Below are positions 1 through 64,000 of a stretch of 64,000 nt of DNA, piece by piece. How positions within the stretch are numbered: position 1 is the stretch's first letter; each line of letters begins with the position of its first letter. The translations under genes were made by a program, and so were the position numbers. The notes under the pieces were generated by a model that was not told the DNA's origin, did not search any database, and was given only the letters and a program-made list of their open reading frames with translations. Source of the DNA: Candidatus Magasanikiibacteriota bacterium. GTDB taxonomy: Bacteria > Patescibacteriota > Patescibacteriia > Magasanikbacterales > GWA2-37-8. The stretch spans positions 204,736-268,735 of the forward strand of contig JAGOQR010000002.1 of the NCBI GenBank assembly GCA_017991415.1, in the 5' to 3' direction.

Positions 1-1515
1 CTCTTCTGTTTCTTTCCAACGACGCTTCTTTGGTACTTCAATTTTTGTTTCATCAGTTAAATACTGTAAAGTCAATGATTTATTTTTTTCTTTTTTAATA
101 TCTTTAGTTGGCCCTACATAAACCACTTCTCCACCGAGCTCTCCCGCTTTAGGACCTAAATCGACCAGATAATCTGATTCTTTTATAGTTCGTTCATCAT
201 GTTCCACAATAATGACCGTATTATTTTCGTCACGCAATGATTTGAGCGTGTTGACTAGACGCTCTGTATCGCGTTCGTGCAAACCAATAGTTGGTTCGTC
301 AAGCACATAGAGCGTGTTGGATAAGTGCGAACCAATTTGCGAAGCAAGGCGAATTCGCTGCGCTTCTCCTCCAGACAAAGTGTGCGCTTCACGAGTTAAG
401 GTAATATAATCAAGACCAACTTGCAATAAAAATGTAAGACGATCATTAATTTCTTTGACTACATTATGAGCAATAAGTTTTTGGCGTTCGTTTAATTTTT
501 TTTCAAAATCTTTGAAAAAAAGATGACAATCTTCGATAGTAAGCGCCGAAACTTCGTAAATATTTTTTTCTTTTATACGCACCGAGAGCGCTTCGGGTTT
601 TAGTCGCTTACCTTCACATTCCAAACAAATTTCTTTACTAAATGCCTCTGCTTTCCCCAAACCACCACACGCCGCACAAGCACCTGCTGGACTATTAAAA
701 GAAAAAAGGCGTGGCTCAATTTCTGGAAAAGAAAATCCGTCGGCAGGGCACGACCAATGACTCGATAATAGTCGCTCACTTGGGTTCTTGGTATGCTCAC
801 CAAACAAAACAGTCACAAGCCCTTTACTATGCTGCAAAGCACTTTCAACTGCTTCGAATAAACGACTCTCATCGCTTATAAGCACTTTATCTATAATAAT
901 ATCTATATTATGAGTTTTTGTACGAGATAATTCTATGCGGTCGTGTAATGAATATACCTTCCCATCAACACGAGCTCGATCAAAACCTTCATTTAAAAAG
1001 TCATACAACATTTGATAGTACTCACCCTTACGCCCACGAACTACCGGAGATAAAATAGTAACCGTCTTTTCTTTAAGCTCACTAGCCATTCCCAAAATAA
1101 TATCAATCATTTCTTCGGGGGATAATTTTTCAATTTTTGTTCCACATTGCGGACAAAATACTTCTCCAAGTCGTGCATATAACACACGCAAATAATCATA
1201 GATTTCGGTGAGTGTGCCTACAATTGAACGCGGGTTATGACTGAGCGCTTTTTGACCAATCGCAATCGCTGGCGATAAGCCAGTTATTTCATCTACATCG
1301 GCACGTTCCATTTGCCCCAAAAACTGTCGGGCATACGGAGACAAAGATTCGATATATCGTCGCTGCCCTTCGGCAAAAATAGTATCAAAAGCAAGTGATG
1401 ATTTACCACTACCCGATACCCCTGTAAAAACAGTCATCTTGTTTTTTGGGATCTCCAAAGATACATTTTTTAGATTATGCACTCTGGCTTTTTTGATAAC
1501 AATTTTATCTTCCAT
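1..1515 (-). CDS. uvrA: Excinuclease ABC subunit A (UvrA), N-terminal ~505 aa; C-terminal half lies beyond the window start
   Basis: Minus-strand translation from ATG at 1515 gives MEDKIVIKKARVHNLKNVSLEIPKNKMTVFTGVSGSGKSSLAFDTIFAEGQRRY. It also contains the zinc-finger cysteines, LSGGEAQRIRLASQIG, VIIVEHDE and YLVDLGPKAGELGGEVVYVG..KIEVPKKRR, which match the end of the first UvrA ATPase domain. The ORF runs off the window edge, so it is absent from the supplied ORF track. Confidence 0.9.
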   Translation of the reverse strand, partial: MEDKIVIKKARVHNLKNVSLEIPKNKMTVFTGVSGSGKSSLAFDTIFAEGQRRYIESLSPYARQFLGQMERADVDEITGLSPAIAIGQKALSHNPRSIVGTLTEIYDYLRVLYARLGEVFCPQCGTKIEKLSPEEMIDIILGMASELKEKTVTILSPVVRGRKGEYYQMLYDFLNEGFDRARVDGKVYSLHDRIELSRTKTHNIDIIIDKVLISDESRLFEAVESALQHSKGLVTVLFGEHTKNPSERLLSSHWSCPADGFSFPEIEPRLFSFNSPAGACAACGGLGKAEAFSKEICLECEGKRLKPEALSVRIKEKNIYEVSALTIEDCHLFFKDFEKKLNERQKLIAHNVVKEINDRLTFLLQVGLDYITLTREAHTLSGGEAQRIRLASQIGSHLSNTLYVLDEPTIGLHERDTERLVNTLKSLRDENNTVIIVEHDERTIKESDYLVDLGPKAGELGGEVVYVGPTKDIKKEKNKSLTLQYLTDETKIEVPKKRRWKETEE

Positions 1516-1535
1516 ATAAATGAGGAAATTAATTT

Positions 1536-3455
1536 TTATTTTTTTCTTGATCTTTTAACTGGGCGATCTGGCTCTATACTAACACTTCCCCTGCCAACAG
1601 GGCCTACCGTTGCATCTGGAATATCCAAAAACTGCTCAATTTCTTTATTAGTTGTTTGCGGCGTAATACCATGCTTTGTGTTGTACGCTATCTGCAATTT
1701 TCTACGGCGATCTACCTCTTTCATAGCCGCTTTCATTGATTTAGTAATTGTGTCGGCATACAAAATTACCGTGCCTTTTACATTTCTTGCTGCGCGCCCC
1801 ATAGTTTGCATCAAGGACTCTTCGCTACGCAAAAACCCTTCTCTGTCTGCATCCATAATTGCCACGAGCGTTACTTCTGGTAAATCCAAACCTTCACGCA
1901 ACAAATTTACACCAATGAGCACGTTAAATATCCCTTGACGAAATTGCGTTAAAATTTCTGTACGCTCAAGCGTCTTCACATCTGAATGTAAATAATTCAC
2001 CGCAAAATTCTTTTGTTTCAAAAACTCAGATAATTCTTCGGCCATTTTTTTAGTGAGTACATTTATAATTGCCCGCTCACCAAGTTTCACTATTTTTTCT
2101 ATCTCGGAAATTATATCGTCCACCTGTCCCCTGTTTGTATTTTTATCAAATACAGGACGCACCTCTATTGGCGGATCAATAAGACCAGTTGGACGAATAA
2201 CTTGCTCAGCCACCGCTGCAGAATGAGCCATTTCAAAATCACCAGGTGTTGCCGACGTAAACACCACTTGACCCACCCTCTTCTCAAACTCATCAAATTT
2301 AAGCGGCCGATTATCCAAAGCTGATGGCAATCTCCATCCATACTGAACAAGGGTTTGCTTACGGCTCCGATCACCTGCGTACATACCACGCACTTGCGGC
2401 AAACCAATATGGGATTCATCCATAATCGTCAAAAAATCTGGAATGTTTTTACCCTGCGCATCTTTTTTCCAAGGAAAGTAGGACAACAAGGTATCAGGTG
2501 CTTCACCCGCCAACTTTCCAGCCAAATGACGAGAATAATTTTCAATACCATGACAAAAACCAAGCGTCGAAATCATTTCCATATCATACTTGGTGCGACG
2601 CTCCAATCGTTCAGCTTCTAAATATAATTTATTTTTTTTAAAATATTGCAATTGATCTTTGAGCTCTGCCTTAATTTCTTTAAGTGCTTCTTTTATTTGC
2701 GGCTCGGAAGAAACAAAGTGTTTAACAGGAAAAATAACAGCATCTTTTAATTTTTCTTTTATCACTCTCGTTGTTCCATCGAGTATGCCAATTTCTGCAA
2801 TTTTTTGCCCTATGATTTCGATTCGGTATATAAACTTCTCCGAAGCAGGAGCAATCTCAAAGACATCGCCTCGCACCCGAAACTTACCTCTTTCCAACGA
2901 TCCTGGTGTACGCGCAAATTGTATTTTTATTAACTGTCGCATGAGGTCGGCACGTGTCATAGGCTGGTCAATCTCTAGGTGCACTGCGGAATCAAAATAA
3001 TTAACTGGTACCCCTAAGTTATAGATACAAGAAACTGAGGCTACCACAATCACATCCTGACGAGACATAAGGGCGCTGGTCGCCTGGTGGCGCAAGCGAT
3101 CTATCTCTTCATTTATCATTGATTCTTTATCTATATACGTATCGCTGGTTGGCAAATAAGCTTCTGGCTGATAATAATCGTAGTAAGAGACAAAATAATT
3201 TACAGAGTTTTCAGGAAAGAAATTTTTGTATTCACGATACAGCTGAGCAGCCAGTGCTTTGTTTGGCGCCATAATCAAAACTGGCCGATTAAATTGGGTA
3301 ATAAGATTGGCTACCGTAAATGTTTTTCCCGAGCCAGTTACACCCAAAAGTGTTTGGTAACGATTGCTAGCACCCAAACTAGCCATAAGTTTTTTTATGG
3401 CTTCTGGTTGATCACCAGCTGGCTGGAACTTTGAATGCAACTTGAATAAAGACAT
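1536..3455 (-). CDS. uvrB: Excinuclease ABC subunit B (UvrB)
   Basis: 639 aa; Walker A GVTGSGKTFT, helicase motifs and a C-terminal UvrB/UvrC interaction tail. Its stop is 20 bp upstream of the uvrA start. Confidence 0.95.
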   Translation of the reverse strand: MSLFKLHSKFQPAGDQPEAIKKLMASLGASNRYQTLLGVTGSGKTFTVANLITQFNRPVLIMAPNKALAAQLYREYKNFFPENSVNYFVSYYDYYQPEAYLPTSDTYIDKESMINEEIDRLRHQATSALMSRQDVIVVASVSCIYNLGVPVNYFDSAVHLEIDQPMTRADLMRQLIKIQFARTPGSLERGKFRVRGDVFEIAPASEKFIYRIEIIGQKIAEIGILDGTTRVIKEKLKDAVIFPVKHFVSSEPQIKEALKEIKAELKDQLQYFKKNKLYLEAERLERRTKYDMEMISTLGFCHGIENYSRHLAGKLAGEAPDTLLSYFPWKKDAQGKNIPDFLTIMDESHIGLPQVRGMYAGDRSRKQTLVQYGWRLPSALDNRPLKFDEFEKRVGQVVFTSATPGDFEMAHSAAVAEQVIRPTGLIDPPIEVRPVFDKNTNRGQVDDIISEIEKIVKLGERAIINVLTKKMAEELSEFLKQKNFAVNYLHSDVKTLERTEILTQFRQGIFNVLIGVNLLREGLDLPEVTLVAIMDADREGFLRSEESLMQTMGRAARNVKGTVILYADTITKSMKAAMKEVDRRRKLQIAYNTKHGITPQTTNKEIEQFLDIPDATVGPVGRGSVSIEPDRPVKRSRKK

Positions 3456-3505
3456 AAAAAATTTAATAAAAATGCAAAATCGCCGATTTCTCGGTTCTTA
3501 TAGGG

Positions 3506-3536
3506 GTAAACTAGCTTATAAATAACGTTTTGTCAA
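3506..3536 (-). promoter_or_regulatory. Putative sigma70-type promoter for uvrB (-35 TTGACA, weak -10)
   Basis: Minus strand TTGACAAAACG (plus 3531-3536 tgtcaa) lies 17 nt upstream of a weak TAGTTT. Same TTGACAAA -35 family as the other promoters in the window. Confidence 0.3.
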
Positions 3537-3538
3537 TG

Positions 3539-4513
3539 CTAAAACTTCCAAAAAATAAAAAGCAAAGCAATAAGCCCTCCCGTTTGAGCAATAATATGAT
3601 ATCGCTGTTTGCGAATACTTACGGCCAAGCTGAGCAGAAGTGAGAACGCAAAAAAGACCATAGCAGCAATATATATATTTTGAGAAATTGCAAAAATATT
3701 TGTTAAAGGAGAAAGCACGTTTTTGGCATGGATATATTTATCAACTGGTGTAGGCTGGCTCAGATCAATAACTGGTTCATCTTCATCAGAATTTTTAATT
3801 TTACCAGCTAATACCGATGAGCTGGCCTGTGCCAAACTTGTTGTAACGGGAGAAGAAGAAATGGTCGCCACAGCAGTTGCAACCTCTTTTACTTCTACAC
3901 TTGAAGATTTTTTACCTACTGTTTTTTTTGCAGGAATTTTTTCCGAAATAGGAGCACCTAAATGCTGCGCAATAAATACAGTCGCACGACCATTGTACAC
4001 TCCCCCAGCCAAACCAACGCCCAGATCTTTAAAATCAGGGTCAATTAAATTAGCATAATGGGTTGGGCTTTTTTTCCAGGCCTGCACAATACCTTGAGCA
4101 GTACTAAACCCAACTGCCAAATTTTCACCAGCAACTTCGTAATTATAACTTGCCCCACGCAACCAGCTAGAAAGGCTTTTATTATCTTTGGTATGAGCGA
4201 AATACTGACCGAGAGCCATATCCTCGGCTTTATTTTGGGCAGACAGATCGAGCTTAGAAACCACCACCAAAGGCGGCAGGTTTTTTTCGGCACGTGCTTG
4301 GTTAGTAAGCTCTACAATTTGACGCTGCTCTTCAGCCAATACATCTGGCAACACAAAAGCGCTCATCGGCAAAAACAGCACAAAAGAAACCAGAATACCC
4401 TTTGTTAATAAAAAAACCAAGCTATAGAAGATGGCACGCTTGGTATGCAAAATATGAGGGTGATAGTTATTCGCCCGATGAGGAATGAAGTATTTTTTGA
4501 ATATTTTTTTCAT
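3539..4513 (-). CDS. CAP/SCP (PR-1/YkwD-like) domain protein with N- and C-terminal TM anchors and a Ser/Thr-rich linker
   Basis: N-terminal TM helix, then a CAP-domain-like region (AEKNLPPL...GENLA...HYANLIDPDFKDLGVG), an S/T/A-rich linker and a C-terminal hydrophobic helix. Confidence 0.65.
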   Translation of the reverse strand: MKKIFKKYFIPHRANNYHPHILHTKRAIFYSLVFLLTKGILVSFVLFLPMSAFVLPDVLAEEQRQIVELTNQARAEKNLPPLVVVSKLDLSAQNKAEDMALGQYFAHTKDNKSLSSWLRGASYNYEVAGENLAVGFSTAQGIVQAWKKSPTHYANLIDPDFKDLGVGLAGGVYNGRATVFIAQHLGAPISEKIPAKKTVGKKSSSVEVKEVATAVATISSSPVTTSLAQASSSVLAGKIKNSDEDEPVIDLSQPTPVDKYIHAKNVLSPLTNIFAISQNIYIAAMVFFAFSLLLSLAVSIRKQRYHIIAQTGGLIALLFIFWKF

Positions 4514-4556
4514 GAGTATCTCTCCTTAAGATATTTCTACTATACCATAAAATTAA

Positions 4557-4591
4557 CAAAAAATCAACCCCCTGTAGGAGGTTGATTTTTG
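4557..4591. terminator. Rho-independent terminator hairpin (AATCAACC...GGTTGATT + T-run) after the Calx-beta gene
   Basis: Inverted repeat aatcaacc / ggttgatt followed by a T-run on the minus strand. Confidence 0.5.
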
Positions 4592-4598
4592 TTGTACG

Positions 4599-6641
4599 TT
4601 AACGTTTAGCTGGGGAAGAACTTATATCATCATTTACGATAGTATAGGTAAACGAATTGCTCTCACCTCGAGATATAACTATATTCGGATTATTTTCTCC
4701 TACGGCACCAACCAAATTAATTAGCACAGTTTCATCCGGCTCTACCACATCATCATATACCTGTGCCAACGGAAAGGCGTATTTTCCTTGGGATGGGAAC
4801 AGTGTTACAGACCCATTTAAAGCAGAGCTAATGCCGTCAATCGTAAAATCATTGGCTGGATTAGCAGTACCACCAAAATATTGGTAGTTTACTGTAATAG
4901 GATCCTGACCATAATAAAAATTATCATTATCATCCACTAATTTCATCCAGATAAAATCATCCAAGGTCGGCTGGTTCTCTACACTTGAGATAGCAGCTCT
5001 TTCTACTTGTAGATATAACTGAGTATCATCATTAATAATTCGGTGGTTCCAACTATTATTTACACCTATCTCAAAAACAAAATCTGGATCAAACGATCGT
5101 ACATCAGTAATAGTTATTGTAACTGTTTCATCATCTTCCACCAACTCATCTACGGTATTTAAAATATTCAAAACTAAATCACTACTACCGCCGGAGCTTA
5201 CATGAATAACACCTGATTGAGTCGAACTGCCTTCAAAACTAAAATCTGAAGAACTTGCGGTGCCAGTAATTTCATAATAGACATCCAGTGCTGGGCGACC
5301 TATCGTGTTTCCATACTCATCAGTAAACATAAGGGCATTTGAACCGAACACAGCATCTTCTGCTGACACTGTATACAAATCTCTAAATTGCACTAGTCTA
5401 TGGATATCATTATTTGCAATAGTTCGAGTAAATGTATTTTGAGCACCAATACGCAAATCTGTAGCTGGATCAGAATCATTAACACTTAAAAGTGTTACAA
5501 CTACTGTTTCATCAGGCTCTACTATAGAATCGTCAACAGGGATAAAAAAGGTAATATATGGCCCAAAACCTGCTGGGATAATAATTGTATTTATTGGAGC
5601 TGAAGAACCATTGAATGTGAAATCAGAGCTATCGGCAGTGCCTGTGAGTTGATAATGCACATACATTTCCGGATGACTATAACTATTTCCAAGCGCATCA
5701 GTTAATTTTAGTGTTACCAATGTTGCTTGAGATTCTGACGCATAGGTAGAAGGAGTATCGAACTGAACATACTGCGGAAAATCATCATTTAGAATTGTTC
5801 GAGTAAATGTATTATTTGCTCCGATAACCAACTGTGTATTTGGATCCTTATCTTTTACTCCAGTAATTGTAATAGTTAAATTCTCATCAAGCTCAAACTC
5901 ATCGTCATCCTTACCCAAACCAAATGCATACGGCCCACTACCAGCTGGTAACAACAAAGTACCACTCATTGCTGATGAGCCGTTAAAGGTAAAGTCTGAA
6001 CTGTCCGCAGTCCCTGTAATCTCATACAGCACATCAACATCTTCATGAGCAACATTATTGCCAAATTCATCGGTAAATGTAAGGTAGACTAATGATTCTG
6101 CTGATTCTGGAGCAGATACTGCAACCGGAGCTTGGAATTGCACATGATATACTGGCGCATCATCATCTAAAATAGTGTCGGTAAAAATTTTATTTGCCCC
6201 CAAAACCACTGGCGTATTTCCTGTATAAGACACACTTGTAATTTTGACAATCACTGTTTCATTCGGCTCATCAAGCGTATCTGCAAGATGCCCAAACAAA
6301 ACCGCAACATTGCCTGTACCAGCCGCTACGTCAATTATGCCATTTACTACCCCAGGCGCATGATTAAACACATAATCTGAAGCACTGGCTGTACCAGTGA
6401 TCTGGTATGTTAGTTTTAGCTTAGGATGACTTACGCTAACGCCAGATGCGTTGGTAAAACTTAAAAAAGCTGCTACTGCCCCATTATCTTCCTGTGAAGA
6501 TTCAGCAACACTTGTAAACTGAACTGTGACTGGTGTTGGCGCAGCTTTTGCCTGCCCAACCAAACCAAAAGCTATCAACCCTACTATTAGTAGCCCCAAT
6601 ACTACCCCCTTCTTACCTACCTGCTGCTTGCTTATATTCAT
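4599..6641 (-). CDS. Secreted repeat protein with multiple Calx-beta-like domains
   Basis: Signal peptide MNISKQQVGKKGVVLGLLIVGLIAFGLVGQAKA. It carries >=5 ~100-aa repeats with the Calx-beta signature (TGTADSSDFTFNGSSA ... DDxxxEPDETVxVTL). Confidence 0.6.
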   Translation of the reverse strand: MNISKQQVGKKGVVLGLLIVGLIAFGLVGQAKAAPTPVTVQFTSVAESSQEDNGAVAAFLSFTNASGVSVSHPKLKLTYQITGTASASDYVFNHAPGVVNGIIDVAAGTGNVAVLFGHLADTLDEPNETVIVKITSVSYTGNTPVVLGANKIFTDTILDDDAPVYHVQFQAPVAVSAPESAESLVYLTFTDEFGNNVAHEDVDVLYEITGTADSSDFTFNGSSAMSGTLLLPAGSGPYAFGLGKDDDEFELDENLTITITGVKDKDPNTQLVIGANNTFTRTILNDDFPQYVQFDTPSTYASESQATLVTLKLTDALGNSYSHPEMYVHYQLTGTADSSDFTFNGSSAPINTIIIPAGFGPYITFFIPVDDSIVEPDETVVVTLLSVNDSDPATDLRIGAQNTFTRTIANNDIHRLVQFRDLYTVSAEDAVFGSNALMFTDEYGNTIGRPALDVYYEITGTASSSDFSFEGSSTQSGVIHVSSGGSSDLVLNILNTVDELVEDDETVTITITDVRSFDPDFVFEIGVNNSWNHRIINDDTQLYLQVERAAISSVENQPTLDDFIWMKLVDDNDNFYYGQDPITVNYQYFGGTANPANDFTIDGISSALNGSVTLFPSQGKYAFPLAQVYDDVVEPDETVLINLVGAVGENNPNIVISRGESNSFTYTIVNDDISSSPAKR

Positions 6642-6724
6642 ACGTATGAATTACTGAATTAAAATCTAGATGATAAAGTTATCATAAAATATATAGTACG
6701 TCAACAAATTTTTCTGAAGTAAAA

Positions 6725-6766
6725 ATAAATAAAACTCCCTGTAAATTTACAGGGAGTTTTATTTTA
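6725..6766. terminator. Bidirectional terminator hairpin AAAACTCCCTGTAAATTTACAGGGAGTTTT
   Basis: Perfect 12-bp stem flanked by A/T runs, between the DUF285 gene stop and the Calx-beta gene promoter region. Confidence 0.6.
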
Positions 6767-6781
6767 ACAAATATCTAAAGT

Positions 6782-8812
6782 CTATTTATGTGCAGCCTTG
6801 TATTTTGCAATTGCTGCCTTCGTAATAGGGCCTCTATACCCAGTTGCCGGGACAGTGGCAGGAAAGAAACCAAGAGCTTTGAGTTCTGTTTGTAACCGCT
6901 TTACAGCCTCATTTCTTTGACCAAGCTTGAAGGCAAACTTAACAAGCTCATCCACGGTCATAGATGGTGCTTGATCACCAAGATATTTAGTTACTGCAGC
7001 TCGAGTCATATTGCCATAATATCGGGTCGGCACAAAATCTGCTGGGAAATACCCTTGTTTTTGCAATTCGATTTGCAGCTGTCTGATTCCATCGGCATAG
7101 GTATAACAATCGTATTTCAAAATTAACTCATCTATAATTGAAATTTTTTCACCTAATACTTCACCTGCAGGGGTAGGTGTAGGTACAACCACTGGAGCTA
7201 CCGGAATCACAGGTACTGGCAAAGGTCCTTGAGAAGCACTGCTTACTGGGAATGCTGTTCCACCACCACAGTTATTCGTACAACTACCGCCAGTTGACAC
7301 ATCATCATCGGTAATAGTATAAGTATGACCACTTTGCACACTGTCGTTTCCATCAGCATCGTTTACAGTCACACCACTAGTCAAGCTCGCTAAAGAAAAT
7401 ATAATGGTTCTATTACCATCAACTAGTGTATTGTTTAATATTGCAAAAGCTGGCAGAGCAATTGCGGTAGAAGTAGTGCCATCATAGGTACCACTTGGAA
7501 TAGTTACTGTTGTGGTAACTGGATATACAAAATCTGTTCCGTTGACTGCCGTACCGCCCGTAATAGTTACTACTACAGAAGCTGGATCTGCAAAAATACC
7601 GTCTACTAATAATAATGGAAAATTATCCGCTACTGCTTCATTTGTAGAAGCGGCTGTTTCAACAGAAAATTCAACATACCGATTTGCTGACGAACAAAGC
7701 GAAGCTACACCACCATCAGTAATAGTCCAGGCATTTGGTGGAGCTGTAAGTGTATTATGAGCACCGACTGCACAGTATGTAAGGGCACCCACATCTAAAG
7801 GGACATCTGGTTCAACTACTTGACTCGACCAGCCAATCAACGCCAGATCGTAGTTAGCAGTAGACATGCCAGAATCTTGTAACAAAAGAGTCATGTCTAT
7901 AACGCGTCCGATATTCCAACTACCTATATTCTGATTAAAGGCAGAGGCTTTATAAAACATCCTGCTCATATCTGTAGTGCTTGCTGTATTCCAAGCGCTA
8001 ATATTCTGATTAAAATTACTTGCCATTTCAAACATATGGCTCATATTAACAACCCGTGCAGTATTCCAACTACCGATATTCTGATTAAAGGCAGAGGCTG
8101 TTTTGAACATGTAGCTCATATCAGTAACTTGGGAAACATCCCAACTACCAATATTCTGATTAAAGGCCAAAGCGGCCACAAACATAGCGTACATATTTGT
8201 TACATTGCTTGTATTCCAACCACCAATATTCTGATTGAAAGCCAAAGCTCCTGAAAACATACCCGACATATCGGTAACATTCGACACATCCCAAGCACTG
8301 ATATCATGATTAAAGACAGCCGCTTCATTAAACATGCCACTCATACTGGTTACTGAGCTTAGATTTGGCACATCAGTTGCGATAACATTCATATTAACAG
8401 CTCCAGCAAAAGCAAAGGCCATAGATGTCCAGACATTGGTTCCCCACTGATCAACTGATAATAACTTTTCTACATCACCAGCATAATTAAAAAATATCTG
8501 AGGAAACGTACCGCTAATTACAATCGTATAAGTACCTGCAACTGGGTATACACAAGTAACAGCTGTGGTTTGAGCAGAAAATTCATCGATAGTATCGTTA
8601 TCACAATCTACATTGTAGTTGTACCCTGCACCGTTTGTAGGAATAGTAAAAGCAGTGGATGATGAAGAACCTGGATTATCGGTCTTCACCGTGATTATAA
8701 AATCATTTAGTGTGGCTGCCTGCACTGTTTGTGCTACACCAAAAGCCATAGCGCCAAGTGCTAAAAACGCTGCTATAAATACCCCTGCCCTATTTCTATT
8801 TTTTACTTGCAT
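6782..8812 (-). CDS. Secreted DUF285-repeat (Mycoplasma-type) protein with a Calx-beta-like domain and a C-terminal tandem PG_binding_1-like module
   Basis: Signal peptide, then >=6 units of AFNQNIGSWxVSxVTxMSxMF (DUF285-like motif). A Gly/Pro/Val-rich linker follows, then two C-terminal repeats (IRQLQIELQKQGYFP...YYGNMTRAAVTKY and VKRLQTELKALGFFP...YRGPITKAAIAKY) resembling putative peptidoglycan-binding domain 1. Confidence 0.6.
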   Translation of the reverse strand: MQVKNRNRAGVFIAAFLALGAMAFGVAQTVQAATLNDFIITVKTDNPGSSSSTAFTIPTNGAGYNYNVDCDNDTIDEFSAQTTAVTCVYPVAGTYTIVISGTFPQIFFNYAGDVEKLLSVDQWGTNVWTSMAFAFAGAVNMNVIATDVPNLSSVTSMSGMFNEAAVFNHDISAWDVSNVTDMSGMFSGALAFNQNIGGWNTSNVTNMYAMFVAALAFNQNIGSWDVSQVTDMSYMFKTASAFNQNIGSWNTARVVNMSHMFEMASNFNQNISAWNTASTTDMSRMFYKASAFNQNIGSWNIGRVIDMTLLLQDSGMSTANYDLALIGWSSQVVEPDVPLDVGALTYCAVGAHNTLTAPPNAWTITDGGVASLCSSANRYVEFSVETAASTNEAVADNFPLLLVDGIFADPASVVVTITGGTAVNGTDFVYPVTTTVTIPSGTYDGTTSTAIALPAFAILNNTLVDGNRTIIFSLASLTSGVTVNDADGNDSVQSGHTYTITDDDVSTGGSCTNNCGGGTAFPVSSASQGPLPVPVIPVAPVVVPTPTPAGEVLGEKISIIDELILKYDCYTYADGIRQLQIELQKQGYFPADFVPTRYYGNMTRAAVTKYLGDQAPSMTVDELVKFAFKLGQRNEAVKRLQTELKALGFFPATVPATGYRGPITKAAIAKYKAAHK
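7860..8380 (-). repeat. ~75-bp tandem DNA repeats (about 7 copies) inside the DUF285 gene
   Basis: Recurring ccaactacc[ga]atattctgattaaaggc[ac]ga[ag]gc.. units at ~7918, 7995, 8069, 8143, 8216 and 8293. They are in-frame and encode the DUF285 units. Confidence 0.7.
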
Positions 8813-8980
8813 ATGTTATAAGTTTATTACCTAAAATTTAGAATTAATTAAAAAAAATATCATGTATAACGTTCCGATACACTAGCATGCATACAAGTTT
8901 TGTCAACTACATGAATAAAAAAAGTATACACAAAAAATCCCCGATATTCTCGGAGATTTTTTGTGTATATATGTTACACG

Positions 8981-11722
8981 CTATTTGGAAGCCAAATATT
9001 TAGCTACTGCTGCTTTGGTCATAGGACCATAGTACATAGTAACGGCTATACTAGCTGGGAAGAAACCACGTTTTTTAAGCTCTGTTTGAAGACGAGCTAC
9101 ATTGGCACCTCTGCTGCCTACAGTAAGGGTATTTACAAGCTCATCAAAAGACAACACTACAGCATTCTTACTTGCTACATATTTTGCAACAGCTGCTTTG
9201 GTCATAGTGCCATACAAACGAGTTGGCTTGAAGGTCTTGGCAAAGAAGCCTGCTTTTTGCAATTCAACTTGCAACTGCCTTACTTCATCACTTATTGTAC
9301 CTGGTTTTAATTCAGCAATAAGTTCATCGAGCAAGGTTGTTTTAACACCCAAAACTTGTCCACCAAGGTTGCCAGCAGTATCTACAGTAGTACTCACTAC
9401 CACAGAAGCAGTGCCAGCATTATTAAAGAATTTAACAAAAATTTTCTTTTCTCCTGCAGCAGAAGGAAGCTTCCACATAGCAGTTGTTTTGTATGCTTCT
9501 TGAACAGCATTTTCAAAACTAGCATTATTGGATATAGACATGCGAGTTGCAGTGCCGCCAACTAATACCAAGTTAGCAAATGTCATATCACCAACAGTAG
9601 TAAGACTATCTACCTTTACACTTAGATTCTCTCCTTCAAAAGCTCCTGATCCCAAAATAACTGTAGGGATAGCTGAGCCGCCACCAGATGAACCGCCACT
9701 ACTACCACCACCAGAAACAGGAGGAGTAACAACAGCATCATCATCTAAAATAGTAAATGTATAGACAGTACTAGAAGATGGCAAAACTCTTGGATCAACA
9801 CTGCTTACATCGATAGAAATTACTACTGTTTCATTTCCTTCTACACCAACATCTTCGGTTGTAAGAAGTTGAAATACAGTTGAAGTGCTACCAAAAGGTA
9901 TTTCCAACATTCCAGTTGTTGAGGTGCTACCATTGAAAGTAAAATCTGAACTATTAGCTGATCCAGAAATTATATAATGAGCAGATATTTTACCCAAAGC
10001 CAATGCATCAGAAATTAATTTAACACTTACTCCACTGCCTTCTTCTGCAGAAGCGGTTTCTACTTCAAAACCAGCATGGATTGGATCGTGATTTTCGTCA
10101 TCTAAAATAGTAACAGCATGTCGGCGGGCATCACCACTTACAATTTCACCGTTACCGCCAACTGGCAAATCCATAATATATAGCCTCAAAACTTCATTTA
10201 ATTCTACAAGAGCGTCATCTGTTAACACAAGCTCTACGTTTTTACTAGTTTCTCCTGGAGCAAAAGTTAAAGATAAGGTTGAAGATGCATAGTTATGATC
10301 ATCTTGACCAGCGGTACTGTTTGGCAAATCTACACCAACCTCCACAGTTACTGTACGATCATTTGGTCGTGATAGCACAACTGGAATTGCCAAGCTAGTA
10401 ACATTTTCTGACACTACAGAAGAGCTAGACGCAAAGCTAATAACAGAAGTATCATCATCATAAATGGTAAATACTTGACTGGTAATAGGACCAAGAACTG
10501 CGTTTGTTGGGTTAGCAATTTCAATATTAATAGTTTCGTTGGCTTCATCAATATTATCATTGAGAATACCTAAGTTAACATCAGCAAAATTAAGAAGTGA
10601 CGGTATTGTAACCGTAGTCCAGGCTGTAGAAGATCCAGCTGTAAAATCAGCGCCTACACCTTGAGTAGCAGTACCACCAGCAATACGCCATTGGAAAGAA
10701 ACTGATTGAAATGAGGCATAATTAAGATAAGCTCTAAACCCACGATTTAACCCGTCTGATTCAACCACACCATTAGTTGCTGTCTGCAAACTTAGCTCTT
10801 TTACACCATCATTATCTATAATAGTCAAAGCAATAGTTCTGCCATTTGGAACAACTTCAAACACCTCTGGACCACTGTGACGAACATCGGTAATAGTAAT
10901 TATTGCTCTTTCATCACCTTCAACCATCGTATCTTGAACAGTTTGAAAAGGAAGATCAACTTCACCTATACCGGCAGGAATAATAATAGTTCCTAATGTA
11001 GTTGAAGGCGTGTTATTAAAGACAAAATCTGTATTAGCATCTGCAGTACTGCTTACTGCAACCTCATAATCAATCTGAACATCACCATGACTTAGATCAA
11101 GAAAATCTTCATCAAAAAAATTAAGACTAACCGTAAATCCATTACCCTCTTGTATACCTGCAGCACCATTTACAAAACCAACTCGCTTCTGTGTATTATC
11201 ATCATCATCATAAATATCAAAATAGAATGTACCTTGAGTACCTATAAACAAGTTTTCACCGCTACTTGATGTAACACTTGTAATTCTAATTCTTACAAAT
11301 TCGTTACCTTCATTTAAACTATCATTAACTGGGATTAAATTTACACTTATATCTCCACTGCCTGCTGGAACAGTTATAGTTCCTACAGTAGTCGAAGGAG
11401 CATTGTTAAAAACAAAATCATTCATAGGGTCAGCATTGATCTGGCCAGCAGGAGACTGATCCATAACAAACTCATAATTAATGGTCATAGCACCATGACT
11501 CACATCATTTTGATTTGTATCGTCCGTAAAACGGATAACCACTGGATACCCTTGACTATAAGTTTCCATCGTCTGGCTAGCCTGGTATCGAAAATCAACA
11601 TGAATATCGCCTGTTGCAGCTTTAGCCACGTTTGGTACAACACTAGCACCTAAACCAAAAACCAAAGCAAGCAGCATGAGGCCGCTTACAAACTTTTTCG
11701 CTTTTGTTCTTACTTTTTGCAT
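8981..11722 (-). CDS. Large secreted repeat protein (Calx-beta-like domains, GGGSSGG linker) with the same C-terminal tandem PG_binding_1-like anchor module
   Basis: 913 aa with a signal peptide. It has repeated ~100-aa domains (DxxxNDxSHGxxxIxYE..., DETVxITI), a GGGSSGGSSGGGS linker, and the C-terminal repeats VRQLQVELQKAGFF...LYGTMTKAAVAKY and VARLQTELKKRGFFP...YYGPMTKAAVAKY. Confidence 0.6.
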   Translation of the reverse strand: MQKVRTKAKKFVSGLMLLALVFGLGASVVPNVAKAATGDIHVDFRYQASQTMETYSQGYPVVIRFTDDTNQNDVSHGAMTINYEFVMDQSPAGQINADPMNDFVFNNAPSTTVGTITVPAGSGDISVNLIPVNDSLNEGNEFVRIRITSVTSSSGENLFIGTQGTFYFDIYDDDDNTQKRVGFVNGAAGIQEGNGFTVSLNFFDEDFLDLSHGDVQIDYEVAVSSTADANTDFVFNNTPSTTLGTIIIPAGIGEVDLPFQTVQDTMVEGDERAIITITDVRHSGPEVFEVVPNGRTIALTIIDNDGVKELSLQTATNGVVESDGLNRGFRAYLNYASFQSVSFQWRIAGGTATQGVGADFTAGSSTAWTTVTIPSLLNFADVNLGILNDNIDEANETINIEIANPTNAVLGPITSQVFTIYDDDTSVISFASSSSVVSENVTSLAIPVVLSRPNDRTVTVEVGVDLPNSTAGQDDHNYASSTLSLTFAPGETSKNVELVLTDDALVELNEVLRLYIMDLPVGGNGEIVSGDARRHAVTILDDENHDPIHAGFEVETASAEEGSGVSVKLISDALALGKISAHYIISGSANSSDFTFNGSTSTTGMLEIPFGSTSTVFQLLTTEDVGVEGNETVVISIDVSSVDPRVLPSSSTVYTFTILDDDAVVTPPVSGGGSSGGSSGGGSAIPTVILGSGAFEGENLSVKVDSLTTVGDMTFANLVLVGGTATRMSISNNASFENAVQEAYKTTAMWKLPSAAGEKKIFVKFFNNAGTASVVVSTTVDTAGNLGGQVLGVKTTLLDELIAELKPGTISDEVRQLQVELQKAGFFAKTFKPTRLYGTMTKAAVAKYVASKNAVVLSFDELVNTLTVGSRGANVARLQTELKKRGFFPASIAVTMYYGPMTKAAVAKYLASK

Positions 11723-11768
11723 ATTTTTAAAAGCTTATACTTAATTTTTAATTAAAATTTAACTGTGG

Positions 11769-11797
11769 ACTATACCATAAATTTGGCCTTTTGTCAA
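11769..11797 (-). promoter_or_regulatory. sigma70-type promoter TTGACA-17-TATAGT for the 913-aa surface protein gene
   Basis: Minus strand TTGACAaaaggccaaatttatggTATAGT, with the -35 at plus 11792-11797 and the -10 at 11769-11774. Confidence 0.6.
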
Positions 11798-12019
11798 CCC
11801 CTTTGGGGTCGTACAAATACACTTACCCCTAGAAACCTCTAAAGTTACCAATATTTTAACCTATCTTTAGCAGAATTTTAAGAACTGTTAAATATTAACA
11901 TAGGACCAGCAAAAAATCTACCTGACGTCAATATGCAACACCCTTCCCTCTTGCGCCCCAAAGAATAGGGTGCTAAAATATGGATACTTTTATCAAGCCT
12001 CTCACCCCTTAACCAGGCG

Positions 12020-12655
12020 GTGATTTCATTAAAACTCTATATGCATATAAGCTGGCTCGGACAAACCTGTATCAAACTGCAGACCAAAAACCAAGATAAA
12101 GACTTGGTCATTTTAATTGATGCTTACAAACCAAAAAAGGGCGACTTTCCTCGAAATTTTAGCCCCGATGTAGCGCTATTCTCCAGCGGACTAGACGAAA
12201 CCGCAACCATGTCTCAGGATACTTTTACGGTTAGCTCTCTTGGCGAAATGGAAGTAAAAAACTTAATGATCTATGCTGTGCCAAGTAGCGAAGGTCAAGT
12301 AATTTACAAATTAAATGGCGAAAATTTGAATATAGTACATCTTGGTAGATTAAAAAAACCGCTCGATAATGCCCATATAGAAAAAATCATGAGTCCTGAT
12401 ATTTTATTTATCCCTGTTGGCGGCGGGACACAATATCTCGATGCCAAAGCTGCTGCCGAACTTGCTAACACACTCGAACCACGCATCATAATCCCTATCG
12501 CCTACAACTGTGATACTGATCCTGATGCTGCGCCGCTCACTGCTTTTATCAAAGAAATTGGTCTAAAAGCCGAAGTCACAGAAAAAAAATTAATTATTAA
12601 GAAAAAAGATTTACCACAAGAAGATACAAAATTAATTATTTTGGAAAAGGAATAA
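12020..12655 (+). CDS. MBL-fold metallo-hydrolase (UPF0173-like)
   Basis: ISWLGQTCIKLQ...ILIDAY at the N-terminus, with beta-lactamase-fold hydrolase-like spacing. The likely start is the internal ATG at ~12041 (MHISWLGQ). Confidence 0.55.
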   Translation: MISLKLYMHISWLGQTCIKLQTKNQDKDLVILIDAYKPKKGDFPRNFSPDVALFSSGLDETATMSQDTFTVSSLGEMEVKNLMIYAVPSSEGQVIYKLNGENLNIVHLGRLKKPLDNAHIEKIMSPDILFIPVGGGTQYLDAKAAAELANTLEPRIIIPIAYNCDTDPDAAPLTAFIKEIGLKAEVTEKKLIIKKKDLPQEDTKLIILEKE

Positions 12656-12667
12656 CCCGGGAATCGT

Positions 12668-13066
12668 ATGCCAAGGAGAAAAAAACAATCTGCTCCCGAA
12701 CCAGCTCCTATCTCCCCTCCTCCATATACATACAACCCTGCAGCCAAAAAATGGCTTTGGGTATGGGTGGGTATATTTACCGCTATCATTCTAGTTTTAT
12801 GGGGTTGGGCTACCAAAATAACATTATCTTCTTTTAGCTGGAAAAAAACACCAGAAAAACAACTCATTGAATCAAGCAAAAATAATTGGAATGATTTATT
12901 TAACAACGAAGCCGCCAAAATAAAAAAAGAACAGATGCGTTTGCAACTTCAAAGCATAATCAGTAAAATGGTTACGGAGACAAATTCAACTACCAGCTCC
13001 ACCACCATCACTACAACTTCAGCTAATATAATAGGTAGCACCTCAACCACCTCATCTACACAATAA
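12668..13066 (+). CDS. Small membrane protein with a Ser/Thr-rich tail (hypothetical)
   Basis: One TM helix ([19 protein letters not shown]) and a poly-S/T C-terminus. It is tightly packed between the MBL gene and gyrA. Confidence 0.35.
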
Positions 13067-13074
13067 TTAATACT

Positions 13075-15540
13075 ATGCAAAATAAACTAGAATTAGCACC
13101 CCAAGAAATAGGAATTATCACACCAGCTTCTTTGGTAAACGAAATGCAAACATCATATTTGGAATATGCAATGAGCGTAATAGTTTCTCGCGCCTTACCA
13201 GATGTCCGAGACGGACTTAAACCAGTACACCGTCGTGTGCTATACGCTATGTGGAATATTGGCTTGCGTCATACTGCCAAGTTTCGCAAATCTGCCCACG
13301 TAGTTGGTGAGGTAATGGCCAAATACCACCCACACGGCGATGCTTCTATCTACGATGCTATGGTGCGTATGGCACAAGATTTTTCTATGCGCTACCCGCT
13401 CGTCCACGGTCAGGGAAACTTTGGCTCTATGGATGGCGACAACGCTGCTGCCATGCGTTATACCGAAGCCAAACTCACCGCCGTAGCCGAAGAAATGTTA
13501 TTTGATATTGAAAAAGATACTGTTAATTTTATTCCTAACTACGACGGCTCTCATAACGAACCAACCGTACTCCCTGCTCGTCTTCCAGATTTACTCCTCA
13601 ATGGTACTATGGGTATTGCAGTAGGTATGGCGACTTCTATTGCGCCACACAACCTTACCGAACTGTGCGAAGGTATTGCCAAACTTATCGAAGACCCAGA
13701 AACTTCTATCGAAGACCTATCCGAAATCATAAAGGGTCCAGACTTCCCTACTGGCGGTATTATTTATAATAAAAAAGATATTTTAGCTGCCTACTCTACT
13801 GGTAAAGGCGGCATTGTCATGCGTGCAAAAGCCGAAATTCAAGAAGGCAAGACCGATCAATTTAAAATTATTATTACTGAAGTACCTTACAATATTAACA
13901 AAGCAACTTTACTCGAAAAAATTGCTGATTTGGTACAAGAGAAAAAAATCGAAGGCATCAAAGACTTGCGCGACGAAACAAATAAAGATGGTGTTCGCGT
14001 GGTAATTGATCTCAAAAAAGATGCTTATCCAAAAAAAGTGCTCAACAAATTATTCCAAATGACCGAACTGCAGACTACATTCCACTTTAACATGTTAGCA
14101 CTGGTAGATGGTATTCAACCTCGTGTACTTACTCTCAAAAATATTTTAGAAGAGTTTATCAAACACCGCCAGGTAGTTATCCGCCGTCGCACTGAGTTTG
14201 ATTTGGCCAAAGCAAAAGATCGCGCCCATATACTCGAAGGCCTCAAAATGGCGCTCGATAAAATTGATTTGATTATCAAAACTATTCGCGCTTCCAAAGA
14301 TAAGGACGAAGCTAAAGCTAACTTAATCTCAAAGTTCAAATTCTCTGACCGTCAGGCTGTAGCTATTCTGGAAATGAGATTACAACAATTAGCCAACCTC
14401 GAACGACAAAAAATCGAAGACGAACTCAAAGAAAAAATGGCTCTTATAAAAGAACTTGAATCTATTCTTGCTTCCAAAGCCAAAATAATGAAAATTATCA
14501 AAGACGAAACACTTGCCATCAAAGAAAAATATGGCCAAGCAAGACGCACTCAGATTATCGCTCATGGTATTAAAGAATTTACCACCGAAGATCTTATCCC
14601 GAACGAACCAACCATTATCATGGTGACTTCCGATGGCTACATCAAACGCCTTCCTCCAGATACGTTCCACCAACAATCCCGTGGCGGCAAAGGTGTAATT
14701 GGTACAACTACCAAAGAAGAAGAAAGCGTACAAAATTTGGTAGCAACCAATACTCACGACAATATTTTATTCTTTACCAACCGTGGCCGCGTCTTCCAAC
14801 TCATGGCTTACGACATTCCTCAGGCTAGCCGCACCGCCAAAGGCCAGGCTCTTATCAACTTCTTGCAGTTAGCTCCAAACGAAAAAGTAACTGCCCTACT
14901 TGGCATGAATGACCTTTCCAGTATCAAATACTTGGTAATGACCACCACCAAAGGCAATATCAAAAAAACTGCTGTGGAAGATTTTGCCAATGTTCGTCGC
15001 AGTGGTTTAATTGCTCTCAAATTGAAGCTCGACGATAATTTGGAATGGGTAAAACCAAGTGATGGCAATGACGAAATTATGATTGCTACCAAACAAGGCC
15101 AGGCTATCCGCTTCAAAGAAAAAGAAGTTCGTGAAATGGGACGCACCGCCAGCGGCGTACGCGGCATGCGACTCAAAAGCGGTGACGAAGTAATTGGCAT
15201 GGATATCGTAGATCCAAAAAACAAAAGTTTAGCCTTCCTTACAGTTGGTGAAAATGGTGTTGGAAAACGTACCGAACTTGATGAATATAAAGTACAAGGA
15301 CGTGGTGGTAGTGGTATCAAGACCGCCGAAATCACCGCCAAAACTGGCGATCTTACTTTTGCTAAAGTCGTAGATGCCGTAGAACTTAAAGACAAAGACT
15401 TGCTCATCATGTCTGCCAAAGGCCAAGTTATCCGTCTACCCTTTGGATCTATCAACTCTTCTGGCCGAGCCACCCAAGGCGTTCGCCTCATGAGATTTAA
15501 AGAAGATGGCGATAAAGTTGCCAGCGTCACACTCATGTAA
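13075..15540 (+). CDS. gyrA: DNA gyrase subunit A
   Basis: [19 protein letters not shown], a [39 protein letters not shown], and C-terminal beta-pinwheel repeats; 821 aa. Confidence 0.95.
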
Positions 15541-15552
15541 AAAAATAACAAA

Positions 15553-15590
15553 ATAAAATAACCCCACTTAAAGGGGTTATTTTATTTTGT
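15553..15590. terminator. Rho-independent terminator AAAATAACCCC-ACTTA-AAGGGGTTATTTTATTTT
   Basis: Stem-loop plus T-run immediately after the gyrA stop. Confidence 0.7.
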
Positions 15591-15629
15591 TTGCCTTAAT
15601 CATAAAAATACGATACTATTTATTTATCT

Positions 15630-17132
15630 ATGCCTTACACAGATATAATTCCAAAAAATCCAAATATTGCGGATTTAATGGAAGAAATTAAAACATATTA
15701 CCACCAAGAAGATACCGACATGGTTCGGCTCGCTTATGATTTTGCTGAAAAAGCCCATCGTGGCCAAATGCGAAAATCTGGCGAACCATATATTATCCAC
15801 CCAGTAGCCACCGCCATGATTTTGGCCCACATGCGTATTGATCCAAATATTATTGTGGCTGCTCTACTCCATGATGTCCCCGAAGATACGGCTGTCACTC
15901 TAGAAGAAATAGAAAAAAACTTTGGCCCAGATATTGCAGCCATGATTCGAGGTATTACCAAATTAGGAAAATTAAAATATCGCGGCGTAGAACGATACAT
16001 AGAAAATTTACGGAAAATGTTTGTGGCCATGGCCGAAGATATTCGTGTTATGATTATCAAATTTGCTGACCGTGTTCATAATCTATCTACTATAGACGCT
16101 CTGCCTCCAAAGAAAAAATTTCGTATTGCGCTCGAAAGTTTAGAGATCTACGCCCCGATTGCCAACCGTCTTGGTATCGGAGAATTTAAAAGTCTGCTCG
16201 AAGATCTTTCATTCCCTCACGTATTACCAAAAGAATACGAAAAAACCAAAGCCGTACGCGAAACACTTGTATCAGAACGTGAAGCATATTTACAAAACGT
16301 AATGGATGTAACTAAAAACGAATTACAGAACTCAAAAATAAATGTTGTAAGTATCCACGGCCGAGAAAAAACACTCTACAGTTTATATAGAAAAATAGTT
16401 ACCAAAGGTGGTTGGGAAAATACTGAACAAATCCACGATGTAGTTGCGATTCGTATAGTTGTAGAAAACCTATCGGATTGTTATGCAACCCTCGGCATCA
16501 TCCATAAATTATGGCGCCCCCTCAAAGGACGTATTAAAGATTATATTTCCCAACCAAAACCTAACGGCTATAAGTCACTCCACACCACTGTTTTTTGTAT
16601 AGATGGGCAGATTGTAGAATTTCAGATTAGAGATCGAGATATGCATAACGAAGCAGAATACGGTATTGCCGCTCATTGGCACTATGACGAACGAGGCTCA
16701 CGTTTACCAGCCAAAGATATTTTCTGGGCCAAAGAACTAGCTGACATTCAAAAAACTATCCTAGAAAAACTATCCGATATCGACGAATTAAAAGTCGACT
16801 TCTTTAGAAATCGTATTTTTGTTTTTACGCCCAAAGGCGATGTCTTTGATCTGCCCGAAGATGCTACCCCTGTTGATTTTGCCTATACCGTTCATACTGA
16901 CATTGGTAACCAGTGCAATGGTGCCAAAGTAAACGACCAACTAGTAAGTCTTATTACCCCTCTCAAAAGTGGTGATGTGGTAGAAATATTTACCGATAAA
17001 AATCGCAAAGGCCCAAGCCAAGATTGGTTAAAACATGTCAAAACTCATCAGGCTAAAACTAAAATAAAAGAAAAACTCAAAACAGAAAAAAATAGCTGGC
17101 TCAAAATTATTATGCCCAGAAAAAAATCATAA
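15630..17132 (+). CDS. rel: Bifunctional (p)ppGpp synthetase/hydrolase, short Rel/SpoT homolog (HD + synthetase + TGS, no ACT domain)
   Basis: HD hydrolase motif HRGQMRKSGEPYIIHP...LLHDVPEDT, synthetase motif RIKDYISQPKPNGYKSLHTTV, and a TGS-like FVFTPKGDVFDLPEDATPVDFAY; 500 aa. Confidence 0.85.
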   Translation: MPYTDIIPKNPNIADLMEEIKTYYHQEDTDMVRLAYDFAEKAHRGQMRKSGEPYIIHPVATAMILAHMRIDPNIIVAALLHDVPEDTAVTLEEIEKNFGPDIAAMIRGITKLGKLKYRGVERYIENLRKMFVAMAEDIRVMIIKFADRVHNLSTIDALPPKKKFRIALESLEIYAPIANRLGIGEFKSLLEDLSFPHVLPKEYEKTKAVRETLVSEREAYLQNVMDVTKNELQNSKINVVSIHGREKTLYSLYRKIVTKGGWENTEQIHDVVAIRIVVENLSDCYATLGIIHKLWRPLKGRIKDYISQPKPNGYKSLHTTVFCIDGQIVEFQIRDRDMHNEAEYGIAAHWHYDERGSRLPAKDIFWAKELADIQKTILEKLSDIDELKVDFFRNRIFVFTPKGDVFDLPEDATPVDFAYTVHTDIGNQCNGAKVNDQLVSLITPLKSGDVVEIFTDKNRKGPSQDWLKHVKTHQAKTKIKEKLKTEKNSWLKIIMPRKKS

Positions 17133-17136
17133 CTTT

Positions 17137-17178
17137 AAAATAAAATAACCCTTTAATATAAAGGGTTATTTTATTTTA
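17137..17178. terminator. Bidirectional terminator AAAATAACCCTTTAATATAAAGGGTTATTTTATTTT between rel(+) and parB(-)
   Basis: Near-perfect palindrome with A/T runs on both sides. Same sequence family as the gyrA terminator. Confidence 0.7.
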
Positions 17179-17184
17179 AATAAA

Positions 17185-18030
17185 TTAATTTTGATTGATT
17201 GTTTTGAGAAGACGCTTAAACTCTTCTTCTGAATAAAAATCTATAACAATACTGCCTTTTTCTCCCTTTTTAGTAATTGAAACTTTGGTACCAAGCGTTG
17301 CTCGCAACTGATCCTCAAGGTAAGACAAATTTGGATCTCGATGGCTTTTACCACTACCTTGCTTGCTTACTTCTCGCTCCAATTCTCGCACTGTTATACG
17401 CTGGCCCAGCATAGAAGAGAGCATATCAATTTGTTTGGCAGACGTGTCAAGACTCAAGAGTGCACGCGCTTGCCCCATACTAATTCTTTTATCAGCCAAT
17501 GCTGCTTTAACTTCTTCTGGCAACTGCAACAAGCGAATAAAGTTGGCCACTGCCGATCGACTCTTCCCTACTTTTTCTGATACTTGCTGCTGCGTTAAAT
17601 TAAATTCTTCCATGAGTCTTTGGTAGGCAAATGCTTCTTCTATTGGGCTCAAATTTTCTCGTTGAATATTTTCAATTAAGGCAATTTCCATGCGCTGCTG
17701 GTCTGCCAATTTTTTAATCATGGCTGGCACCGTAGCAAGCCCTGCCATCTGGGCAGCACGCCAACGACGTTCTCCAGCTACCAATTCGTACCCGCCATCT
17801 GCTCGTTCGGTAACAAGAAGCGGCTGCAAAATACCATGTTCTTTTATAGAGTTACTAAGTTCTTCCAAATCAATGGTATTAAAATTTTGGCGTGGCTGTT
17901 GAGAACTAGCCACTATCGAAGTAACTGGGATATGCCAAATTCTTTCTTGATTACTCATATCAGAACTGGCTTCTAATTTTTGTTTTGGACTACTGGAGAT
18001 TAATGCTCCCAAACCTTTACCTAAAGCCAT
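17185..18030 (-). CDS. parB: Chromosome partitioning protein ParB/Spo0J
   Basis: GERRWRAAQMAGL box, HTH (QQQVSEKVGKSRSAVANFIRLLQLP); 281 aa. Confidence 0.9.
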   Translation of the reverse strand: MALGKGLGALISSSPKQKLEASSDMSNQERIWHIPVTSIVASSQQPRQNFNTIDLEELSNSIKEHGILQPLLVTERADGGYELVAGERRWRAAQMAGLATVPAMIKKLADQQRMEIALIENIQRENLSPIEEAFAYQRLMEEFNLTQQQVSEKVGKSRSAVANFIRLLQLPEEVKAALADKRISMGQARALLSLDTSAKQIDMLSSMLGQRITVRELEREVSKQGSGKSHRDPNLSYLEDQLRATLGTKVSITKKGEKGSIVIDFYSEEEFKRLLKTINQN

Positions 18031-18056
18031 ACAATTTTAATTCTATTTTAAAAAAC

Positions 18057-18833
18057 CTAATTGTTTTCTGATTCAAACCTGTCTAAAAATTCTTTTCCAA
18101 GTCGCTCGTATGCTTTGGAACCTTTACCGCTTGGATCGTAATGAAAAATACTCTGACCAAAACTTGGCGCCTCCGCAAGTCGTACGGTACGAGGTATTAC
18201 TGAACGAAAAATATTATCTGGAAAAAATTTATACAGCTCATTCATAACTTCGGCAGACAAACTATTGCGAGCATCGTACATAGTAAGCACTGCTCCCAAA
18301 ATTTTTAATTCTGGTTTTAGATTACTACGAATCAATTCTATTGTTTTGAGCAATTGCCCCAAACCTTCCAGCGCATAATATTCTGCTTGTACAGGAATTA
18401 AAATATAATCGGCAGCAATAAGACCGTTGAGCGTTAAGACGCCAAGTGATGGCGGACAATCGATAATAATATAATCGTAGGCATGAGCAACTTCGGACAA
18501 AATTTCATCTAGTTTTTTTTCACGACCTTCTACATTTACCAGCTCTACATTTGCTCCAGCCAAATCTGGTGTAGCAGGTGCTACGCGCAACCCTGCATGC
18601 CCAGTATTTAATACCACGTCGTGTAAGCGCGCTTGACCAGATAAACTATGGTATAAGCCTTGTTCTAATTCTTGATATTTAATTCCTAAACCAGAGGTAG
18701 CATTACCCTGAGGATCTAGATCAACGAGCAGCACAAATTTACCTGTCTCCGCCAAAGCAGCGGCCAAATTTACCGCGGTGGTAGTTTTTCCAACTCCACC
18801 TTTTTGATTCACTACCGAAATTACCTGAGTCAT
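18057..18833 (-). CDS. parA: Chromosome partitioning ATPase ParA/Soj
   Basis: Deviant Walker A VNQKGGVGKTTTAVNLAAALA. The start is set at the internal ATG (MTQVISVV) at 18833. The longer track ORF (to 18956) overlaps the tRNA-Leu gene and adds an implausible hydrophobic leader. Confidence 0.85.
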   Translation of the reverse strand: MTQVISVVNQKGGVGKTTTAVNLAAALAETGKFVLLVDLDPQGNATSGLGIKYQELEQGLYHSLSGQARLHDVVLNTGHAGLRVAPATPDLAGANVELVNVEGREKKLDEILSEVAHAYDYIIIDCPPSLGVLTLNGLIAADYILIPVQAEYYALEGLGQLLKTIELIRSNLKPELKILGAVLTMYDARNSLSAEVMNELYKFFPDNIFRSVIPRTVRLAEAPSFGQSIFHYDPSGKGSKAYERLGKEFLDRFESENN

Positions 18834-18930
18834 ACCAAAATAAAAATCTATAACAAATAGTAAAAATATTATACCACAAAGAACAAAAACAAAAAACTCA
18901 CCAATTTTGATAGTGAGTTTTTTAATGTGT

Positions 18931-19011
18931 GCCGAAGGAGAGAATCGAACTCTCATGGATTTCTCCGCACGATTTTGAGTCGTGTGCGTCTACCAATTCC
19001 GCCACTTCGGC
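18931..19011 (-). tRNA. tRNA-Leu (anticodon CAA), type II with a long variable arm
   Basis: Minus strand GCCGAAGTGGCGGAATTGGTAGACGCACACGACTCAAAATCGTGCGGAGAAATCCATGAGAGTTCGATTCTCTCCTTCGGCA. It has a 7-bp acceptor stem, anticodon loop CUCAAAA, a long variable arm and T-loop TTCGATT. No encoded CCA. Confidence 0.85.
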
Positions 19012-19030
19012 TTATTTCTATGTATGTAAA

Positions 19031-19059
19031 ATTATAATCTAGGCTTACTTGTTTGTCAA
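19031..19059 (-). promoter_or_regulatory. Consensus sigma70 promoter TTGACA-17-TATAAT driving tRNA-Leu (and probably parAB)
   Basis: Minus strand TTGACAaacaagtaagcctagatTATAAT, ending ~20 nt upstream of the tRNA 5' end. Confidence 0.7.
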
Positions 19060-19081
19060 TCTAGGGTATAAAAATAATGAA

Positions 19082-19103
19082 CCCAGCGTTGTGACACGCT
19101 GGG
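19082..19103 (-). terminator. GC-rich hairpin CCCAGCGT-TGTGAC-ACGCTGGG followed by a U-rich tract on the minus strand (terminator of the GC-rich island operon)
   Basis: 8-bp perfect stem. The minus-strand downstream sequence is UUCAUUAUUUUUAU. Confidence 0.55.
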
Positions 19104-19175
19104 CAGAACTTCCGCACCTGCAACCAGACCTTGCGATCTCGACCAGGTGACCTTCCCCTCCTTCCGTGCGACTCT

Positions 19176-19523
19176 TCAGCGTCGCTCGCCCAGCGCCTTG
19201 AGCGTCTGGCGAATCGTCTGATGACGACTCGGACTTGAGCTGAGCTTGGCATCTTGAATGGTCTTGGCGACCCCCTCCATGCCAGGACACAGCTCCTGAA
19301 ACCAGTTCGACGCCTCGAAGGCGGCGGCGGCCATCACCTCGTCGGTGTAGGCCAACTGATTCTCCGCCCACTGAGGCAGATGATCGCAGAACACACGAAC
19401 CTTGCTCTGCAGATCTTGGAGCTTGACGAGCTCCGACTGCTGCTTGGCACTGTTGTCGCTGGCGCCCGAAGAGCACGCAGCAACGAGGGACACGATGGCC
19501 GTGACGATGAAGACGGTCTTCAC
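19176..19523 (-). CDS. Small lipoprotein (GC-rich island gene 3), hypothetical
   Basis: Signal peptide plus lipobox (MKTVFIVTAIVSLVAACSSG). A GTG start overlaps the TGA stop of the upstream gene (GTGA). GC3-rich codons. Confidence 0.5.
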   Translation of the reverse strand: MKTVFIVTAIVSLVAACSSGASDNSAKQQSELVKLQDLQSKVRVFCDHLPQWAENQLAYTDEVMAAAAFEASNWFQELCPGMEGVAKTIQDAKLSSSPSRHQTIRQTLKALGERR

Positions 19524-20851
19524 GACTCGTCCTCCCGCTCATTGCCTTCGAGACCCGGAATGACGAACATGCCTCGCATCATCTTCTCCCTCTCCTTCTG
19601 ATCCTTCTTCTTCTGGTCTTCCTTCTTCTGCGAATCGTCCACGAAGTCAGCCAGCTCCTCGTCCCTGCTGTGCTTGAGCTTCACCCACGCATCGCCGGCA
19701 TCGCCGCGCCAGGGGGTCGACGCACTTTCGTTGTCAGCCCCGTAGAACTTGATGACATGGGACACGGACTCCTTACCTCGCTTTGCCTCCATCTCTGCGA
19801 TCGCCATCTTGTGCATGGCGGCGGGGACGAACCTGATGAACCGCAGCGTTTCAGGAGTGGTCCCTTCGGGTGCACCGTTCAACTCGAGCTGAGAACGACG
19901 AGCGACGTAGCCCTCGAGGAGAACCACCATCCGCTCACCCGGCTTGAATTCCACGATTCGGTACTGCCCCATGTCCTCCCCGAACTGCAGGTCCTTCTGA
20001 ACCTCGCCGAGCCGACACGCCTCGAACTGCTCGAGGAGCCACTGCACATTCGAGACGAACGCCTCGATGCTGGTGGTCTGCTTGTCCTGGATCGCCTCCA
20101 AGAAAGCGCGCTTCCAGTTGTGGGTCTTACCTCCGATGCTGTCGAACATGACGCTGATCATGTCGGAGACACCCCCTTCGAGAACATCCAGGTAGACCTG
20201 GCTGTTCTCGGGGTGTTCCCCGTTCGGCAGGCGCACATCGCGCAACTTCGTACGCAACACCTGACCACCGATCGCCACCACCTGCTCCATACCACTCGCA
20301 ACATCCACGATGACCCCGGCAGTCCTGGGCGCGACCGTGGCAATATGCCACGCCTCGCTCTCGAGCGCCTTGGCCCAGGAGGCAACGACCGGCTTGAAGA
20401 ACGCCATACTTCCGAGGAACATCATGTCGGCGAACCCATCGAGCAAGCGCTGCCGATGCATCTTCTCGAGGATCCGACCGATCCGGATGCGCACGAAGGC
20501 CGCGTGCACCCGCTGCCCCAGGAGACCCAACTGCAGGATGATCTTGTCCGTGAGGTTCGCGGCCTGCTCGGCATCGAGCGAACACTCGTCCGTATCACCC
20601 TGCGAGCCGTTGGGACCACAGGGGTCAACCGCATCGACGTAGCCGTCGCCGGTCATCGTGACCTCGCGCGAGCTAGCCGTCACGGGCTGCTTCCTCGGCG
20701 GAAGCCCCTGGGTGAGCGTACGCTTCCCAGGAGCCGACGACGACCGCCGCCGCGCCGAACCACCCGCACCAGCACGGTGCGAGGTGTCGCGAGTAGTGTC
20801 CGCCGCATCATCCGAAGCCGTACCACTGTCCTGAAGCTTGTCGTAGCCCAT
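19520..20851 (-). CDS. Hypothetical ~443-aa protein (GC-rich island gene 2); disordered S/T/G/R-rich N-terminus, KE-rich acidic tail; no recognisable family
   Basis: Long GC3-rich ORF. The most plausible start is ATG at 20851 (MGYDKLQ), preceded by AAGGAAG 7 nt upstream. The track ORF extends to 20938 through the promoter region. No Walker motifs or other signatures recognised. Confidence 0.5.
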   Translation of the reverse strand: MGYDKLQDSGTASDDAADTTRDTSHRAGAGGSARRRSSSAPGKRTLTQGLPPRKQPVTASSREVTMTGDGYVDAVDPCGPNGSQGDTDECSLDAEQAANLTDKIILQLGLLGQRVHAAFVRIRIGRILEKMHRQRLLDGFADMMFLGSMAFFKPVVASWAKALESEAWHIATVAPRTAGVIVDVASGMEQVVAIGGQVLRTKLRDVRLPNGEHPENSQVYLDVLEGGVSDMISVMFDSIGGKTHNWKRAFLEAIQDKQTTSIEAFVSNVQWLLEQFEACRLGEVQKDLQFGEDMGQYRIVEFKPGERMVVLLEGYVARRSQLELNGAPEGTTPETLRFIRFVPAAMHKMAIAEMEAKRGKESVSHVIKFYGADNESASTPWRGDAGDAWVKLKHSRDEELADFVDDSQKKEDQKKKDQKEREKMMRGMFVIPGLEGNEREDES

Positions 20852-20928
20852 GGCACACTTCCTTGGGATGCGACGAAGCACCCCTATTTCACACGGGTTG
20901 GTTTGAACAACTTTGCAAACTAATAGTA

Positions 20929-20957
20929 GTCTTACCACGTTTTACCCATTTTGTCAA
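20929..20957 (-). promoter_or_regulatory. Putative promoter (TTGACAAA -35, TGgTAAGAC extended -10) for island gene 2, located in an AT-rich spacer
   Basis: Minus strand TTGACAaaatgggtaaaacgTGgTAAGAC. The -35 is identical to other host promoters in the window. Confidence 0.35.
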
Positions 20958-21008
20958 TGTAACCACGTCCGATTTAAATTCAAAAAATAAAAATGTATAA
21001 AAAAAATA

Positions 21009-21036
21009 AAGTAGTTTATTATAATAAACTACTTTA
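21009..21036 (-). terminator. Perfect 28-nt AT-rich palindrome AAAGTAGTTTATTATAATAAACTACTTT followed by a U-run on the minus strand (terminator of island gene 1)
   Basis: Stem of ~12 bp. The minus-strand downstream sequence is AUUUUUUUUAUACAUUUUUAUUUUUUG. Confidence 0.55.
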
Positions 21037-21099
21037 TAAAGTCCACGATAACCTCTTGCTTGGCACGCGTCGTGGTTGCACGCGCCAAATTGTTGTCCT

Positions 21100-22104
21100 C
21101 TACACCAAACCAAAGAGCACTGCTGAAGCTAGCGAAGTGACCAGAAGCGCCACGCCAGCGATTAGCACCAACCGATTGAATCGGCTAGGCTGCTCAAGCT
21201 GCTCAACAGGCGCGGGCAAAGTCGGCTCGCAGAGCACATGATCAGGCAACCGCCCTCTCACGCACAGGTAGTGAGCCCCAGCACCGATATGGTGCTGCAT
21301 GTCCACCCAGATGAGCAGAACAAGTTTCCGCAACTTTTCGGGGAAGCGCGGCAATCCATCTCGCCACACATTCGTCTTGGCGAGTGCGTGAAGGCACAGA
21401 TCTTGCCAATTCACCTTCACCACGAGCGAGCCCTCCGAACTATCGTTTACGGTCGTGGTCCAAGCACCGTCTGGCGCCGCTTCATCGAGGAGGCGCTTCA
21501 ATTCCTCGAGAAATCCCAGCCAAGAAAGTTCCAGTGCCACCTGAACGGTTGGCATACTGGCCTCCTTACTTGGCAAGATTGGTATTGCAAACCGCACAGT
21601 CTGCAATGCAAATGCAGGACTGGGAGGCGGCGGCGTTTCAACAAACAGCAGTGTCCTTCGACGGGCGGGCTTGAGATCTTCATCACGAATACGATTCGTA
21701 TGACCCTCATCGTCCAACACCGCTACGACAGCACCGCTGTTCACTGCATCACGAGTATCGTCATCAAAGGAGCCGATGACACCTCCCCCAAGGGAGAGGA
21801 GCTCATCAAGCGACGTGCTATTCGGAGGCCGCAACGGACCACCCGGCGTCGGCGGCAAGCTGCTGGCTTCGGTTGACTCTGCATCAACCTGCATCGGCAC
21901 ATCCTGAACCAATATTTCTGCCGGCACAGGAGTACGAACCGTCTCAGCACCCTCACCAAACGCCTCAGCCCTTTCTCCCAGGGCAGAATCAGGATTTTTC
22001 ACCATGACCATTGCCTCTCTGGGAGATTCCACTGCGCTTGTGGCGCGGTCTCCCAACCTTTTTCCATTGTAAGCTCTTTTCTCTTGGTGCACTTCGCACA
22101 ACAA
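21100..22104 (-). CDS. Hypothetical C-terminally membrane-anchored protein (GC-rich island gene 1); Pro/acidic-rich N-terminal half
   Basis: GC3-rich ORF. The C-terminal 22 residues (LVLIAGVALLVTSLASAVLFGLV) form a TM helix at the extreme C-terminus. The track start is a TTG; an ATG with a GAGAGG SD at ~22017 (MVMVKNPD) is more plausible. No recognisable domain. Confidence 0.45.
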   Translation of the reverse strand: MLCEVHQEKRAYNGKRLGDRATSAVESPREAMVMVKNPDSALGERAEAFGEGAETVRTPVPAEILVQDVPMQVDAESTEASSLPPTPGGPLRPPNSTSLDELLSLGGGVIGSFDDDTRDAVNSGAVVAVLDDEGHTNRIRDEDLKPARRRTLLFVETPPPPSPAFALQTVRFAIPILPSKEASMPTVQVALELSWLGFLEELKRLLDEAAPDGAWTTTVNDSSEGSLVVKVNWQDLCLHALAKTNVWRDGLPRFPEKLRKLVLLIWVDMQHHIGAGAHYLCVRGRLPDHVLCEPTLPAPVEQLEQPSRFNRLVLIAGVALLVTSLASAVLFGLV

Positions 22105-22121
22105 GAAAGAGCTATAGAAGT

Positions 22122-22151
22122 ATTGGTAGCAAAATCACACCATTTTGTCAA
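22122..22151 (-). promoter_or_regulatory. Putative promoter (-35 TTGACAAA) for island gene 1
   Basis: Minus strand TTGACAaaatggtgtgattttgcTACCAA. The -35 is at plus 22146-22151 and the -10 is weak. Confidence 0.3.
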
Positions 22152-22174
22152 TACTTCTAACCCACTATTTTAAT

Positions 22175-22213
22175 CAAAAAACCCTACTTTGAGCACTACT
22201 CAAGTAGGGTTTT
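22175..22213 (-). terminator. asnS terminator hairpin AAAACCCTACTT..AAGTAGGGTTTTTT
   Basis: Stem CCCTACTT/AAGTAGGG followed by a U-run on the minus strand, directly after the asnS stop. Confidence 0.6.
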
Positions 22214-22239
22214 AAATTGAAATTAATCTCGTATTGTCA

Positions 22240-23532
22240 CTATGGCTTCAAACGGCCAATCGTTCGAGGGAACGGAATTGCTTCACGAATATGCTCTACT
22301 CCTGTTATCCAACGTACGGTGCGTTCTAGACCAATACCAAAACCAGAATGAGGCACACTACCATACTTACGCAAATCTAAATACCAATCATATTCCGCTT
22401 CGTTTAACCCTTCATGCTTTATTCGTTCTACCAATAAATCAAAATTATCCTCACGCTGACTTCCACCAATCAACTCTCCTGCCCCTTCCGTCGCAATCAG
22501 ATCATCATTTAAAACGAGCTCTGGATTCTGCGGATCACGTTTCATATAAAATGGCTTAATACTCTTTGGCCATTTAGCAATAAAAATAGGCACTTCACTA
22601 TCTTTGGTGAGCAAGCCTTCATCATCATTACCCAGATCTTCTCCGTATTTTATATCCGAACCAAGTTCGTGCAATTTGGCAATTGCTTCGTCATAACTCA
22701 ACCGAGTAAATGGCTTATCAGCTTTTTCAAGAGGTTCCAAATTTCGTTCTAATATTTTTAATTCTTCCTGACAATTGGTAAGGCAATACCGAATAATATA
22801 CCGAACCAACCCTTCTTGGATATTTAAATTTTGCTCGTGCTCTACAAATGCCGCCTCTGCATCCATCATCCAAAATTCTGTAAGATGTCTTTTGGTTTTA
22901 CTTTTTTCTGCTCGAAATACTGGTCCAAAATCATAACAACGGCCTACCGACGCAATCGCTGCTTCTATATAAAGCTGACCAGACTGAGATAAGTAAGCTG
23001 TACCTAAATCAAAATATGGCACCGGGAAGAGGGTGGTAGTGCCTTCGCACGCATTTGGTGTAAACACTGGTGAATCTACTTTGATAAAATGTTCTGTATG
23101 TAAGTATTCGTTAATAGCAGTAATAATTGCATCTCGTACGCGTAATATTGCCCATTGTTTTTTACTTCGCAACCATAGATGTCTATTTTCCATCAAAAAA
23201 TCTGGGCCATGCTCTTTATGGGCAATTGGATATTCTTGAGCCAATTGAATAATAGAAAAACGAGTTACTTGTAATTCAAATACATTTTCTCGCTTTGGAT
23301 GTTTAGCAACCTTACCAGTCACAATCACAGATGTCTCTTGGGTCGCTTTTTCTACCTCTTCCCAAACTGCGGGGTCTAGTTCGGCTTTAGCGGCTACTGC
23401 CTGCACCCAACCAGAACCATCACGCAACTCCAAAAAAGCAATTGGTCCAGAAGAACGTTTATTGTAGAGCCAGCCTTTAATTTCAACTTCTTGGCCGACG
23501 AGTGATGATAAATTTTTAATAAATGTTTGCAT
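22240..23532 (-). CDS. asnS: Asparaginyl-tRNA synthetase
   Basis: 430 aa class II aaRS with an N-terminal OB fold and FRAEKSKTKRHLTEFWMMDAEAAF (AsnRS-type motif 2, EFWM). There is no GAD insertion. Confidence 0.8.
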   Translation of the reverse strand: MQTFIKNLSSLVGQEVEIKGWLYNKRSSGPIAFLELRDGSGWVQAVAAKAELDPAVWEEVEKATQETSVIVTGKVAKHPKRENVFELQVTRFSIIQLAQEYPIAHKEHGPDFLMENRHLWLRSKKQWAILRVRDAIITAINEYLHTEHFIKVDSPVFTPNACEGTTTLFPVPYFDLGTAYLSQSGQLYIEAAIASVGRCYDFGPVFRAEKSKTKRHLTEFWMMDAEAAFVEHEQNLNIQEGLVRYIIRYCLTNCQEELKILERNLEPLEKADKPFTRLSYDEAIAKLHELGSDIKYGEDLGNDDEGLLTKDSEVPIFIAKWPKSIKPFYMKRDPQNPELVLNDDLIATEGAGELIGGSQREDNFDLLVERIKHEGLNEAEYDWYLDLRKYGSVPHSGFGIGLERTVRWITGVEHIREAIPFPRTIGRLKP

Positions 23533-23556
23533 AATTGTATATTAAATCTTATCGAG

Positions 23557-24162
23557 TTATCTACCAATCCTATCACTTTCTATAAATTTGGCAAGTTTAA
23601 CACCAGAATGGATTTGAGCAAAATGGTGAGCAAACTCAGAGGCCTCTCGCGTCTGCACCTCGGACAATACAAGACTATTTACACTGCCCCAATCACGTTC
23701 CAGCCAAAATAAATAACGCGGATCCTCTACACTAAACCCCAGATAATGCCATAATTTAAGAATAAAGGCTGTGGCCAAATGGGTAGCATTAATTTTTTCT
23801 GCTGAATCTAAAAATTCAAAAAAACTACGTAAAAAATCAAACACCCTATCGTCACGTTCCCCTACCAAGATATGCTGATGAGCAAGCGTAGCCCCGTAAC
23901 CAGCTAAAAAAATTTTATCCAAATCATTATAAATATTTTTAAAAAATCTGACTGACTGCACTTTGGTAAGATGATTTATCTCTTTACCTTCCGCAACTTC
24001 TATATCAACGACCGAAAAAATCTCTAAATTAGAAGAATTCTTACTCGTAATTTTTTTGATACCTTTGGCAAGGACTTCTATTTTACCTTGACCCAAAACA
24101 AATAACGATACTATCTGATCAAACTCTCTCATATTATGACGAGACAAAACAATAGAGAGCAT
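23557..24162 (-). CDS. recO: DNA repair protein RecO (short form)
   Basis: N-terminal OB-fold pattern VLSRHNMREFDQIVSLFVLGQGKIEVLAKGIKK, typical of RecO; 201 aa. Confidence 0.55.
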   Translation of the reverse strand: MLSIVLSRHNMREFDQIVSLFVLGQGKIEVLAKGIKKITSKNSSNLEIFSVVDIEVAEGKEINHLTKVQSVRFFKNIYNDLDKIFLAGYGATLAHQHILVGERDDRVFDFLRSFFEFLDSAEKINATHLATAFILKLWHYLGFSVEDPRYLFWLERDWGSVNSLVLSEVQTREASEFAHHFAQIHSGVKLAKFIESDRIGR

Positions 24163-24168
24163 ACAAAA

Positions 24169-25407
24169 CTATACAAAAGAAGAAATCACTAAAATAATAG
24201 TGGCCACAATAATACCAATAATAGTAAGCCAAGAAATAACATTACCTATCGGACGATTAATATGTTCGCCCATTATTTTTTTATTATTAATAATCTTCAT
24301 GACAAAAATTAGAATAAATGGCAATAAAATTCCATTTATATCCTGAGACAAAACCATAATTTTAAGCAAAGAAATTTTTGGTACCAACACAAAAATTACT
24401 GGCACTATTATTGAAAATAAAATAATACTATAAAAAATCTTTCCCGTTTGCCAGGTAGTATCAAATCCATATTCCCAACCAAATGCTTCACAAACTGCAT
24501 AGGCGGTAGCTACTGGCAAAATAAAAGCACCAAGCATAGAAGCGCTAAATAAGCCGAACGCAAATAAACCTTGCGCAAAATGACCTGCAATCGGAGCAAG
24601 GCCCATAGCCGCATCTTTGGCATCGGAAATTTTTAGACCATGCTTATAAAAAACAGTGGCTGTGCTAATAATAATAAAGAAACTTACAATATTAGTAATG
24701 AAAGCCCCTGCAAAAACTTCGGCTTTTTCTACCTTATAATGTTTTAGATCCAAACCTTTATCCACCACAAATGATTGAATAAAAAACTGACCCCATGGCG
24801 TTATGGTAGTACCAATAAGCGCTATCATAGCCAGAAGGAACGGAGTATTGAACTCCATAGTTGGATGGACAAAACTTTTGAACGCAGCACCAAAGTCTGG
24901 ATTTACAATAAAACCGTTAATAATATAAACAATATAAAAAGCGGAAAAAATAAGAAAAACCTTTTGAGCTGTTTTAAAAGATCCTTTATAAAGGATTAGC
25001 CAGACGACCAAAGCCGCAATAGACACTGTAATATATTTGCTAATATTAAATATCTCAAAAGACGAAGCAATACCTGCAAATTCAGCAGTTATCGTACCGA
25101 GATTAGCCACAAGCATGGCGAGCATAGCAAAAGCTGTCCATCTCAAACCAAAATTTTCTCTAATTACCCCTCCTAGTCCCTGACGAGTTACTAGTCCAAT
25201 ACGGACTCCCATTTCTTGTGTAATAGCCAAGGACAATGTAATAAGTAACAGAACCCACAGCATTTTAAAGCCAAACTCCGAACCAACCAAAGAATATGTA
25301 CTTATCCCCCCGGCATCATTATCAGCATTCGCTGCAATAATCCCTGGACCAATTACACTAAAAAAGAAAATTACCTTTGGCCAAAAATGTTTCGATTTAG
25401 TAAACAT
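24169..25407 (-). CDS. Nramp/SLC11-family divalent cation transporter with non-canonical metal-site motifs (NRMT-like, possibly Mg2+)
   Basis: GPGIIAANADNDAGGISTYSLVGSEFGFKMLWVLLL aligns with the Nramp TM1 signature [36 protein letters not shown], with DPGN replaced by D-A-G-G. The TM6 motif reads TITPW instead of IMPH. ~11 TM helices; 412 aa. Confidence 0.75.
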   Translation of the reverse strand: MFTKSKHFWPKVIFFFSVIGPGIIAANADNDAGGISTYSLVGSEFGFKMLWVLLLITLSLAITQEMGVRIGLVTRQGLGGVIRENFGLRWTAFAMLAMLVANLGTITAEFAGIASSFEIFNISKYITVSIAALVVWLILYKGSFKTAQKVFLIFSAFYIVYIINGFIVNPDFGAAFKSFVHPTMEFNTPFLLAMIALIGTTITPWGQFFIQSFVVDKGLDLKHYKVEKAEVFAGAFITNIVSFFIIISTATVFYKHGLKISDAKDAAMGLAPIAGHFAQGLFAFGLFSASMLGAFILPVATAYAVCEAFGWEYGFDTTWQTGKIFYSIILFSIIVPVIFVLVPKISLLKIMVLSQDINGILLPFILIFVMKIINNKKIMGEHINRPIGNVISWLTIIGIIVATIILVISSFV

Positions 25408-25425
25408 ACAAAAAACTTATATCGC

Positions 25426-25521
25426 TTTCAAGAAAGTATTAATTTTATTACTGGCCATCGCACCTCCGCAGAGGCGACTGAAAGGAGTCTGGTCAGTAAT
25501 TAAATTAATACTTTCTTGAAA
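25426..25521. repeat. 96-bp element: 31-bp near-perfect inverted repeats flanking a 34-nt GC-rich structured core, in the 120-bp spacer between the MgtE_N/CBS gene and the Nramp gene
   Basis: TTTCAAGAAAGTATTAATTTTATTACTGGCC ... GGTCAGTAATTAAATTAATACTTTCTTGAAA (2 mismatches/31). The core contains CCTCCGCAGAGG and GACTGAAAGGAGTC mini-hairpins. It ends 18 nt before the Nramp ATG. Confidence 0.7.
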
Positions 25522-25527
25522 CTAAAC

Positions 25528-26736
25528 CTACGCATGAGGCACAAAATGCCTCATCACATCATCTACCGTAATTACCCCTAACAATTTTTCTTCCTCATCA
25601 AGTACTGCTAAGGCTGTTAAATTATATTTAGTCATCAAAATCGCAATCTCTGAAACCGTCTGCCCAACCGTAGCTGTTATCTTTTTCTCTACATCGATAA
25701 GCTCTTTCATTGTCTGATTTCTTTCGGAAACAAGCAACTTACGGACAGATACGACACCTTTAAAAAAATTATCCTCATCAGTAACATACACAAAATAAAT
25801 ACCCCGGTGCATATGATACGATTTTTTAATCTCTTCAACAACCTCTTGCACCGTAGTACCAAGAACTGCGGAAATATATTCTGTGGTCATAAGACCTCCA
25901 GCAGTATCTTCGTTATACTCCAAAATAGTTCTTACTTTTTGTTTACTATCAGAAGGTAAATTCTGCATGATTTCTTTGGACTTGTAATCTGGTAACATCT
26001 GAATCAAATCCACCAGCTCATCAATAGACATTTTTTGCATCACACTCGCTGCTCTTTCAGAGCCTAAATTTTGTACCAAAATCTTTTGCAACTCTGGTTC
26101 TAGCTCTTCCAGAACTTGAGCAGCTGTTTTTTTATCTAATACCTGCAATAGCTCGCTACCCTGGTTTAGATTTAATTTTTCAATAATATTTGCAATATCT
26201 GCTGGATGCAATTTAACCAGCTCTTTACCACTCATAGAAAGCTGCAACTTATCACCCAAAAGTTTTACATTCTTCCACTCTAATAATTCGGGCTGTAAAA
26301 AACTAAACAGCTTTGAAGCGCCAAAACCGAGTCGTCGCAACAAACCGAGCTTGCCAATATCAAGCGCCACCAAACACATCAACCCTTTAACCATGCCGAG
26401 CTGAAGATCGTTTACTCGCACCACACGCACACCAGCCATATCTACTATCTGACGATCAAGCACTGTCTCTCGTAAAAAGACCAGCCCCTTCTCATCTGAC
26501 GTCAAAAAAGTAACATCAGAAATAATATTTTTTAATGTTATATAATTTTTACCAAACGTTTCTACCTCGCTCGCATGCACCATTTTTTTGTCCTTACGTT
26601 TATCTACATATTGTATGGCAAATACCGAAGGAAAGCCCTCGTTATTTATTTTGATTACCACATCATGCACCTTACCAATAATTGTATCGGCCTGATCACG
26701 GACTTCGCCTCCTAAAATATTACTAAAAAAAAGCAT
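25528..26736 (-). CDS. Soluble MgtE_N + tandem CBS domain protein (PRC-barrel-like N-terminus), no transmembrane domain
   Basis: MgtE N-domain signature ending ...ILEYNEDTAGGLMTTEYISA (cf. YPEDSAGGIMTTEYV), followed by two CBS domains. There is no C-terminal MgtE TM region; 402 aa. Confidence 0.7.
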   Translation of the reverse strand: MLFFSNILGGEVRDQADTIIGKVHDVVIKINNEGFPSVFAIQYVDKRKDKKMVHASEVETFGKNYITLKNIISDVTFLTSDEKGLVFLRETVLDRQIVDMAGVRVVRVNDLQLGMVKGLMCLVALDIGKLGLLRRLGFGASKLFSFLQPELLEWKNVKLLGDKLQLSMSGKELVKLHPADIANIIEKLNLNQGSELLQVLDKKTAAQVLEELEPELQKILVQNLGSERAASVMQKMSIDELVDLIQMLPDYKSKEIMQNLPSDSKQKVRTILEYNEDTAGGLMTTEYISAVLGTTVQEVVEEIKKSYHMHRGIYFVYVTDEDNFFKGVVSVRKLLVSERNQTMKELIDVEKKITATVGQTVSEIAILMTKYNLTALAVLDEEEKLLGVITVDDVMRHFVPHA

Positions 26737-26762
26737 ATAATTTTTAAAATCCCACTTAACTC

Positions 26763-27149
26763 TTATTTAATTTTATCAAAATAACTTTGTAAAATTATCA
26801 TAGCAGATTTTTCATCACGACTCGCCCCTCCACTCATTCTATCACTTGCGTGCGAAGAAAAAATTTCATTAACAAATTCGAGAGGAATACCGATTTCTTT
26901 TTTTAAATCATCAAAAAACTCTGTAACGCGAGCTGTATTTTTATTTTCACTGCCATCTAACCCGAGTGGCAACCCAGCTATTATTTTGTCTATCTTATAT
27001 TCTCGTACTATAGCAGCTATTTTTTTTAATGCTTCGGCATGATTGGTATTATCTACAATACCAAAAGGCACAACAACTGATACAGCAGAATTTGCTTTTG
27101 CAAGGCCAATATTTTTAGTGCCATAATCAATGCCTAACAAATTCAACAT
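26763..27149 (-). CDS. ruvX: Holliday-junction resolvase-like nuclease YqgF/RuvX
   Basis: N-terminal LGIDYGTKNIGLA (RNase H-like YqgF motif); 128 aa. Confidence 0.8.
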   Translation of the reverse strand: MLNLLGIDYGTKNIGLAKANSAVSVVVPFGIVDNTNHAEALKKIAAIVREYKIDKIIAGLPLGLDGSENKNTARVTEFFDDLKKEIGIPLEFVNEIFSSHASDRMSGGASRDEKSAMIILQSYFDKIK

Positions 27150-27159
27150 ACAAATTTTA

Positions 27160-27966
27160 TTATTTTTCGCCTGGTCTTCTGGTAGCTACCACATGTCCAC
27201 TTTTGGTAATAATGATTGTATGCTCAAAATGAGCGCACAACGAACCGTCACTCATTCCAATAGTCCAACCATCATCTGCCGTAGTCACTTTCCACCCGCC
27301 CAAAGAAAGCATTGGCTCTACTGCAATAACCATTCCTGGTTTAAGGATAATATAGTCTAAATTACGATTATAATAATTTGGTATACTTGGCTCTTCATGA
27401 ACTTCATGGCCAACACCATGACCTACCAAATCTCTCACAATTCCATATTTGCCTTGTGATTTTACATACTCCTCTACAGCCTTACCAATATCAGCAACTG
27501 AATTACCAGGCTTAATTGCCCGTATTCCTTCTTCCAAAGATTCTTGCGTTACACGTAATAGCTCTCTCGTTTTAGCTGGAACTTTGCCAATAGGGATAGT
27601 CACTGCTGTATCCGTGTAATAACCTCGGCTCTTACCTTTTACTGGAGCGGGCCATTCCATACCAATATCGATGGTAAAAATATCACCATCTTTCAAGACA
27701 ACACCTTTTTTTGGAATACCGTGCACCAACTCTGTATTTAATGAAGCACAAATAGTGGCTGGAAAAGCAGTGTCTGCAAATCTTGTTTTATGACCTTTAA
27801 AGGCTGGTCTACCACCAGCTTCTATAATCATTTTTTCTGCCATTTTATCTACAGCAATAATTTCTACGCCGGGACGACACATCTTGGCCAGATCTTCTAA
27901 GATTCTGCCCATGATTTCGCCGCCTTCTTTTATCATTTTTATTTCTTCTGGAGTTTTAATTAACAT
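27160..27966 (-). CDS. map: Methionine aminopeptidase type I
   Basis: Pita-bread fold motifs (VCHGIP, HGVGHEVHE, metal-binding D/D/H/E/E); 268 aa. Confidence 0.9.
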   Translation of the reverse strand: MLIKTPEEIKMIKEGGEIMGRILEDLAKMCRPGVEIIAVDKMAEKMIIEAGGRPAFKGHKTRFADTAFPATICASLNTELVHGIPKKGVVLKDGDIFTIDIGMEWPAPVKGKSRGYYTDTAVTIPIGKVPAKTRELLRVTQESLEEGIRAIKPGNSVADIGKAVEEYVKSQGKYGIVRDLVGHGVGHEVHEEPSIPNYYNRNLDYIILKPGMVIAVEPMLSLGGWKVTTADDGWTIGMSDGSLCAHFEHTIIITKSGHVVATRRPGEK

Positions 27967-27996
27967 ACACGCATCTCTTCAAATATAATAGTAAAA

Positions 27997-28650
27997 TTAA
28001 TCTGCCAAAATCGCTGCAATATCTTTTTCTACCAACTCTATACCTTGACTACCACGCACCACAGACAGAACATCTAATTTTTTATAAAAATCAATTATGG
28101 GTGCGAGTGCCGCATTACCTTGTTTAGCAATTCGTTGCTTAATAATTTCTTCGGCATCATCTGCGCGAGTCGTAAGAGCCCCACCACACTTAGAACAGCT
28201 TGCTAAAGCAATGTTTGCAGGAAAAATTTCTCCACAACTACCGCACACGCGACGAGCCGATAATCTCTGCAGTGCCTCCTCGTCGGAAAGAGCTATTTCT
28301 AAAACAAAAACCTCTGACACTAACATTTTTTCTTCAAAAAATTGCTGTATTCTCTTGGCTTGATCTAGAGTACGAGGTACCCCATCTAAGACAACTCCCC
28401 GACCAGATGCTATTTCTTTTTCAATTTTATCAAAAACAAGACGGTAAATAAGTTCGTCAGAGACAAGTTGCCCTTGTTTGATTTGCGCCACCGCCTCTTG
28501 CTCAACAGCACTCAACTGAGGCTCGGTTGCCAACGCACGCAACATATCACCTGTGGAAATATGAACATACTGGTAATTATGAGCGATCTTTTTTGCTTGT
28601 GTGCCCTTGCCAGATCCTGGCGGCCCCATCATAATAATAATTTTTTTCAT
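27997..28650 (-). CDS. adk: Adenylate kinase (long form with Zn-ribbon lid)
   Basis: P-loop IIIMMGPPGSGKGTQ, lid CGSCGEIF...CSKCGG. The start is set at ATG 28650 (MKKIII). The track ORF begins at an upstream TTG. Confidence 0.9.
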   Translation of the reverse strand: MKKIIIMMGPPGSGKGTQAKKIAHNYQYVHISTGDMLRALATEPQLSAVEQEAVAQIKQGQLVSDELIYRLVFDKIEKEIASGRGVVLDGVPRTLDQAKRIQQFFEEKMLVSEVFVLEIALSDEEALQRLSARRVCGSCGEIFPANIALASCSKCGGALTTRADDAEEIIKQRIAKQGNAALAPIIDFYKKLDVLSVVRGSQGIELVEKDIAAILAD

Positions 28651-28810
28651 AAACGAAATGAGTGAAAAAATATTGAGCTTGCTCAAATATTTTTGAGCGA
28701 ATGAGTTTATATGGGTTTTAGCCCATATAAACGAAACGAGCGTACATAGCGAAACTAAAAAAGGCTTTTCAGCCTTCTTAGTTTATCATTTTATATCTAT
28801 ATTTTCAACT

Positions 28811-30085
28811 CTATACCGTATCGTATGCATGCATTGTTAGCTGAGCAGAAATCTGTTTAGCTGTCTCAATAGCGACCGAAACCACGATAAGTAAACTAGT
28901 ACCACCGATAGCTAAATTTTGAGTACCCATAAAGTACTGAGCAAGCAATGGAAGAATTGCGATTAGTCCAAGGAATAACGCACCAGTCAGATTAATTCTA
29001 TTCATGGTTTGGCCAAGATATTTCTCTGTCTCAGAACCTGGTCGAATACCAGGAATAAAGCCACCTTGCTTTTGCAAGTTTTCCGCCATTTTTTGAGGAT
29101 GGAAAATAACAGCAGTATAGAAATAAGTGAACCCAAAAACTAGCAAGAAATAAATAATACCGTAGAATAGTTGATTTTGAAATAAAGTAATTACTTTTAC
29201 CGCTGCTGTTGCCAACCAAAGAGTTTTAGCGTGTGTGAAAAACTGAGCAATTAAAGAAGGAAATGTTGCTAAAGAAATAGCAAAAATTATCGGAATAACT
29301 CCTGACATATTTACGCGCAATGGCAAGTGTGTACTACTACCTCCGTACATACTGTTACCACGCACTTGTTTGGCATAATTTACTGGTATATTTCTTTGGC
29401 CTTCGTTGATGAAAACAACGCCTACAACAGTAAGGAGCGCCACCAAAGCGAACAGCAAGAAGATATAAAAATCTGCGGAATTATAGTTGATAAAAAAATT
29501 ACGGAGAGAGCCTGGGAAACTAGAAACGATACCAGCGAAGATAAGTAAAGAAATACCATTACCAACTTTCTTTTCTGAGATTAGTTCACCGATCCACATC
29601 AAGAACATAGTACCAGCGGTAATTGTCATCATAATGGTAGCCAAACGGAAGTATGACAAATCTGTAATAATTGGTAATGCAGAATTATTTAATAATTTAA
29701 TCATGGCGTACGATTGCAAAAATGCCAAAGGAACTGCCAAAAATCTGGTGTAGGTATTAATTTTTTGCTGACCTGACTCTCCTTCTTTAGAGAGTTCCTC
29801 CAACTTCGGCACGATCATCGCAAGCAATTGGAAAATAATTGAGGAAGTAATATATGGCCCCACACCTAACATGACAATAGAGAAATTTTTCATGGTACCT
29901 CCAGAGAACACATCGAGGAGTCCAAAAATCTGATTACCTGCCAAAAATTGGCGCAAATTATCTAGATTAACGCCTGGAATTGGAATATGGGCTACCAATC
30001 TAAAAATTACCAGCATGCCCAAAACATATAAAATCTTATTTCTAATGTCTTTAACTGCCCAAACTTGCTGTAATTTTTCCCACAT
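28811..30085 (-). CDS. secY: Preprotein translocase subunit SecY
   Basis: 10-TM SecY topology; 424 aa. Confidence 0.95.
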   Translation of the reverse strand: MWEKLQQVWAVKDIRNKILYVLGMLVIFRLVAHIPIPGVNLDNLRQFLAGNQIFGLLDVFSGGTMKNFSIVMLGVGPYITSSIIFQLLAMIVPKLEELSKEGESGQQKINTYTRFLAVPLAFLQSYAMIKLLNNSALPIITDLSYFRLATIMMTITAGTMFLMWIGELISEKKVGNGISLLIFAGIVSSFPGSLRNFFINYNSADFYIFLLFALVALLTVVGVVFINEGQRNIPVNYAKQVRGNSMYGGSSTHLPLRVNMSGVIPIIFAISLATFPSLIAQFFTHAKTLWLATAAVKVITLFQNQLFYGIIYFLLVFGFTYFYTAVIFHPQKMAENLQKQGGFIPGIRPGSETEKYLGQTMNRINLTGALFLGLIAILPLLAQYFMGTQNLAIGGTSLLIVVSVAIETAKQISAQLTMHAYDTV

Positions 30086-30134
30086 AGAATGAAGTTACAA
30101 TGTTTAAAGTGTACCGTCGCAGTAACTGTAAAAA

Positions 30135-30575
30135 CTATTTCACTTCTCCGCCTACTGCTTTTATTTTTTCGGCAGCGCCTTTAGTACAGGCGACACCTTC
30201 GAGAACTAATTTTTTAGTAATATCTCCAGTAGATAAAACTTTAGCGGTTTTTGTATAAGAATTTATGAGATTTTTTTCTTTCAAGGAAGCAATGTTTACT
30301 ACTTCACCATCTTTAAATTTACTTTCTAAATCTGACAAATAAATTTCTCCTGGTTTAGTATTTAAACTAGTAAAACCACGCAATTTTGGAGTTGATTGTA
30401 ATTGAAATTTAAAACCACGGCGAACCATACCGCTACTTCCACCAGATCTTGCAGTTTGACCCTTACCACCTCTGCCAGCAGTTGTGCCGAGACCAGAAGC
30501 ATTACCTCTACCTACAACTTTAGGGGCAAATTTTGATCCTTTTGCTGGACCGATAGTGTGAATATGTAAAGACAT
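30135..30575 (-). CDS. rplO: 50S ribosomal protein L15
   Basis: GRGGKGQTARSGGSSG glycine-rich L15 signature. Confidence 0.9.
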   Translation of the reverse strand: MSLHIHTIGPAKGSKFAPKVVGRGNASGLGTTAGRGGKGQTARSGGSSGMVRRGFKFQLQSTPKLRGFTSLNTKPGEIYLSDLESKFKDGEVVNIASLKEKNLINSYTKTAKVLSTGDITKKLVLEGVACTKGAAEKIKAVGGEVK

Positions 30576-30616
30576 AAATTTCTGTTTTATAATTAATCAC
30601 GTGTTAGAGGGTTTCT

Positions 30617-31138
30617 TTATACTGCAGGAACCTCTTTCACTTCAACTTCTTTTTCTTTCTTATGACCCTTTTTAAACATCTGCAACGCATTAAAAGTGGC
30701 TTTTACGATAGTAACTTTATTTTTTGTTTTACCTAAAATTTTAGAAGAAACATTAGGAATACCAGCAAGTTCAAGCATCGCACGAGTTGCTCCACCCGCA
30801 ATAATTCCAGATCCTTTTGGCGCTGGTTTTAAGAAAACAGTTGCAGCTTTAAATTTACAAACTACAGCATGAGGAACAGTTTCGTTGATAATCGGAACGG
30901 TAATCATATTTTTCTTAGCTTGATGAACAGCTTTATCTACACCCAATTGTACATCTTTTCCTTTAGCTAAACCAAAACCAACTCTTCCGCGACGATCACC
31001 AAGAATAACACCAGCACGAAAACTCATATGTTTTCCGCCTTTAGTTACACGAGTAACGCGGCTCAAATCTAAGATATACTGATCAAATTCAGGTTTTTCT
31101 TTCTGTTTATCGCCTCTTCTTCCCATTGGTTTGCTCAT
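30617..31138 (-). CDS. rpsE: 30S ribosomal protein S5 (with short KE-rich C-terminal tail)
   Basis: S5 dsRBD and C-terminal domain motifs (VTKGGKHMSFRAGVILGD, GIIAGGATRAMLELAGI). Confidence 0.9.
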   Translation of the reverse strand: MSKPMGRRGDKQKEKPEFDQYILDLSRVTRVTKGGKHMSFRAGVILGDRRGRVGFGLAKGKDVQLGVDKAVHQAKKNMITVPIINETVPHAVVCKFKAATVFLKPAPKGSGIIAGGATRAMLELAGIPNVSSKILGKTKNKVTIVKATFNALQMFKKGHKKEKEVEVKEVPAV

Positions 31139-31228
31139 AATTTCTAAAGTTGAATCAAATAAGAAAATGTATTTTCTTATTTGCGAAGCTTAACGATTTT
31201 CGCAAGCTTTGCTTCTAATTTTAACTTA

Positions 31229-31603
31229 TTAAAAAATCAATCCTCCATCGCGAGCACCGTCGGCCAAAGCCTTCACTCGTCCATGGTATTTATATCCACC
31301 ACGATCAAATTTAACCTTACTAATACCTTTTGCTTTTGCTTTTTCTGCAAGTAATTTCCCAATCAAATAACTTATTGCTACTTTTCCAGTCTTATCTTCT
31401 GCCTTTTTTTCTTTTATCTCTTTAGCATTAACAGAGCATAAAGTTTTGCGGGCAACATCATCAATTAACTGAATATTCATCCCTTTTAAACTACGAAAAA
31501 CAGACAAGCGAGGTTCAGAACCTGAACCATTCAACACTTTGCGGATTCGCAAATGTCTAACTTGTCTTAGCTTACTTTTATTTTTATCAAATAATCGCTT
31601 CAT
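31229..31603 (-). CDS. rplR: 50S ribosomal protein L18
   Basis: RLSVFRSLKGMNIQLIDD...GGYKYHGRVKALADGAR. Confidence 0.9.
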   Translation of the reverse strand: MKRLFDKNKSKLRQVRHLRIRKVLNGSGSEPRLSVFRSLKGMNIQLIDDVARKTLCSVNAKEIKEKKAEDKTGKVAISYLIGKLLAEKAKAKGISKVKFDRGGYKYHGRVKALADGARDGGLIF

Positions 31604-31623
31604 ACATTTTTATAATAATTTTT

Positions 31624-32172
31624 TTAAGCAGCGCCTTTAGCAGCCGTCTTACCAGCCTTGCGTTGAATAACTTCTGCAACATGCTTAATACCTTTACCTT
31701 TATACGGCTCTGGTTTTCTAATTTTTCTAATCTGAGCAGCCATCTCTCCCACCACCTGCTTGTCTGTACCTTCTACAGTAATAATGTTTTTTTCAACTGC
31801 AAATTTTATACCAGGCATTGGCTTCATTTCAACTGGGTGAGAAAAACCCACTTCGAGCATAAGATTTTGGCCTTTCATAGCAGCCTTATAACCTACGCCG
31901 TTTATTTCAAGTTCTTTTTTAAAACCTTCAGTTACGCCTTTTACCATATTGATAATCAAACTGGCAAAAGTACCCCACAAAGATTGATCTTGTTTATTAT
32001 TTTCATTTACTACCTGTGTAGTAATTTCATTCTTATCACAAACTACAACAACTCTAGGGTGCAAACTTAGTTTTAATTCACCTTTTGGCCCTTTTACTAC
32101 CATCTGATTCTTTTCTACCACAGCAGTAACGCCAGCTGGTAAGGTAATCTTTTTTTTGCCAATTCTAGACAT
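31624..32172 (-). CDS. rplF: 50S ribosomal protein L6
   Basis: MSRIGKKKITLPAGV, two-domain L6. Confidence 0.9.
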   Translation of the reverse strand: MSRIGKKKITLPAGVTAVVEKNQMVVKGPKGELKLSLHPRVVVVCDKNEITTQVVNENNKQDQSLWGTFASLIINMVKGVTEGFKKELEINGVGYKAAMKGQNLMLEVGFSHPVEMKPMPGIKFAVEKNIITVEGTDKQVVGEMAAQIRKIRKPEPYKGKGIKHVAEVIQRKAGKTAAKGAA

Positions 32173-32218
32173 ATTATTTTAGTTTGTAGTTCTGCCAAAT
32201 ACTGGCAGATTTAGATTA

Positions 32219-32608
32219 TTAATAAACTTCACAGATTAATTCTCCCCCTACTTCATGCTTTCGAGCTTCTTCATTAGTAAGCAAACCTTTAGGAGTTGAT
32301 AAAATCGCTACACCAAATCCACTAAGCACTTTTTCAATATCATCCTTTTTGATATACCGTCTATGACCTGGCTTACTGATTCTTTTGATATGGGTTATAG
32401 CTGGAGTGCCACCATGGTACTGCAAGGTCAACAAGATGTATGGATGCACATCCTTTTTCTCTTCTGCTTTTTTTAAATATCCTTCTTTAACCAAAAGATT
32501 GGCAATACCAAACTTGATTTTAGAAAATGGCAACACAACTTCTTTTTTATTAATTAAAGAAGCGTTGCGTATACGGGTTAACATGTCAGCGATAGGATCC
32601 GTCATCAT
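32219..32608 (-). CDS. rpsH: 30S ribosomal protein S8
   Basis: TDPIADMLTRIRNA start. Confidence 0.9.
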   Translation of the reverse strand: MMTDPIADMLTRIRNASLINKKEVVLPFSKIKFGIANLLVKEGYLKKAEEKKDVHPYILLTLQYHGGTPAITHIKRISKPGHRRYIKKDDIEKVLSGFGVAILSTPKGLLTNEEARKHEVGGELICEVY

Positions 32609-32624
32609 AATATTTAAAAATTAA

Positions 32625-32810
32625 TTACCAGCTTGATTTACGTACACCCGAAATCTTTCCCTGGTTAGCTAATTCACGAAAACAAATTCGGCATAGTCCA
32701 AATTCTCCCATATAACCGTGCACACGGCCGCATTTCCAGCAACGTCTAACAATTCTGGTGGAGAATTTTGGTTTTCTATTTGATTTTGCAATTTGTGATT
32801 GGGTGGCCAT
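32625..32810 (-). CDS. rpsZ: 30S ribosomal protein S14 type Z (zinc-binding)
   Basis: 61 aa with CWKCGRVHGYMGEFGLCRICFREL. Confidence 0.9.
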   Translation of the reverse strand: MATQSQIAKSNRKPKFSTRIVRRCWKCGRVHGYMGEFGLCRICFRELANQGKISGVRKSSW

Positions 32811-32834
32811 AATTTTTTCTAGTTTAGTCAGTGA

Positions 32835-33386
32835 TTATTTTACAAAGGGCAACCCGATATGGGTTAAGAGCGCTTTGCCGGCGACTTTATTTTTTGCCGT
32901 AGTATTTATAATAATTTGTAAACCATGGATTTTTTCTAGTTCTTCTGCTTTTATTTCAGGGAAAGCTAGATTTTCTTTAAAGCCGATAGCGTAATTACCA
33001 TTCTTATCAAAGCTTTTTTCTGATAACCCTCTAAAGTCTCGTACACGAGGTAAGGTTATAGAAACTAATTTTTCCAAAAATTGATACATTTTTACACCAC
33101 GCAATGTAACTGCAACCCCAATTTCCATACCTTCTCTTGTTTTAAAGTTAGAAATTGATTTTTTAGCTTTGGTGCGCATTGGTTTCTGACCACTAATCTT
33201 ACTGAGTGTCGCTTCTACATTATCAATAAAGCGTGGCTCTTTTACAAAACGTCCGATACCAGCATTAAGAACTACTTTTTTTATTTTCGGAACTTCCATT
33301 ACGTTCTTTAAGGAGAGCTCTTTCATAAGAGCTGGTACAATTTCTTTTTTATATTTTTCGTATAAAATAACAGACATATTAATCAA
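32835..33386 (-). CDS. rplE: 50S ribosomal protein L5
   Basis: L5 N- and C-terminal domain motifs. Confidence 0.9.
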   Translation of the reverse strand: MINMSVILYEKYKKEIVPALMKELSLKNVMEVPKIKKVVLNAGIGRFVKEPRFIDNVEATLSKISGQKPMRTKAKKSISNFKTREGMEIGVAVTLRGVKMYQFLEKLVSITLPRVRDFRGLSEKSFDKNGNYAIGFKENLAFPEIKAEELEKIHGLQIIINTTAKNKVAGKALLTHIGLPFVK

Positions 33387-33687
33387 TTAATTCTTTGCAT
33401 TTTCGGCAAACGCGTTTTTTAGATTCTGTATCTGTTTTATAACCCACTCTAGTTACCTGATCACACTTGGAACAAACGAGCGCTACCTTACTTGAGTGCA
33501 AGGGGCCAGACAATTCAATCACTTGACCCTTCTCACCTTTCTTATTTGCTCTCATGGTTTTTTTCATGACATTTACACCCTCTACAACCACTTTTCCTTC
33601 TCTTGGAAAAACCTGAATAATCTTTCCGGTTTTACCGGCATCTTTTCCACTGAGAACTTTTACTTTGTCGTTTGTTTTTATTTTCAT
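33379..33687 (-). CDS. rplX: 50S ribosomal protein L24 with a C-terminal C4 zinc-ribbon-like extension
   Basis: KOW motif [16 protein letters not shown]-terminal CSKCDQ...CRKC. Confidence 0.85.
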
Positions 33688-33688
33688 A

Positions 33689-34060
33689 TTATAATACTTC
33701 CGGGGCTAAAGAAATAATTTTTTGGAAACCTTTACTGCGCAATTCTCTGGCAACTGGACCTAAGATACGAGTACCTTTTGGTTCTTTTGATTTGCGGTCA
33801 ATAATAATTGCAGCGTTATCATCAAAACGAATGTAGGTTCCATCAATACGACGAGTATCTTTGCGCAATCGTGCAATTACTACATGCACTACCTCACCTT
33901 TTTTTACCAAACCATGAGGCGCAGCTTCCTTTACGGAACAAGTAACAATATCGCCAATGATAGCATATCTTTTTTTGTAACCACCCAAAACACGGATGCA
34001 CTGTAATTTTTTTGCTCCAGTATTATCTGCTACTTTCAGCATTGAACGATGTTGAATCAT
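33689..34060 (-). CDS. rplN: 50S ribosomal protein L14
   Basis: [27 protein letters not shown]. Confidence 0.95.
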
Positions 34061-34089
34061 ATACTTTGGCTTTATTCTACTTTATACGT

Positions 34090-34380
34090 TTACTTTAAAA
34101 TTTCTGTTAATCTCCATTTTTTTGTTTTTGATATTGGACGGCATTCTTCAAAAGCTACCTTATCGCCTACTTTGGCGGAACCCTTCTCATCATGAACAGG
34201 ATATTTATTAGTTACTTTATAACTCTTATTATACTTTGAATGCATGGCCATGGTATCAACTCTTACAACAATAGTTTTGTTCATTGCAGTAGAAACTACT
34301 TGGCCTTCAAAATTTCTCTTGTTGGCTGATTGAGTTTTTGGCTGAGTTGTTGGCTTGGTTTTGGTTTTTGTTTTTAACAT
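34090..34380 (-). CDS. rpsQ: 30S ribosomal protein S17
   Basis: OB-fold S17 with an N-terminal T/K-rich extension. Confidence 0.85.
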   Translation of the reverse strand: MLKTKTKTKPTTQPKTQSANKRNFEGQVVSTAMNKTIVVRVDTMAMHSKYNKSYKVTNKYPVHDEKGSAKVGDKVAFEECRPISKTKKWRLTEILK

Positions 34381-34385
34381 ATATT

Positions 34386-34583
34386 TTATATATCTTTCCT
34401 AGACTCGCCTTTTAACTTCATAGTTATTCGAGCAATCGTTTTCTTAGCTACATCAATTTTATGAACTTGTTTCAAATGACGACTGTGTGTTTGAAAAAGC
34501 AGACTTCTGAGCTCATTTCTGGTTTCAGTAAGCATTTCTTCCAGCTCTTTTTTACTTTTATTTTTTAAATCTTCCCATTGCAT
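34386..34583 (-). CDS. rpmC: 50S ribosomal protein L29
   Basis: 65 aa helical protein in the conserved position between S17 and L16. Confidence 0.8.
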
Positions 34584-34624
34584 ACTTTTAAATTAGGCAG
34601 TATAAATCTTGAATTACCTGGTAA

Positions 34625-35038
34625 TTAGTGCTTAACAACAAATTTAGTCTTTACACTTATTTTAAATCCAGCCATTTTTATCGCTTCTTTTGCAGTTGCT
34701 TCTGGAATACCGCCCATTTCAAACATTACGGTGCCTGGTTTTACCACTGCCACATAATGATCTGGAGCACCTTTACCTCCACCCATCGGGGTTTCATTAC
34801 CTTTTTTAGTAATTGGCTTATCAGGAAATATACGAATCCAAATTTTTCCACCTTTTTTTACATAGCGAGTCAAAACACGACGAATAGCTTCGATTTGACG
34901 ACTGCTTACCCAGCCATGTTCTTGGCTTTTAATACCATACTCACCGAAGGCCACAAAATTACTACGAGTGGCTACTCCCATTTGGCGACGGCGGCCTTTT
35001 TGCCATTTTCTATGTAATACTTTTTTTGGTAACAACAT
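34625..35038 (-). CDS. rplP: 50S ribosomal protein L16
   Basis: [18 protein letters not shown]... [17 protein letters not shown]. Confidence 0.95.
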
Positions 35039-35070
35039 ACAGTATAAATCCTAAGTCCTAAATGGTAATT

Positions 35071-35778
35071 TTATTTAGTTAATTTTTTCTTTTTATCGTC
35101 TTTAATAGTTTCTTCTTCTTTTTTAGCAAATTTATCACGGCGACTAAATGCTTCACCCTTATAAATCCAAACTTTTACACCAATTTTCCCATATAAAGTT
35201 TGAGCTTCGGCGAGCGCATAATCTACATCGCTGCGTAATGTAATAAGCGACATTTTTCCTGCACCAAGCTTTTCAGTTCTCGCAATTTCTACACCATTTA
35301 AACGTCCACTCATACAAACTTTTACCCCCAAACCTCCAGCACTCATTACTCGTTCGATGAGCTGCTTCATAACACGGCGGAAAGGAAAACGTTTTTCGAG
35401 ATCAGTAGCTGCATTTTGAGCCACGATTTGAGCAGATAGTGCTGGCTGACGTACTTCCAACACGTTAATTTTAACTTTTAATTTTTGTTGTAAAATTTTA
35501 CGTTCGATTTCTTTACATAAACCCTCTAGACCCTGACCACCACGACCAATAATAGTTCCTGGTTTTGCAGATAGGATATAAACAGTCAAATCTTTTGGAG
35601 TTCTTTCAATACTAATACTATCGATTAAAGAATCCTTCAATTTTTTGGCAAGCAAAGCTCTGATAGCAGTTTCTTGCTTTAAAAACAAAGGCATCTGATC
35701 ATTTCTTGCAAACCATTTTGAATCCCAAGAGTAAATGGTCGGTATTCTGTGAATTTTTGGGTGTACTTTATGTCCCAT
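35071..35778 (-). CDS. rpsC: 30S ribosomal protein S3
   Basis: MGHKVHPKIHRIPT... KH domain; K-rich tail. Confidence 0.95.
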   Translation of the reverse strand: MGHKVHPKIHRIPTIYSWDSKWFARNDQMPLFLKQETAIRALLAKKLKDSLIDSISIERTPKDLTVYILSAKPGTIIGRGGQGLEGLCKEIERKILQQKLKVKINVLEVRQPALSAQIVAQNAATDLEKRFPFRRVMKQLIERVMSAGGLGVKVCMSGRLNGVEIARTEKLGAGKMSLITLRSDVDYALAEAQTLYGKIGVKVWIYKGEAFSRRDKFAKKEEETIKDDKKKKLTK

Positions 35779-35802
35779 AATTTTATTTAAAACTTGAAAT
35801 TA

Positions 35803-36213
35803 TTATTTAGATTTTTTAGTTTTTGGCTTAGTTTTTGCTTTTGGTTCAGATACAACTTTTTCTTTCTTAACTTTTTTTTCAAATGTAGACAGAACTAAAT
35901 TGATATGACTAGTTCTTTCTCTAATCGGAGTAGCTCGGCCATGAGCTTTTGGCATTGAACGCTTAAGTACTGGCCCGCCATCTACATAGATTTGAGAAAC
36001 AATTAGATCTTCAACAGCAAGCGAGTGGTTATGCTTAGCGTTAGCTACTGCGGAATTTAATAATTTCAAAACTGGACGAGCGGCTCTTTTTGTTAATACA
36101 GATAAAATATCGATAGCTCGTACAACTTTTTTGCCACGAATCATATCAGCCACAAGCCTAACCTTGCGAGGGCCCATTCTTAGAAATCTCAATTTTGCTG
36201 TTACTTCTGTCAT
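35803..36213 (-). CDS. rplV: 50S ribosomal protein L22
   Basis: TAKLRFLRMGPRKVRLVADMIRGK. Confidence 0.9.
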   Translation of the reverse strand: MTEVTAKLRFLRMGPRKVRLVADMIRGKKVVRAIDILSVLTKRAARPVLKLLNSAVANAKHNHSLAVEDLIVSQIYVDGGPVLKRSMPKAHGRATPIRERTSHINLVLSTFEKKVKKEKVVSEPKAKTKPKTKKSK

Positions 36214-36246
36214 ATTTTTTTAAGATTGATTCGTAATAAATCAAAT

Positions 36247-36588
36247 TTATTTCTTTTTAGCTGCAGGGGCTGGAGCTGCTTTTGCTGGTGCAGCGGCAGC
36301 TGCTGCTGCGCCTTCTTGATCTTTAGCCATCTTACCACCGTGACGAACAAATTTCTTAGTAGGAGCAAATTCACCCAAACGGTGACCTACCATATTTTCA
36401 TCAACCAGAACAGTTAAAAAATCTTTTCCATTGTGAACCAAAAAAGTTACAGCTACCATTTCCGGTGAAATAACACAGGCTCTAGACCAAGTTTTAATTG
36501 GTTGTCTTTTTCCACTGGCCTGCATCTTGAGAACTTTACTTAAAACTCTCGGATCAACGTAAGGGCCTTTTTTTAAACTTCTAGACAT
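36247..36588 (-). CDS. rpsS: 30S ribosomal protein S19 with Ala/Pro-rich C-terminal tail
   Basis: [15 protein letters not shown]...; C-terminal [21 protein letters not shown]. Confidence 0.9.
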
Positions 36589-36623
36589 ATAATTTGCTTG
36601 TAGCTTTTTTAGTTATTAGTATC

Positions 36624-37469
36624 TTATTCAGATTTTACTTTACGTGATTTAACCACAAATTTATCACTCCATTTACTTGGCTTACGAGTCTTAACACCTC
36701 GTGCTGGTTTACCATATACTGTTTGAGGTCCTCGTTTTTGACCAATTGGGTTATGACCCTCACCACCACCGTGTGGATGGTCTACAGGATTCATGTTCTT
36801 ACCATTTACACGAGGTCTGATACCGCGCATACGATTTCTTCCTGCTTTACCCCAACGAATCAAGCCGTAATCTGCGTTACCCATTGTACCAATAGTAGCA
36901 GCACATTCTTTTAAAATTTTTCTTACTTCTCCAGATGGTAATTTTACCAAAGCGTAGCCTTCTTCTTTTCCTACTAACTGAGCAGACAAACCAGCACCGC
37001 GTACCAATTGACCACCTTTACCTGGTGTAAGTTCTAAATTATGAACAAACATACCAACCGGAATAAACTCAAGCGGCATGCGGTTACCAGATTTAGCTTC
37101 AATCAATTTCTTTGAAGACATGATCTTGTCTCCCACTTTCATTCCTTCTGGAGCTAATACATATGATTTTACACCATCAGCATACAGTACCAAGGCAATA
37201 CGTGGTCCTCGATTAGGATCATATTCGATAGCTGTTACTGTAGCCTCAATATCAAATTTTTGCAATTTAAAATCAACTAAACGATAAAATTGTTTTACGC
37301 CGCCGCCTTTGTGTCTTACTGTTAAAACACCTTGGTTGTTGCGTCCAGCATTTTGATTAAGAAAAACAATCAAGGATTTCTCTGGTGTTTTTTTAGTAAC
37401 ATCAGAAAAAGATTGCACACTTGAATGGCGTCGTCCATCACTTGTTGGTTTGTAAATCTTGATAGGCAT
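36624..37469 (-). CDS. rplB: 50S ribosomal protein L2
   Basis: GRNNQGVLTVRHKGGG, C-terminal GGGEGHNPIG. Confidence 0.95.
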   Translation of the reverse strand: MPIKIYKPTSDGRRHSSVQSFSDVTKKTPEKSLIVFLNQNAGRNNQGVLTVRHKGGGVKQFYRLVDFKLQKFDIEATVTAIEYDPNRGPRIALVLYADGVKSYVLAPEGMKVGDKIMSSKKLIEAKSGNRMPLEFIPVGMFVHNLELTPGKGGQLVRGAGLSAQLVGKEEGYALVKLPSGEVRKILKECAATIGTMGNADYGLIRWGKAGRNRMRGIRPRVNGKNMNPVDHPHGGGEGHNPIGQKRGPQTVYGKPARGVKTRKPSKWSDKFVVKSRKVKSE

Positions 37470-37517
37470 AACGTTGTTTAATGACTGCTCTTACAGCAAT
37501 TTCTAAATAGTTAATTT

Positions 37518-38015
37518 CTAAACACCAGCGTGTATATCGATAGTCTTGCCAGCTGGCAAGGTAACGATTGCTTTCTTATAGTCGGCTCTGCGGCCAAGAG
37601 ACCTGCCAAAACGTACAGCACGTCCTTCTACATTAGCAATATTAACTCCTACTGGTTTTACGCCATAAATTTCGGCAACTGCTGCTTTTACTTGTTCTTT
37701 ATTTGCAGTTCTCGATACGATAAAGCTATATTTTCCTTTACTTTCAGCAATAGCACTTTTTTCTGTGATAAGTGGTTTTACCAAAACTTTAAATGCAATG
37801 CTATGTGTAGCTACCTTAACAGTAGATTTTACAGTTTTAGCTTCTTCTGTATGAACATGCTCTTTTTCTTTTTTCTTTACTACTTTCTTCTTTTCAACAT
37901 CAAGAGCTTGAGGCTTTTCTTTTTTGGCCACAACTCCAGCTGGAGATTTTTTCTCGCCAGCTTTACTTAACTGATCTTTATCTTTCTTATGTAGCCAATT
38001 ATTGATTAAACCCAT
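37518..38015 (-). CDS. rplW: 50S ribosomal protein L23 with ~70-aa Lys/Glu-rich N-terminal extension
   Basis: C-terminal 95 aa are canonical L23 (ITEKSAIAESKGKYSFIV...). The N-terminal K/E-rich extension is unusual. Confidence 0.8.
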   Translation of the reverse strand: MGLINNWLHKKDKDQLSKAGEKKSPAGVVAKKEKPQALDVEKKKVVKKKEKEHVHTEEAKTVKSTVKVATHSIAFKVLVKPLITEKSAIAESKGKYSFIVSRTANKEQVKAAVAEIYGVKPVGVNIANVEGRAVRFGRSLGRRADYKKAIVTLPAGKTIDIHAGV

Positions 38016-38026
38016 AGTAATAAATT

Positions 38027-38680
38027 CTAAGCTTTATTTAGTGAAGCTTCCAATTTTTCTACGCCTGATTTATTGGTAAGCACAACTGATTTTGATAATA
38101 AATCCATAACATTCACATCTTCTACTCGCACTGTTTTAACTGATTTTAAATTTCTAGTCATACGAATAACATTTTCATTTTTTCCTGGTGTAAGTAATAA
38201 AAATGATTTTGCTTTCTTTGGCAATGAACTTAAAAACTTAACAAATAATTTGGTCTTTGGTTCAGAAAAATTAAAATCTTCAAATACCCACAAATCATTA
38301 TTGGCAGCGCGATCACTTAAGCACATGCGCAAAGCCAACTGTTTAATTTTTTTATTAATTTTTGTTTTATAATTACGGATTGACAATGGACCAAAAGTCA
38401 CACCGCCGCCTTTCCAGATAGGAGAACGAATGGAACCATGACGAGCGCGTCCAGTTCCTTTCTGCTGCCAAGGTTTCTTACCACCACCTCGTACTTCACC
38501 ACGATTTTTGGTGTCAGCCCAAGGTTCTCTTTGGTTGTTCTGTAATGCAACAAAAACTTCATGAACAACTTCTGGTTTTATTTTAACTCCAAAAACACTG
38601 TCAGAAAGATTCATTTCACCGGTTTCTTTTCCCTCTAGATTGTAAACTTTTGCCTTCATAATATTTTTAAGAAATGACAC
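38027..38680 (-). CDS. rplD: 50S ribosomal protein L4
   Basis: KPWQQKGTGRARHGSIRSPIWKGGGV. Confidence 0.95.
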   Translation of the reverse strand: MSFLKNIMKAKVYNLEGKETGEMNLSDSVFGVKIKPEVVHEVFVALQNNQREPWADTKNRGEVRGGGKKPWQQKGTGRARHGSIRSPIWKGGGVTFGPLSIRNYKTKINKKIKQLALRMCLSDRAANNDLWVFEDFNFSEPKTKLFVKFLSSLPKKAKSFLLLTPGKNENVIRMTRNLKSVKTVRVEDVNVMDLLSKSVVLTNKSGVEKLEASLNKA

Positions 38681-38685
38681 TTAGA

Positions 38686-39387
38686 TTACGCTGTTTGATT
38701 CTCTGATTTTTCTTCTACAACAGTTTCTGGAACCATCTCGGACACAACTAGATTTTCAGTTTTTAATTTTAATTCACCTTCGCCACTGATAAGTAGCAAA
38801 GCGTTGCGACCACCAGGTACTGCACCCTTGATATAAAGCTCTCCAGATTCTGGATGAACTTGCACAATCTCTAAATTCTTTATAGTTACTCTGTCTCCAC
38901 CCATTCGGCCACCCATTCTCATTCCTTTAAAAACTCTCTGTACACCACCGGCACCAATGGAACCAGGCATGCGCAAGTTATCTTTATGACCATGAGAAGC
39001 AGGACCACCGCGGAAATGGTGACGCTTAACTACACCAGCAAAACCTTTACCTTTTGATTCACCAACCACAAGCACTTTGTCGCCAGGAACAAACGTTTCT
39101 ACTGTAATAGTATCGCCTCGTTTTACAACTGCGCTACTATCAATTTTAAAATCTCGCAAGTTTCTTACTTTATCTAGATCTTTTAAATGCCCAACTTGAG
39201 GCATGGATAATCGGCTTTCTTTGGTTTCTCCAAATCCAACCTGAACGGCTTTTACCCCATTCTTTTTATCTTCTCGCACTTCTGTAATTTGGCAAGGACC
39301 AGCTTGGACTTTGGTGACTGGCACTACTTCTCCACTTTGCAAGAACACCTGAGTCATGCCGATTTTTTTTCCTAAAATAAATTTCAT
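38686..39387 (-). CDS. rplC: 50S ribosomal protein L3
   Basis: GKKIGMTQVF... FKGMRMGGRMGGDRVT. Confidence 0.95.
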   Translation of the reverse strand: MKFILGKKIGMTQVFLQSGEVVPVTKVQAGPCQITEVREDKKNGVKAVQVGFGETKESRLSMPQVGHLKDLDKVRNLRDFKIDSSAVVKRGDTITVETFVPGDKVLVVGESKGKGFAGVVKRHHFRGGPASHGHKDNLRMPGSIGAGGVQRVFKGMRMGGRMGGDRVTIKNLEIVQVHPESGELYIKGAVPGGRNALLLISGEGELKLKTENLVVSEMVPETVVEEKSENQTA

Positions 39388-39739
39388 ATAATGTTACGGA
39401 TTTTGCATTACTTTTATTTCGTCCTTGTTGTAAATAAAAACTAGAAACGACAGCGAAATTAATAGTAGTTTGAGCATCTGTAAATAGCTATTTCTAGCCG
39501 TGCTTCTCACCTACTTAATCTGCGTTCTCGTTTCTAGCCTTCTTCGTTCTGCCAGAGCTCATTTTATGAGCAGAGGCGACTTAACTTAGATTGGCTTATC
39601 TGTATAAAATTTCAATATTTTTTCTCCAGCTTCTTCGGACCTTATAAATGTTTTCCTTTGACCCTACCAACGCTCTTGTGTGTCAGTGGGACTTGGATCT
39701 TATTTATTTAGTCTGAATCAACTTTTTTTAAGTACTCTG

Positions 39740-39768
39740 ATTTTACTATATTACTTTTTGTTTGTCAA
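39740..39768 (-). promoter_or_regulatory. Internal promoter TTGACA-17-TAAAAT inside the rpsJ-rplC gap, giving rplC a ~350-nt leader
   Basis: Minus strand cTTGACAaacaaaaagtaatatagTAAAAT, with the -35 at plus 39763-39768 and the -10 at 39740-39745. Confidence 0.5.
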
Positions 39769-39778
39769 GAGCTTACCC

Positions 39779-40123
39779 TTACATTTTTATTTCGATATCA
39801 ACTCCAGCTGGAACTTGCAAACTCATAAGAGCATCAACAGTCTTGGCAGTAGGATTAACGATATCAATTAAACGTTTGTGTACGCGCATTTCAAATTGCT
39901 CACGAGCATCTTTGTGTACAAAAGTAGATCGGTTAACAGTAAATTTGGTCTTTTCAGTAGGTAGAGGGATAGGACCAACAATTTGAGCACCATGTCTCTC
40001 GGCTGTTTCGATAATATTTTTTGTAGCCTGATCTATGATTTTGTTATCATAAGCACGAATTTTAATTCTAATTCGGCTAATGGTTTCTTCGACAGTTTTT
40101 TTGTGAGCCTGAGCATCTTTCAT
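39779..40123 (-). CDS. rpsJ: 30S ribosomal protein S10
   Basis: [15 protein letters not shown]... canonical S10. The start is set at the internal ATG (MKDAQ) because the track start lies inside the hairpin at 40146-40172. Confidence 0.85.
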
Positions 40124-40145
40124 AAGGAGCAATATAGTCTTCCGA

Positions 40146-40172
40146 CCCTGCCCCAATAAACATTGGGGCAGG
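40146..40172 (-). promoter_or_regulatory. Stable hairpin CCCTGCCCCAAT-AAAC-ATTGGGGCAGG between tuf and rpsJ, not followed by a U-run (possible attenuator or processing site)
   Basis: 11-bp GC-rich stem, 15 nt after the tuf stop. The minus-strand downstream sequence is GUCGGAAGACUAUAUUGCUCCUUAUG. Confidence 0.4.
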
Positions 40173-40187
40173 ACGGAGGATTAAGAA

Positions 40188-41378
40188 TTATTTAATAATT
40201 TTAGTTACAACTCCAGCACCTACTGTTTTACCACCTTCGCGGATAGCAAAGTTCATTTTATCTTCCATGGCTACAGGAGTGATTAGTTTAACTACGAAGC
40301 TAATAGTATCACCAGGCATAACCATTTCAGTTCCTGCTGGTAATTCTACTTCTCCAGTTACATCGGTAGTTCTAATATAGAACTGTGGTTTATAACCTTT
40401 GAAGAATGGCTTATGTCTTCCACCTTCTTCTTTAGTCAAGATATAAACTTGAGCTTCAAATTCAGTGTGAGGAGTAATAGTACCCGGTTTGGCAATAACC
40501 ATACCGCGCTCTACTTCTTCTTTTTTAGTACCGCGGAGCAACAAACCTACGTTATCTCCAGCTTGACCCTCTTTTAATTGCTTGTTAAACATCTCAACAC
40601 CAGTAATAGTAGTCTTGCCGATAGCTTCACTCATACCTACAATTGAAGCTTCGTCATTGATATGAACGATACCGCGTTCCATACGACCTGTAACTACAGT
40701 ACCACGACCTTCGATTGAGAATACGTCTTCAATAGGCATGAGGAAAGGCTTGTCAGTATCACGCACAGGTTGAGGAATATATTCATCTACAGCCTTCATA
40801 AGATCCATAACTGGCTTAGCAGCTGTTTCATCGGTTGGGTTTTGTAAAGCTTGAAGAGCTGAACCACGGATAATTGGGGTGGTGTCGCCTGGGAATTCGT
40901 ATTTTTTAAGCAAATCACGAACTTCAGCTTCTACCAAGTCGATAAGTTCTGGATCAGAAACTTGATCAACTTTGTTCAAGAAAACAACAATGTAAGGCAC
41001 ACCTACCTGGCGAGCTAACAAGATATGTTCTCTAGTCTGAGGCATCGGACCATCAGCAGCAGAAACAACAAGAATAGCGCCGTCCATCTGAGCAGCACCA
41101 GTAATCATGTTTTTTACATAGTCCGCGTGACCTGGACAGTCTACGTGGGCATAGTGACGGTTGTCTGTTTCGTACTCAACGTGAGCAGTAGAAATGGTAA
41201 TACCACGAGCTTTTGACTCTGGAGATTTATCCAAATCATCTACACCTTTGTTTGAAGCAGCTCCACCACGACTGCGCAAAACTGACAAAATTGCAGCAGT
41301 TAAGGTAGTTTTACCATGGTCAACGTGACCAATAGTACCAATGTTTACGTGTGGCTTGTTTCTAATAAACTCAGCCAT
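40188..41378 (-). CDS. tuf: Elongation factor Tu
   Basis: [25 protein letters not shown]; 396 aa. Confidence 0.97.
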
Positions 41379-41491
41379 AAGTTTAGTCCTTACACGGCAC
41401 TATTACCGAGTGGTCGGAATAGATTTTTGTCCAGCCGTTATTGTTATTTTAAAAAAATGTATTTTTTCGCTATTAAAGCGTAAGTGCAACG

Positions 41492-41520
41492 ATTATATCA
41501 GGTAGTTAAAAAAATTGCAA
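41492..41520 (-). promoter_or_regulatory. Promoter TTGCAA-17-TATAAT for tuf
   Basis: Minus strand TTGCAAtttttttaactacctgaTATAAT, ~110 nt upstream of the tuf ATG. Confidence 0.55.
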
Positions 41521-41600
41521 GGGCTGCCTGTCGATAGACAGGGATAAATTGTGGATAGCAAGGTTCCGCCCCTACTTTTTACTACAGATTCGGCCGTCTT

Positions 41601-42047
41601 TTATTCTACAGGCTCTAAATAAAATTTTTCTTCGTCCTCTTCTGCTATAATATCGGAAGCAGACTCTTCTCTACTAATATTTGTAGGCTGTTTTGGCGTA
41701 GAAAATGACGGCTCTGGTGCCTCTTGGGCAAAACGGTCGGCTGGGGCAGTAACTGGCGGAACAACTGAATTTTCTCTAGAAATAGGGCTTTTTTCCAAAA
41801 TAGAATCGAATGTTTCGAGGCGCTCTCGGTCGTTAGAGGCACGCCAAATAGCTACATCTCGATTTATTTTTTCCATTAATTCTTCTTCGGTTAATTTTTC
41901 TACGCCCTCGCTATTTGCAAGCATTTTTTCATAGGAACCAAGTTCCATAAGCATCATAACTGCGTCTGATTCATTGTCCATTAAAACAACCTTATCCCCT
42001 GTTCGGCGAACCAACTTTATAACTCTATCAATCTGAGAATTTTTCAT
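41601..42047 (-). CDS. Hypothetical protein (148 aa), acidic C-terminus
   Basis: Intact ORF between the ABC permease gene and tuf. No recognisable motif. Confidence 0.4.
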   Translation of the reverse strand: MKNSQIDRVIKLVRRTGDKVVLMDNESDAVMMLMELGSYEKMLANSEGVEKLTEEELMEKINRDVAIWRASNDRERLETFDSILEKSPISRENSVVPPVTAPADRFAQEAPEPSFSTPKQPTNISREESASDIIAEEDEEKFYLEPVE

Positions 42048-42266
42048 ATATTTCTTTCGGTTTTAATTTATAACTTTTTATAGTTTACCATTAAAAAAAT
42101 TTAAGTCAACTCTACCTCCATATAGGTATTTAGAGGTTAAAAAAGCAAAAAGGCTCCCCTATTATTAAGAGCCCTGTATTGCCCAAAACACATAATTACC
42201 TATCGCTTCCGAGACTAGAAACAGTATACCGCAACTAAAATAGCTATGTAGCTATTAAGCGTTTCT

Positions 42267-43490
42267 TTATTTATACCGTAATGCCTCGAGCGGATCCATT
42301 GCCGCTGCACGGCGAGCTGGGAATATACCAGACAAAAACCCGATAAAAACTGATAAAAAAATAATGATAAGTAAAAATGAAATTGGATACACAAACAAGT
42401 TTGTTTTAGCACCTCCAAACTTAGAGGCTAGACTATTAATCACAAAATTAAAAATCTGACCGAGAAGAATACCGATCAATGTACCTACCACACCGCCCAA
42501 AAATCCAATAATAATGGACTCGCTCAAAAATAAATTTCGCAAATTGCTTTTACTTGCTCCCAAAGCTCTCATAATACCAATTTCATTGGTACGTTCCAGA
42601 AGAGTTACTGTCATTGTATTAAACATGCCGATAGAAGAAACGATTAAAGCAACTGCCCCAAACAAGCCCAATACGATTTGAATTACTCGAAAAATCTTGT
42701 TAGCCTGATCAATTGTCTCGGACAATGATTGTGTTTGATAACCACGCTCTATAACCTCTTCTTTTACTAAATTTAAGTCCTGACTACTATTTACCTTTAC
42801 ACGCGCCTGTTCATAATGATTGATTTTGATAAAACTAGAAACCTCTTTGAGAGGTAAAAATACATAACTTTCCTGGTTATCTTCAATAACACCTTTGATC
42901 GTATAGCTTACTGGCACTTCAAAAATCTCTAGCTGCTCATTATCAAGTACGTTTTTATTAGTAAAAATTTTTACATTAATTTTTTTCCCTAGAACAGAAT
43001 TGGGGTCCGTGATACCAAACAATTTTAACACTGCTTCAGAGATTATAAGCTGATTCTCATCTCCACTTTCGTATAGGCTCCCGAACTTTACCGCTGTACC
43101 AGAGTAACTAAAATAATTTGCATCTGCCACTCTCATATCTACAGTACCATTTATACCGTCAAGCGATAGCTGCCCAGTAAACTTTGCAAGCGGCGTAACA
43201 TCAGTTACAGCAGGGATCTGCGAAATATCGCCTAAGGCTTTATCGTCTAATATAATTAGATCGCTGCTTGGCGTAATAGCCAAACTAAGCAGAGCCTGAT
43301 TAAAAACTATTTTTTGCAAAATAACATTTTGCAGACCGTAACCTAAGGAAACTAAAAATAAAACCGCAGAAATACCAACACTAATACCGAGCACCGTGAG
43401 CCAGGTACGAGATGGATTGGTCCGAAACATTCTGGTTGATAATGAAAATAAATCAAGAGACTTCATACGATTGAGCCAAAATAATTTCAA
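42267..43490 (-). CDS. ABC transporter permease, FtsX/MacB family (4 TM with large extracytoplasmic loop)
   Basis: TM1, a ~220-aa periplasmic domain, then 3 C-terminal TM helices with an FtsX-like motif region. The start overlaps the ATPase gene by 38 nt. Confidence 0.8.
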   Translation of the reverse strand: MKLFWLNRMKSLDLFSLSTRMFRTNPSRTWLTVLGISVGISAVLFLVSLGYGLQNVILQKIVFNQALLSLAITPSSDLIILDDKALGDISQIPAVTDVTPLAKFTGQLSLDGINGTVDMRVADANYFSYSGTAVKFGSLYESGDENQLIISEAVLKLFGITDPNSVLGKKINVKIFTNKNVLDNEQLEIFEVPVSYTIKGVIEDNQESYVFLPLKEVSSFIKINHYEQARVKVNSSQDLNLVKEEVIERGYQTQSLSETIDQANKIFRVIQIVLGLFGAVALIVSSIGMFNTMTVTLLERTNEIGIMRALGASKSNLRNLFLSESIIIGFLGGVVGTLIGILLGQIFNFVINSLASKFGGAKTNLFVYPISFLLIIIFLSVFIGFLSGIFPARRAAAMDPLEALRYK

Positions 43491-44787
43491 ATCTTTCTGC
43501 TAGTCGCTGTGCGGTGGCCAAGTTTAAACCTACGCCACCTTGAGCAAATGGCCTATCAAGCACATTACTAAACTGAGGCGTATTTATTGTTTTTGCCAAA
43601 CGATCGTAAATAGCTTTTTCTAACCGCTCAATCTGGTCCTTATTAAGACTCCCATGATACTCATCTAACAAAAACCTTCTCAGCATGTCTATCATATGAG
43701 TACTTTTTTCAGAATGATCAATCGTGCTCGCACTCTTTAAAAATACTCCTACCTCTTTTAGAACTGCGCTAATTTTTTTAGTAAACCTAATAGCCGTTCC
43801 CCTATATAACCCTACACCACCATCGCCATATGGTAAATTTAATTTTTCAAAAAAATCGTGTTCACTCAATTGACCTGCTAACATGCCTTCCATAAATTTT
43901 TCCAATCTTTCTATCTGGTTTATAGTAAATTCATCGGTGAGGTAATTGGTCATGCTCCATGCCTTAAGCTGTGGCACCGTCATAAACTGATGAGAGCGTG
44001 CCATTTTTTCAAGCTCACCAAGTGGTGTATTATCTTTCGGTTCATCTACCTTCTCCTCGTCCTTAGGCTTAACTGGCTGGTTTGGTCTTTGCGGATGGTC
44101 ATTTTTAACTATTTTTTCTAATTTCGCATCCTTAAAATAACAGATACGATCGGCATACGGCAAAAAACTAGGGTCATGAGTAACCAAGATTATAGTCTTT
44201 TTATCTTTCTTATTAATATCATATAACGTCTCCATCACCACTCGCGAAGATTCGCTGTCCAAGTTTCCTACCGGCTCATCGGCAAGCAGCACAATCGGAT
44301 CATTGATAAGCGAACGACAAATTGCTACACGCTGCTGCTGCCCACCCGAAAGATTGGCTGGCAAATTTTTTGCTCTGGTTTCAATACCAAAACGAGCAAG
44401 TAACACCTTGGCTCTTTCAGCTCTTTTTTCTTTTTCCACCTCTAAGAAAACTTGAGGCAGCGTAATATTATCAGTAACATTGAGCGAATAAATAAGATTA
44501 AAATTCTGAAAAACAATGCCAAAAAACTGAGAAACCATCGCGCTTTTATCAACTTCTGAAAAAGAGGCACTGTCTCGTCCTTTAATATATAATCTACCTT
44601 CACTTAATCGCTGGAGACCCAAGATAGTATAGAGAAGCGTTGATTTTCCACACCCAGATGGACCAAAAAAAATAAGGTACTCTTCTGGATATACTTCAAT
44701 ACTAATATTATTAAGGGCAATATACTCATTATCTTGCCCTTTATTATATATAACCTTGATGTTTTCAGTTTTAATAATTGGTTCCAT
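43453..44787 (-). CDS. ABC transporter ATP-binding protein (MacB/LolD/FtsE-like) with a ~210-aa C-terminal extension containing a duplicated ~60-aa unit
   Basis: Walker A FGPSGCGKSTLL, signature LSGGQQQRVAICR, Walker B LLADEP. The C-terminal extension has two copies of QIERLEK...GGVGL...A.R motifs. Confidence 0.8.
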   Translation of the reverse strand: MEPIIKTENIKVIYNKGQDNEYIALNNISIEVYPEEYLIFFGPSGCGKSTLLYTILGLQRLSEGRLYIKGRDSASFSEVDKSAMVSQFFGIVFQNFNLIYSLNVTDNITLPQVFLEVEKEKRAERAKVLLARFGIETRAKNLPANLSGGQQQRVAICRSLINDPIVLLADEPVGNLDSESSRVVMETLYDINKKDKKTIILVTHDPSFLPYADRICYFKDAKLEKIVKNDHPQRPNQPVKPKDEEKVDEPKDNTPLGELEKMARSHQFMTVPQLKAWSMTNYLTDEFTINQIERLEKFMEGMLAGQLSEHDFFEKLNLPYGDGGVGLYRGTAIRFTKKISAVLKEVGVFLKSASTIDHSEKSTHMIDMLRRFLLDEYHGSLNKDQIERLEKAIYDRLAKTINTPQFSNVLDRPFAQGGVGLNLATAQRLAERFEIILAQSYEVS

Positions 44788-44824
44788 GCTAAAACATTTA
44801 TATACGTGGGAGCACGCTCCAACC

Positions 44825-47800
44825 CTAAATACCTATATTCTTTGTCCAACCAAACACAGACTGGAAGTTGTTAATAATAATATCAACGATTGTTTCTTTT
44901 TCTTGAGGAGTAAGTATAGAGAACGTCTCAGATTTTCCAGAATTTCCTGCTAAATCTTTTGATTCAACCCAATATTTATAAACGGTTCCAGGTTTAAATT
45001 TAGTCACTACGATAATATGTCGCGTATTAAGACTTGCATCAAAAGGCAACGAAATAACATTATCACCTGACAAACCTTCTTGATAGAAAACCTGTGAGGT
45101 AGCTGGCTCATCTGTCTCCCAAGAAATAATTGTTTGTACTTTTGAATCCTTACCCGGGTATAATGTTGATTCTGAAGAGAGTTTAGATAATGTTGGACTT
45201 GCTTTATCAAGGGTAGTTGAAAATGTTATTGGTAAGCTTGAAACTGAATTATTAAATTCATCTTTACCCTTAATAACTAACGTATAATTTACACCACCTT
45301 CTAATCCTTTGAGCGTTACCTCATGATTGATTAGTAGAGTTGGCTCTCCCTGAGTTAACGATTGACCTGTCTTAGTATTCTTATACTCAAGCGTACCGTC
45401 GGTCGAAACATTGGTTTTCCAACTTACCGTAATTGATGATTGTAAATCAGAAGGTCTTGTTACACGAATATCAGAAATAACAGGGAGGTCACCAGTGGTT
45501 TGGAATGTAAAATCACCGCTTGATGCTTCTGGACCAATTAAACCTTTAGAAATTACTTTGAAATGATAGACAACAGCTGGATCAAGACCGCTTAATTCTA
45601 CCGTATGATTGAGACTAAATTCATCTGGACTAACCGCTGCATTAGTGTACGGATTGCCACTACCTGGCTTATATTCACTTTCACGTGCATAATTTACCTC
45701 CGAAGAAGATCGCTTATCTGTAGACCATTTAATGATGGCAGTAGTTCCCTTTACCTCTACGGTTGGTTTGATACCCACAATACTTGGAGCTTCTATTACC
45801 TTACTGGTCATTTCAAGAAGCGCCTGAATAAACTTATCTTCTGGAATATCTTTGAGCAATGGATTGGTTGCAATATCATTTAAAAACTTCTCCAAGGATT
45901 TACTTGATGCTTTTTGTAATGCATTTGAAATAAACTGTGACTCTGGTGGTGCACTATCTTCTGGCACATCTTCTGGATTACTGTCTGGAACTGCTTCGGT
46001 GCCATCAATATTAAGGGTTGTGAAACTTCTGTCATCCGATTCAGTACGATTTCCAGAGGCATCATAGGTAACAGCTTTTAGATGGTATGTACGACCAGGT
46101 TCTAAATTTAACAACTTAACAGTATGATTTGTTACGATTAATTCCAAATCATTGCCTACTAAAAATCCATATTGAATATTTTGCCCAAATCGTACCAGCG
46201 AATTACCATCTTCGTTAGTTCGCCAAGAAACACTTGCCGAGCTCGGGGTAATATCAGTTATATCAAGACTAGAAATAATTGGAGGAATTGTATCTGATGT
46301 ATTTGGACGGCTGCCCCCAACTATAATAGTCACAGGCGAACCTGGCGCTTCTAGCGTAGTAAAGCTATAACTAGCACCACTATTATCGTCTGTAGTTATA
46401 TTATTCCCTGAATCAGCAGATCTGACACGGAAATAATACACTGTATTATTTGTTAAACCAGTAATGGTGATAGCGTGAGAAGTTTCAAGAGTAGAGCTTG
46501 AATTAGTGAAGGCAAAGGTGCTTGAAGTTACATCATAGTCAATCTGAGAAGTGGCAGCTTCGTTTGTATTCCATGTAATAATAGCTGAATTATTATTTAC
46601 CAGCGTACTAATATTAGAAATTGTTGGGCCGACTGTATCTGCAATGGTAACAAATGACCAGCCATTACCACTATTATCATCAGTGGCAGAATTGCCAACA
46701 AAATCGGCTGACCGAACTCGGAAATAATAATTAGTATTACCGCTTAAACCAGTGAGTGAAACTGTATGAGAAGTTACAGATTCAGTATTTGACCCAGCTA
46801 AATTAGTGTACGAAGAAGTATTAAGTCCATACTCCACAATTGATGACGCAGGCTCGTTCGTTGTCCATGTAATAGTAGCGCCGACAAGTGAAACACTTGA
46901 AGTAGCTACTGCAGAAATAACAGGGGGCGTACCATCTGCAGCATTTGCGGTGCCAAGCGTATAATCGGCAGAAGAAGCGAGGTTGTTATTTTTATCTTTT
47001 GAATAAATTTTAAAATGATACAGCGTGGAAGAAGATAGTCCTGATAACGTTACCAAGTGCTGCACCGTAAATGTACTATCAAGGGTCGTTGTCGTACCAT
47101 AATCAGTGGTAGGACCATACACAATCTGAGAATCAGCGTTCTCGCTTGTTGTCCATGTAATATTTGCCGAACTATCACTGGTAGTAGTGGCTACAGCTGA
47201 AATAGTTGGCGCGGTGCTGTCTAGAGTGGTAGCAAGATTAAAATACTGGAAACTCCCATTTACTAAATTTTTATCTGTAGATGTTATACCCGACTCATTT
47301 ACTGACTGAACATAAAAATAATAATGTGTTCCTTGTGTAAGGCCTGTTAACGTTACATCATGGAATGTACCAAGCTGCGAAGTGGTGGTGGTAATAGGAT
47401 TTGTTAGTGAAGTAGATGTAGAAAAAACTACGGTACTATCCGAGTTCTCCGAAGTATTCCAAATAACACGAGCAAACGTATTATAGACTTCAACTGCAGA
47501 GACACCAGTGATAGTTGAACCAGCTGGTGTGGTAAATGAGTACCCATCTCCACCATTGTTTGCAGTAGATGATGCGCCGCTTGCAGCAACTGATCGTACG
47601 CTAAAATAATAGGTAGTATTAGGAGAAAGACCACCTAACACTACAGAATGTTGTCCAATAAAACCGGAAGGGTTGTCTACCATCGATGCTACCGTAACAA
47701 CATTGTCGGTAAAATTACCTGGTGTAGTTGAAAAACCAACAATTGAATTAGATAAAATATCTGTATTCCAAGTAATCGTAATTGAGGACGGAGTTGGCGA

Positions 47801-50800
47801 AGAAGTAGCTACGGCAGTTATTGTCGGATCCGTTGCCTGGGCTTCTCCCCCACCACCCTCACCTGCATCTTGAGCACCATTAGCACGACCATTAACAACC
47901 GAAGAAAATACCGAAATATTACCAGCCGAATCAGTTGTTTTTACCTTATAATAATAAAGCGTATCAGGAGTTATCGAGCTATCAGCAGTATAGTTGTCTG
48001 TAATAGATGAACTTGTCGCAATCGGTGTCCAAACAGATTGATCAAGGGATCTATAAATTCTATAATTTGCAAATCCTGGTGTAGGCGCTGTGACAACTTT
48101 CCAAGCTACAAACAAACGATAATCTGTTGCTCCATCTAAAACATTAGAAATATCTTGAACTATAGTACTCGAAGGTGTTTGTGGGGTAGTAGCAGAAGCT
48201 ATGGTTGACGTATTACCATATGCATCTTTAAACTGCACATACACGGTAGATGGATTAGTTGTAAGCGCAAAAGTAGTAGTAGGAGTTAACAGAGACCAAC
48301 TTGATACATCGGATAAAGAACTATTTTCCGAAACTTTCATATATAAAGTAGAGCTATCTACAGCCGTAAGGGTAATAAGCGCTGGCACTTGCGAACCATC
48401 TACTATTATCGTACCTGCAGCAGGAGCCACACTATCTATTTGAAAAGTAGGTGAAGTTGTAGCCGCAGTATTATTTGCAGCTTCATTATCATTTACCGTA
48501 ACGCGTATTCTACTATTTGCGATGCTTAATCCAGCGGGCACATTCCAAGTAACAGTAGAAGTAGTCCAGTTAACTGTACTCACACCAATGTTAGTTGTAG
48601 CGCCAGCAGAAAGTTGGTTAGCAGGTATTGCCTGATACGAACCTGCAGCATCTAGATATTCAAATGTAGAACTTACATAGCCTGGATTGGTAGTGCCAGT
48701 ATCGGTATCTGAATCACGCACTTGGTAAGCGATAGTTACTGTGCCATCCGCATTTTGACTAGCAACAACATTTTGAACTTCTGGGCTTGCATTAACTACA
48801 TAGGTTACCGTAACACTGCTCAAGGTTGGGGTAAATGCAGGGTTTGTAGTGGCAAGATATGCCTTGTATTGAAAATATCTATCACCCGAACCATCACGCA
48901 TAGTCGATGTCGTTGACTCTCCTGTATACGTTGTAAAATAAGTAGAATTAGTGCCATCAGGACCTACCCAAGTAGCAGCGCTCACACTGGATGTGGAAGA
49001 CCCTGTTCGTAATTGAAACTTAATAGTAGTACTTGTTGGCAATCCAGCAGGATTCCAAGCAATACTTGCAACTACATTAGTTGGATCAGCCGCATCATAA
49101 ATAGAAGAAATGAGAGAGCTTGATGTGGCATAGGAAGAATACAAAAGCGTCACGCTATCAAGTGATGGTGAGACACTCGTATCAGCAGTACTTAAAAATG
49201 CTTTATAACGCCAATAGCGTAAATTTTGTTGTAATGAGGTTGGGAAAGAAGTAGTGCCGTTGGTAGTAAAATATGTACCACTTGTCCCATCAGGACCAAC
49301 ATAATTCCATGTACTATTATCATTATTGGCAGCTAATTGAAACCTTATAGAATTTGAACCAACCCCTGACGGTGTTGAACTCGCCCAAGAAAGGGATTTC
49401 ATTCGCGCCGCGCCTAAATCCATAGTAGCCGAAGTAAAATTACCAGAAGAACTATATATGGTTTGACTCACCGTAAATTTGAATAATTCACTGTCATGAT
49501 TAGCAGTTAAAAAATAAAAAACTTCATCGCCAGGTCTTCGAAAAGCTGTTTTGTTTGGTGATCCGTATCCACCGTTATGGCCTGTTACTGTTGAATATGA
49601 AGTCCAACTATCACCACTGATTGAGTACCCCCATACTATGACTGGCGAACAACAACCCCATTCCCCCGTTACATAAATTATATCTTCTCCTGCGCTATGA
49701 ATTAAGGTTGAACCATAATCTGGATTTACAGAAGCTGCACTGGCCATAGTTGCCCACGAATTACCAGTGATTGAATAACGATAAAAACCGTTGTTAGCTA
49801 ACAGATAAATATAGTCACTTCCCTCATCATGAACAACCCCTGAATTTGTACCACTAATAGATACTGGCAAAGAAGCCATTGATGTATAAGAATTCCCAGA
49901 AATAGAGTAGCGATAAAAATTAGTGCCGTTTCCACTGACAATATACATGTAATCACTTGCACCATCTCGAACAACCTGAATGCCTACATCTGCTGCAGCA
50001 GGTAACGAAGTTAAACTATCCCAATTATTACCACTAATTGAATATCGATAAAAATCAGTTTGACCACTCCCTCTAAAAAGATATATATAATCTTCTGAGC
50101 CATAACGCAATGCCGCTGTTTGGGCAATACTGCTTGGAAGCGCAGCAGGAATACTTGCCATCGAAGACCACGAATTTCCAGAAATAGAATACCTATCAAA
50201 AGCAGTACTCTGGCCGCGAGCTAAATATATAAAATTATCAGAACCGTTCCATAGTAACTGACCACCGAAATAAGCCAGAGTATAATTTGAAAGGTTTGTC
50301 CATGAATTTCCAGAAATAGAATAGCGACGTAACGGAGCAGTATCGTTTGAACCTTCAATAACATATAAATAATCTGAACCTGCTGCACCCACCATCTGAG
50401 CTGCACCATGAAAAACCGCACCGCTCGCTGTAGATGTCGCGGTAACTCGATTTATCGTCTGAGTGCTACCTGATAATTTAACAGTGGCTGACAGACCACT
50501 TCCCACAACTGCAGCTGAAGAGACTGCACCGTTACTAAAACCACCGCCCGTGGCACTTCCTGTCGAAGAAAAAGTTCCATCATCAGTAGAGCTATAACTA
50601 CTACTTACAATGGAAACTGTAGTAGTACCTGTAGTAAAGGCATCGGTACTTGTTGAAAAATTAGTCCAGCCTGTTTGGTTGGCAGGATGCTCTATCACGG
50701 TTGTACTGACTCCCCCGCTCCAATCATTTTGCACAAAAGTATAGGTTGCAGCTTGAGCTATTTGCCCAGATTGGGGTTGAAATATATTTACCAAAATAAC

Positions 50801-50826
50801 AAGCAACAAAAACCAGGCCATGGCAG
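44825..50826 (-). CDS. Giant secreted/cell-surface protein (~2000 aa): N-terminal signal/TM, 6-7 Kelch-like beta-propeller blades (YRYSISGNSW repeats), then >10 FN3/purple-acid-phosphatase-N-like domains
   Basis: Repeats YxYSISGNSWxxxxS every ~50 aa, then repeated ITWTTxExAxSxVxYG...HxVxLxGLxxxTxYxFxV units. The likely start is MAWFLLLVILVNIF (ATG ~50826). The track ORF extends to a 51043 start. Confidence 0.7.
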
Positions 50827-51082
50827 GACGAAATTTTTTATTACCAAGTATATGACGAATATGATGTTGAAATCGAAACGAAAAAAACAACCTCTTTAAC
50901 TTTCTCTTAAGAAGAGTGGGATAAAAACTAAAAAATTTTTCTTTTCGCATATACCCAAAAAATGGAAGGAAAAAAATTACCTTGGCTTCAGCACAACTCT
51001 TATATTTATTTGATATTATTATACCATAAAAAACTGCAACCAACTACTTACAAACACCGATGTGGATAATTTTTAGGCAACT

Positions 51083-51116
51083 AAAAAACCAACAAGGTTT
51101 TCTTGTTGGTTTTTTA
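51083..51116. terminator. Bidirectional terminator AAAAAACCAACAAG-GTTTTC-CTTGTTGGTTTTTT after fusA
   Basis: Perfect 8-bp stem flanked by A6/T7 runs. Confidence 0.7.
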
Positions 51117-51128
51117 GTTAGAAGATTA

Positions 51129-53204
51129 TTATTTTTGAGCGCCAGCAATGATAGTTTCAGCTACATTTCTTGGTACTTCAGCATAATGCCCAAACTCCAT
51201 TGAGTAATTGGCACGTCCCTGACTCACACTGCGCAAAGTGGTTGCGTAACCAAACATACTTGCAAGCGGCACAATAGCTTTAATAACTTTAATCTGACCA
51301 CGATCAAACATTTCTTGAATTTGACCACGTTTAGAGTTTAAATCACCAATCACATCGCCCATATATGCTTCTGGAGTAGTAACTTCCACCTTCATGATAG
51401 GCTCCATAATAATTGGATTTGCTTTTTTACAAGCAGCTTGGAAAGCCATAGACCCTGCCATTTTGAATGACATTTCAGAGGAGTCCACTTCGTGGTATGA
51501 ACCATCATATACAGTAACTTTTAAATCTACCACTGGATAACCAGCTTGAATACCACGAGTAAGCGAACTCTTTACCCCTTTTTCAATTGCTGGGATAAAT
51601 TCTTTAGGAATAGACCCGCCTTTAGTATCATCTTCAAATTCATAACCTCCACCTTGCTCTTTTGGTTCTACTTTTAACCAACAATCCCCGTACTGACCCT
51701 TACCACCGGATTGTTTGATATATTTTCCTTGTGCTTCAGCAGAAATTTTAATTGTTTCCTTGTACGCTACTTGTGGCTTACCAACATTGGCTTCCACTTT
51801 AAATTCACGGCGCATACGATCTACCAAGATATCTAAGTGCAATTCACCCATACCAGCAATAATTGTCTGGAGTGTTTCTTCATCGGTATGCACGCGGAAT
51901 GTTGGATCTTCTTCAGCTAATTTTTGTAAAGCCATACCAATTTTTTCTTGGTCAGCTTTGGTTTTTGGCTCAATGGCCATAGAAATAACTGGCTCAGCAA
52001 AGGTTGGACGTTCCAAAACCATTGGCTTATCCTCATCACACAAAGTATCACCAGTACTTACTTCTTTAAGACCAATAGCGGCAGCAATTTCACCGGCATA
52101 CACTTCTTGCACGTCTTCACGCTGATTAGCATGCAACCGCACAATACGGCCTAAGCGTTCTTTACCGCCAGTACTGGAATTATATACATAACTACCAGCA
52201 GAAACGACACCAGAATATACGCGGAAGAAAATAAGTTTACCTACAAATGGATCAGTTGCAATCTTAAAGGCCAACGCACAAAATGGCTGCTTGTCATCTG
52301 GCAATCTTGTTTCTTCTGCTTCAGTATCAGGGTTAGTACCATTAATAGCTGGCACATCAGTTGGCGCAGGTAAATAATCTACCACGGCATCAAGCATGAG
52401 CTGGACGCCAATATTTGCCAAAGCCGAACCACACAATACTGGAAAGATTTGACTTTTAATTACTAAGCTACGAATACCAGCCTTAACTTCATCAACAGAA
52501 AAAGCTTCACCGCTTAGATATTTATTCATCATTTCATCACTAGCTTCGGCTACCTTTTCCATCATTTTAGCTCTATACTCTGCAACTTTTTCCTTCATGT
52601 CTTCAGGAATAGGGATTTCAATAATATTTTCACCTTTAGCTCCTTCAAATTTGAAAGCTTTTTCTTGTACGATATCTATCAAACCAGAAAAGGTACTATC
52701 AGATCCAATTGGCAATTGAATAGCGATAGCATTTTTAGACAAACGTTCAAGGATAGAATCGAGGCTCGCATAAAAATCAGCTCCCAATTTATCCATTTTG
52801 TTAATAAATACGATGCGAGGCACATTATATTTATCAGCCTGATGCCAAACAGTTTCAGATTGTGGCTCCACACCTTGGGAAGCGTCAAAAGCTGCAACAG
52901 CACCATCGAGCACACGTAAAGAACGCTCTACTTCTACAGTAAAGTCTACGTGACCAGGAGTATCAATCAAATTGATGCGGTGGCCTTTCCAAAAACAAGT
53001 AGTAGCGGCAGAGGTAATAGTAATACCACGTTCTTTTTCCTGTTCCATCCAGTCCATAGTAGCTTCACCTTCATGCACTTCACCAATTTTGTGTTTTTTA
53101 CCAGTATAGAACAATACGCGTTCGGAAGTAGTAGTTTTACCAGCATCAATGTGGGCCATGATACCGATATTACGAGTTTTTTCTATGGGAAATTCACGAG
53201 CCAT
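51129..53204 (-). CDS. fusA: Elongation factor G
   Basis: [23 protein letters not shown]; 691 aa. Confidence 0.97.
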
Positions 53205-53293
53205 ACAATTTAAAATTATTTACGATAATAATTGAAAGAAAAATAAATTAAATTTACTTTTCCGAAGGAGTAAATATGTAGAGTGAGAACTTT

Positions 53294-53770
53294 TTATTTC
53301 GCAAATCTGGCAAAGTGAGCAAACGCTTTATTAGCTTCGGCCATTCTATGAACGTCATCACGTTTTTTGATAGCATCGCCTACACCCTGAGCACTGTCCA
53401 TAAGTACGGTAGCCAATTTGTCGGCCATTGCTTGGCCTTTTTTATTTCGAGCTGCCTCTACAATCCAGCGGAACGTAAGCGCATTTTGGCGACTCACACT
53501 TACTGGCATAGGCACTTGGTAGTTAGCACCACCAACACGACGAGAACGAACCTCAACCTGAGGTTGTACTGTTTTAATAGCTTCTTCAAAAGTCTTCATT
53601 GGATCTTTTTTAGCAGCTACAATTTTATCAAAAGCAGAATACACAATTGTTTGTGCAACTGTTTTTTTACCGCCCATCATTATATGGTTAATAAATTTTG
53701 CGAGTACTACACTGCCAAATTTTGGATCAGCAGCTATCTCTCTTTTATAATCTGTTTTTCCACCGCGCAT
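53294..53770 (-). CDS. rpsG: 30S ribosomal protein S7
   Basis: Canonical S7; 158 aa. Confidence 0.95.
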   Translation of the reverse strand: MRGGKTDYKREIAADPKFGSVVLAKFINHIMMGGKKTVAQTIVYSAFDKIVAAKKDPMKTFEEAIKTVQPQVEVRSRRVGGANYQVPMPVSVSRQNALTFRWIVEAARNKKGQAMADKLATVLMDSAQGVGDAIKKRDDVHRMAEANKAFAHFARFAK

Positions 53771-53809
53771 AAAATTAAAGTATTAGGTTGAGTTATGTAA
53801 TGCCAAAAA

Positions 53810-54235
53810 TTATTTCTTAGCTTTTGGTCTCTTTGCTCCGTATAGACTACGGCCTTTGCGTCTTCCTTCTACACCTTGGGCATCATAAACACCACGTACG
53901 ATATGATAGCGCACACCTGGTAAATCTTTTACACGACCACCGCGAAGCAATACGATTGAGTGCTCCTGTAAGTTGTGTCCTTCTCCTGGAATATAGGCAA
54001 TAACTTCCATACCATTGGACAAACGTACTTTGGCTACTTTACGTAACGCAGAGTTAGGTTTTTTAGGAGTAGTTGTATACACCTTGGTGCAAACGCCTCT
54101 TTTAAAAGAGGATCCTTTGGCAAAAATGGTTTTGCGTCTGTGCAAGTTGTCTACGGTAAACTGAAGAGCCGGCACTTTGCTTTTGCGCACTTTGCTGGTT
54201 CTGCCTTTGCGAATTAACTGGTTAATTGTTGGCAT
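53810..54235 (-). CDS. rpsL: 30S ribosomal protein S12
   Basis: [12 protein letters not shown]...[13 protein letters not shown] (wild-type Lys at the streptomycin-resistance hotspot). Confidence 0.95.
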
Positions 54236-54354
54236 ACGGTATGTTAAATTTCTAAATTTTATAATTAAACAAAAAAACTGAACGAAATGTGCTCAGCCAC
54301 GAGTCTTTTTCTCGAATTTGTCGAGAACCCCAAATCGGGGACGTTCTAAAGACG

Positions 54355-54383
54355 AGTATATAGGAATAGCAAAAAAATGTCAA
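54355..54383 (-). promoter_or_regulatory. Promoter TTGACA-17-TATACT for rpsL-rpsG-fusA with a structured ~110-nt leader
   Basis: Minus strand cTTGACAtttttttgctattcctaTATACT. The leader contains CCCCGAUUUGGGG and UUCUCGACAAAUUCGAGAA hairpins. Confidence 0.55.
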
Positions 54384-54385
54384 GG

Positions 54386-54985
54386 CTATATCTTTGGAAT
54401 AGGGCCCGTCCTTTCATTTGCCTGAGCCAAAACTTTTAATACAGCCCTACTTACAGCATCCTTAAAACCACCGCTTGAGGTAAGGCCGAAGGTTTGGACC
54501 ATATCGTACGCATCTGCGTGATTTTTTGTATTTGGGTTATTTAAAAAAGCCATAACATTTTGCAAGGATGCTATATAACTTTCTACAGCTATCGGAACAC
54601 CCGAGCTAGTTTTAAAAACACTTAACGGGTATCCTTTTCTATCTTGCAAACCTACAAATGGCTTATTTTGTTCTAATACAAAACTTAACCTCCTCATTAT
54701 AAGTTCTAAATCCTGATCCTGAGAAAAATCTGGAGCCATTGCTCGCACCACTGCTTCGCGCAGACCATAATCTTCGGGTATAGCGGCAATTGTTGCAGGT
54801 GACAAAACCCAGCCCTTAAAATATTCTGCTCTAGCTTGCAAAACCATTACAGGATTTATCTCTTTAATATTCGCTAAAGCAGGAATATTGAATGTATTAA
54901 TAATTTCATCGAAATTTTTTGCATCATCAAAATATGGCAATTTTCCTTCTTTTCCTTCCCAACCACCTCTTACTCTCTCGGTCAT
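54386..54985 (-). CDS. Hypothetical protein (199 aa), paralog of the 55525-56211 product
   Basis: Shares a ~110-aa region with its paralog (GLREAVVRAMAPDFSQD..QNKPFVGLQDRKGYPLSVFKTSSG...VMAFL vs GLREAIVKLMMPDFSSD..QNKELQGLGDKEGVQVSVLKTSKG...VIAFL). No known family recognised. Confidence 0.5.
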   Translation of the reverse strand: MTERVRGGWEGKEGKLPYFDDAKNFDEIINTFNIPALANIKEINPVMVLQARAEYFKGWVLSPATIAAIPEDYGLREAVVRAMAPDFSQDQDLELIMRRLSFVLEQNKPFVGLQDRKGYPLSVFKTSSGVPIAVESYIASLQNVMAFLNNPNTKNHADAYDMVQTFGLTSSGGFKDAVSRAVLKVLAQANERTGPIPKI

Positions 54986-54991
54986 ATAAAA

Positions 54992-55510
54992 TTAATTTAA
55001 TAAATCTTCAGCATACTTGCCTTTTGGATCAAGCACGTCCCCCTGTAATTTAAATTCTCCTGTATCGGTTTTTAGCATTATGTTAAGCACCGCTTCTTTA
55101 CCTGCTGCAGTTGTAATTTTAACTGATCTTTTGGTATCAACAAGCGGTCTACCAGCGGCTTTCATCTCATCTAAAAAGATGCCATCATGAAAAGCGAATT
55201 CTGCGGCTTTATCCTGCATTTTTTTTATTAAATTTTTTGCCTCTGGCTCTGATAAGGCTTGGGCACCAGAAACTTCTATTAGTAATTTTCTTAAGGCAAT
55301 ATCGACATCAGTAAAATCTTTCTCCTTCATTTTCATGGCCACCTGCTCTTGACTGGCAGTATCAAGAGGTTTTTCTTCACTTTCTTCATCTTCTTTATTA
55401 TTAATTTCCCCTTCCACTTCGGGCTTTACACCCGATTCTATGGGAATCTTAAACATGGGCGGCACTTCTCTGCCGTTTCTTTCATATTGTTGTGGGGATA
55501 CACCTTCCAT
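54992..55510 (-). CDS. Hypothetical protein (172 aa), acidic N-terminus
   Basis: Intact ORF tightly packed (6 and 14 bp gaps) between the two paralogs. Confidence 0.45.
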   Translation of the reverse strand: MEGVSPQQYERNGREVPPMFKIPIESGVKPEVEGEINNKEDEESEEKPLDTASQEQVAMKMKEKDFTDVDIALRKLLIEVSGAQALSEPEAKNLIKKMQDKAAEFAFHDGIFLDEMKAAGRPLVDTKRSVKITTAAGKEAVLNIMLKTDTGEFKLQGDVLDPKGKYAEDLLN

Positions 55511-55524
55511 AGAAAAAATTATAG

Positions 55525-56211
55525 CTAAAGAACCTGTATATTATACCAAAAAATCACCAAAAAGTCAACCTGACTTTGATCAAAATTTCTACTTAAGACT
55601 ATTTGTTTACTCTTTAAAAATTCATTCTCTAAAGCCCTGTACACAGCCTCTCGCAACCCTCCATTTCTTGTAAAAATTACCCGTTGTCCAAAATTAACTT
55701 TCACCATTTTGAGCTTGCTGGGATACTCAGATGTACCTTTAAACTCTTGCAGAAAAGCGATTACTCTCTTTAATTCATCAATACATAAATCAAAATCAAG
55801 AGAACCACCCTTAGAAGTTTTTAAAACAGATACCTGAACACCTTCCTTATCGCCCAATCCTTGCAACTCCTTATTTTGTTGAGCAGTTTTTTCTAGTCGC
55901 ACCAAAATTTCTTCAAAACTGTTGTCACTAGAAAAATCAGGCATCATAAGTTTCACAATTGCCTCTCGCAGCCCAAGCGCTGGTGTAATTCTTTCCATAA
56001 TTGCTTTTGCAACCACTCCTCCTTGCTCAAATATTGTTTGCGCTTCAACGACTGCTTCGCGATCTATTATTATTTTATTGCCACGAGCATCCATTAAATT
56101 GTGAGATATATTGTCGACTACTAAAACGATTTGTAAAAAATTTTTATTACTAAAAAAATCTTTCTTTTCACCAATTCCATACCTCATTTCTCTTAACATA
56201 AATAAAAACAA
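55525..56211 (-). CDS. Hypothetical protein (228 aa), paralog of the 54386-54985 product
   Basis: See the paralog entry. Also contains an internal second GGLREAVYRAL motif. Confidence 0.5.
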   Translation of the reverse strand: MFLFMLREMRYGIGEKKDFFSNKNFLQIVLVVDNISHNLMDARGNKIIIDREAVVEAQTIFEQGGVVAKAIMERITPALGLREAIVKLMMPDFSSDNSFEEILVRLEKTAQQNKELQGLGDKEGVQVSVLKTSKGGSLDFDLCIDELKRVIAFLQEFKGTSEYPSKLKMVKVNFGQRVIFTRNGGLREAVYRALENEFLKSKQIVLSRNFDQSQVDFLVIFWYNIQVL

Positions 56212-56219
56212 TATATAAA

Positions 56220-58286
56220 TTATAGATCATCAAGACTTCGCAAAAAGCTACCTGGCTTAATCTTTAAGGGTTTATTCTCGTCAATATATGTCACACCAGC
56301 TTCTTCGTCATTAAGAACAAGGCCACTGCTGGTTGATAACAAAGAATGATCATCTAATAGATGAGAACTAATTTCTCCCAAGAATATACTGGGGCCAGAT
56401 AGTGAATCACCAAAGCCGCCGCCTACCATAGGATAGGTAAGATGTAGATGTTTTTTGGCACGTGTAATAGCGACATACAATAACCGACGCTCCTCTTCTA
56501 GGCCGTTACGCTCGTTGAGACTACGGTCACTTGGAAAAGCGCCTGCTGCCAAATTAATAATAAAAACAGCGGACCATTCTAACCCTTTGGCTTGATGCAC
56601 AGTGGAAAGCACAACCCTTGGGCCTGCCTGTCCGGTAGGCAGGCCAGAACTGGTTCTTTGCTGATTACCCTTTGTTCCAAACCCTTCTTGCAAACTAGCT
56701 TCGGCCAAAAACTCTTCTAGCTCGGTATATTTTTTGGCAAATACTTGCAGTTGCACGACATCTTCTATTCGATCACGACTATCAACAAACTCGGCCTCGA
56801 GATAGTCTTTGTATGGGGAACTTAAAATAGCATCTATCAAACCAGAAGGGTCGTTATGACTTTTGACCAGCATGCTTTCCAAAATTCGCACAAAATTATT
56901 CCAACCCTGCTTTGCTTTTTCTCCCAGCATATTTTGGCCAATAATTTTGACCTCTTCTACACTCTCAGCTTTTTTAACTGCTTCTATAATTTTGCTTGCG
57001 GCCACAGGTCCGATTCCTTCCTCGTGCATAAGCACCCGCATCCACGCAGCCGTATCTGCCAAGTTATTTATAATTCGTAAATAAGCCAACACATCTTTTA
57101 TGTGTGCGCGTTCAAAAAAACGTAAGCCTCCTCGATAGTCATATTCGATCCCCGCTTTTACGAGTTCCATTTCAAGCAATTGCGAGTGATGACTCGCACG
57201 AAAGAGTACGGCAATTTCGTTTGGAGGCACACCCTTATCTATTAATTCTAAAATTTTTCCTGTGACAAATTCTGCTTCGTCGGCTTGATCCATCTTGGGA
57301 TGCAGGGTTGGTTTTTCTCCACTTTTAGAAATAGTTTTTAATTGTTTTTTAAATTGATTTGCATTATTACTAATCACATCATTGGCCACTTCCAAAATTT
57401 CCTGGCTGGATCGGTAATTTGTTTCTAGTTTGGAAATTTTGGCAGCAGGATATTTTTTTTCAAATTGTAAAATATTAGAAATATCGGCCGCACGAAACGA
57501 ATAAATACTCTGGGCGTCATCGCCTACGACCAATAAATTGCCGTGTATCGACGCCAATTTATTAATAATAGAAGATTGAATTTTATTAGTATCCTGATAC
57601 TCATCTACCAAAATATATTGAAATTGCTGCGCATATTTTTTGAGCGCTGGCTCGTGATTAAGAAGTGCCGAAAAATTGACGAGCAGATCATCGAAGTCCA
57701 TAGCATTGGCTTCTTTCTTTTTTACACTATACTCCTGCGCAATACTTTTGATACTATCTGCAAAAATCATCCACTGCGGATATTTGAGGTCGAGCACATC
57801 TTCTACGGTTGTCTCCGAATTGCGAGCAAAACTAATAAGCGACTGCAAAACACGGGCCGAAGGAAATTTGACCCTGCCCGTATCTGTCTTAAATGGCTTG
57901 GCACATAATTTCAAAATCGTTTCACTATCATCACTATCAAGCACAGAAAAATTATTTTTATAACCAAGGAGCGGCGCGTAGATACGCAAAATTCTATAGG
58001 CAATATGATGAAAAGTTCCTGCCCATGGCAACCTACTGGCCGAACCAGTAAGGTGCTGCACGCGACGAATCATTTCGTCGGAGGCTTTGTTGGTAAACGT
58101 AACGAGCAATATATTTTCTGGAGCAATACCTTTTTCGAGCAAATATGCTACGCGATACGTTATCACGCGTGTCTTGCCACTACCCGCTCCAGCAAGCACT
58201 AAACACGGCCCGTCACCGTGCAAGACTGGTTCGAGCTGTTCGGAATTGAGTTCAGCCGAAAAATTAATCATAATCAAATAATACAC
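56220..58286 (-). CDS. pcrA: ATP-dependent DNA helicase, UvrD/PcrA family
   Basis: Motif I LVLAGAGSGKTRVITYRVAYLL, motifs II-VI (VDEYQDTN, ...VHQAKGLEW); 688 aa. Confidence 0.9.
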   Translation of the reverse strand: MYYLIMINFSAELNSEQLEPVLHGDGPCLVLAGAGSGKTRVITYRVAYLLEKGIAPENILLVTFTNKASDEMIRRVQHLTGSASRLPWAGTFHHIAYRILRIYAPLLGYKNNFSVLDSDDSETILKLCAKPFKTDTGRVKFPSARVLQSLISFARNSETTVEDVLDLKYPQWMIFADSIKSIAQEYSVKKKEANAMDFDDLLVNFSALLNHEPALKKYAQQFQYILVDEYQDTNKIQSSIINKLASIHGNLLVVGDDAQSIYSFRAADISNILQFEKKYPAAKISKLETNYRSSQEILEVANDVISNNANQFKKQLKTISKSGEKPTLHPKMDQADEAEFVTGKILELIDKGVPPNEIAVLFRASHHSQLLEMELVKAGIEYDYRGGLRFFERAHIKDVLAYLRIINNLADTAAWMRVLMHEEGIGPVAASKIIEAVKKAESVEEVKIIGQNMLGEKAKQGWNNFVRILESMLVKSHNDPSGLIDAILSSPYKDYLEAEFVDSRDRIEDVVQLQVFAKKYTELEEFLAEASLQEGFGTKGNQQRTSSGLPTGQAGPRVVLSTVHQAKGLEWSAVFIINLAAGAFPSDRSLNERNGLEEERRLLYVAITRAKKHLHLTYPMVGGGFGDSLSGPSIFLGEISSHLLDDHSLLSTSSGLVLNDEEAGVTYIDENKPLKIKPGSFLRSLDDL

Positions 58287-58295
58287 ACCACCTAA

Positions 58296-58829
58296 TTATG
58301 CCAATTTTTGTTTCTTTGAAAAATTAGTATTTAGATGTTGATTGAGCTGGGTCATAATACTAGGAAAGGGACCTTGAAACTCTTTGTGCACGTCAAATGT
58401 TTGACCCTTTTTAACAAACAATTTTAATATATATTTTTTTCCATCTCCCAAAGGCACCAAATCAAACTTAAATTCTCCCACAAAACTATCAAGCAATTTT
58501 CTTACAGATCGATTTAACCCCGCTTCAACAGCAGCATCACCTCTTTTTACATCTGCAGCTTTTGCTTGAGCAGGATCGCTCTCGGTAAGGCCTCTATAAT
58601 GAACGCCAAACCCTTTTCTAGCACTAGATCCTCGTTTTGGATCACTCGGCTCAACAACTTCTTTTTTTTGAAGCGCAGCTGCTTTTTTTTGCTGAGTTCT
58701 TTCCTCTAACATTGCAGCCCTTCTTTCTGCAGCCGCTTTATCTAAATCTGCTTTTTCTTCTGCAGTTAAATCTGCCCCATCATCGTAGGCGTCTGGATTA
58801 TACCCTGATTTTTCTCCTGACATACTCAT
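58296..58829 (-). CDS. Hypothetical protein (177 aa), charged N-terminal half
   Basis: Intact ORF, 9 bp upstream of the helicase gene. Divergent from tgt. Confidence 0.4.
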   Translation of the reverse strand: MSMSGEKSGYNPDAYDDGADLTAEEKADLDKAAAERRAAMLEERTQQKKAAALQKKEVVEPSDPKRGSSARKGFGVHYRGLTESDPAQAKAADVKRGDAAVEAGLNRSVRKLLDSFVGEFKFDLVPLGDGKKYILKLFVKKGQTFDVHKEFQGPFPSIMTQLNQHLNTNFSKKQKLA

Positions 58830-58897
58830 ATATTTTATCTACTAAACAACCACATACTACCATACCTTGATTGTTTGCACAAAATAGCTTACTATGA

Positions 58898-60067
<1,170 letters not shown>

Positions 60068-60069
60068 TA

Positions 60070-60096
60070 AAAAATCCCCCTTCGGGGATTTTTTAT
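60070..60096 (+). terminator. tgt terminator AAAAATCCCC-TTCG-GGGGATTTTTT
   Basis: Perfect stem plus T-run 2 nt after the tgt stop. Confidence 0.75.
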
Positions 60097-60130
60097 TAGC
60101 TAAAATAAGCAAAATTTTAATAGCCTACCC

Positions 60131-60159
60131 TTGACTTTTACTAAAAAAAGTATTACTAT
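60131..60159 (+). promoter_or_regulatory. Promoter TTGACT-17-TACTAT immediately upstream of the GC-rich element
   Basis: ttgactTTTACTAAAAAAAGTATtactat. The predicted TSS is ~60166. Confidence 0.5.
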
Positions 60160-60165
60160 CTAGCC

Positions 60166-60476
60166 AGTTGCAAATGGTCGGCATTGCCGATTTTCTGCCC
60201 AACCCCAGAGGCCCACATGACCCAGCTCATTGCTGCTCTTGTCTGGATACTAGGCGCCTTGCCGCCGATCCCCACGACCCTGCAGGTTCCACCCCTCCAA
60301 GAGGTGGTCTACCCCGGTCAGCGAAGAACTGGCGGCAAGCGACACACGCCACAACGCCACCGCCCTCGGTCGAACCGAACAGAAGAGCGACGCAAGCTAC
60401 GGCGTGACGCTCGACATCCCAAGTGCGAGTGAGCCTCTCCGGCCACACCCTCCGACCATACGGTCGAGGGTGTGGC
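60166..60476 (+). ncRNA. ~310-nt GC-rich (~60 %) highly structured transcribed element of unknown identity (candidate ncRNA or long structured leader of rlmH)
   Basis: The GC-rich segment starts ~7 nt after a plus-strand promoter -10 and ends in an 11-bp hairpin (GCCACACCCTC...GAGGGTGTGGC, 60442-60476), 12 nt before the rlmH ATG. There is no plausible ORF. It contains many local hairpins (TCGGCATTGCCGA, CCACCcctccaagaGGTGG, GAGCGACGC...GCGTgaCGCTC). Confidence 0.3.
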
Positions 60477-60488
60477 AAAAAAATTACT

Positions 60489-60965
60489 ATGATCCATATA
60501 CATCTTATTATTTTGGGAAAACTCAAAGAAAAATTCTGGCAAGAAGCCGAAGCTGAATATCTAAAACGTTTACAGCCGTGGGCAAAAATTACTATATACG
60601 AACTAAAGGAAGAATCTTTTTCTGAAAAAAATAATCCAGAACAAATCAAACAAAAAGAAGCAAATAAAATTTTGGGTGCTGTTCATAAAATAAAAGCCAG
60701 CTACACCATTATTTTGGACGAACATGGTAAGCAATTTTCTTCGGTTAACTTGGCGCAACAACTCAAACAAATTTCGGATACTACTCACAACCTTACATTT
60801 ATCCTTGGCGGACCACTTGGATTGCACGAAAGCATTTTAAAACAAGCAAACTTAAAACTCTCTCTTTCGTCACTAACCTTTACCCACCAAATGGCGCGTG
60901 TATTTTTATGGGAACAAATCTACCGAGCCATGACAATTATAAGCGGCAAAAAATATCATTATTAA
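60489..60965 (+). CDS. rlmH: 23S rRNA (pseudouridine1915-N3)-methyltransferase RlmH (SPOUT)
   Basis: MIHIHLIILGKLKEKFWQEAEAEYLKRL...ILDEHGKQFSSVNLAQ...FILGGPLGL. The start is set at ATG 60489. The track ORF begins inside the GC-rich element. Confidence 0.85.
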   Translation: MIHIHLIILGKLKEKFWQEAEAEYLKRLQPWAKITIYELKEESFSEKNNPEQIKQKEANKILGAVHKIKASYTIILDEHGKQFSSVNLAQQLKQISDTTHNLTFILGGPLGLHESILKQANLKLSLSSLTFTHQMARVFLWEQIYRAMTIISGKKYHY

Positions 60966-60972
60966 ACAAATA

Positions 60973-60999
60973 AAAAAAGAGCGTATACGCTCTTTTTTT
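60973..60999. terminator. Bidirectional terminator AAAAAAAGAGCGTATACGCTCTTTTTTT
   Basis: Perfect palindrome after the rlmH stop. Confidence 0.75.
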
Positions 61000-61091
61000 A
61001 TTTGTTCTATGTACCACGCACCCTGTGATATATACAATCAAAGCGGAAACAGCTTGCAAGCAAACCGCCTCACGCACCTAACTACCACTAT

Positions 61092-61562
61092 CTAATTCCA
61101 ACGTGCTTTGTCACGTTCGGATTTGACCACAATCCACGTGCCAAACCGTATTACCTGGAGACTAAGCCACTCTTCAAACTGCGAAGCACTCATTCCCTTG
61201 GGAACCTTGAGCGCTGCAATATCAGCTCTTTGCTGCGCCAGTGCTTGTCGCAATTTCTTGCCTCGAAACATTTTCCCAGAAGAACCGGGGATATAGTGAG
61301 GCTGAAAGACAAGAAAGGCGAGGTTGCCAATATCGAAAGGATCGATATCGAGCATCTGCTCCTGATCGAGCGTTAGCTGATTCTTGAGCAAGACATAGAG
61401 AAGTAGGTGCACGTGCACACTACTATTCTTTGTATCTACTTTCCCGCCCATGACGCCTCCTTCTACCAAGGGTAGATTATAATAGTTGATAGTATATCCT
61501 ATTGAACCAAAAGCAAAGATACGCTTCGCCTGGTCACAACATAGGACCAATCTATATATCAT
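61092..61562 (-). CDS. Hypothetical protein (156 aa)
   Basis: Intact ORF convergent with rlmH. No confident family assignment. Confidence 0.35.
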   Translation of the reverse strand: MIYRLVLCCDQAKRIFAFGSIGYTINYYNLPLVEGGVMGGKVDTKNSSVHVHLLLYVLLKNQLTLDQEQMLDIDPFDIGNLAFLVFQPHYIPGSSGKMFRGKKLRQALAQQRADIAALKVPKGMSASQFEEWLSLQVIRFGTWIVVKSERDKARWN

Positions 61563-61661
61563 AAAAACACCCGCTGGTCAATAATTAAGAGCTATGGTTT
61601 ACAACCAATCATAAATTCTGTAAACTACCTATACAGAATTTAACTTTAGATAACCCTTGGT

Positions 61662-62636
61662 ATGCAACGTATTTTCTCTGGAATTCAACCAACAAACAAT
61701 TTACATCTTGGCAATTATTTAGGCGCCATCAAAAACTGGGTCGAGTTACAAAACCAATATGATGCCTTCTATTGTATTGTTGACTTGCACGCTATCACCA
61801 TAAAACAAGATCCGAAACAACTTCGACAAAATATACTAAACGCTGCCAAAACATATTTGGCATTGGGGTTAGATCCAGCTAAGTGCACAATTTTTGTTCA
61901 ATCACATGTACCGCAACATACCGAACTCGCCTGGGTTTTAAATACAATTGCCAAAATGTCCGAACTAGAACGCATGACTCAATTTAAAGACAAAGCAAAA
62001 CAGCATAAAGAAAATATAAACCTAGGACTATTTGCATACCCAGCACTCATGGCTGCAGATATTCTCCTCTATAGTACAAACGTCGTACCAGTAGGCGAAG
62101 ACCAAAAACAACATGTCGAACTTACTCGAGATTTGGCAGCTCGATTCAACTCGCTATATGGTAAAACATTTATCGAACCAGAACCACGTATAAACAAAGT
62201 TGGCGCACGCATCATGGGTCTCGATGATCCAAGTAAAAAAATGAGCAAAAGCGCTGCAAGCGCCAACAGCTATATTGCTCTGCTCGACCCTCCAGAAGTA
62301 GTTGCCAAAAAAATTAGCCGTGCGGTGACTGATTCTGGCACAACCATACAAGCTGGCACAGAAAGACCTGCCCTCACAAATTTACTAACCATATATTCCT
62401 TACTCACAAACCAAAGCGTTGAGCATATAGAAAAAGAATATACTGGCAAGGGCTATGCAGATTTTAAGAAAGGTCTATCTGCCGTAGTTACAGAATTTAT
62501 CTCTAATTTCCAACATACATTTAATGCCCTCGACGATAATAATGTACAAGCAATTTTGAAAGATGGAGCAACCAAAGCTCGGGCAATTGCAGAGAAAAAA
62601 ATGGAAGAAGTAAAAACAAAAATAGGATTATTGTAA
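61662..62636 (+). CDS. trpS: Tryptophanyl-tRNA synthetase
   Basis: Class I HIGH-like NNLHLGNYLGA and KMSKS (KMSKSAAS); 324 aa. Confidence 0.92.
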   Translation: MQRIFSGIQPTNNLHLGNYLGAIKNWVELQNQYDAFYCIVDLHAITIKQDPKQLRQNILNAAKTYLALGLDPAKCTIFVQSHVPQHTELAWVLNTIAKMSELERMTQFKDKAKQHKENINLGLFAYPALMAADILLYSTNVVPVGEDQKQHVELTRDLAARFNSLYGKTFIEPEPRINKVGARIMGLDDPSKKMSKSAASANSYIALLDPPEVVAKKISRAVTDSGTTIQAGTERPALTNLLTIYSLLTNQSVEHIEKEYTGKGYADFKKGLSAVVTEFISNFQHTFNALDDNNVQAILKDGATKARAIAEKKMEEVKTKIGLL

Positions 62637-62667
62637 ATAAATTAAAAAATTATTAACTAATAATTAT

Positions 62668-63084
62668 ATGGATACTCCAACAACATCACCGTCAAAAGGC
62701 AAGACAATCAAAAGCATCTACTTCTACCTCGTCTCCTTTGTAGCACTTATGATGATCGCTTTTTCTGGTGCAGACCTCATTAATACTGCTCTTAAAACAT
62801 GGGTATTTACTAAAGCAGACGATTTTATGTACGGCGGACGAACTGTTTGCGAAGCGTTGCCAACACCAGTTGCAGACCCTCGATCAACAGCCCCTACCCC
62901 GACTAAAGAACAGGTAATTAAAGATTGCGAAGCTCAAAACGAAGCAAGCGAAAAACAAGCAGCTGCAAGTCGTGTTGCCACCAGACAAAATAGCATTGTG
63001 CGCGATATCTCTATGATTGTAGTTGGCATCCCACTATTTCTTATTCACTGGAGAATTGTTCGCAGCAAAGACGAAAACTTATAA
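62668..63084 (+). CDS. Small 2-TM membrane protein (hypothetical)
   Basis: Two hydrophobic helices flanking a Pro/Thr-rich loop; 138 aa. Confidence 0.4.
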   Translation: MDTPTTSPSKGKTIKSIYFYLVSFVALMMIAFSGADLINTALKTWVFTKADDFMYGGRTVCEALPTPVADPRSTAPTPTKEQVIKDCEAQNEASEKQAAASRVATRQNSIVRDISMIVVGIPLFLIHWRIVRSKDENL

Positions 63085-63096
63085 ACCTAAGCACTA

Positions 63097-63135
63097 AACA
63101 AAAATCTGTACCGTTCTGGTACAGATTTTTGTTTT
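63097..63135. terminator. Bidirectional terminator AAACAAAAATCTGTACC-GTTC-TGGTACAGATTTTTGTTTT between convergent genes
   Basis: Near-perfect 17-bp palindrome. Confidence 0.75.
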
Positions 63136-63141
63136 AAATTT

Positions 63142-64000
63142 TTAATATGCCCGTGCGAAAATCCATCGTCTGTTTTGTAGCACACCTTGCTGACAATGCA
63201 CACACTGGTAACTACCCTTTTCTTCTGGAGCATCAAATAGTATACATCTGGTGGTAGCTTTAGTTTTTTCTTTTATCTGCGCCTCACATTCTCTATCCTC
63301 ACACCAAAAAGCAGAAACATACCCGCCTTTTTCTAAAGCCGCTTCAAACGACTTCCAATCATCAACTGCAACCGTACTATCTTCTCTACGATGAAGCGCT
63401 GCGTTAAACAAATTATATTGAATTTTTTCTAATAATTCTTTGATTGTTTCTTGCGCCTTATCTAAAGAACAAACAATTTTTTCGCCGGTATCTCGTCTGA
63501 CGAGCATACACTGGTTTGCAGCCAAATCCTTTGGACCAAGCTCCAAACGCACCGGCACACCTTTCTTTTCCCATTCAAAAAACTTTTCTCCCACTCGTAA
63601 ATTATCTCGCTCATCTAGCTTTACTTTAAAATAATTTTTTAACTGCTCTGCCAATTGTTTGGCTACGCGTAATGATTCATCTTCGGAATTTCTAAATATA
63701 GGCACAATCACCAACTCTATTGGAGCAATTTTAGGTGGAAGCACTAAACCTTTGTCATCACTATGGCTCATAATCAGGCCACCAATAAGTCGCGTACTTA
63801 CGCCCCAACTGGTTTGGTGCACAAACTGCTGATAACCGTTTTCATCCAGATACATCACGCCAAAAGATTTTGCAAAATGATTCGACAAATCATGGGCGGT
63901 ACCCATCTGTAAAGATTTTCCATCTTGCATCAACGCTTCAATCGTAAAGGTAGATAACGCACCGGCAAACTTTTCACTTTCAGATTTTTGCCCAGCTAGT
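63142..64000 (-). CDS. proS: Prolyl-tRNA synthetase (archaeal/eukaryote-like type with C-terminal Zn-binding domain), C-terminal part; N-terminus beyond window end
   Basis: ...FAGALSTFTIEALMQDGKSLQMGTAHDLS, anticodon-binding and C-terminal CxxC...CxxC domain. The ORF remains open through position 64000. Confidence 0.85.
   Translation of the reverse strand, partial: LAGQKSESEKFAGALSTFTIEALMQDGKSLQMGTAHDLSNHFAKSFGVMYLDENGYQQFVHQTSWGVSTRLIGGLIMSHSDDKGLVLPPKIAPIELVIVPIFRNSEDESLRVAKQLAEQLKNYFKVKLDERDNLRVGEKFFEWEKKGVPVRLELGPKDLAANQCMLVRRDTGEKIVCSLDKAQETIKELLEKIQYNLFNAALHRREDSTVAVDDWKSFEAALEKGGYVSAFWCEDRECEAQIKEKTKATTRCILFDAPEEKGSYQCVHCQQGVLQNRRWIFARAY

Follow-up and report, generated by a model that had tools for sequence, protein, structure and literature searches.

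A 3.1-kb segment of the window analysed here, a stretch of 64 kb, is genuine foreign DNA and not a misassembly. It entered the asnS/tRNA-Leu intergenic spacer in an ancestor of a small Magasanikbacteria clade and, judging from sequence comparisons, has since been passed on vertically and retained under purifying selection. Our preferred reading, to which we assign a probability of about one half, is that the segment is a domesticated effector/immunity cassette (genes 2 and 3) accompanied by an orphan tail-anchored protein (gene 1). The features are listed in Table 1.

Table 1. Features of the island and its borders (window positions)
Feature	Coordinates	Strand	Basis or description
tRNA-Leu(CAA), host gene	18929..19011	-	directly 3' of asnS in island-free relatives
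Consensus tRNA-Leu promoter, island border	19031..19060	-	TTGACA-17-TATAAT, 12/12 match
GC hairpin terminator of the gene 2/3 operon	19081..19104	-	9-bp stem, 6 GC pairs, T-rich tail
Gene 3, 115-aa lipoprotein	19176..19523	-	lipobox VAAC, GTG start
Gene 2, 443-aa effector-like protein	19520..20851	-	profile family, AF2 model
Gene 2 motif APGKRTLTQGLPP, residues 40-52	20696..20734	-	invariant between gene 2 and P0002
Gene 2/3 promoter element, second exact ATTGACAAAATGG	20946..20958	-	13-mer match
AT-rich palindrome and U run, probable gene 1 terminator	21006..21037	-	perfect 16+16 nt
GC-rich hairpin directly 3' of gene 1 stop	21059..21089	-	base-for-base conserved, diverged lineages
Gene 1, 301 aa	21100..22005	-	ORF; NCBI start; P0003
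Gene 1 promoter element ATTGACAAAATGG	22140..22152	-	-35 TTGACA at 22146-22151
asnS intrinsic terminator, host-side border	22178..22213	-	perfect 12-nt inverted repeat AAAACCCTACTT/AAGTAGGGTTTT, then T run

The initial annotation had singled out this region by a jump in GC content, which sliding windows confirm. The island (19.06-22.14 kb) has 55-68% GC, as compared to 33-43% elsewhere in the window. In 300-nt windows, both flanks have a GC content of 0.34-0.45 and the stretch of approximately 19050-22050 one of 0.51-0.68, and the sole dip inside the island (0.40) falls in the AT-rich spacer between genes 1 and 2. In 1-kb windows, the three island windows lie at 0.55-0.60 and the remaining 61 at 0.33-0.43, and the flanks are therefore at about 38-40% GC, not 36% as first estimated. 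A uniform GC profile, named beforehand as an outcome that would speak against the island, was not found in the computed windows. The codon usage likewise proved GC3-rich and dissimilar to that of the host: GC3 is 0.57 in gene 1, 0.80 in gene 2 and 0.78 in gene 3, versus 0.27-0.33 in asnS, parA, parB and recO, and the long antisense ORFs of the island are, as had been supposed, a side effect of its high GC content. The tetranucleotide comparison that had been suggested also returned a foreign signature. Base-normalised usage in the island correlates with that of the remaining window at r=0.39, against a mean of 0.745 and a minimum of 0.56 for 20 host 3-kb control chunks, and at r=0.74 with L003, a locus that carries a gene 2 homologue.

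An abrupt GC change at both borders, in a metagenome-assembled genome, could also result from a high-GC fragment of another organism misjoined into a CPR contig, but this explanation, raised initially as an alternative, is refuted by contigs that cross the junctions and by diverged copies, and we consider its probability negligible. The junctions, for which a check against reads had been proposed, are crossed by independent assemblies from several read sets: Logan contigs of SRR11088469 span both at 100% identity and break only, and exactly, at the 32-nt palindrome, and the asnS junction is identical in assemblies of SRR11088468 and SRR25018320. Diverged island copies with the same GC jump were recovered from SRR19905786 and SRR22388221, and host-type promoter copies lie inside the island. 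Two diverged lineages share the island, one of them at the same site. This copy, L005, has the same asnS junction and the same GC jump, with an asnS that is 98% identical to that of the window in protein and 89% in nucleotide sequence, and a gene 1 protein that is 67% identical (range 63-67%). The dS values against L005 are 0.68 for asnS and 0.73 for gene 1, and therefore both have diverged over the same time; the island, having co-diverged with asnS to a dS of ~0.7, is not recent. The three island genes have dN/dS values of 0.17-0.30. The proposed search of related genomes showed that the closest species representatives (L074, L009, L010 and L011) carry the empty site, asnS-tRNA-Leu-parA, without island genes. 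Other Magasanikbacteria have inserts of 1-6 kb at this locus, one of which is GC-rich (L052).

The island is bounded, as initially described, by the asnS terminator and the tRNA-Leu promoter, with a GC hairpin terminator after gene 3, and the genes flanking it are housekeeping genes. The asnS terminator hairpin of L005 is equivalent but differs in the sequence of its stem. Within the tRNA-Leu promoter, the -35 region is the 9-mer ATTGACAAA (19052-19060). Three of the four exact copies of this 9-mer in the 64 kb belong here, one at each island border and a third within the island, and each precedes a transcription unit. The longer 13-mer has two exact copies in the window, upstream of genes 1 and 2. 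In island-free relatives, the tRNA-Leu promoter occupies the position of the gene 1 copy, and this copy can be aligned with the promoters in L074, L009 and L010 as well as with its counterpart in L005. The TTGACA boxes previously assigned to genes 1 and 2 are real and fall within this 13-mer, but the -10 hexamers (TACCAA for gene 1, TAAGAC for gene 2) are weak, and neither was called by a consensus scan. The island contains no integrase or transposase, in agreement with the initial annotation, whose further claim of no flanking repeats is qualified by the 9-mer at both borders. Foreign DNA beside a tRNA gene, at a locus variable among relatives, resembles tRNA-associated genomic islands. In contrast to these, the insert lies 5' of the tRNA, next to its promoter, lacks an integrase and shows no tRNA 3' fragment repeat, the sole repeat being the promoter -35 9-mer.

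The palindrome between genes 1 and 2 is also real, although it measures 16+16 nt and not 28 nt. Its stem is kept in L005 by two compensatory base-pair changes. The neighbouring hairpin at 21059-21089, TTTGGCGCGTGCAACCACGACGCGTGCCAA, is identical in the window and L005, where the adjoining coding DNA is 74% identical, and belongs to an RNA fold with z = -5.8. These compensatory changes and the perfect conservation suggest that the hairpins are functional. The island is organised as two transcription units, one formed by gene 1 and the other by the translationally coupled genes 2 and 3, and both have a copy of the tRNA-Leu -35 region at the head and a hairpin at the end.

In an AF2 model of pLDDT 69.8, gene 2 starts with a disordered N-terminal region (residues 1-90), continues with a helical bundle (94-278) and a small alpha/beta domain (295-370), and ends in a long helix rich in Lys and Glu. 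Its start at ATG 20851, chosen at first by inspection, is supported because homologues conserve the N-terminus M-G/S-Y-D. Its dN/dS, 0.17 versus L006, is the lowest of the three island genes. The protein has no match by fold or sequence in PDB or BFVD, and genes 1-3 have none in Pfam, PHROGs, NCBIfam or PADLOC. These nulls agree with the earlier statement that no protein could be placed in a family, but that statement does not hold for gene 2, whose N-terminal motif ties it to the eCIS_core/DUF4157 effector class. A word search of 5.8 billion proteins returned one distant gene 2 match only; a profile search extended the family to about 45 protein clusters, all unannotated, which otherwise occur on high-GC bacterial and phage-like contigs, those outside CPR only on contigs of 62-73% GC.

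The motif APGKRTLTQGLPP lies within the disordered N-terminus of gene 2 and is found in most family members. Elsewhere it usually stands ahead of eCIS_core (DUF4157), a domain of effectors of contractile injection systems. JGI metagenomes, scanned blind with a DNA pattern for PGKRTLTQGL, yielded seven loci, and eCIS_core followed the motif directly in four of the six ORFs that were long enough to scan, the other two having one CHAP and one PG_binding_1 domain. Three family members (P0032, P0035 and P0042) fuse the motif, DUF4157 and a gene-2-like C-terminal domain, with PF13699 eCIS_core N-terminal to the latter. DUF4157 marks eCIS toxins, in which it is N-terminal to the toxin domains (PMC8213781), many eCIS toxins are themselves without it (PMC11297309), and eCIS cargo is made up of a disordered loading sequence at the N-terminus, in some cases DUF4157, and a C-terminal domain that varies (bioRxiv 10.64898/2026.05.27.728243). 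Gene 2 is built like cargo of phage-tail-like contractile injection systems. It shares the disordered N-terminus and variable C-terminal domain of eCIS-associated toxins such as AlgoCIS Cgo1 and Cgo2 (PMC8213781, PMC11297309, bioRxiv 10.64898/2026.05.27.728243), its N-terminal motif occurs in eCIS_core proteins, three homologues of its C-terminal domain lie behind eCIS_core, and its family is found on high-GC environmental bacterial contigs. It differs from these toxins in that Pfam finds no DUF4157 in gene 2 or encoded anywhere in the island, no injection operon is nearby, its C-terminal domain belongs to an unannotated family of no recognised fold, and its host is a CPR bacterium.

Some relatives of gene 2 have a phage-tail-like context. 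In L003 and L089, the gene 2 homologue adjoins a conserved cluster that encodes a 1242-aa protein with a C-terminal, full-length but sub-threshold match to Phage_sheath_1C (E=0.03 in L003, with no match in a PDB search). This arrangement resembles that of the Streptomyces CIS effector Sle1, which has membrane-inserting helices and is encoded beside a sheath gene (bioRxiv 10.1101/2025.11.06.686954). Sle1 and gene 2, compared by build and not by sequence, are both largely helical and without DUF4157, and the L003/L089 relatives have a hydrophobic helical segment, but the long, tape-measure-like coiled coil of Sle1 has no counterpart in gene 2. Other family members occur in plain chromosomal contexts. 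A canonical injection-system operon was detected by Pfam in none of the family contexts examined, nor any injection-system gene in the annotated island flanks (64 kb of the 831-kb contig), and a literature search gave no account of contractile injection systems from CPR bacteria. Acquisition from a high-GC donor, with the genes now under host signals, as originally proposed, is supported by the composition, the contigs of the homologues, the empty site and the promoter copies. An actinobacterial donor is not demonstrated, and the chromosomal context of one gene 2 homologue holds a TonB-family gene, which suggests a diderm. Presumably the donor was a bacterium of high GC content, or else a phage or injection-system element of such a bacterium.

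Gene 3 has two further conserved cysteines besides that of the lipobox, and the 4-nt GTGA overlap with gene 2 noted at the outset recurs in the diverged copy L006, whose gene 3 is 71% identical. A small N-terminally anchored or lipoprotein gene lies directly downstream in all seven of the gene 2-family loci with downstream sequence (L003, L089, L091, L092, L094, L102 and the CPR copies), usually overlapping the stop codon and usually encoding two cysteines. The pattern 'anchor + C...W..LC', in part defined after sequences were seen but set before L102 was fetched, was matched in L102, against a background rate of 0.6% of 1434 ORFs. When the 411 window ORFs were searched with an HMM of six partner proteins, gene 3 came second, at a non-significant E=1.3. 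Two further motif-bearing effectors have an adjacent lipoprotein gene, L096 downstream on the same strand and L100 on the opposite strand.

Polymorphic toxin/immunity pairs include periplasmic or lipoprotein immunity proteins, for example those against envelope-acting T6SS effectors. As in such pairs, the gene directly after that of the effector is small, often overlaps it and encodes a protein that is exported or anchored, the pairing is kept across very divergent gene 2 homologues, and the partner evolves quickly. The differences are that partner homology is seen only as a pattern and that no secretion apparatus was identified in the host. Relatives of gene 2 conserve a hydrophobic Gly/Pro-containing helix; that of gene 2 itself is weaker, with no KD19>=1.6 segment. 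Because of this conserved helix and the extracytoplasmic partner, gene 2 is predicted to be a toxin-like effector that would act on the cell envelope or membrane, for which gene 3 is the candidate cognate immunity (protective) lipoprotein. The envelope-associated module suggested initially is compatible with these features and with the tail anchor of gene 1.

The gene 1 ORF extends upstream to TTG 22104, which had been taken as the start; this is unlikely. The NCBI start at ATG 22005 has a GAGAGG ribosome-binding site. The ATG at which the L005 homologue starts is not in frame in the window. The N-terminal half of the protein is acidic, Pro-rich, probably disordered and fast-evolving; next come a C-terminal domain that is conserved (about residues 190-262) and a lone C-terminal transmembrane helix, the tail anchor, in the sole hydrophobic segment (276-301). 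The only homologue, 63-67% identical, occupies the same site in L005, none being found outside the CPR clade; dN/dS is 0.30, and the AF2 model (pLDDT 37) is unusable. We infer a lineage-specific tail-anchored membrane protein. Gene 1 may be a partner of genes 2 and 3 or unrelated cargo of the same transfer, and its history may differ from theirs because its GC3 is lower.

Three other functions were weighed, each of them improbable. The selected function could be gene 3 as an acquired immunity lipoprotein against effectors injected by neighbours or hosts, gene 2 being retained merely as a linked or addictive partner. Orphan immunity islands occur in other bacteria, the effector/partner pairing is conserved and no injection apparatus lies near the island. 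A pure immunity island would, however, be expected to truncate or lose the effector, whereas gene 2 retains both its full length and its N-terminal motif, shows the lowest dN/dS and has its own promoter copy. It is similarly doubtful that the three proteins form a non-toxic episymbiotic surface complex for envelope or host attachment, in which likeness to effector N-termini would reflect shared ancestry only. All three, or their relatives, show membrane or envelope features, the N-terminal half of gene 1 evolves fast and no catalytic motif or toxin fold was found, but neither a signal peptide nor a TM segment is present in gene 2, relatives of it form the C-terminal module after DUF4157, and toxin/immunity pairs typically have a small anchored partner encoded by a coupled gene.

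Somewhat less probable still is the remnant of a lysis or membrane module from a phage of a high-GC diderm, with gene 2 lysis or holin-like, gene 3 a spanin-like lipoprotein and possibly reuse in envelope remodelling. In L003, the gene after the gene 2 homologue encodes a coiled-coil protein with a TM helix at its N-terminus and the next one a lipoprotein; the two resemble an i-spanin/o-spanin pair beside the putative tail-sheath cluster. In L094, integrase, repressor and phage-family genes are present. Against this, no muralytic, holin or spanin family was detected in any member, the N-terminal motif accompanies DUF4157 effectors and not lysis proteins, and members also occur in plain chromosomal contexts. 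CPR cells are not known to have an outer membrane for a spanin to engage, yet the genes are under purifying selection. Returning to the effector/immunity cassette, the island most likely encodes a toxin-like protein of the injection-system type, the small partner of this protein, which is anchored in the membrane, and a membrane protein of unassigned role.

The three-gene island between asnS and tRNA-Leu is, with a probability of about 95%, a real, old and vertically inherited horizontal acquisition that has been kept under selection. In a 300-nt sliding window, its GC content was 0.51-0.68 at about 19050-22050, as compared to 0.34-0.45 outside, and the sole dip inside the island, to 0.40, fell at the spacer between genes 1 and 2. 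Across the whole 64 kb, GC exceeded 0.43 only in the island's three 1-kb windows. Third-position GC (GC3) was 0.57, 0.80 and 0.78 in genes 1, 2 and 3, respectively, against 0.27-0.33 in the host genes asnS, parA, parB and recO. Base-normalized tetranucleotide usage gave r=0.39 between the island and the rest of the window, whereas for twenty host control chunks of equal size r averaged 0.745 and never fell below 0.56. The initial annotation had described the island as compositionally foreign and had proposed GC, GC3 and tetranucleotide profiles as a check; all three were computed and agree with that description. The three minus-strand open reading frames (ORFs), the GTGA overlap, the terminators, the palindrome and the consensus tRNA-Leu promoter that it listed were each found in the sequence. 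The island also contains a long ORF antisense to gene 2 and several more antisense ORFs of 100-200 aa, which are by-products of high GC. Homologs, dN/dS and GC3 all favor the minus strand as the coding one.

Coordinates of the island features and of related loci (window unless a locus is named)
Feature	Coordinates	Strand	Remarks
Gene 1	21100-22005	-	
Gene 2	19520-20851	-	443 aa
Gene 3	19176-19523	-	115 aa
ORF antisense to gene 2	19670-20923	+	417 aa
9-mer ATTGACAAA, copy	22144-22152	-	right after asnS terminator, ahead of gene 1
9-mer ATTGACAAA, copy	20950-20958	-	ahead of gene 2
9-mer ATTGACAAA, copy	19052-19060	-	within consensus tRNA-Leu promoter
GC hairpin	21059-21089		after gene 1 stop
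AT palindrome	21006-21037		followed by U run
Counterpart of L005 gene 1 ATG	22005-22104 (region)		out of frame, hits stop
Longest parA ORF	18057-18956		299 aa from ATG 18956
tRNA-Leu	18929-19011		
Terminator-like hairpin	18890-18924		
SRR11088469 Logan contigs	27445-21008; 21035-18976		100% identity
Gene 1 homolog start, L005	L005:1603-1760		can start at ATG (MEKGWES...)
Promoter/tRNA-Leu junction, L010	L010:8355-8540		
GC-rich insert, L052	L052:10050-11850		0.60-0.70 GC vs 0.43
Insert ORF, L052	L052:9970-11769	+	599 aa, WD40 beta-propeller
Effector with PGKRTLTQGL and adjacent lipoprotein gene, L096	L096:1423-1974		PG_binding_1 type
Effector with PGKRTLTQGL and adjacent lipoprotein gene, L100	L100:4675-5613		eCIS_core type
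Partner gene, L094	L094:11488-11853		121 aa
Unannotated cluster, L003	L003:6954-16138		beside gene 2 homolog
Unannotated cluster, L089	L089:2340-11927		beside gene 2 homolog

A chimeric or contaminated assembly, which the initial annotation had left as the other explanation of this composition, is contradicted both by independent assemblies that cross the two junctions and by diverged lineages that share the island. The window sequence is contained in NCBI GCA_020049755.1 (contig JAHZTO010000001.1, 831 kb), and identical island proteins have also been deposited under the name 'Candidatus Magasanikbacteria bacterium'. Two stretches of the window are spanned by Logan contigs of SRR11088469, which therefore cross both island junctions and whose only gap is a 32-nt perfect palindrome; the asnS/gene 1 junction is identical in SRR11088468 and SRR25018320. 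In L005, a diverged copy of the island from candidate phyla radiation (CPR) bacteria (SRR19905786), an AsnS protein 98% identical to that of the window is followed by a gene 1 homolog only 63-67% identical, and GC jumps from 0.38 to 0.58, as in the window. A second diverged copy, L006 (SRR22388221), contains part of gene 2 (72-75% protein identity) and gene 3 (71%), with their 4-nt overlap kept. By the Nei-Gojobori method, the comparison of the window with L005 gave a dS of 0.68 for asnS (dN/dS 0.019) and 0.73 for gene 1 (dN/dS 0.30), and the comparison with L006 gave 0.94 for gene 2 (dN/dS 0.17) and 0.65 for gene 3 (dN/dS 0.30). Since dS is similar for the island genes and asnS, the island has diverged for as long as its host neighbor; it was already in the common ancestor of the compared lineages and is not recent. 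All three island genes are under purifying selection. The GC3 of gene 2 depends on the lineage, 0.80 in the window and 0.65 over the partial L006 copy, which is still far above the host, and slow drift toward host composition would fit this difference.

We examined the asnS-tRNA-Leu locus in related genomes through an AsnS search with one genome per GTDB species, the presence/absence comparison that the initial annotation had suggested. The four closest representatives, L009 (87%), L074 (84%), L010 (83%) and L011 (83%), all show the order recO-asnS-tRNA-Leu(CAA)-parA-parB with only 221-948 nt from asnS to parA, and none of them contains any of the three island genes. The tRNA-Leu promoter, ATTGACAAA..., starts 8-13 nt past the asnS stop codon in L074 and L009. 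This 9-mer has four copies in the 64 kb, three of which are at the island and all of those on the minus strand. The copies ahead of genes 1 and 2 match each other over 13 nt, and the one at gene 1 can be aligned at further positions too with the promoters that precede the tRNA in the empty-site relatives. Because their -10 hexamers are weak, the activity of these two copies is only putative. We infer that foreign DNA was inserted between the tRNA-Leu promoter and the tRNA, with promoter copies now heading each unit; two transcripts would start downstream of the ATTGACAAAATGG boxes and end at the hairpins.

The known route of integrase-mediated insertion at tRNA genes does not resemble this arrangement, for such islands have an integrase and tRNA 3'-end repeats, whereas the present island lacks both and lies 5' of the tRNA. 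No ORF or family match to an integrase or recombinase was found in the island (Pfam, PHROGs, NCBIfam, PADLOC), nor were att-like or tRNA 3'-end-derived direct repeats, the only repeats being the promoter 9- and 13-mer. The earlier reading of no integrase and no tRNA fragment was thereby upheld, and an Rfam search of the island returned tRNA only. The sequence GCGAAGTG downstream of the gene 1 promoter was considered as a tRNA-Leu 5' fragment and rejected, being an 8-mer only and not kept in L005.

More distant Magasanikbacteria have inserts of 1-6 kb at the asnS-parA locus. One of these genomes, L052 (AsnS 74% identical), contains a different GC-rich insert in the asnS-parA region, with an ORF for a WD40 protein. 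High-GC DNA seems to have been inserted into this locus repeatedly. In the empty-site relative L010, a tRNA-Leu-type promoter is followed by a 13-nt tRNA-Leu 5' fragment (GCCAAAGTGGCGG), by approximately 130 nt of GC-richer, hairpin-forming sequence, and then by the complete tRNA-Leu, an arrangement that resembles a scar left by an insertion at this same point between promoter and tRNA. On the parA side of the window, the longest parA ORF overlaps both tRNA-Leu and a terminator-like hairpin, and the true ParA start is probably an internal Met before QVISVVNQKGG, as in L052.

None of the three island proteins, gene 1 included, matched Pfam, PHROGs, NCBIfam or PADLOC, in keeping with the initial annotation, which could place them in no known family; for gene 2 that view requires amendment, as its N-terminal motif ties it to effectors of the eCIS_core type (DUF4157, PF13699). 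A word-indexed search of 5.8 billion proteins returned a sole distant relative, P0002 (27% identity, E 8e-14), and a two-sequence profile returned 45 clusters at E<=1e-3 from 1.84 billion cluster representatives. Most family members are 360-410 aa long, begin M-G/S-Y-D, share the entire C-terminal region, and have PGKRT(L/R)T at about residue 25-45. Because this family N-terminus is conserved, the gene 2 start is placed at ATG 20851. The longer members P0032, P0035 and P0042 consist of the N-terminal motif, an eCIS_core domain with HExxH, and a C-terminal domain that aligns to approximately positions 68-340 of the gene 2 profile. In all, eCIS_core is present in 3 of 38 gene 2 homologs, and P0032 and P0042 have both it and PGKRTLTQGL. 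The association of motif and domain was tested by scanning JGI metagenome contigs for DNA encoding PGKRTLTQGL, which yielded seven loci of 65-76% GC, all with the motif near the ORF N-terminus. Four of the six scannable ORFs had eCIS_core directly after the motif (E 1e-13 to 1e-27), and the remaining two had CHAP and PG_binding_1, both cell-wall-directed domains. The same DNA pattern was absent from viral contigs, and a CPR-only alignment found no relatives in JGI metagenomes.

The AF2 model of gene 2, built from 38 sequences, had a pLDDT of 69.8 and a pTM of 0.63. Residues 1-90 had no secondary structure at pLDDT 40-64, and 74% of them are polar or disorder-promoting; they are followed by a bundle of helices, a small alpha/beta domain and, at the C-terminus, one long helix. 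The fold had no specific match in PDB or BFVD, a PDB sequence search with the family profile gave no match, and no catalytic motif is conserved in the family. A hydrophobic helix, E.IF..VT.AIIGP.AG, is common to the gene 2 relatives and weaker in gene 2 itself.

DUF4157 has been described as a core marker for extracellular contractile injection systems (eCIS), located N-terminal to diverse toxin domains (PMC8213781). Cargo of this kind is reported to begin with a loading sequence that is disordered and to end, at the C-terminus, in an effector domain that varies, with DUF4157 between the two in some proteins only (bioRxiv 10.64898/2026.05.27.728243), and many eCIS-type toxins are themselves without DUF4157 (PMC11297309). 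Gene 2 resembles eCIS cargo in the disordered, hydrophilic character of its first 90 residues and shares the N-terminal PGKRTLTQGL with eCIS_core proteins. It differs in that Pfam detected no DUF4157/eCIS_core in genes 1-3, and the neighbors, within the two genes where the domain would be expected, are asnS and tRNA-Leu/parA. In the 64 kb of the genome that were inspected, no contractile-injection operon (sheath, tube, baseplate, AAA+) occurs within about ten genes; the annotated flanks in L001 encode ribosomal proteins, SecY, Adk, RecO, AsnS, ParAB, RelA and GyrA only. Our literature search yielded no account of contractile injection systems in Patescibacteria. On its motif and domain architecture, gene 2 is probably one of the polymorphic effectors of the injection-system type that are associated with DUF4157. 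A phage lysis cassette is a poorer description, as neither Pfam nor PHROG detected a muralytic or holin domain, and a lipoprotein alone is present in the window where an i-spanin/o-spanin pair is expected, a transmembrane (TM) protein plus lipoprotein being seen only at L003, a gene 2-family locus on another contig.

Gene 3 has a signal peptide (hydrophobic segment at residues 1-22) that ends in a lipobox with an invariant Cys, MKTVFIVTAIVSLVAAC; this Cys is kept in L006, and gene 3 is predicted to be a bacterial lipoprotein. Its GTGA overlap with gene 2 is found in both the window and L006. Every gene 2-family locus with downstream sequence has a small anchored or lipobox gene directly downstream, mostly overlapping the stop; L090 was left out of this count, as the contig stops there shortly after the next ORF begins. 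The partners are 115 aa in the window, 114 aa in L006, 129 aa in L003 (then a 126-aa lipoprotein), 128 aa in L089, 125 aa in L091 (a lipoprotein), 155 aa in L092, 121 aa in L094 and 140 aa in L102. BLAST among these proteins, gene 3 included, was not significant, and an HMM from six of them placed gene 3 second among the 411 window ORFs, with a non-significant E=1.3. Five of seven independent partners match the pattern of an anchor, a first Cys and then W-x(1-4)-[LIA]-C, the background being 0.6% of 1434 ORFs of similar size; the L102 partner fits it (FTCD...PWELC), and the pattern was written down before L102 was fetched. The partner proteins are predicted to be extracytoplasmic and are probably disulfide-bonded. 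The L094 partner matched PHROG 2372 (unknown function; E 1.3e-4), the sole library match of any partner.

In polymorphic toxin systems, the gene of a toxin that acts at the envelope is classically followed directly by that of an extracytoplasmic immunity protein. By this analogy genes 2 and 3 could form an effector/immunity pair that acts at the envelope, an assignment we regard as tentative, slightly under even odds. The PGKRTLTQGL scan also found two unrelated effectors, at L096 and L100, each beside a lipoprotein gene (downstream on the same strand, lipobox LAAC, and on the opposite strand, lipobox LSGC, respectively), a hint that effectors of this class commonly have lipoprotein partners.

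Gene 1 is harder to place. Its only homolog is the CPR copy in L005, and an AF2 model from these two sequences was unusable (pLDDT 37). The protein has an acidic, Pro-rich, fast-evolving N-terminal half, a strongly conserved segment at about residues 190-262 with four cysteines, and one C-terminal TM helix, and its GC3 is lower than in the other two island genes. Genes upstream of gene 2 homologs (243 aa in L003, 233 aa in L089, and one in L090) were considered as relatives and rejected on marginal BLAST scores (E 0.02-0.4). Gene 1 could act with the cassette as its membrane partner, or be a passenger independent of it. The ATG at which the L005 homolog can start is out of frame in the window; a 5'-end indel therefore separates the lineages, and translation in the window probably begins 30-50 codons further downstream. 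Past the stop codon of gene 1, the GC hairpin is identical in the window and L005, the flanking coding DNA being 74% identical. The 30-nt stretch that holds it, TTTGGCGCGTGCAACCACGACGCGTGCCAA, is perfectly conserved where the coding DNA of the lineages is 26% diverged, and this conservation exceeds the need of a plain terminator. In the AT palindrome, two base pairs differ in L005 and both are compensated. The RNA fold of the gene 1 3' region has z = -5.8 against shuffles, and the simplest view of the two hairpins is that they form the terminator region of gene 1.

The contexts of the gene 2 family are all high in GC (0.62-0.73), and their tetranucleotide usage correlates with that of the island at r=0.63-0.74, as compared to 0.39 for the island and its own host. 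L003 and L089, on contigs of 62% GC, share a conserved unannotated cluster of proteins of approximately 180, 391/563, 239, 255, 1242/1244, 256, 135, 295 and 730 aa. The C-terminus of the 1242/1244-aa protein (residues 1150-1241) resembles Phage_sheath_1C over profile positions 7-102 of 104 at a sub-threshold E of 0.03; the L003 protein had no PDB match as a tail sheath by sequence or profile. The cluster could encode a contractile tail or injection machine of highly diverged sequence. L094 lies by an integrase, a repressor and a phage-family gene, L092 is chromosomal with TonB-family, Ser/Thr kinase and FHA genes, and L091 adjoins large helicase genes; no canonical injection-system operon was found in the contexts of L003, L089, L091, L092 and L094.

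CPR bacteria, whose genomes are tiny, are believed to live attached to other cells, and little has been established about their ways of acting on these. Speculatively, and improbably on present data, an ultra-small CPR episymbiont would have acquired an effector that attacks the envelope, together with the matching immunity lipoprotein, from a bacterium of high GC or from the phage-tail-like machine of such a bacterium. It would have kept them to a dS of about 0.7 under copies of a host promoter and would now use the effector, without a contractile apparatus, to attack the host cell or manipulate it, gene 1 possibly being a membrane partner. If that were true, the C-terminal domain of gene 2 would be a new class of membrane-active toxin. 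The analysis brings out a family of probable effector domains that had lacked annotation, together with a putative cognate partner that is anchored, and the probable class of gene 2 would connect one CPR lineage with the effectors that phage-tail-like injection systems use. The locus would show a route by which foreign genes come under host control, through copies of a neighboring tRNA promoter element, and the island, with its empty site in sister species, offers a clean, datable case of selected foreign genes in a CPR genome.

Follow-up and report, generated by a model that had tools for sequence, protein, structure and literature searches.

A probable magnesium-uptake gene pair in a Candidatus Magasanikbacteria genome, with what is very likely a dispersed hairpin element between its two genes

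Organization of the locus

The window, that is, the whole 64-kb stretch of DNA that we analysed, comes from a Candidatus Magasanikbacteria (Patescibacteria) genome and contains a tightly packed run of co-directional genes in the order map, ruvX, sensor, nrmT, recO and asnS. The sensor-like gene, nrmT and a hairpin located between them all lie on the minus strand, and the two genes are 120 nt apart. The features considered here are the following:

24169-25407, minus strand: nrmT, 412 aa, predicted Nramp-related Mg2+/Mn2+ transporter, NRMT clade of SLC11
25408-25527, minus strand: spacer between the sensor-like gene and nrmT, 120 nt
25408-25425, minus strand: A/U-rich stretch before the nrmT AUG, 18 nt, GCGAUAUAAGUUUUUUGU (read from the sequence)
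25426-25521, minus strand: structured intercistronic element, 96 nt (inverted repeat, RNA fold, covariance model R1)
25528-26736, minus strand: sensor-like gene, 402 aa, soluble protein with a PRC-barrel region, MgtE_N and a CBS pair
26239-26736, minus strand: PRC-barrel-like beta-rich region of the sensor, aa 1-166 (Pfam PRC, AF2 strands)
25906-26211, minus strand: MgtE_N domain of the sensor, aa 176-277 (Pfam PF03448, E 5.4e-27, full profile 1-102)
25543-25890, minus strand: CBS pair of the sensor, aa about 283-398 (Pfam CBS, PF00571, E 8e-17, two stretches)

An earlier note on this DNA had described the transporter gene, the sensor gene and the 96-nt hairpin, and we recovered every one of these features, on the minus strand.

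The nrmT product is an NRMT

The nrmT protein matches the Pfam Nramp family (E 9e-86) and aligns over its full length, without gaps, with EleNRMT (7qia; residues 11-408, E 1.4e-107), with 44% identity over 398 residues. The best canonical Nramp reached only E 2.9e-22, the others being weaker, so that the comparison suggested in the earlier note places the protein far closer to EleNRMT. The same note had given a motif pattern typical of NRMTs and had located the substitutions at metal-site positions; the alignment agrees with the first statement and is exact on the second, as D55, G58, T224, A227 and W229 of EleNRMT correspond to D31, G34, T200, T203 and W205 of nrmT.

In alpha-1, the motif reads N-D-A-G-G (residues 30-34): the metal-binding Asp is kept (D31) and the Asn of the DPGN signature is replaced by Gly (G34). 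The alpha-6 motif, G-T-T-I-T-P-W (residues 199-205), departs from Nramps at several positions: Thr replaces Ala (T200, the counterpart of EleNRMT T224), the soft-ligand Met gives way to a small non-sulfur residue (T203), and both His of the alpha-6b proton pathway are absent, W205 and I210 standing at the positions of EleNRMT W229 and N234. The remaining site residues, E109 and Q355, are kept like D31. EleNRMT (7qia/7qic; PMC8806188) thus resembles the nrmT product in its N-D-A-G-G motif, its Mg2+-ligating alpha-6 Thr, the His-to-Trp change, the absence of the second His and the conserved alpha-10 Gln, but has Ala at the Met position where nrmT has T203. Thr at this position is found in 35 of 35 Patescibacteria copies, and across 150 family representatives (50% identity) TxxTPW is about as frequent as TxxAPW. 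Judged from its sequence, the nrmT product is a clear NRMT with every NRMT site change present.

EleNRMT, from Eggerthella lenta, carries Mg2+ and Mn2+ and excludes Ca2+, without H+ coupling (Ramanadane et al. 2022, PMC8806188). By homology, the nrmT product would be an importer of Mg2+ (and Mn2+), with the ion still partly hydrated; import would again be free of proton coupling, with the membrane potential as driving force.

The upstream gene encodes an MgtE cytosolic part

The earlier note described the upstream protein as the cytosolic part of an MgtE channel devoid of a pore, and Pfam, NCBIfam, the match to a known structure and the predicted fold all agree. The protein resembles the cytosolic domain of Thermus thermophilus MgtE (2yvy) both by sequence (E 1.4e-33) and by Foldseek (E 2e-19), and MgtE cytosolic domains are the top Foldseek matches of its AF2 model. 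This model was built with an alignment and has a pLDDT of 81.7 (a single-sequence model only reached 42). The sensor has no match to the MgtE pore family and stops near T. thermophilus residue 256. YNEDTAGGLMTTEY forms the linker between the N domain and the CBS pair, and a conserved C-terminal tail, RHFVPHA, follows the latter. A Candidatus Magasanikbacteria MAG encodes a protein with 100% identity to it.

As to the individual domains listed in the note, MgtE_N and the two CBS domains stand, while the PRC barrel is borderline in this 402-aa protein (E 0.001, under the Pfam cutoff) and firmer across the family, where 39 of 51 members match Pfam PRC, with a best E of 6.7e-9. The model has strands at residues 11-68 and 85-166, and the best PDB profile match of the region is weak (MTH1895, 1pm3, E 0.16).

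Which of the MgtE magnesium sites are retained? D239 and D243 of the sensor correspond to MgtE D91 and D95, and D393 to D247; all three are invariant in 51 homologues, as are P400 and A402 in the tail. The ligands of sites Mg4 (D91/D247) and Mg6 (D95) are therefore kept. Sites Mg5 (D226/D250, here N372/R396) and Mg7 (E59, here Q207) are not conserved, and the plug-helix sites Mg2 and Mg3 are missing. T. thermophilus MgtE (2yvy, 2yvx) thus shares with the sensor the N domain, the CBS pair and the Mg4/Mg6 ligands, but differs by its plug helix and transmembrane pore, by its Mg5/Mg7 ligands and by the lack of a PRC-barrel region.

This soluble MgtE half may act as a cytosolic sensor of Mg2+, and possibly also of a nucleotide. 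We infer that binding of Mg2+ at the N/CBS interface would let it close around the ion, after which it would dock on the NRMT and inhibit it. A brake of this kind is suggested because an uncoupled uniporter needs one; we give this role of the MgtE-like protein about an even chance.

A gene pair described in 2014

The two genes were adjacent in every relative examined, in line with the neighbourhood check proposed in the note: nrmT is directly downstream of the sensor gene in 33 of 33 Patescibacteria loci where both could be scored. The pairing of nrmT with an upstream gene for an MgtE cytoplasmic domain was published by Shin et al. in 2014 (PLoS Genet, PMC4072509), who already speculated about cytoplasmic feedback regulation by the MgtE-like fragment. 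Neither the pairing nor the idea of regulation by a sensor is new, both dating from that work, and the pair is very probably the known NRMT/MgtE-fragment module. Like our sensor, the published fragments, among them Acp2976 of Acidobacterium capsulatum (PMC4072509), are separate proteins encoded directly upstream of nrmT, co-directional, with the MgtE N and CBS domains as their only MgtE part. The Patescibacteria sensor has an N-terminal PRC-barrel-like region of ~166 aa, in which it may differ from the published MgtE-like protein, termed 'small' (PMC4072509). Another difference concerns CabNRMT (Shin et al. 2014), which has an M-box riboswitch upstream, while the nrmT of this window has none.

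For the gene pair itself, our analysis adds little beyond extending the 2014 observation to the Candidate Phyla Radiation. There, the module lies among core housekeeping genes, and it may be a main route of Mg2+ entry in a reduced genome. The Patescibacteria sensor, with its invariant Mg4/Mg6 ligands, PRC-barrel region and conserved tail, would also make a compact test system for the role of the MgtE-like partner.

Is magnesium the main substrate? The A. capsulatum NrmT, whose neighbour is MgtE-like, fully rescued a defect in Mn2+, whereas it took millimolar Mg2+ for a Mg2+ defect to be rescued, and co-expression of the MgtE-like fragment had no detectable effect (PMC4072509). Given this mainly Mn2+ rescue and the null result with the fragment, the Mg2+ specificity of nrmT and the function of the sensor are putative. 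The transporter might then import mainly Mn2+, or a broader range of divalent metals, and its partner sense something other than Mg2+. The transport of Mn2+ by EleNRMT as well (PMC8806188), the Thr of nrmT at the Met position where EleNRMT has Ala and the lack of an M-box match at the locus in Rfam would fit this, as would the binding of ATP by MgtE CBS domains (PMC5529423). However, T200 is conserved, and mutation of its EleNRMT equivalent, T224, which is critical for Mg2+, abolishes Mg2+ transport and spares that of Mn2+ (PMC8806188); G34 and the signature of a widened site are preserved, the sensor shows no variation in its Mg4 and Mg6 ligands, and a Thr in TxxTPW is too common in the family to single out this protein. 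A primarily Mn2+-importing system is thus improbable, and we retain magnesium uptake as the likely function of the pair.

The hairpin between the two genes

The note's element of 96 bp, with inverted repeats and a GC-rich core, is present at 25426-25521. Its arms (25426-25457 and 25490-25521) are 32 nt each, 94% complementary and 32 nt apart, and form a long, A/U-rich stem. The 32-nt core (25458-25489) is G+C-rich and has CCAGAC and GGUGCGAUGG as conserved junctions and a P3 hairpin. As sense-strand RNA, the spacer has a folding energy of -45.2 kcal/mol (z = -5.8), a value that 0 of 200 shuffles reach. The score of the hairpin under covariance model R1 is 91.7 bits for the gene strand, against 51.3 bits for the opposite one. 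A scan of the 64-kb window with R1 retrieves this one copy, and the arm sequence has no second occurrence in the window.

In a search of the whole window at gathering threshold, Rfam detected a tRNA alone, neither the M-box nor another riboswitch being found. In E-value mode, the spacer gave only sub-threshold, stem-driven matches, mostly to plant and animal miRNA precursors. A rho-independent terminator, with a G+C-rich stem running straight into a U tract, can be rejected: no such site was called in 25408-25527, and the 3' arm is followed by GCGAUAUAAG. A promoter within the spacer was rejected as well, the single sigma-70-like match (9/12) being placed such that transcription would begin inside the ORF. 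A TIGR-Tas array was also considered and rejected, as there is one hairpin here and no array, and no candidate Tas gene stood out among the neighbouring genes.

The hairpin does end 18 nt before the nrmT ATG, as the note had it, and the position of the only sigma-70-like match bears out its remark that the spacer has no room for a promoter. Expression of nrmT probably relies on a polycistronic RNA that is read through or processed. Any intercistronic insert would entail as much, and a magnesium-specific mechanism is not indicated. The 18-nt stretch itself is the native initiation region of nrmT, since hairpin-less relatives (L008 and L009, for example) likewise have a U-rich tract ahead of the AUG.

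Hairpin copies in related genomes

R1 identified extra copies in two relatives only, at L001:3368-3476 (between map and ruvX), L001:7199-7307 (between recO and asnS) and L006:1638-1739 (between adk and map), all of them in the orientation of the flanking genes. L037 has three copies within 21 kb, and L038 two within 16 kb. Neither the larger flanks of four relatives nor the whole window with filters off yielded any new full copy. The family core is a three-way junction made of CCARAY, a variable P2, a G+C-rich P3 with a tetraloop, and GUGCGAUGG; beneath it lies a double-stranded stem of 25-30 bp. This core is conserved across a divergence of the sensor down to 52% (L030).

Over 13 copies, pairing holds in 93.4% of cells, and covariation in the long stem is strong, with double changes at 24 of 34 pairs, although covariation counts are inflated by the shared ancestry of the copies; 0 of 500 shuffles reach the observed level, and slid controls pair at 42-54%. 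The sense strand has 22 G.U cells against 7 A.C cells, and one G.U, in P3, is conserved. Pairing in the outer arms is Watson-Crick almost throughout. Within L037 and within L038, paralogous copies have identical cores and wholly different outer arms.

Could the hairpin be a dedicated RNA element for control or processing, such as a new Mg2+ riboswitch or a binding site for the sensor protein? Its location exactly between the two genes, with no room for a promoter, is suggestive, its conserved non-helical core (CCARAY and the second junction) could bind a ligand or a protein, and M-box riboswitches control other nrmT operons (PMC4072509). The spacer between the sensor gene and nrmT is also the most frequent site of the hairpin (10 of 13 unique copies), an excess that is a sampling artefact, every locus having been fetched via the sensor gene. 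The occurrence of near-identical cores at the map/ruvX, recO/asnS and adk/map junctions, that is, between unrelated housekeeping genes, speaks against the note's view of a hairpin dedicated to this pair, as does the failure of Rfam to match any riboswitch, M-box included. Its view of an RNA control element of a Mg2+ unit fares no better: many relatives of similar divergence, among them L004, L005, L008-L010 and L012, keep the pair with a spacer of 0-26 nt and no hairpin. Moreover, with its ~30 bp the stem exceeds the stability compatible with ligand-driven switching. We regard a dedicated element as very improbable. Most probably, the hairpin is a generic RNA structure of intercistronic spacers, absent from Rfam, and in all likelihood one copy of a generic dispersed family, which would have spread among the spacers of this neighbourhood in one Magasanikbacteria subclade. 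With a probability of roughly 0.7, we thus interpret the locus as a housekeeping two-gene magnesium-uptake module from which the hairpin stands apart.

Functional RNA or neutral palindrome?

ERIC/IRU and REP/BIME elements in enterobacteria and Correia/NEMIS elements in Neisseria are intercistronic hairpins of ~100 nt transcribed within operons. Our family resembles REP and ERIC in having several copies per genome and in its presence or absence at orthologous spacers. It differs from ERIC, REP and Correia in its very low copy number (1-3 per 16-64 kb sampled), its three-way-junction core with conserved junction nucleotides and in that no target-site duplication was seen. The conservation of the core together with locus-specific outer arms is the reverse of the MITE pattern.

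Alternatively, the hairpin could be neutral or selfish DNA, a palindrome like REP, ERIC or a MITE that does nothing for the cell. DNA-level processes, for example template switching or gene conversion, would then preserve and lengthen its perfect arms. The patchy presence at orthologous sites, the multiplication within L037 and L038 with identical cores, the near-perfect Watson-Crick outer arms and the existence of other palindrome families in these genomes (L040) are all consistent with this. On the other hand, all copies are oriented with the flanking genes, G.U is favoured over A.C on the sense strand and a G.U is conserved in P3, the core persists to the sensor divergence seen in L030, and the copies show no conserved terminal inverted repeats, no target-site duplication (flanks by inspection) and no transposase nearby. 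We consider a selfish or neutral palindrome rather unlikely, although the perfect, locus-specific arms could reflect template switching at the DNA level instead of selection on RNA.

Under the preferred reading of a generic intercistronic RNA, the hairpin would be transcribed inside the polycistronic mRNA, the sense RNA forming a long stem capped by the three-way junction. The element would interrupt the tight translational coupling that relatives without it show, and its stem may offer a double-stranded site for processing of the RNase III type or stabilize the 3' end of the upstream message. An uncoupling or RNase III role is tentative, at clearly less than even odds, and RNase III cleavage is something we purely infer. 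It is also possible, if doubtful, that these hairpins form an undescribed functional family in Magasanikbacteria-like Patescibacteria that punctuates housekeeping operons and has the unusual property of gaining arms that are locus-specific yet perfectly paired; a protein-recognized RNase III site, for example, would then set the relative expression of neighbouring cistrons. If functional, the family would count as a new and small class of RNA elements between cistrons, in a phylum that has been little studied. The repeat family is the sole modestly novel part of the locus, and it carries a warning, as a striking structure between functionally linked genes can be a generic repeat.

Two further candidates were rejected. 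A small peptide starting at the AUG of GCGAUGG would have 12 to 45 codons, its start is AUU in two paralogues, and it shows no conservation beyond the constraint of the stem itself. Viral copies were suggested by a 22-base gapped core pattern in two IMG/VR contigs; both fall within ORFs and the model recognizes neither of them, which marks them as chance hits. The wider scans also picked up simple A/T-armed hairpins with the same score on either strand, and other, unrelated families of intercistronic palindromes exist in these genomes, for example the GAACUGN-repeat hairpins of L040.

The NRMT-sensor gene pair

The genes map, ruvX, sensor, nrmT, recO and asnS form a co-directional run in this order (the sensor and nrmT ORFs are taken from the ORF listing).

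27160-27966, same direction as sensor and nrmT, map
26763-27149, same direction as sensor and nrmT, ruvX
25528-26736, minus strand, sensor, 402-aa ORF
between the two ORFs, sensor-nrmT spacer, 120 nt
24169-25407, minus strand, nrmT, 412-aa ORF
23557-24162, same direction as sensor and nrmT, recO
22240-23532, same direction as sensor and nrmT, asnS

The remaining spacers of the run measure 10, 26, 6 and 24 nt, against 120 nt between sensor and nrmT. All the features named in the earlier note are there.

The 412-aa protein matches the Pfam Nramp family (E = 9e-86) and scores far under the cutoffs of the NCBIfam MntH models. Of the PDB sequences, by far the strongest match is to EleNRMT, the Nramp-related Mg2+ transporter of Eggerthella lenta (7qia; E = 1.4e-107, ungapped over residues 11-408, 44% identity across 398 residues), while canonical Nramps reach 2.9e-22 or weaker. 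Since the offset between the two proteins is a constant 24 residues, the published site residues of EleNRMT (PMC8806188) could be transferred directly by alignment: D55, G58, E133, T224, W229 and Q379 correspond to D31, G34, E109, T200, W205 and Q355, A227 (the Met position) to T203, and N234 to I210. The NRMT motif given in the earlier note is thus correct, and the substitutions do sit on the metal site. For the NRMT family, Thr is an ordinary residue at the Met position: GTTITPW occurs in 35 of 35 Patescibacteria NRMT copies from the fetched loci, and TxxAPW and TxxTPW are about equally frequent among 150 cluster representatives (clustered at 50% identity). EleNRMT transports Mg2+ and Mn2+, not Ca2+, without H+ coupling, and its T224A mutation abolishes Mg2+ transport (PMC8806188). 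From its family, the window's NRMT would be an uncoupled Mg2+/Mn2+ uniporter, with uptake driven by the membrane potential.

In the sensor, an MgtE_N domain (residues 176-277, E = 5e-27) is joined by two CBS domains; the Pfam search found no pore domain. The cytosolic domain of Thermus thermophilus MgtE aligns with it (E = 1.4e-33), and MgtE cytosolic domains are the top Foldseek matches of its AlphaFold model (pLDDT 81.7, from an alignment with 51 homologues). Residues 1-166 are beta-rich, and the PRC-barrel Pfam model matches 39 of 51 sensor-family members. The whole protein is 100% identical to that of a Candidatus Magasanikbacteria MAG. We mapped the regulatory Mg2+ ligands of MgtE (PMC5882242) through the T. 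thermophilus alignment. The Mg4 ligands D91/D247 and the Mg6 ligand D95 align with D239, D393 and D243, none of which varies across the 51 homologues; the Mg5 ligands D226/D250 are replaced by N372/R396 and the Mg7 ligand E59 by Q207, and the plug-helix sites of MgtE are missing. [quoted passage not shown] By family, the soluble sensor would bind cytosolic Mg2+ where its N domain meets the CBS pair, and would restrain NRMT. Its C-terminal tail MRHFVPHA (residues 395-402, window 25528-25551) is conserved, with P400 and A402 invariant in the 51 homologues, and is a candidate point of contact with the transporter.

According to Shin et al. [quoted passage not shown] In the same study A. capsulatum NrmT acted mainly as a Mn2+ transporter, and co-expression of the MgtE fragment had no measurable effect. 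The pair described in the earlier note also stands as neighbours in relatives, nrmT lying directly downstream of sensor in all 33 Patescibacteria loci where both were scorable (sensor identity 48-80%), and closer relatives retain the order ruvX-sensor-nrmT-recO. The pair is therefore a further example of an already known arrangement.

Close relatives fall into two groups by the identity of their NRMT to that of the window, 84-89% or 67-73%, and this identity does not track the flanking genes (loci L001/L037, L006/L038, L008, L011/L039 and L025, compared with L003, L004, L007, L021 and others; paired handles denote the same relative). In L001, map, ruvX, sensor and recO are the most similar to those of the window, yet its NRMT is just 67% identical, below those of far more distant genomes (74-77%). 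These identities suggest that nrmT alone underwent allele replacement or accelerated evolution.

A small family of intercistronic elements

The sensor-nrmT spacer contains two inverted arms (25426-25457 and 25490-25521) of 32 nt each, 94% complementary and 32 nt apart, whose sequence occurs only once in the window. The fold of the spacer as sense RNA has an energy of -45.2 kcal/mol, compared with -24.6 for shuffled sequences (z = -5.8). In eight relatives (L001, L003, L006, L007, L011, L020, L021, L023) the orthologous spacer is 120-137 nt long and shares this architecture, and L030 has a divergent form.

Parts of the element
Outer A/U-rich stem, sequence not conserved
AAUUUU...AAAAUU segment, conserved
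Inner helix, ending in CC...GG
5' junction, CCARAY
P2 hairpin, variable, lacking in the window copy
P3 hairpin, G+C-rich, with a tetraloop
3' junction, (G/A)UGCGAU(G/U)G

In the 13 unique element copies, pairing holds in 93.4% of cells, and 24 of the 34 pairs have changed on both sides; none of 500 shuffles matches this pairing and covariation, and slid controls pair at 42-54%. The gene-strand cells, which are not independent events, hold 22 G.U against 7 A.C, an excess that favours folding as sense RNA. Paralogous copies within a genome (L037:9368-9476 and L037:13199-13307; L038:4833-4934 and L038:7414-7516) are nearly identical in the inner helix and P3, while their outer arms are unrelated, each perfectly self-complementary.

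Is this element dedicated to the Mg2+ unit, as the earlier note proposed? Its distribution argues against it. A covariance model of 10 copies, run over 262 kb made up of the window plus 35 loci, found three further copies outside sensor|nrmT, all oriented as their flanking genes.

L001:3368-3476, map|ruvX, 71.7 bits
L001:7199-7307, recO|asnS, 63 bits
L006:1638-1739, adk|map, 82.9 bits

In addition, relatives of similar divergence (L004, L005, L008, L009, L010, L012, L025-L029) and all more distant ones lack the element, with sensor|nrmT spacers of just 0-26 nt apart from that of L014, a more distant relative, where an unrelated hairpin rich in G+C and about 56 nt in length (L014:4213-4274, CCCCCTCC...GGGGGAGG) takes its place. 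No further full copies were found in the larger flanks of four relatives or, with filters off, in the full window; the family is small, with one member in the window.

Other readings of the spacer were discarded. No terminator-like site was found in it; a single weak match resembling a promoter would initiate within the ORF. A peptide starting at the element's conserved AUG was not supported, and a scan of viral contigs gave two chance matches and no others.

Rfam searches of the window and the spacer gave no match to the element, M-box included. The family is thus undescribed in Rfam, its locus-specific, perfect outer arms are an odd property, and it is the sole modestly novel part of the locus. 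The hairpin would be transcribed as part of the operon mRNA, where it would interrupt the tight stop-start coupling present in element-free relatives; its long double-stranded stem may serve as a site for RNase III-type processing or protect the upstream 3' end. Given its conserved core, the element may have a protein partner.

Other repeats and features

Since unrelated intercistronic hairpins are also present in these genomes, structured inserts between cistrons seem generally habitual in this clade. In the relative L040, three ribosomal-protein-operon spacers (L040:2376-2455, L040:2828-2901, L040:6572-6666) carry hairpins of tandem GAACUGN-type heptamers, a separate intercistronic repeat family within this clade. 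The window itself has many perfect intergenic hairpins of 15-22 bp, in which a G+C core separates a 5' A-tract arm from a 3' T-tract arm (17133-17181, 15546-15592, 60965-61006, 51080-51118, 6729-6762, 8925-8969, 63096-63134, 60065-60098). Their scores are equal on the two strands, and they resemble bidirectional terminators.

A 3-kb G+C-rich island (19000-22100, 54-61% GC against about 38% around it) directly adjoins tRNA-Leu(CAA) at 18929-19011. Its long ORFs (19520-20938, 21100-22104 and 19045-19542, all on the minus strand) have no Pfam match, and the island looks like foreign DNA integrated at a tRNA gene. By far the largest ORF of the window encodes 2072 aa (44825-51043, minus strand).

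Follow-up and report, generated by a model that had tools for sequence, protein, structure and literature searches.

The DNA analysed here (the window) is a stretch of 64,000 nucleotides from a Candidatus Magasanikiibacteriota bacterium. As listed below, it was found that a small ORF of 71 codons, flanked by two conserved stem-loops, lies between the tgt gene, which ends at 60067 in the ORF list, and the rlmH gene. A sequence-only reading had placed here a non-coding RNA or a long cis-acting leader of about 310 nt. That proposal holds for the promoter, for the presence of covarying stem-loops (two of them) and for the absence of a match to a known RNA family, but the greater part of the element appears to be coding: the ORF occupies about 216 of the about 325 nt of putatively transcribed sequence upstream of rlmH.

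60068..60096, + strand: intrinsic terminator of tgt (a hairpin and a T-run), bounding the unit upstream.
60099..60110, + strand: GCTAAAATAAGC motif, conserved, 5′ of the -35 box.
60131..60159, + strand: sigma-70-type promoter TTGACT-17-TACTAT, from the promoter scan and the sequence.
60170..60198, + strand: two-tier stem-loop of the 5′UTR, from RNAalifold covariation.
60207..60211, + strand: Shine-Dalgarno (SD) site AGAGG, 5 nt 5′ of the ATG of the small ORF.
60217..60432, + strand: small ORF of 71 codons, MTQLIAALVWILGALPPIPTTLQVPPLQEVVYPGQRRTGGKRHTPQRHRPRSNRTEERRKLRRDARHPKCE, from codon-position bias, dN/dS and in-frame indels.
60442..60476, + strand: intercistronic hairpin of 15 bp, from RNAalifold covariation.
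60477..60488, + strand: A-rich spacer AAAAAAATTACT, unpaired and without an SD, from the hairpin to the rlmH start.
60489..60965, + strand: rlmH, 158 aa, the second gene of the predicted transcript.
60972..61000, + strand: intrinsic terminator of rlmH, AAAAAAAGAGCGTATACGCTCTTTTTTT (a hairpin and then a T-run), bounding the unit downstream.

The hairpin at 60068..60096 has an A-run on one side and a T-run on the other, and the scan lists the terminator-like site on the - strand. The rlmH terminator at 60972..61000 was read directly from the sequence and is absent from the list of the terminator scan. The homologues of the rlmH gene contain Pfam PF02590, and their sources give them the name RlmH; the product of the gene is presumably the 23S rRNA m3-pseudouridine-1915 methyltransferase. 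An alternative GTG start of rlmH at 60423, which would give an N-terminal extension, is spurious.

In relatives, 13 further copies of the cassette were found, each directly upstream of rlmH. The cassette adjoins the 5′ side of rlmH also in those genomes in which its neighbour is not tgt, and the RlmH sequences of the cassette-bearing genomes are 62-75% identical. Since the cassette was lost at least three times inside the clade, it is dispensable. A metagenome scan with RlmH gave duplicates of the known loci and one more relative without the cassette. Judging from these genomes, the cassette appears to be restricted to a subgroup of Magasanikbacteria, with a patchy distribution within one CPR lineage.

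The promoter at 60131-60159 had already been recognised in the sequence-only reading, and its position is conserved: a TTGAC(T/A)-17/18-TAnnnT promoter was read by eye at the equivalent position in most other copies. The GCTAAAATAAGC motif, which may be an UP element or an operator, is unchanged in four close copies and recognisable in L038 (GCTAAAATAAGC) and L044 (GCTAACATAAGC). No second promoter was found in the 56 nt before rlmH, and the intercistronic hairpin has no U-tract. Thus, rlmH is probably transcribed by read-through from the 60131-60159 promoter, as had been expected from the sequence alone. Two relatives without the small ORF (L001 and L007) have a promoter of the like type directly 5′ of rlmH; in relatives without the cassette, a like promoter stands right before rlmH or rlmH abuts tgt.

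Is the small ORF a true gene? Between the window and L037, the differences within the ORF are distributed over codon positions 1/2/3 as 6/6/26 (chi-square p=2.7e-5), and further comparisons gave 5/12/22 and 9/9/19. The dN/dS of the ORF is 0.14-0.34 in six close pairs of the close clade, while the out-of-phase frames have values of 0.63-2.2 in the window/L034 pair; one antisense frame has a dN/dS of 0.27 as well, but it contains internal stop codons. The pN/pS is 0.17 for the N-terminal 44 residues, 0.64 for the middle and 0.15 for the C-terminus. In the alignments of the window clade and of L002/L004, the indels within the ORF are 3 or 6 nt in length and keep the frame, and those in the flanks are 1-3, 2 or 8 nt in length. 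The GAGG core of the SD is invariant in alignment A6, and all 14 copies have an SD-like core 4-9 nt before an ATG or GTG, a length of 50-72 codons and a stop codon before the hairpin. An SD-like site of any kind precedes just 4 of the 44 long ORFs in the window. In the predicted folds, the SD of the small ORF is exposed rather than sequestered. The same ORF, with identical start and stop, was called by gene callers in three relatives (P0001, P0002 and P0123), and an exact annotation look-up of 10 peptides matched one entry, P0123. Thus, the earlier statement that the stretch has no credible ORF does not stand against a 71-codon ORF with an SD at 60207-60432. GC-rich DNA yields long stop-free frames by chance, and other frames of this stretch also hold several long stop-free runs. 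Gene callers usually overlook the small ORF or join it with RlmH into false products of 179-253 aa.

The window peptide has a hydrophobic N-terminal helix of 12 residues, an invariant Gly, a Pro-rich linker and an Arg-rich tail, with a pI of about 12 and a net charge of +10. All 14 copies share the hydrophobic N-terminus (9-19 residues), the invariant Gly (Gly13), the Arg-rich tail and a pI of 10-12. AlphaFold places a helix at residues 2-13 with low confidence (pLDDT 63). The linker varies from about 35 to 55 aa in length, and di-proline motifs occur in 11 of the 14 copies. The C-terminus is conserved within close clades, as RRDARHPK (pN/pS 0.15) or AVRRRGxRGI, and no C-terminal motif common to the whole family was found among the 14 copies. 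Over the whole family, the proteins are only weakly similar, with a mean column identity of 34%; L042, L043 and L045 diverge most and are linked to the others chiefly by position, architecture and one Gly.

Searches with the peptide gave no significant match in Pfam (best E=0.11) or NCBIfam (best E=0.17) and none among PDB chains at E<=1. The sole match of a HMMER search against 1.84 billion representative proteins was P0001, the orthologue in L034, and single-sequence and profile searches for remote homology recovered orthologues from the same loci and nothing else. Nothing relevant was found in the literature on rlmH-associated small proteins or on arginine-rich small proteins of CPR bacteria. 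Because of the composition of the peptide and its partnership with rlmH, my guess is that it most likely acts on RNA or the ribosome via its basic tail; it may possibly be anchored or paired through the hydrophobic helix.

The RNA structures that are conserved with compensatory changes are two only, the stem-loop of the 5′UTR and the intercistronic hairpin. The former consists of an outer helix (GCA with TGC) and an inner helix (60177-60191) with the loop AUU. In an RNAalifold analysis of 8 copies, 4 of its 9 pairs have compensatory double changes and 1 of 72 cells is broken; in the close clade, everything is paired except for one G-U at the base of the inner helix. The latter hairpin has 11+4 bp, one bulge, the loop AUAC and a predicted energy of -30 kcal/mol. 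Its 5′ arm is C-rich and anti-SD-like, and its 3′ arm (GAGGGUGUGGC) is SD-like. RNAalifold on 9 copies gave 14 pairs, 6 of them with compensatory double changes, and in the close clade the hairpin is 100% paired with one C-G to U-A swap. Each of the 14 copies has a hairpin (-20 to -32 kcal/mol) whose 3′ end lies 9-21 nt before the rlmH ATG. The distance from the stop codon to the hairpin is 9 nt in the window and 5 to 40 nt across the copies; no one geometric mechanism suits every copy. No second copy of the hairpin exists within the 64-kb window.

The sequence-only reading had also described this terminal hairpin and the A7 that follows it, and had judged that it is not a canonical terminator. 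This agrees with the present analysis: a canonical terminator is a GC-rich hairpin followed by a U-tract, as found after tgt and after rlmH in the same genome, and the window hairpin has A7 instead. Among relatives, the tract behind the hairpin is rich in either A or T; in those with T-runs (L042, L040, L043 and L006), partial termination at the hairpin may be possible. The use of the 3′ arm as the SD of rlmH was rejected for most copies, in which its distance to the rlmH ATG is 17-21 nt; it is 9 nt in L045 only. Helix 69 (H69) of the rRNA is the substrate of RlmH, and it was considered that the hairpin loop (loop region AUACGGUC) might mimic it. This was rejected, since the loop differs even among the closest relatives.

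The element has a GC content of about 63% (0.63-0.67 in 100-nt windows over 60200-60450), as against 0.396 for the whole window, which bears out the high GC noted before. It is due to Pro/Arg/Gly/Ala codons and to GC-ending synonymous codons, not to a large RNA fold. The third-position GC of the ORF is 50-68%, compared with 29-37% in the neighbouring genes. The EF-Tu gene favours T-ending codons, while the small ORF uses rare GC-ending ones; translational optimisation was therefore rejected as the cause of the high third-position GC. A plain protein gene does not account for the GC-rich synonymous sites, and these sites together with the rare codons hint at selection on RNA or on translation speed. 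Besides this element, the sole patch of the window with a GC content of >=0.54 is at 19-22 kb, where long high-GC ORFs adjoin a tRNA-Leu gene. The element had rightly been called the second high-GC patch; the common origin suggested for the two was not borne out by blastn (word size 7), which found no similarity between the element and the island.

Taken together, these results suggest that the element is a two-gene unit made of an overlooked gene for a very basic protein of 71 residues and rlmH, with two conserved hairpins flanking the small ORF; I give this reading, drawn from comparison of sequences, a probability of about 0.62. The conserved sigma-70 promoter would produce an mRNA with a leader of about 50 nt that folds into the conserved stem-loop, and the strong SD, rare in this genome, would drive translation of the 71-codon gene. 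The hairpin would then be met 9 nt past the stop codon, with the rlmH start, lacking an SD, 12 nt past the hairpin. Judging from ribosome footprints, a terminating ribosome should reach a hairpin 9 nt past the stop codon but should not melt it. Since it would not be melted, the hairpin may persist as an intercistronic barrier, which could shield the message upstream of it against decay from the 3′ end, lower the loading of 30S subunits at rlmH, or do both. The outcome would be an excess of the small protein over RlmH.

Alternatively, the small ORF might be translated mainly to control rlmH, which I regard as rather unlikely. Ribosomes would slow or stall on the Pro/Arg-rich, rare-codon message, and their position relative to the hairpin would set the RlmH level; such a feedback from the state of the ribosome to an rRNA-modifying enzyme would resemble the erm leader peptides or SecM/MifM. 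The criteria for monitoring substrates are (i) a uORF of a sec or yidC gene, (ii) an N-terminal signal or transmembrane sequence, (iii) a C-terminus conserved among homologues, and (iv) a spacer of >30 aa (PMC10987492). The architecture found here, a hydrophobic N-terminus, a variable linker of >30 aa and a clade-conserved C-terminus (pN/pS 0.15) followed by a strong conserved hairpin, is reminiscent of (ii) to (iv), with a hydrophobic stretch of 9-19 residues and a C-terminus that is conserved in close clades but not family-wide. The di-proline motifs in 11/14 copies, the rare GC-ending codons, unlike those of EF-Tu, and the rRNA methyltransferase gene downstream, as in erm systems, are in line with such a control. 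So are the hairpin arms, whose pairing looks like that of an SD with an anti-SD; the 3′ arm of L045, GGGAGGAGG, is separated from the rlmH ATG by 9 nt. However, the downstream gene is neither sec nor yidC, and the whole family has no common C-terminal motif. The rlmH start codon and the A-rich leader lie outside the hairpin (in the window, the ATG and the preceding 12 nt are unpaired), so that neither an SD nor the start codon of rlmH is sequestered. In most copies, the SD-like arm is beyond the canonical SD range at 17-21 nt from the ATG. Most genes of the window have no SD-like site, and rlmH lacks an SD even in cassette-less relatives. The stop-to-hairpin distance of 5 to 40 nt also argues against such control, and the purifying selection on the N-terminal 44 residues (pN/pS 0.17) exceeds what a targeting signal needs.

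A more specific and still less probable idea is that the small ORF and the hairpin together act as an attenuator that senses ribosomes and controls a housekeeping enzyme of rRNA modification. When translated, the Pro/Arg-rich, rare-codon sequence would report on the functional condition of the cell's ribosomes, for instance their H69 modification or elongation capacity, and RlmH synthesis would be tuned via the SD/anti-SD-like hairpin. If true, erm-/SecM-style nascent-chain control would extend to ribosome biogenesis, and this in an organism in which SD sequences are otherwise scarce.

That the element is a non-coding structured RNA or a long cis-acting leader, with the ORF as a by-product of GC-rich sequence, is very unlikely. 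Chance ORFs do arise in GC-rich DNA, the synonymous sites are GC-enriched, two hairpins covary, and the whole stretch has a z of -4.0 on the + strand (-3.2 on the - strand) against dinucleotide shuffles. In addition, in a long-range helix formed by UUGCCGCC and GGCGGCAA, a G-C pair is replaced by A-U in L034. However, the ORF body has a mean z of about -0.6 (range +0.6 to -2.9), and the helices of the window's MFE structure are 85.9% paired in relatives, as against 85.3% for shuffled partners. Among the local helices pointed out in the sequence-only reading, the TCGGCAtTGCCGA stem (60178-60190) belongs to the conserved 5′UTR stem-loop and the terminal hairpin was confirmed, but some pairs of CCACC..GGTGG and of GAGCGACGC..GCGTgaCGCTC are missing in close relatives, for the most part uncompensated. 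Covariation in homologous loci, named there as a check, was thus found for the two hairpins and not for the helices of the ORF body. In L002/L004, the middle third is scrambled and retains no more than one short local hairpin. A codon-periodic pattern of substitutions and a low dN/dS are confined to the SD-led frame and one stop-containing antisense frame, the indels within the ORF are in frame, and the SD and start codon are kept in 14/14 copies.

Searches for known RNAs also speak against a non-coding RNA. At the gathering threshold of Rfam, the sole hit in the window was the tRNA-Leu at 18930-19011; with permissive filters and E<=10, nothing overlapped 60160-60480, and all hits were on two AT-rich terminators. 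ARAGORN detected no tmRNA. RNase P, tmRNA, SRP, 5S and 6S had no match in the element, which agrees with what had been stated for RNase P, tmRNA and 5S; the faint resemblance to SRP RNA found no counterpart in the Rfam search. An RNA from the minus strand (G-rich, z -3.2) was rejected, since no promoter was found on that strand and it is the + strand that carries the conserved promoter, the SD and the ORF.

It is hardly probable that the ORF encodes a type I toxin-like membrane-active peptide silenced by mRNA structure or by an antisense RNA. The hydrophobic helix at the N-terminus with a strongly cationic tail behind it, the structured flanks of the mRNA and the varying presence of the cassette among relatives would be compatible with a toxin, but the SD is exposed in the predicted folds, no - strand promoter was found over the ORF, and the hydrophobic segment is just 9-19 residues. 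Moreover, mobile toxin loci are rarely strictly syntenic, whereas this cassette strictly precedes rlmH across genomes whose RlmH sequences are only 62-75% identical. A decaying remnant of foreign high-GC DNA, possibly akin to the 19-22 kb island, is strongly disfavoured: its GC is far from the host's, like that of the island, but it has no sequence similarity to the island, and the same locus, architecture and purifying selection are found across a clade with RlmH at 62-75% identity, while a neutral remnant would drift to host composition and gain stops and frameshifts.

If the two-gene reading is right, the annotation class of a GC-rich 'intergenic' patch in an AT-rich CPR genome is corrected: RNA-like as it looks, it would be a fast-evolving small-protein gene. 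For Magasanikbacteria, it would add a family of small basic orphan proteins that is linked to an rRNA methyltransferase, and with it two mRNA stem-loops that covary. At present this is a modest, lineage-specific finding known from sequence alone; should the protein bind the ribosome, or should the ORF control rlmH, the finding would be relevant to the way in which reduced CPR cells manage ribosome modification.

How does the locus compare with known systems? The monitoring-substrate arrest peptides comprise SecM, MifM and VemP as well as the uORFs surveyed in PMC7897499 and PMC10987492. Like them, the present ORF is small, unannotated and directly upstream of a housekeeping gene with which it is probably co-transcribed. 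It shares with them a hydrophobic N-terminus, a poorly conserved spacer of >30 aa, a C-terminus conserved among close homologues, and a stable stem-loop between the stop codon and the next gene. Unlike in those systems, every copy is followed by rlmH rather than by sec or yidC, the hairpin includes neither the downstream start codon nor a usable SD in most copies, there is no family-wide arrest motif, and the hydrophobic segment is short.

In the ermC/ermB attenuators, too, a leader ORF and an mRNA hairpin precede a gene for a 23S rRNA methyltransferase, and a single promoter serves the whole unit. The erm leaders have roughly 8-36 codons, and alternative hairpins bury the SD and start codon of the methylase. 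In contrast, the present ORF has 50-72 codons with its N-terminal two-thirds under purifying selection, the rlmH start is unpaired, and RlmH has a housekeeping role rather than one in resistance.

In size (50-72 aa), pI (10-12) and the Arg-rich tail, the peptides resemble bS21, bL34 and arginine-rich motif peptides, and the strong SD in an SD-poor genome and the link to a ribosome-modifying enzyme go along with this likeness. They differ in having no sequence similarity to these proteins, in the hydrophobic N-terminal helix, and in being fast-evolving and patchy within one CPR lineage.

Finally, intercistronic stem-loops set differential expression within operons at the malE-malF REP and in the puf operon. 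As there, a strong GC-rich hairpin without a U-tract lies between two genes that are probably co-transcribed, and it is presumably placed just outside the reach of the terminating ribosome. Unlike a dispersed repeat, however, the present hairpin is single-copy and locus-specific, and it is conserved together with the gene pair.

The GC-rich stretch immediately upstream of rlmH, proposed by the sequence-only reading as a structured noncoding RNA or a cis-regulatory leader with no credible ORF, was found to hold an ORF that is led by a Shine-Dalgarno (SD) site and shows coding-type substitutions, which contradicts the latter claim. Judging from these sequence comparisons, the main part of the element codes for a small protein. 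The parts of the locus, all on the plus strand, are listed here.

60131-60159, promoter (TTGACT-17-TACTAT)
60170-60198, 5′UTR stem-loop
60207-60211, SD site AGAGG
60217-60432, small ORF, product MTQLIAALVWILGALPPIPTTLQVPPLQEVVYPGQRRTGGKRHTPQRHRPRSNRTEERRKLRRDARHPKCE
60442-60476, intercistronic hairpin
60489, ATG start codon of rlmH

The promoter and the terminal hairpin (−30 kcal/mol, then A7) are present as the sequence-only reading described them, and the GC-rich patch was confirmed (0.63-0.67 per 100-nt windows at 60200-60450; 0.396 for the window overall). Its lack of a known-RNA match was also borne out: the sole Rfam match in the window at the gathering level is a tRNA-Leu gene, no match at E ≤ 10 overlaps 60160-60480, and ARAGORN found no tmRNA. 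About 20 nt 5′ of the −35 box, a motif GCTAAAATAAGC (60099-60110) is kept in the window clade (the window and the close loci L034, L036, and L037) and is recognisable upstream of the −35 box in L038 and L044, while the intergenic sequence around it is far less conserved. This motif may be a UP element or a regulator site.

RlmH homologues assign the window to Candidatus Magasanikbacteria (CPR, Patescibacteria lineage). The rlmH surroundings were drawn from collections of genomes and metagenomes. Besides the window, 13 loci have a GC-rich cassette, about 300 nt long, immediately 5′ of rlmH (L002, L003, L004, recovered also as L035, L006, L034, L036, L037, L038, L040, L042, L043, L044, and L045). 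Every copy has the same layout of promoter, leader, SD-like core, ORF, spacer, strong hairpin, and rlmH. The promoter is clear in most copies, the leader is about 30-60 nt, and the SD-like core (GAGG, GGAGG, or GGGAGG) precedes an ATG or GTG by 4-9 nt in all of them. The ORF has 50-72 codons, its stop codon lies 5-40 nt before the hairpin (in the window clade, 9 nt before its base), and the hairpin ends 9-21 nt before the rlmH ATG. In L043, the part from the small ORF to the hairpin (about 1834-2000) has poly-G, poly-T, and poly-A runs and an N block, probably an assembly artefact, and its 230-nt stop-to-rlmH distance is therefore untrustworthy.

Since GC-rich DNA yields chance ORFs, several of which were seen in other frames of the element, substitution patterns were tested in the four close copies. 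Their differences cluster at third codon positions: 6/6/26 by codon position between the window and L037 (chi-square p = 2.7e-5) and 5/12/22 between L036 and L034 (p = 0.004). The dN/dS values of close-copy pairs are 0.14-0.34, compared with 0.63-2.2 for the out-of-phase frames of the window and L034; one antisense frame also gives 0.27, yet it is interrupted by stop codons. In alignments of close relatives, indels within the ORF measure 3 nt in the window clade and 6 nt between L002 and L004, versus 1-3, 2, or 8 nt in the flanks. The pN/pS ratio is uneven along the ORF (0.17 over residues 1-44, 0.64 over 45-62, and 0.15 over the final ten), and the same pattern is extreme between L002 and L004, whose ORF ends are nearly identical while the middle third is scrambled but in frame. 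These two loci are otherwise near-identical (97-98% over the leader and first 17 codons); the middle third is barely alignable (L002 3752-3934, L004 3750-3926), and comparable patchy divergence occurs within rlmH. Relaxed constraint, recombination, or diversifying selection may account for this patchiness.

The same ORF, with identical start and stop, was called independently by gene callers in three relatives (the unnamed protein entries P0001, P0002, and P0123). In other relatives, the callers joined the stop-poor GC-rich region to RlmH, giving apparent products of 169-253 residues, while the true RlmH length is about 158. In the six loci checked, the cassette had been taken for an N-terminal part of RlmH. 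These oversized entries (P0003, P0010, P0019, P0022, P0025, P0034, and P0081) are start-site artefacts; a GTG at 60423 in the window would give the equivalent, a 180-aa ORF. Among 44 ORFs of at least 150 aa in the window, a crude ATG-only set in which some starts may be misplaced, only 4 have an SD-like core 3-12 nt before the start, and thus the strong, conserved SD of the small ORF is unusual for this genome. Most starts in the window have AT-rich surroundings and no SD, and one of the few with an SD-like site is the EF-Tu gene (40188-41378, on the minus strand).

As for RNA structure, the entire stretch is more stably folded than its dinucleotide shuffles on either strand (z −4.0 and −3.2), whereas the ORF body alone is not (mean z about −0.6, from +0.6 to −2.9, in 14 copies). 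The minimum-free-energy structure of the window, laid on the four-sequence alignment, has 85.9% of cells paired, versus 85.3% with shuffled partners, and the internal helices, among them those listed by the sequence-only reading, lose pairs there, mostly without compensation. By covariation, only two elements appear conserved. Over 8 copies, 4 of the 9 pairs of the 5′UTR stem-loop show compensatory double changes and almost no pair is broken; in the intercistronic hairpin, 6 of the 14 pairs show such changes over 9 copies, and more distant copies have analogous hairpins. The favourable z of the entire element is due to these two. The paired arms of the intercistronic hairpin look like an SD and an anti-SD. 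Followed by A7 in the window, it is not a canonical terminator; T-runs follow it in some relatives, and hairpin-plus-T-run terminators follow tgt and rlmH in the same genome.

The gene 5′ of the cassette is variously tgt or a small minus-strand gene, and in one locus a 778-aa gene; thus, the cassette travels with rlmH. Several relatives can dispense with it, and it is missing from seven loci (L001, L005, L007, L026, L046, L047, and the more distant L012/L014): tgt almost abuts rlmH in L005 and L026, and a TTGACT-type promoter lies immediately before rlmH in L001 and L007. In a rough neighbour-joining RlmH tree, the carriers form one clade with absences nested within, which suggests that the cassette was ancestrally present and lost at least three times. 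The tgt-rlmH interval is a hot spot of variable content (L001, L007, L036, L038, L044, L046, and L047); several relatives have a minus-strand gene of 93-96 aa there, L046 has three small genes, and L047 has a 129-aa gene with Pfam bAvd/23S_rRNA_IVP matches, a family linked to diversity-generating retroelements. Just 3′ of rlmH, a 156-aa minus-strand ORF (61092-61562) lies in a moderately GC-rich patch (0.44-0.51), and L037 and L038 have at the equivalent position a 119-aa minus-strand gene with no Pfam matches.

The third-position GC of the small ORF is 50-68%, versus 29-37% in neighbouring genes, and remains high across a clade in which RlmH identity has fallen to 62-75%. It is not accounted for by amino-acid composition; translational optimisation was rejected on the T3-rich EF-Tu gene, and a conserved fold on the ORF-body z and pairing controls. 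Selection for slow translation or for a generally compact GC-rich message may be the cause. The 3-kb island at 19045-22104 (55-70% GC), once suspected to share an origin with the cassette, has no DNA similarity to it. It adjoins tRNA-Leu(CAA) (18929-19011), has minus-strand ORFs of 472 aa (19520-20938) and 334 aa (21100-22104) with Arg/Ala/Gly-rich products, and has the look of DNA that was acquired horizontally or integrated at a tRNA gene.

The products are all very basic (pI 10.0-12.0, net charge +5 to +15). In the protein of the window, a Pro-rich linker joins a predicted short hydrophobic helix to an Arg-rich tail. In the alignment of 14 sequences, a Gly (window residue 13, after the hydrophobic stretch) is invariant, and one Pro and one Arg are nearly so. 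In the AlphaFold model, whose pLDDT is only 63, residues 2-13 and 54-66 are helical. Pfam, NCBIfam, and PDB chains gave no relatives outside these loci, and a search of 1.84 billion representative proteins recovered the L034 orthologue alone. As a guess from composition and gene partnership, the protein may bind RNA or the ribosome.

Along the unit come a single promoter, a leader hairpin, the small ORF with its strong SD, and the intercistronic hairpin before rlmH, which has neither a promoter nor an SD of its own and would be expressed via read-through from the small-ORF promoter. Given published ribosome footprints, a ribosome terminating 9 nt away should reach the hairpin, not melt it. In the preferred reading, the hairpin would persist as a barrier between the cistrons, stabilising the upstream message, damping rlmH initiation, or both, and the small protein would consequently be made in excess over RlmH. 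It is rather unlikely that the small ORF is instead a monitoring substrate of the SecM/MifM type, a reading that by analogy also recalls the erm leader peptides, which precede rRNA methyltransferase genes. The conserved N-terminus, variable linker, clade-conserved C-terminus, and hairpin before the next gene correspond to the layout of such substrates (criteria in PMC10987492; see also PMC7897499), 11 of the 14 copies contain di-proline motifs, the GC-ending codons of the ORF are ones avoided in the EF-Tu gene, and the SD/anti-SD-like arms would also fit. However, the rlmH start is unsequestered, in most copies 17-21 nt separate the SD-like arm from the ATG, SD-like sites are missing from most window genes and from rlmH, the downstream gene is neither sec nor yidC, and no arrest motif is family-wide.

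The peptides make up a new small-protein family restricted to this lineage, accompanied by two mRNA stem-loops that are also new; should the regulatory reading not turn out to be right, the finding is of modest interest. It adds a member to a kind that is already familiar and does not amount to a new kind of system.
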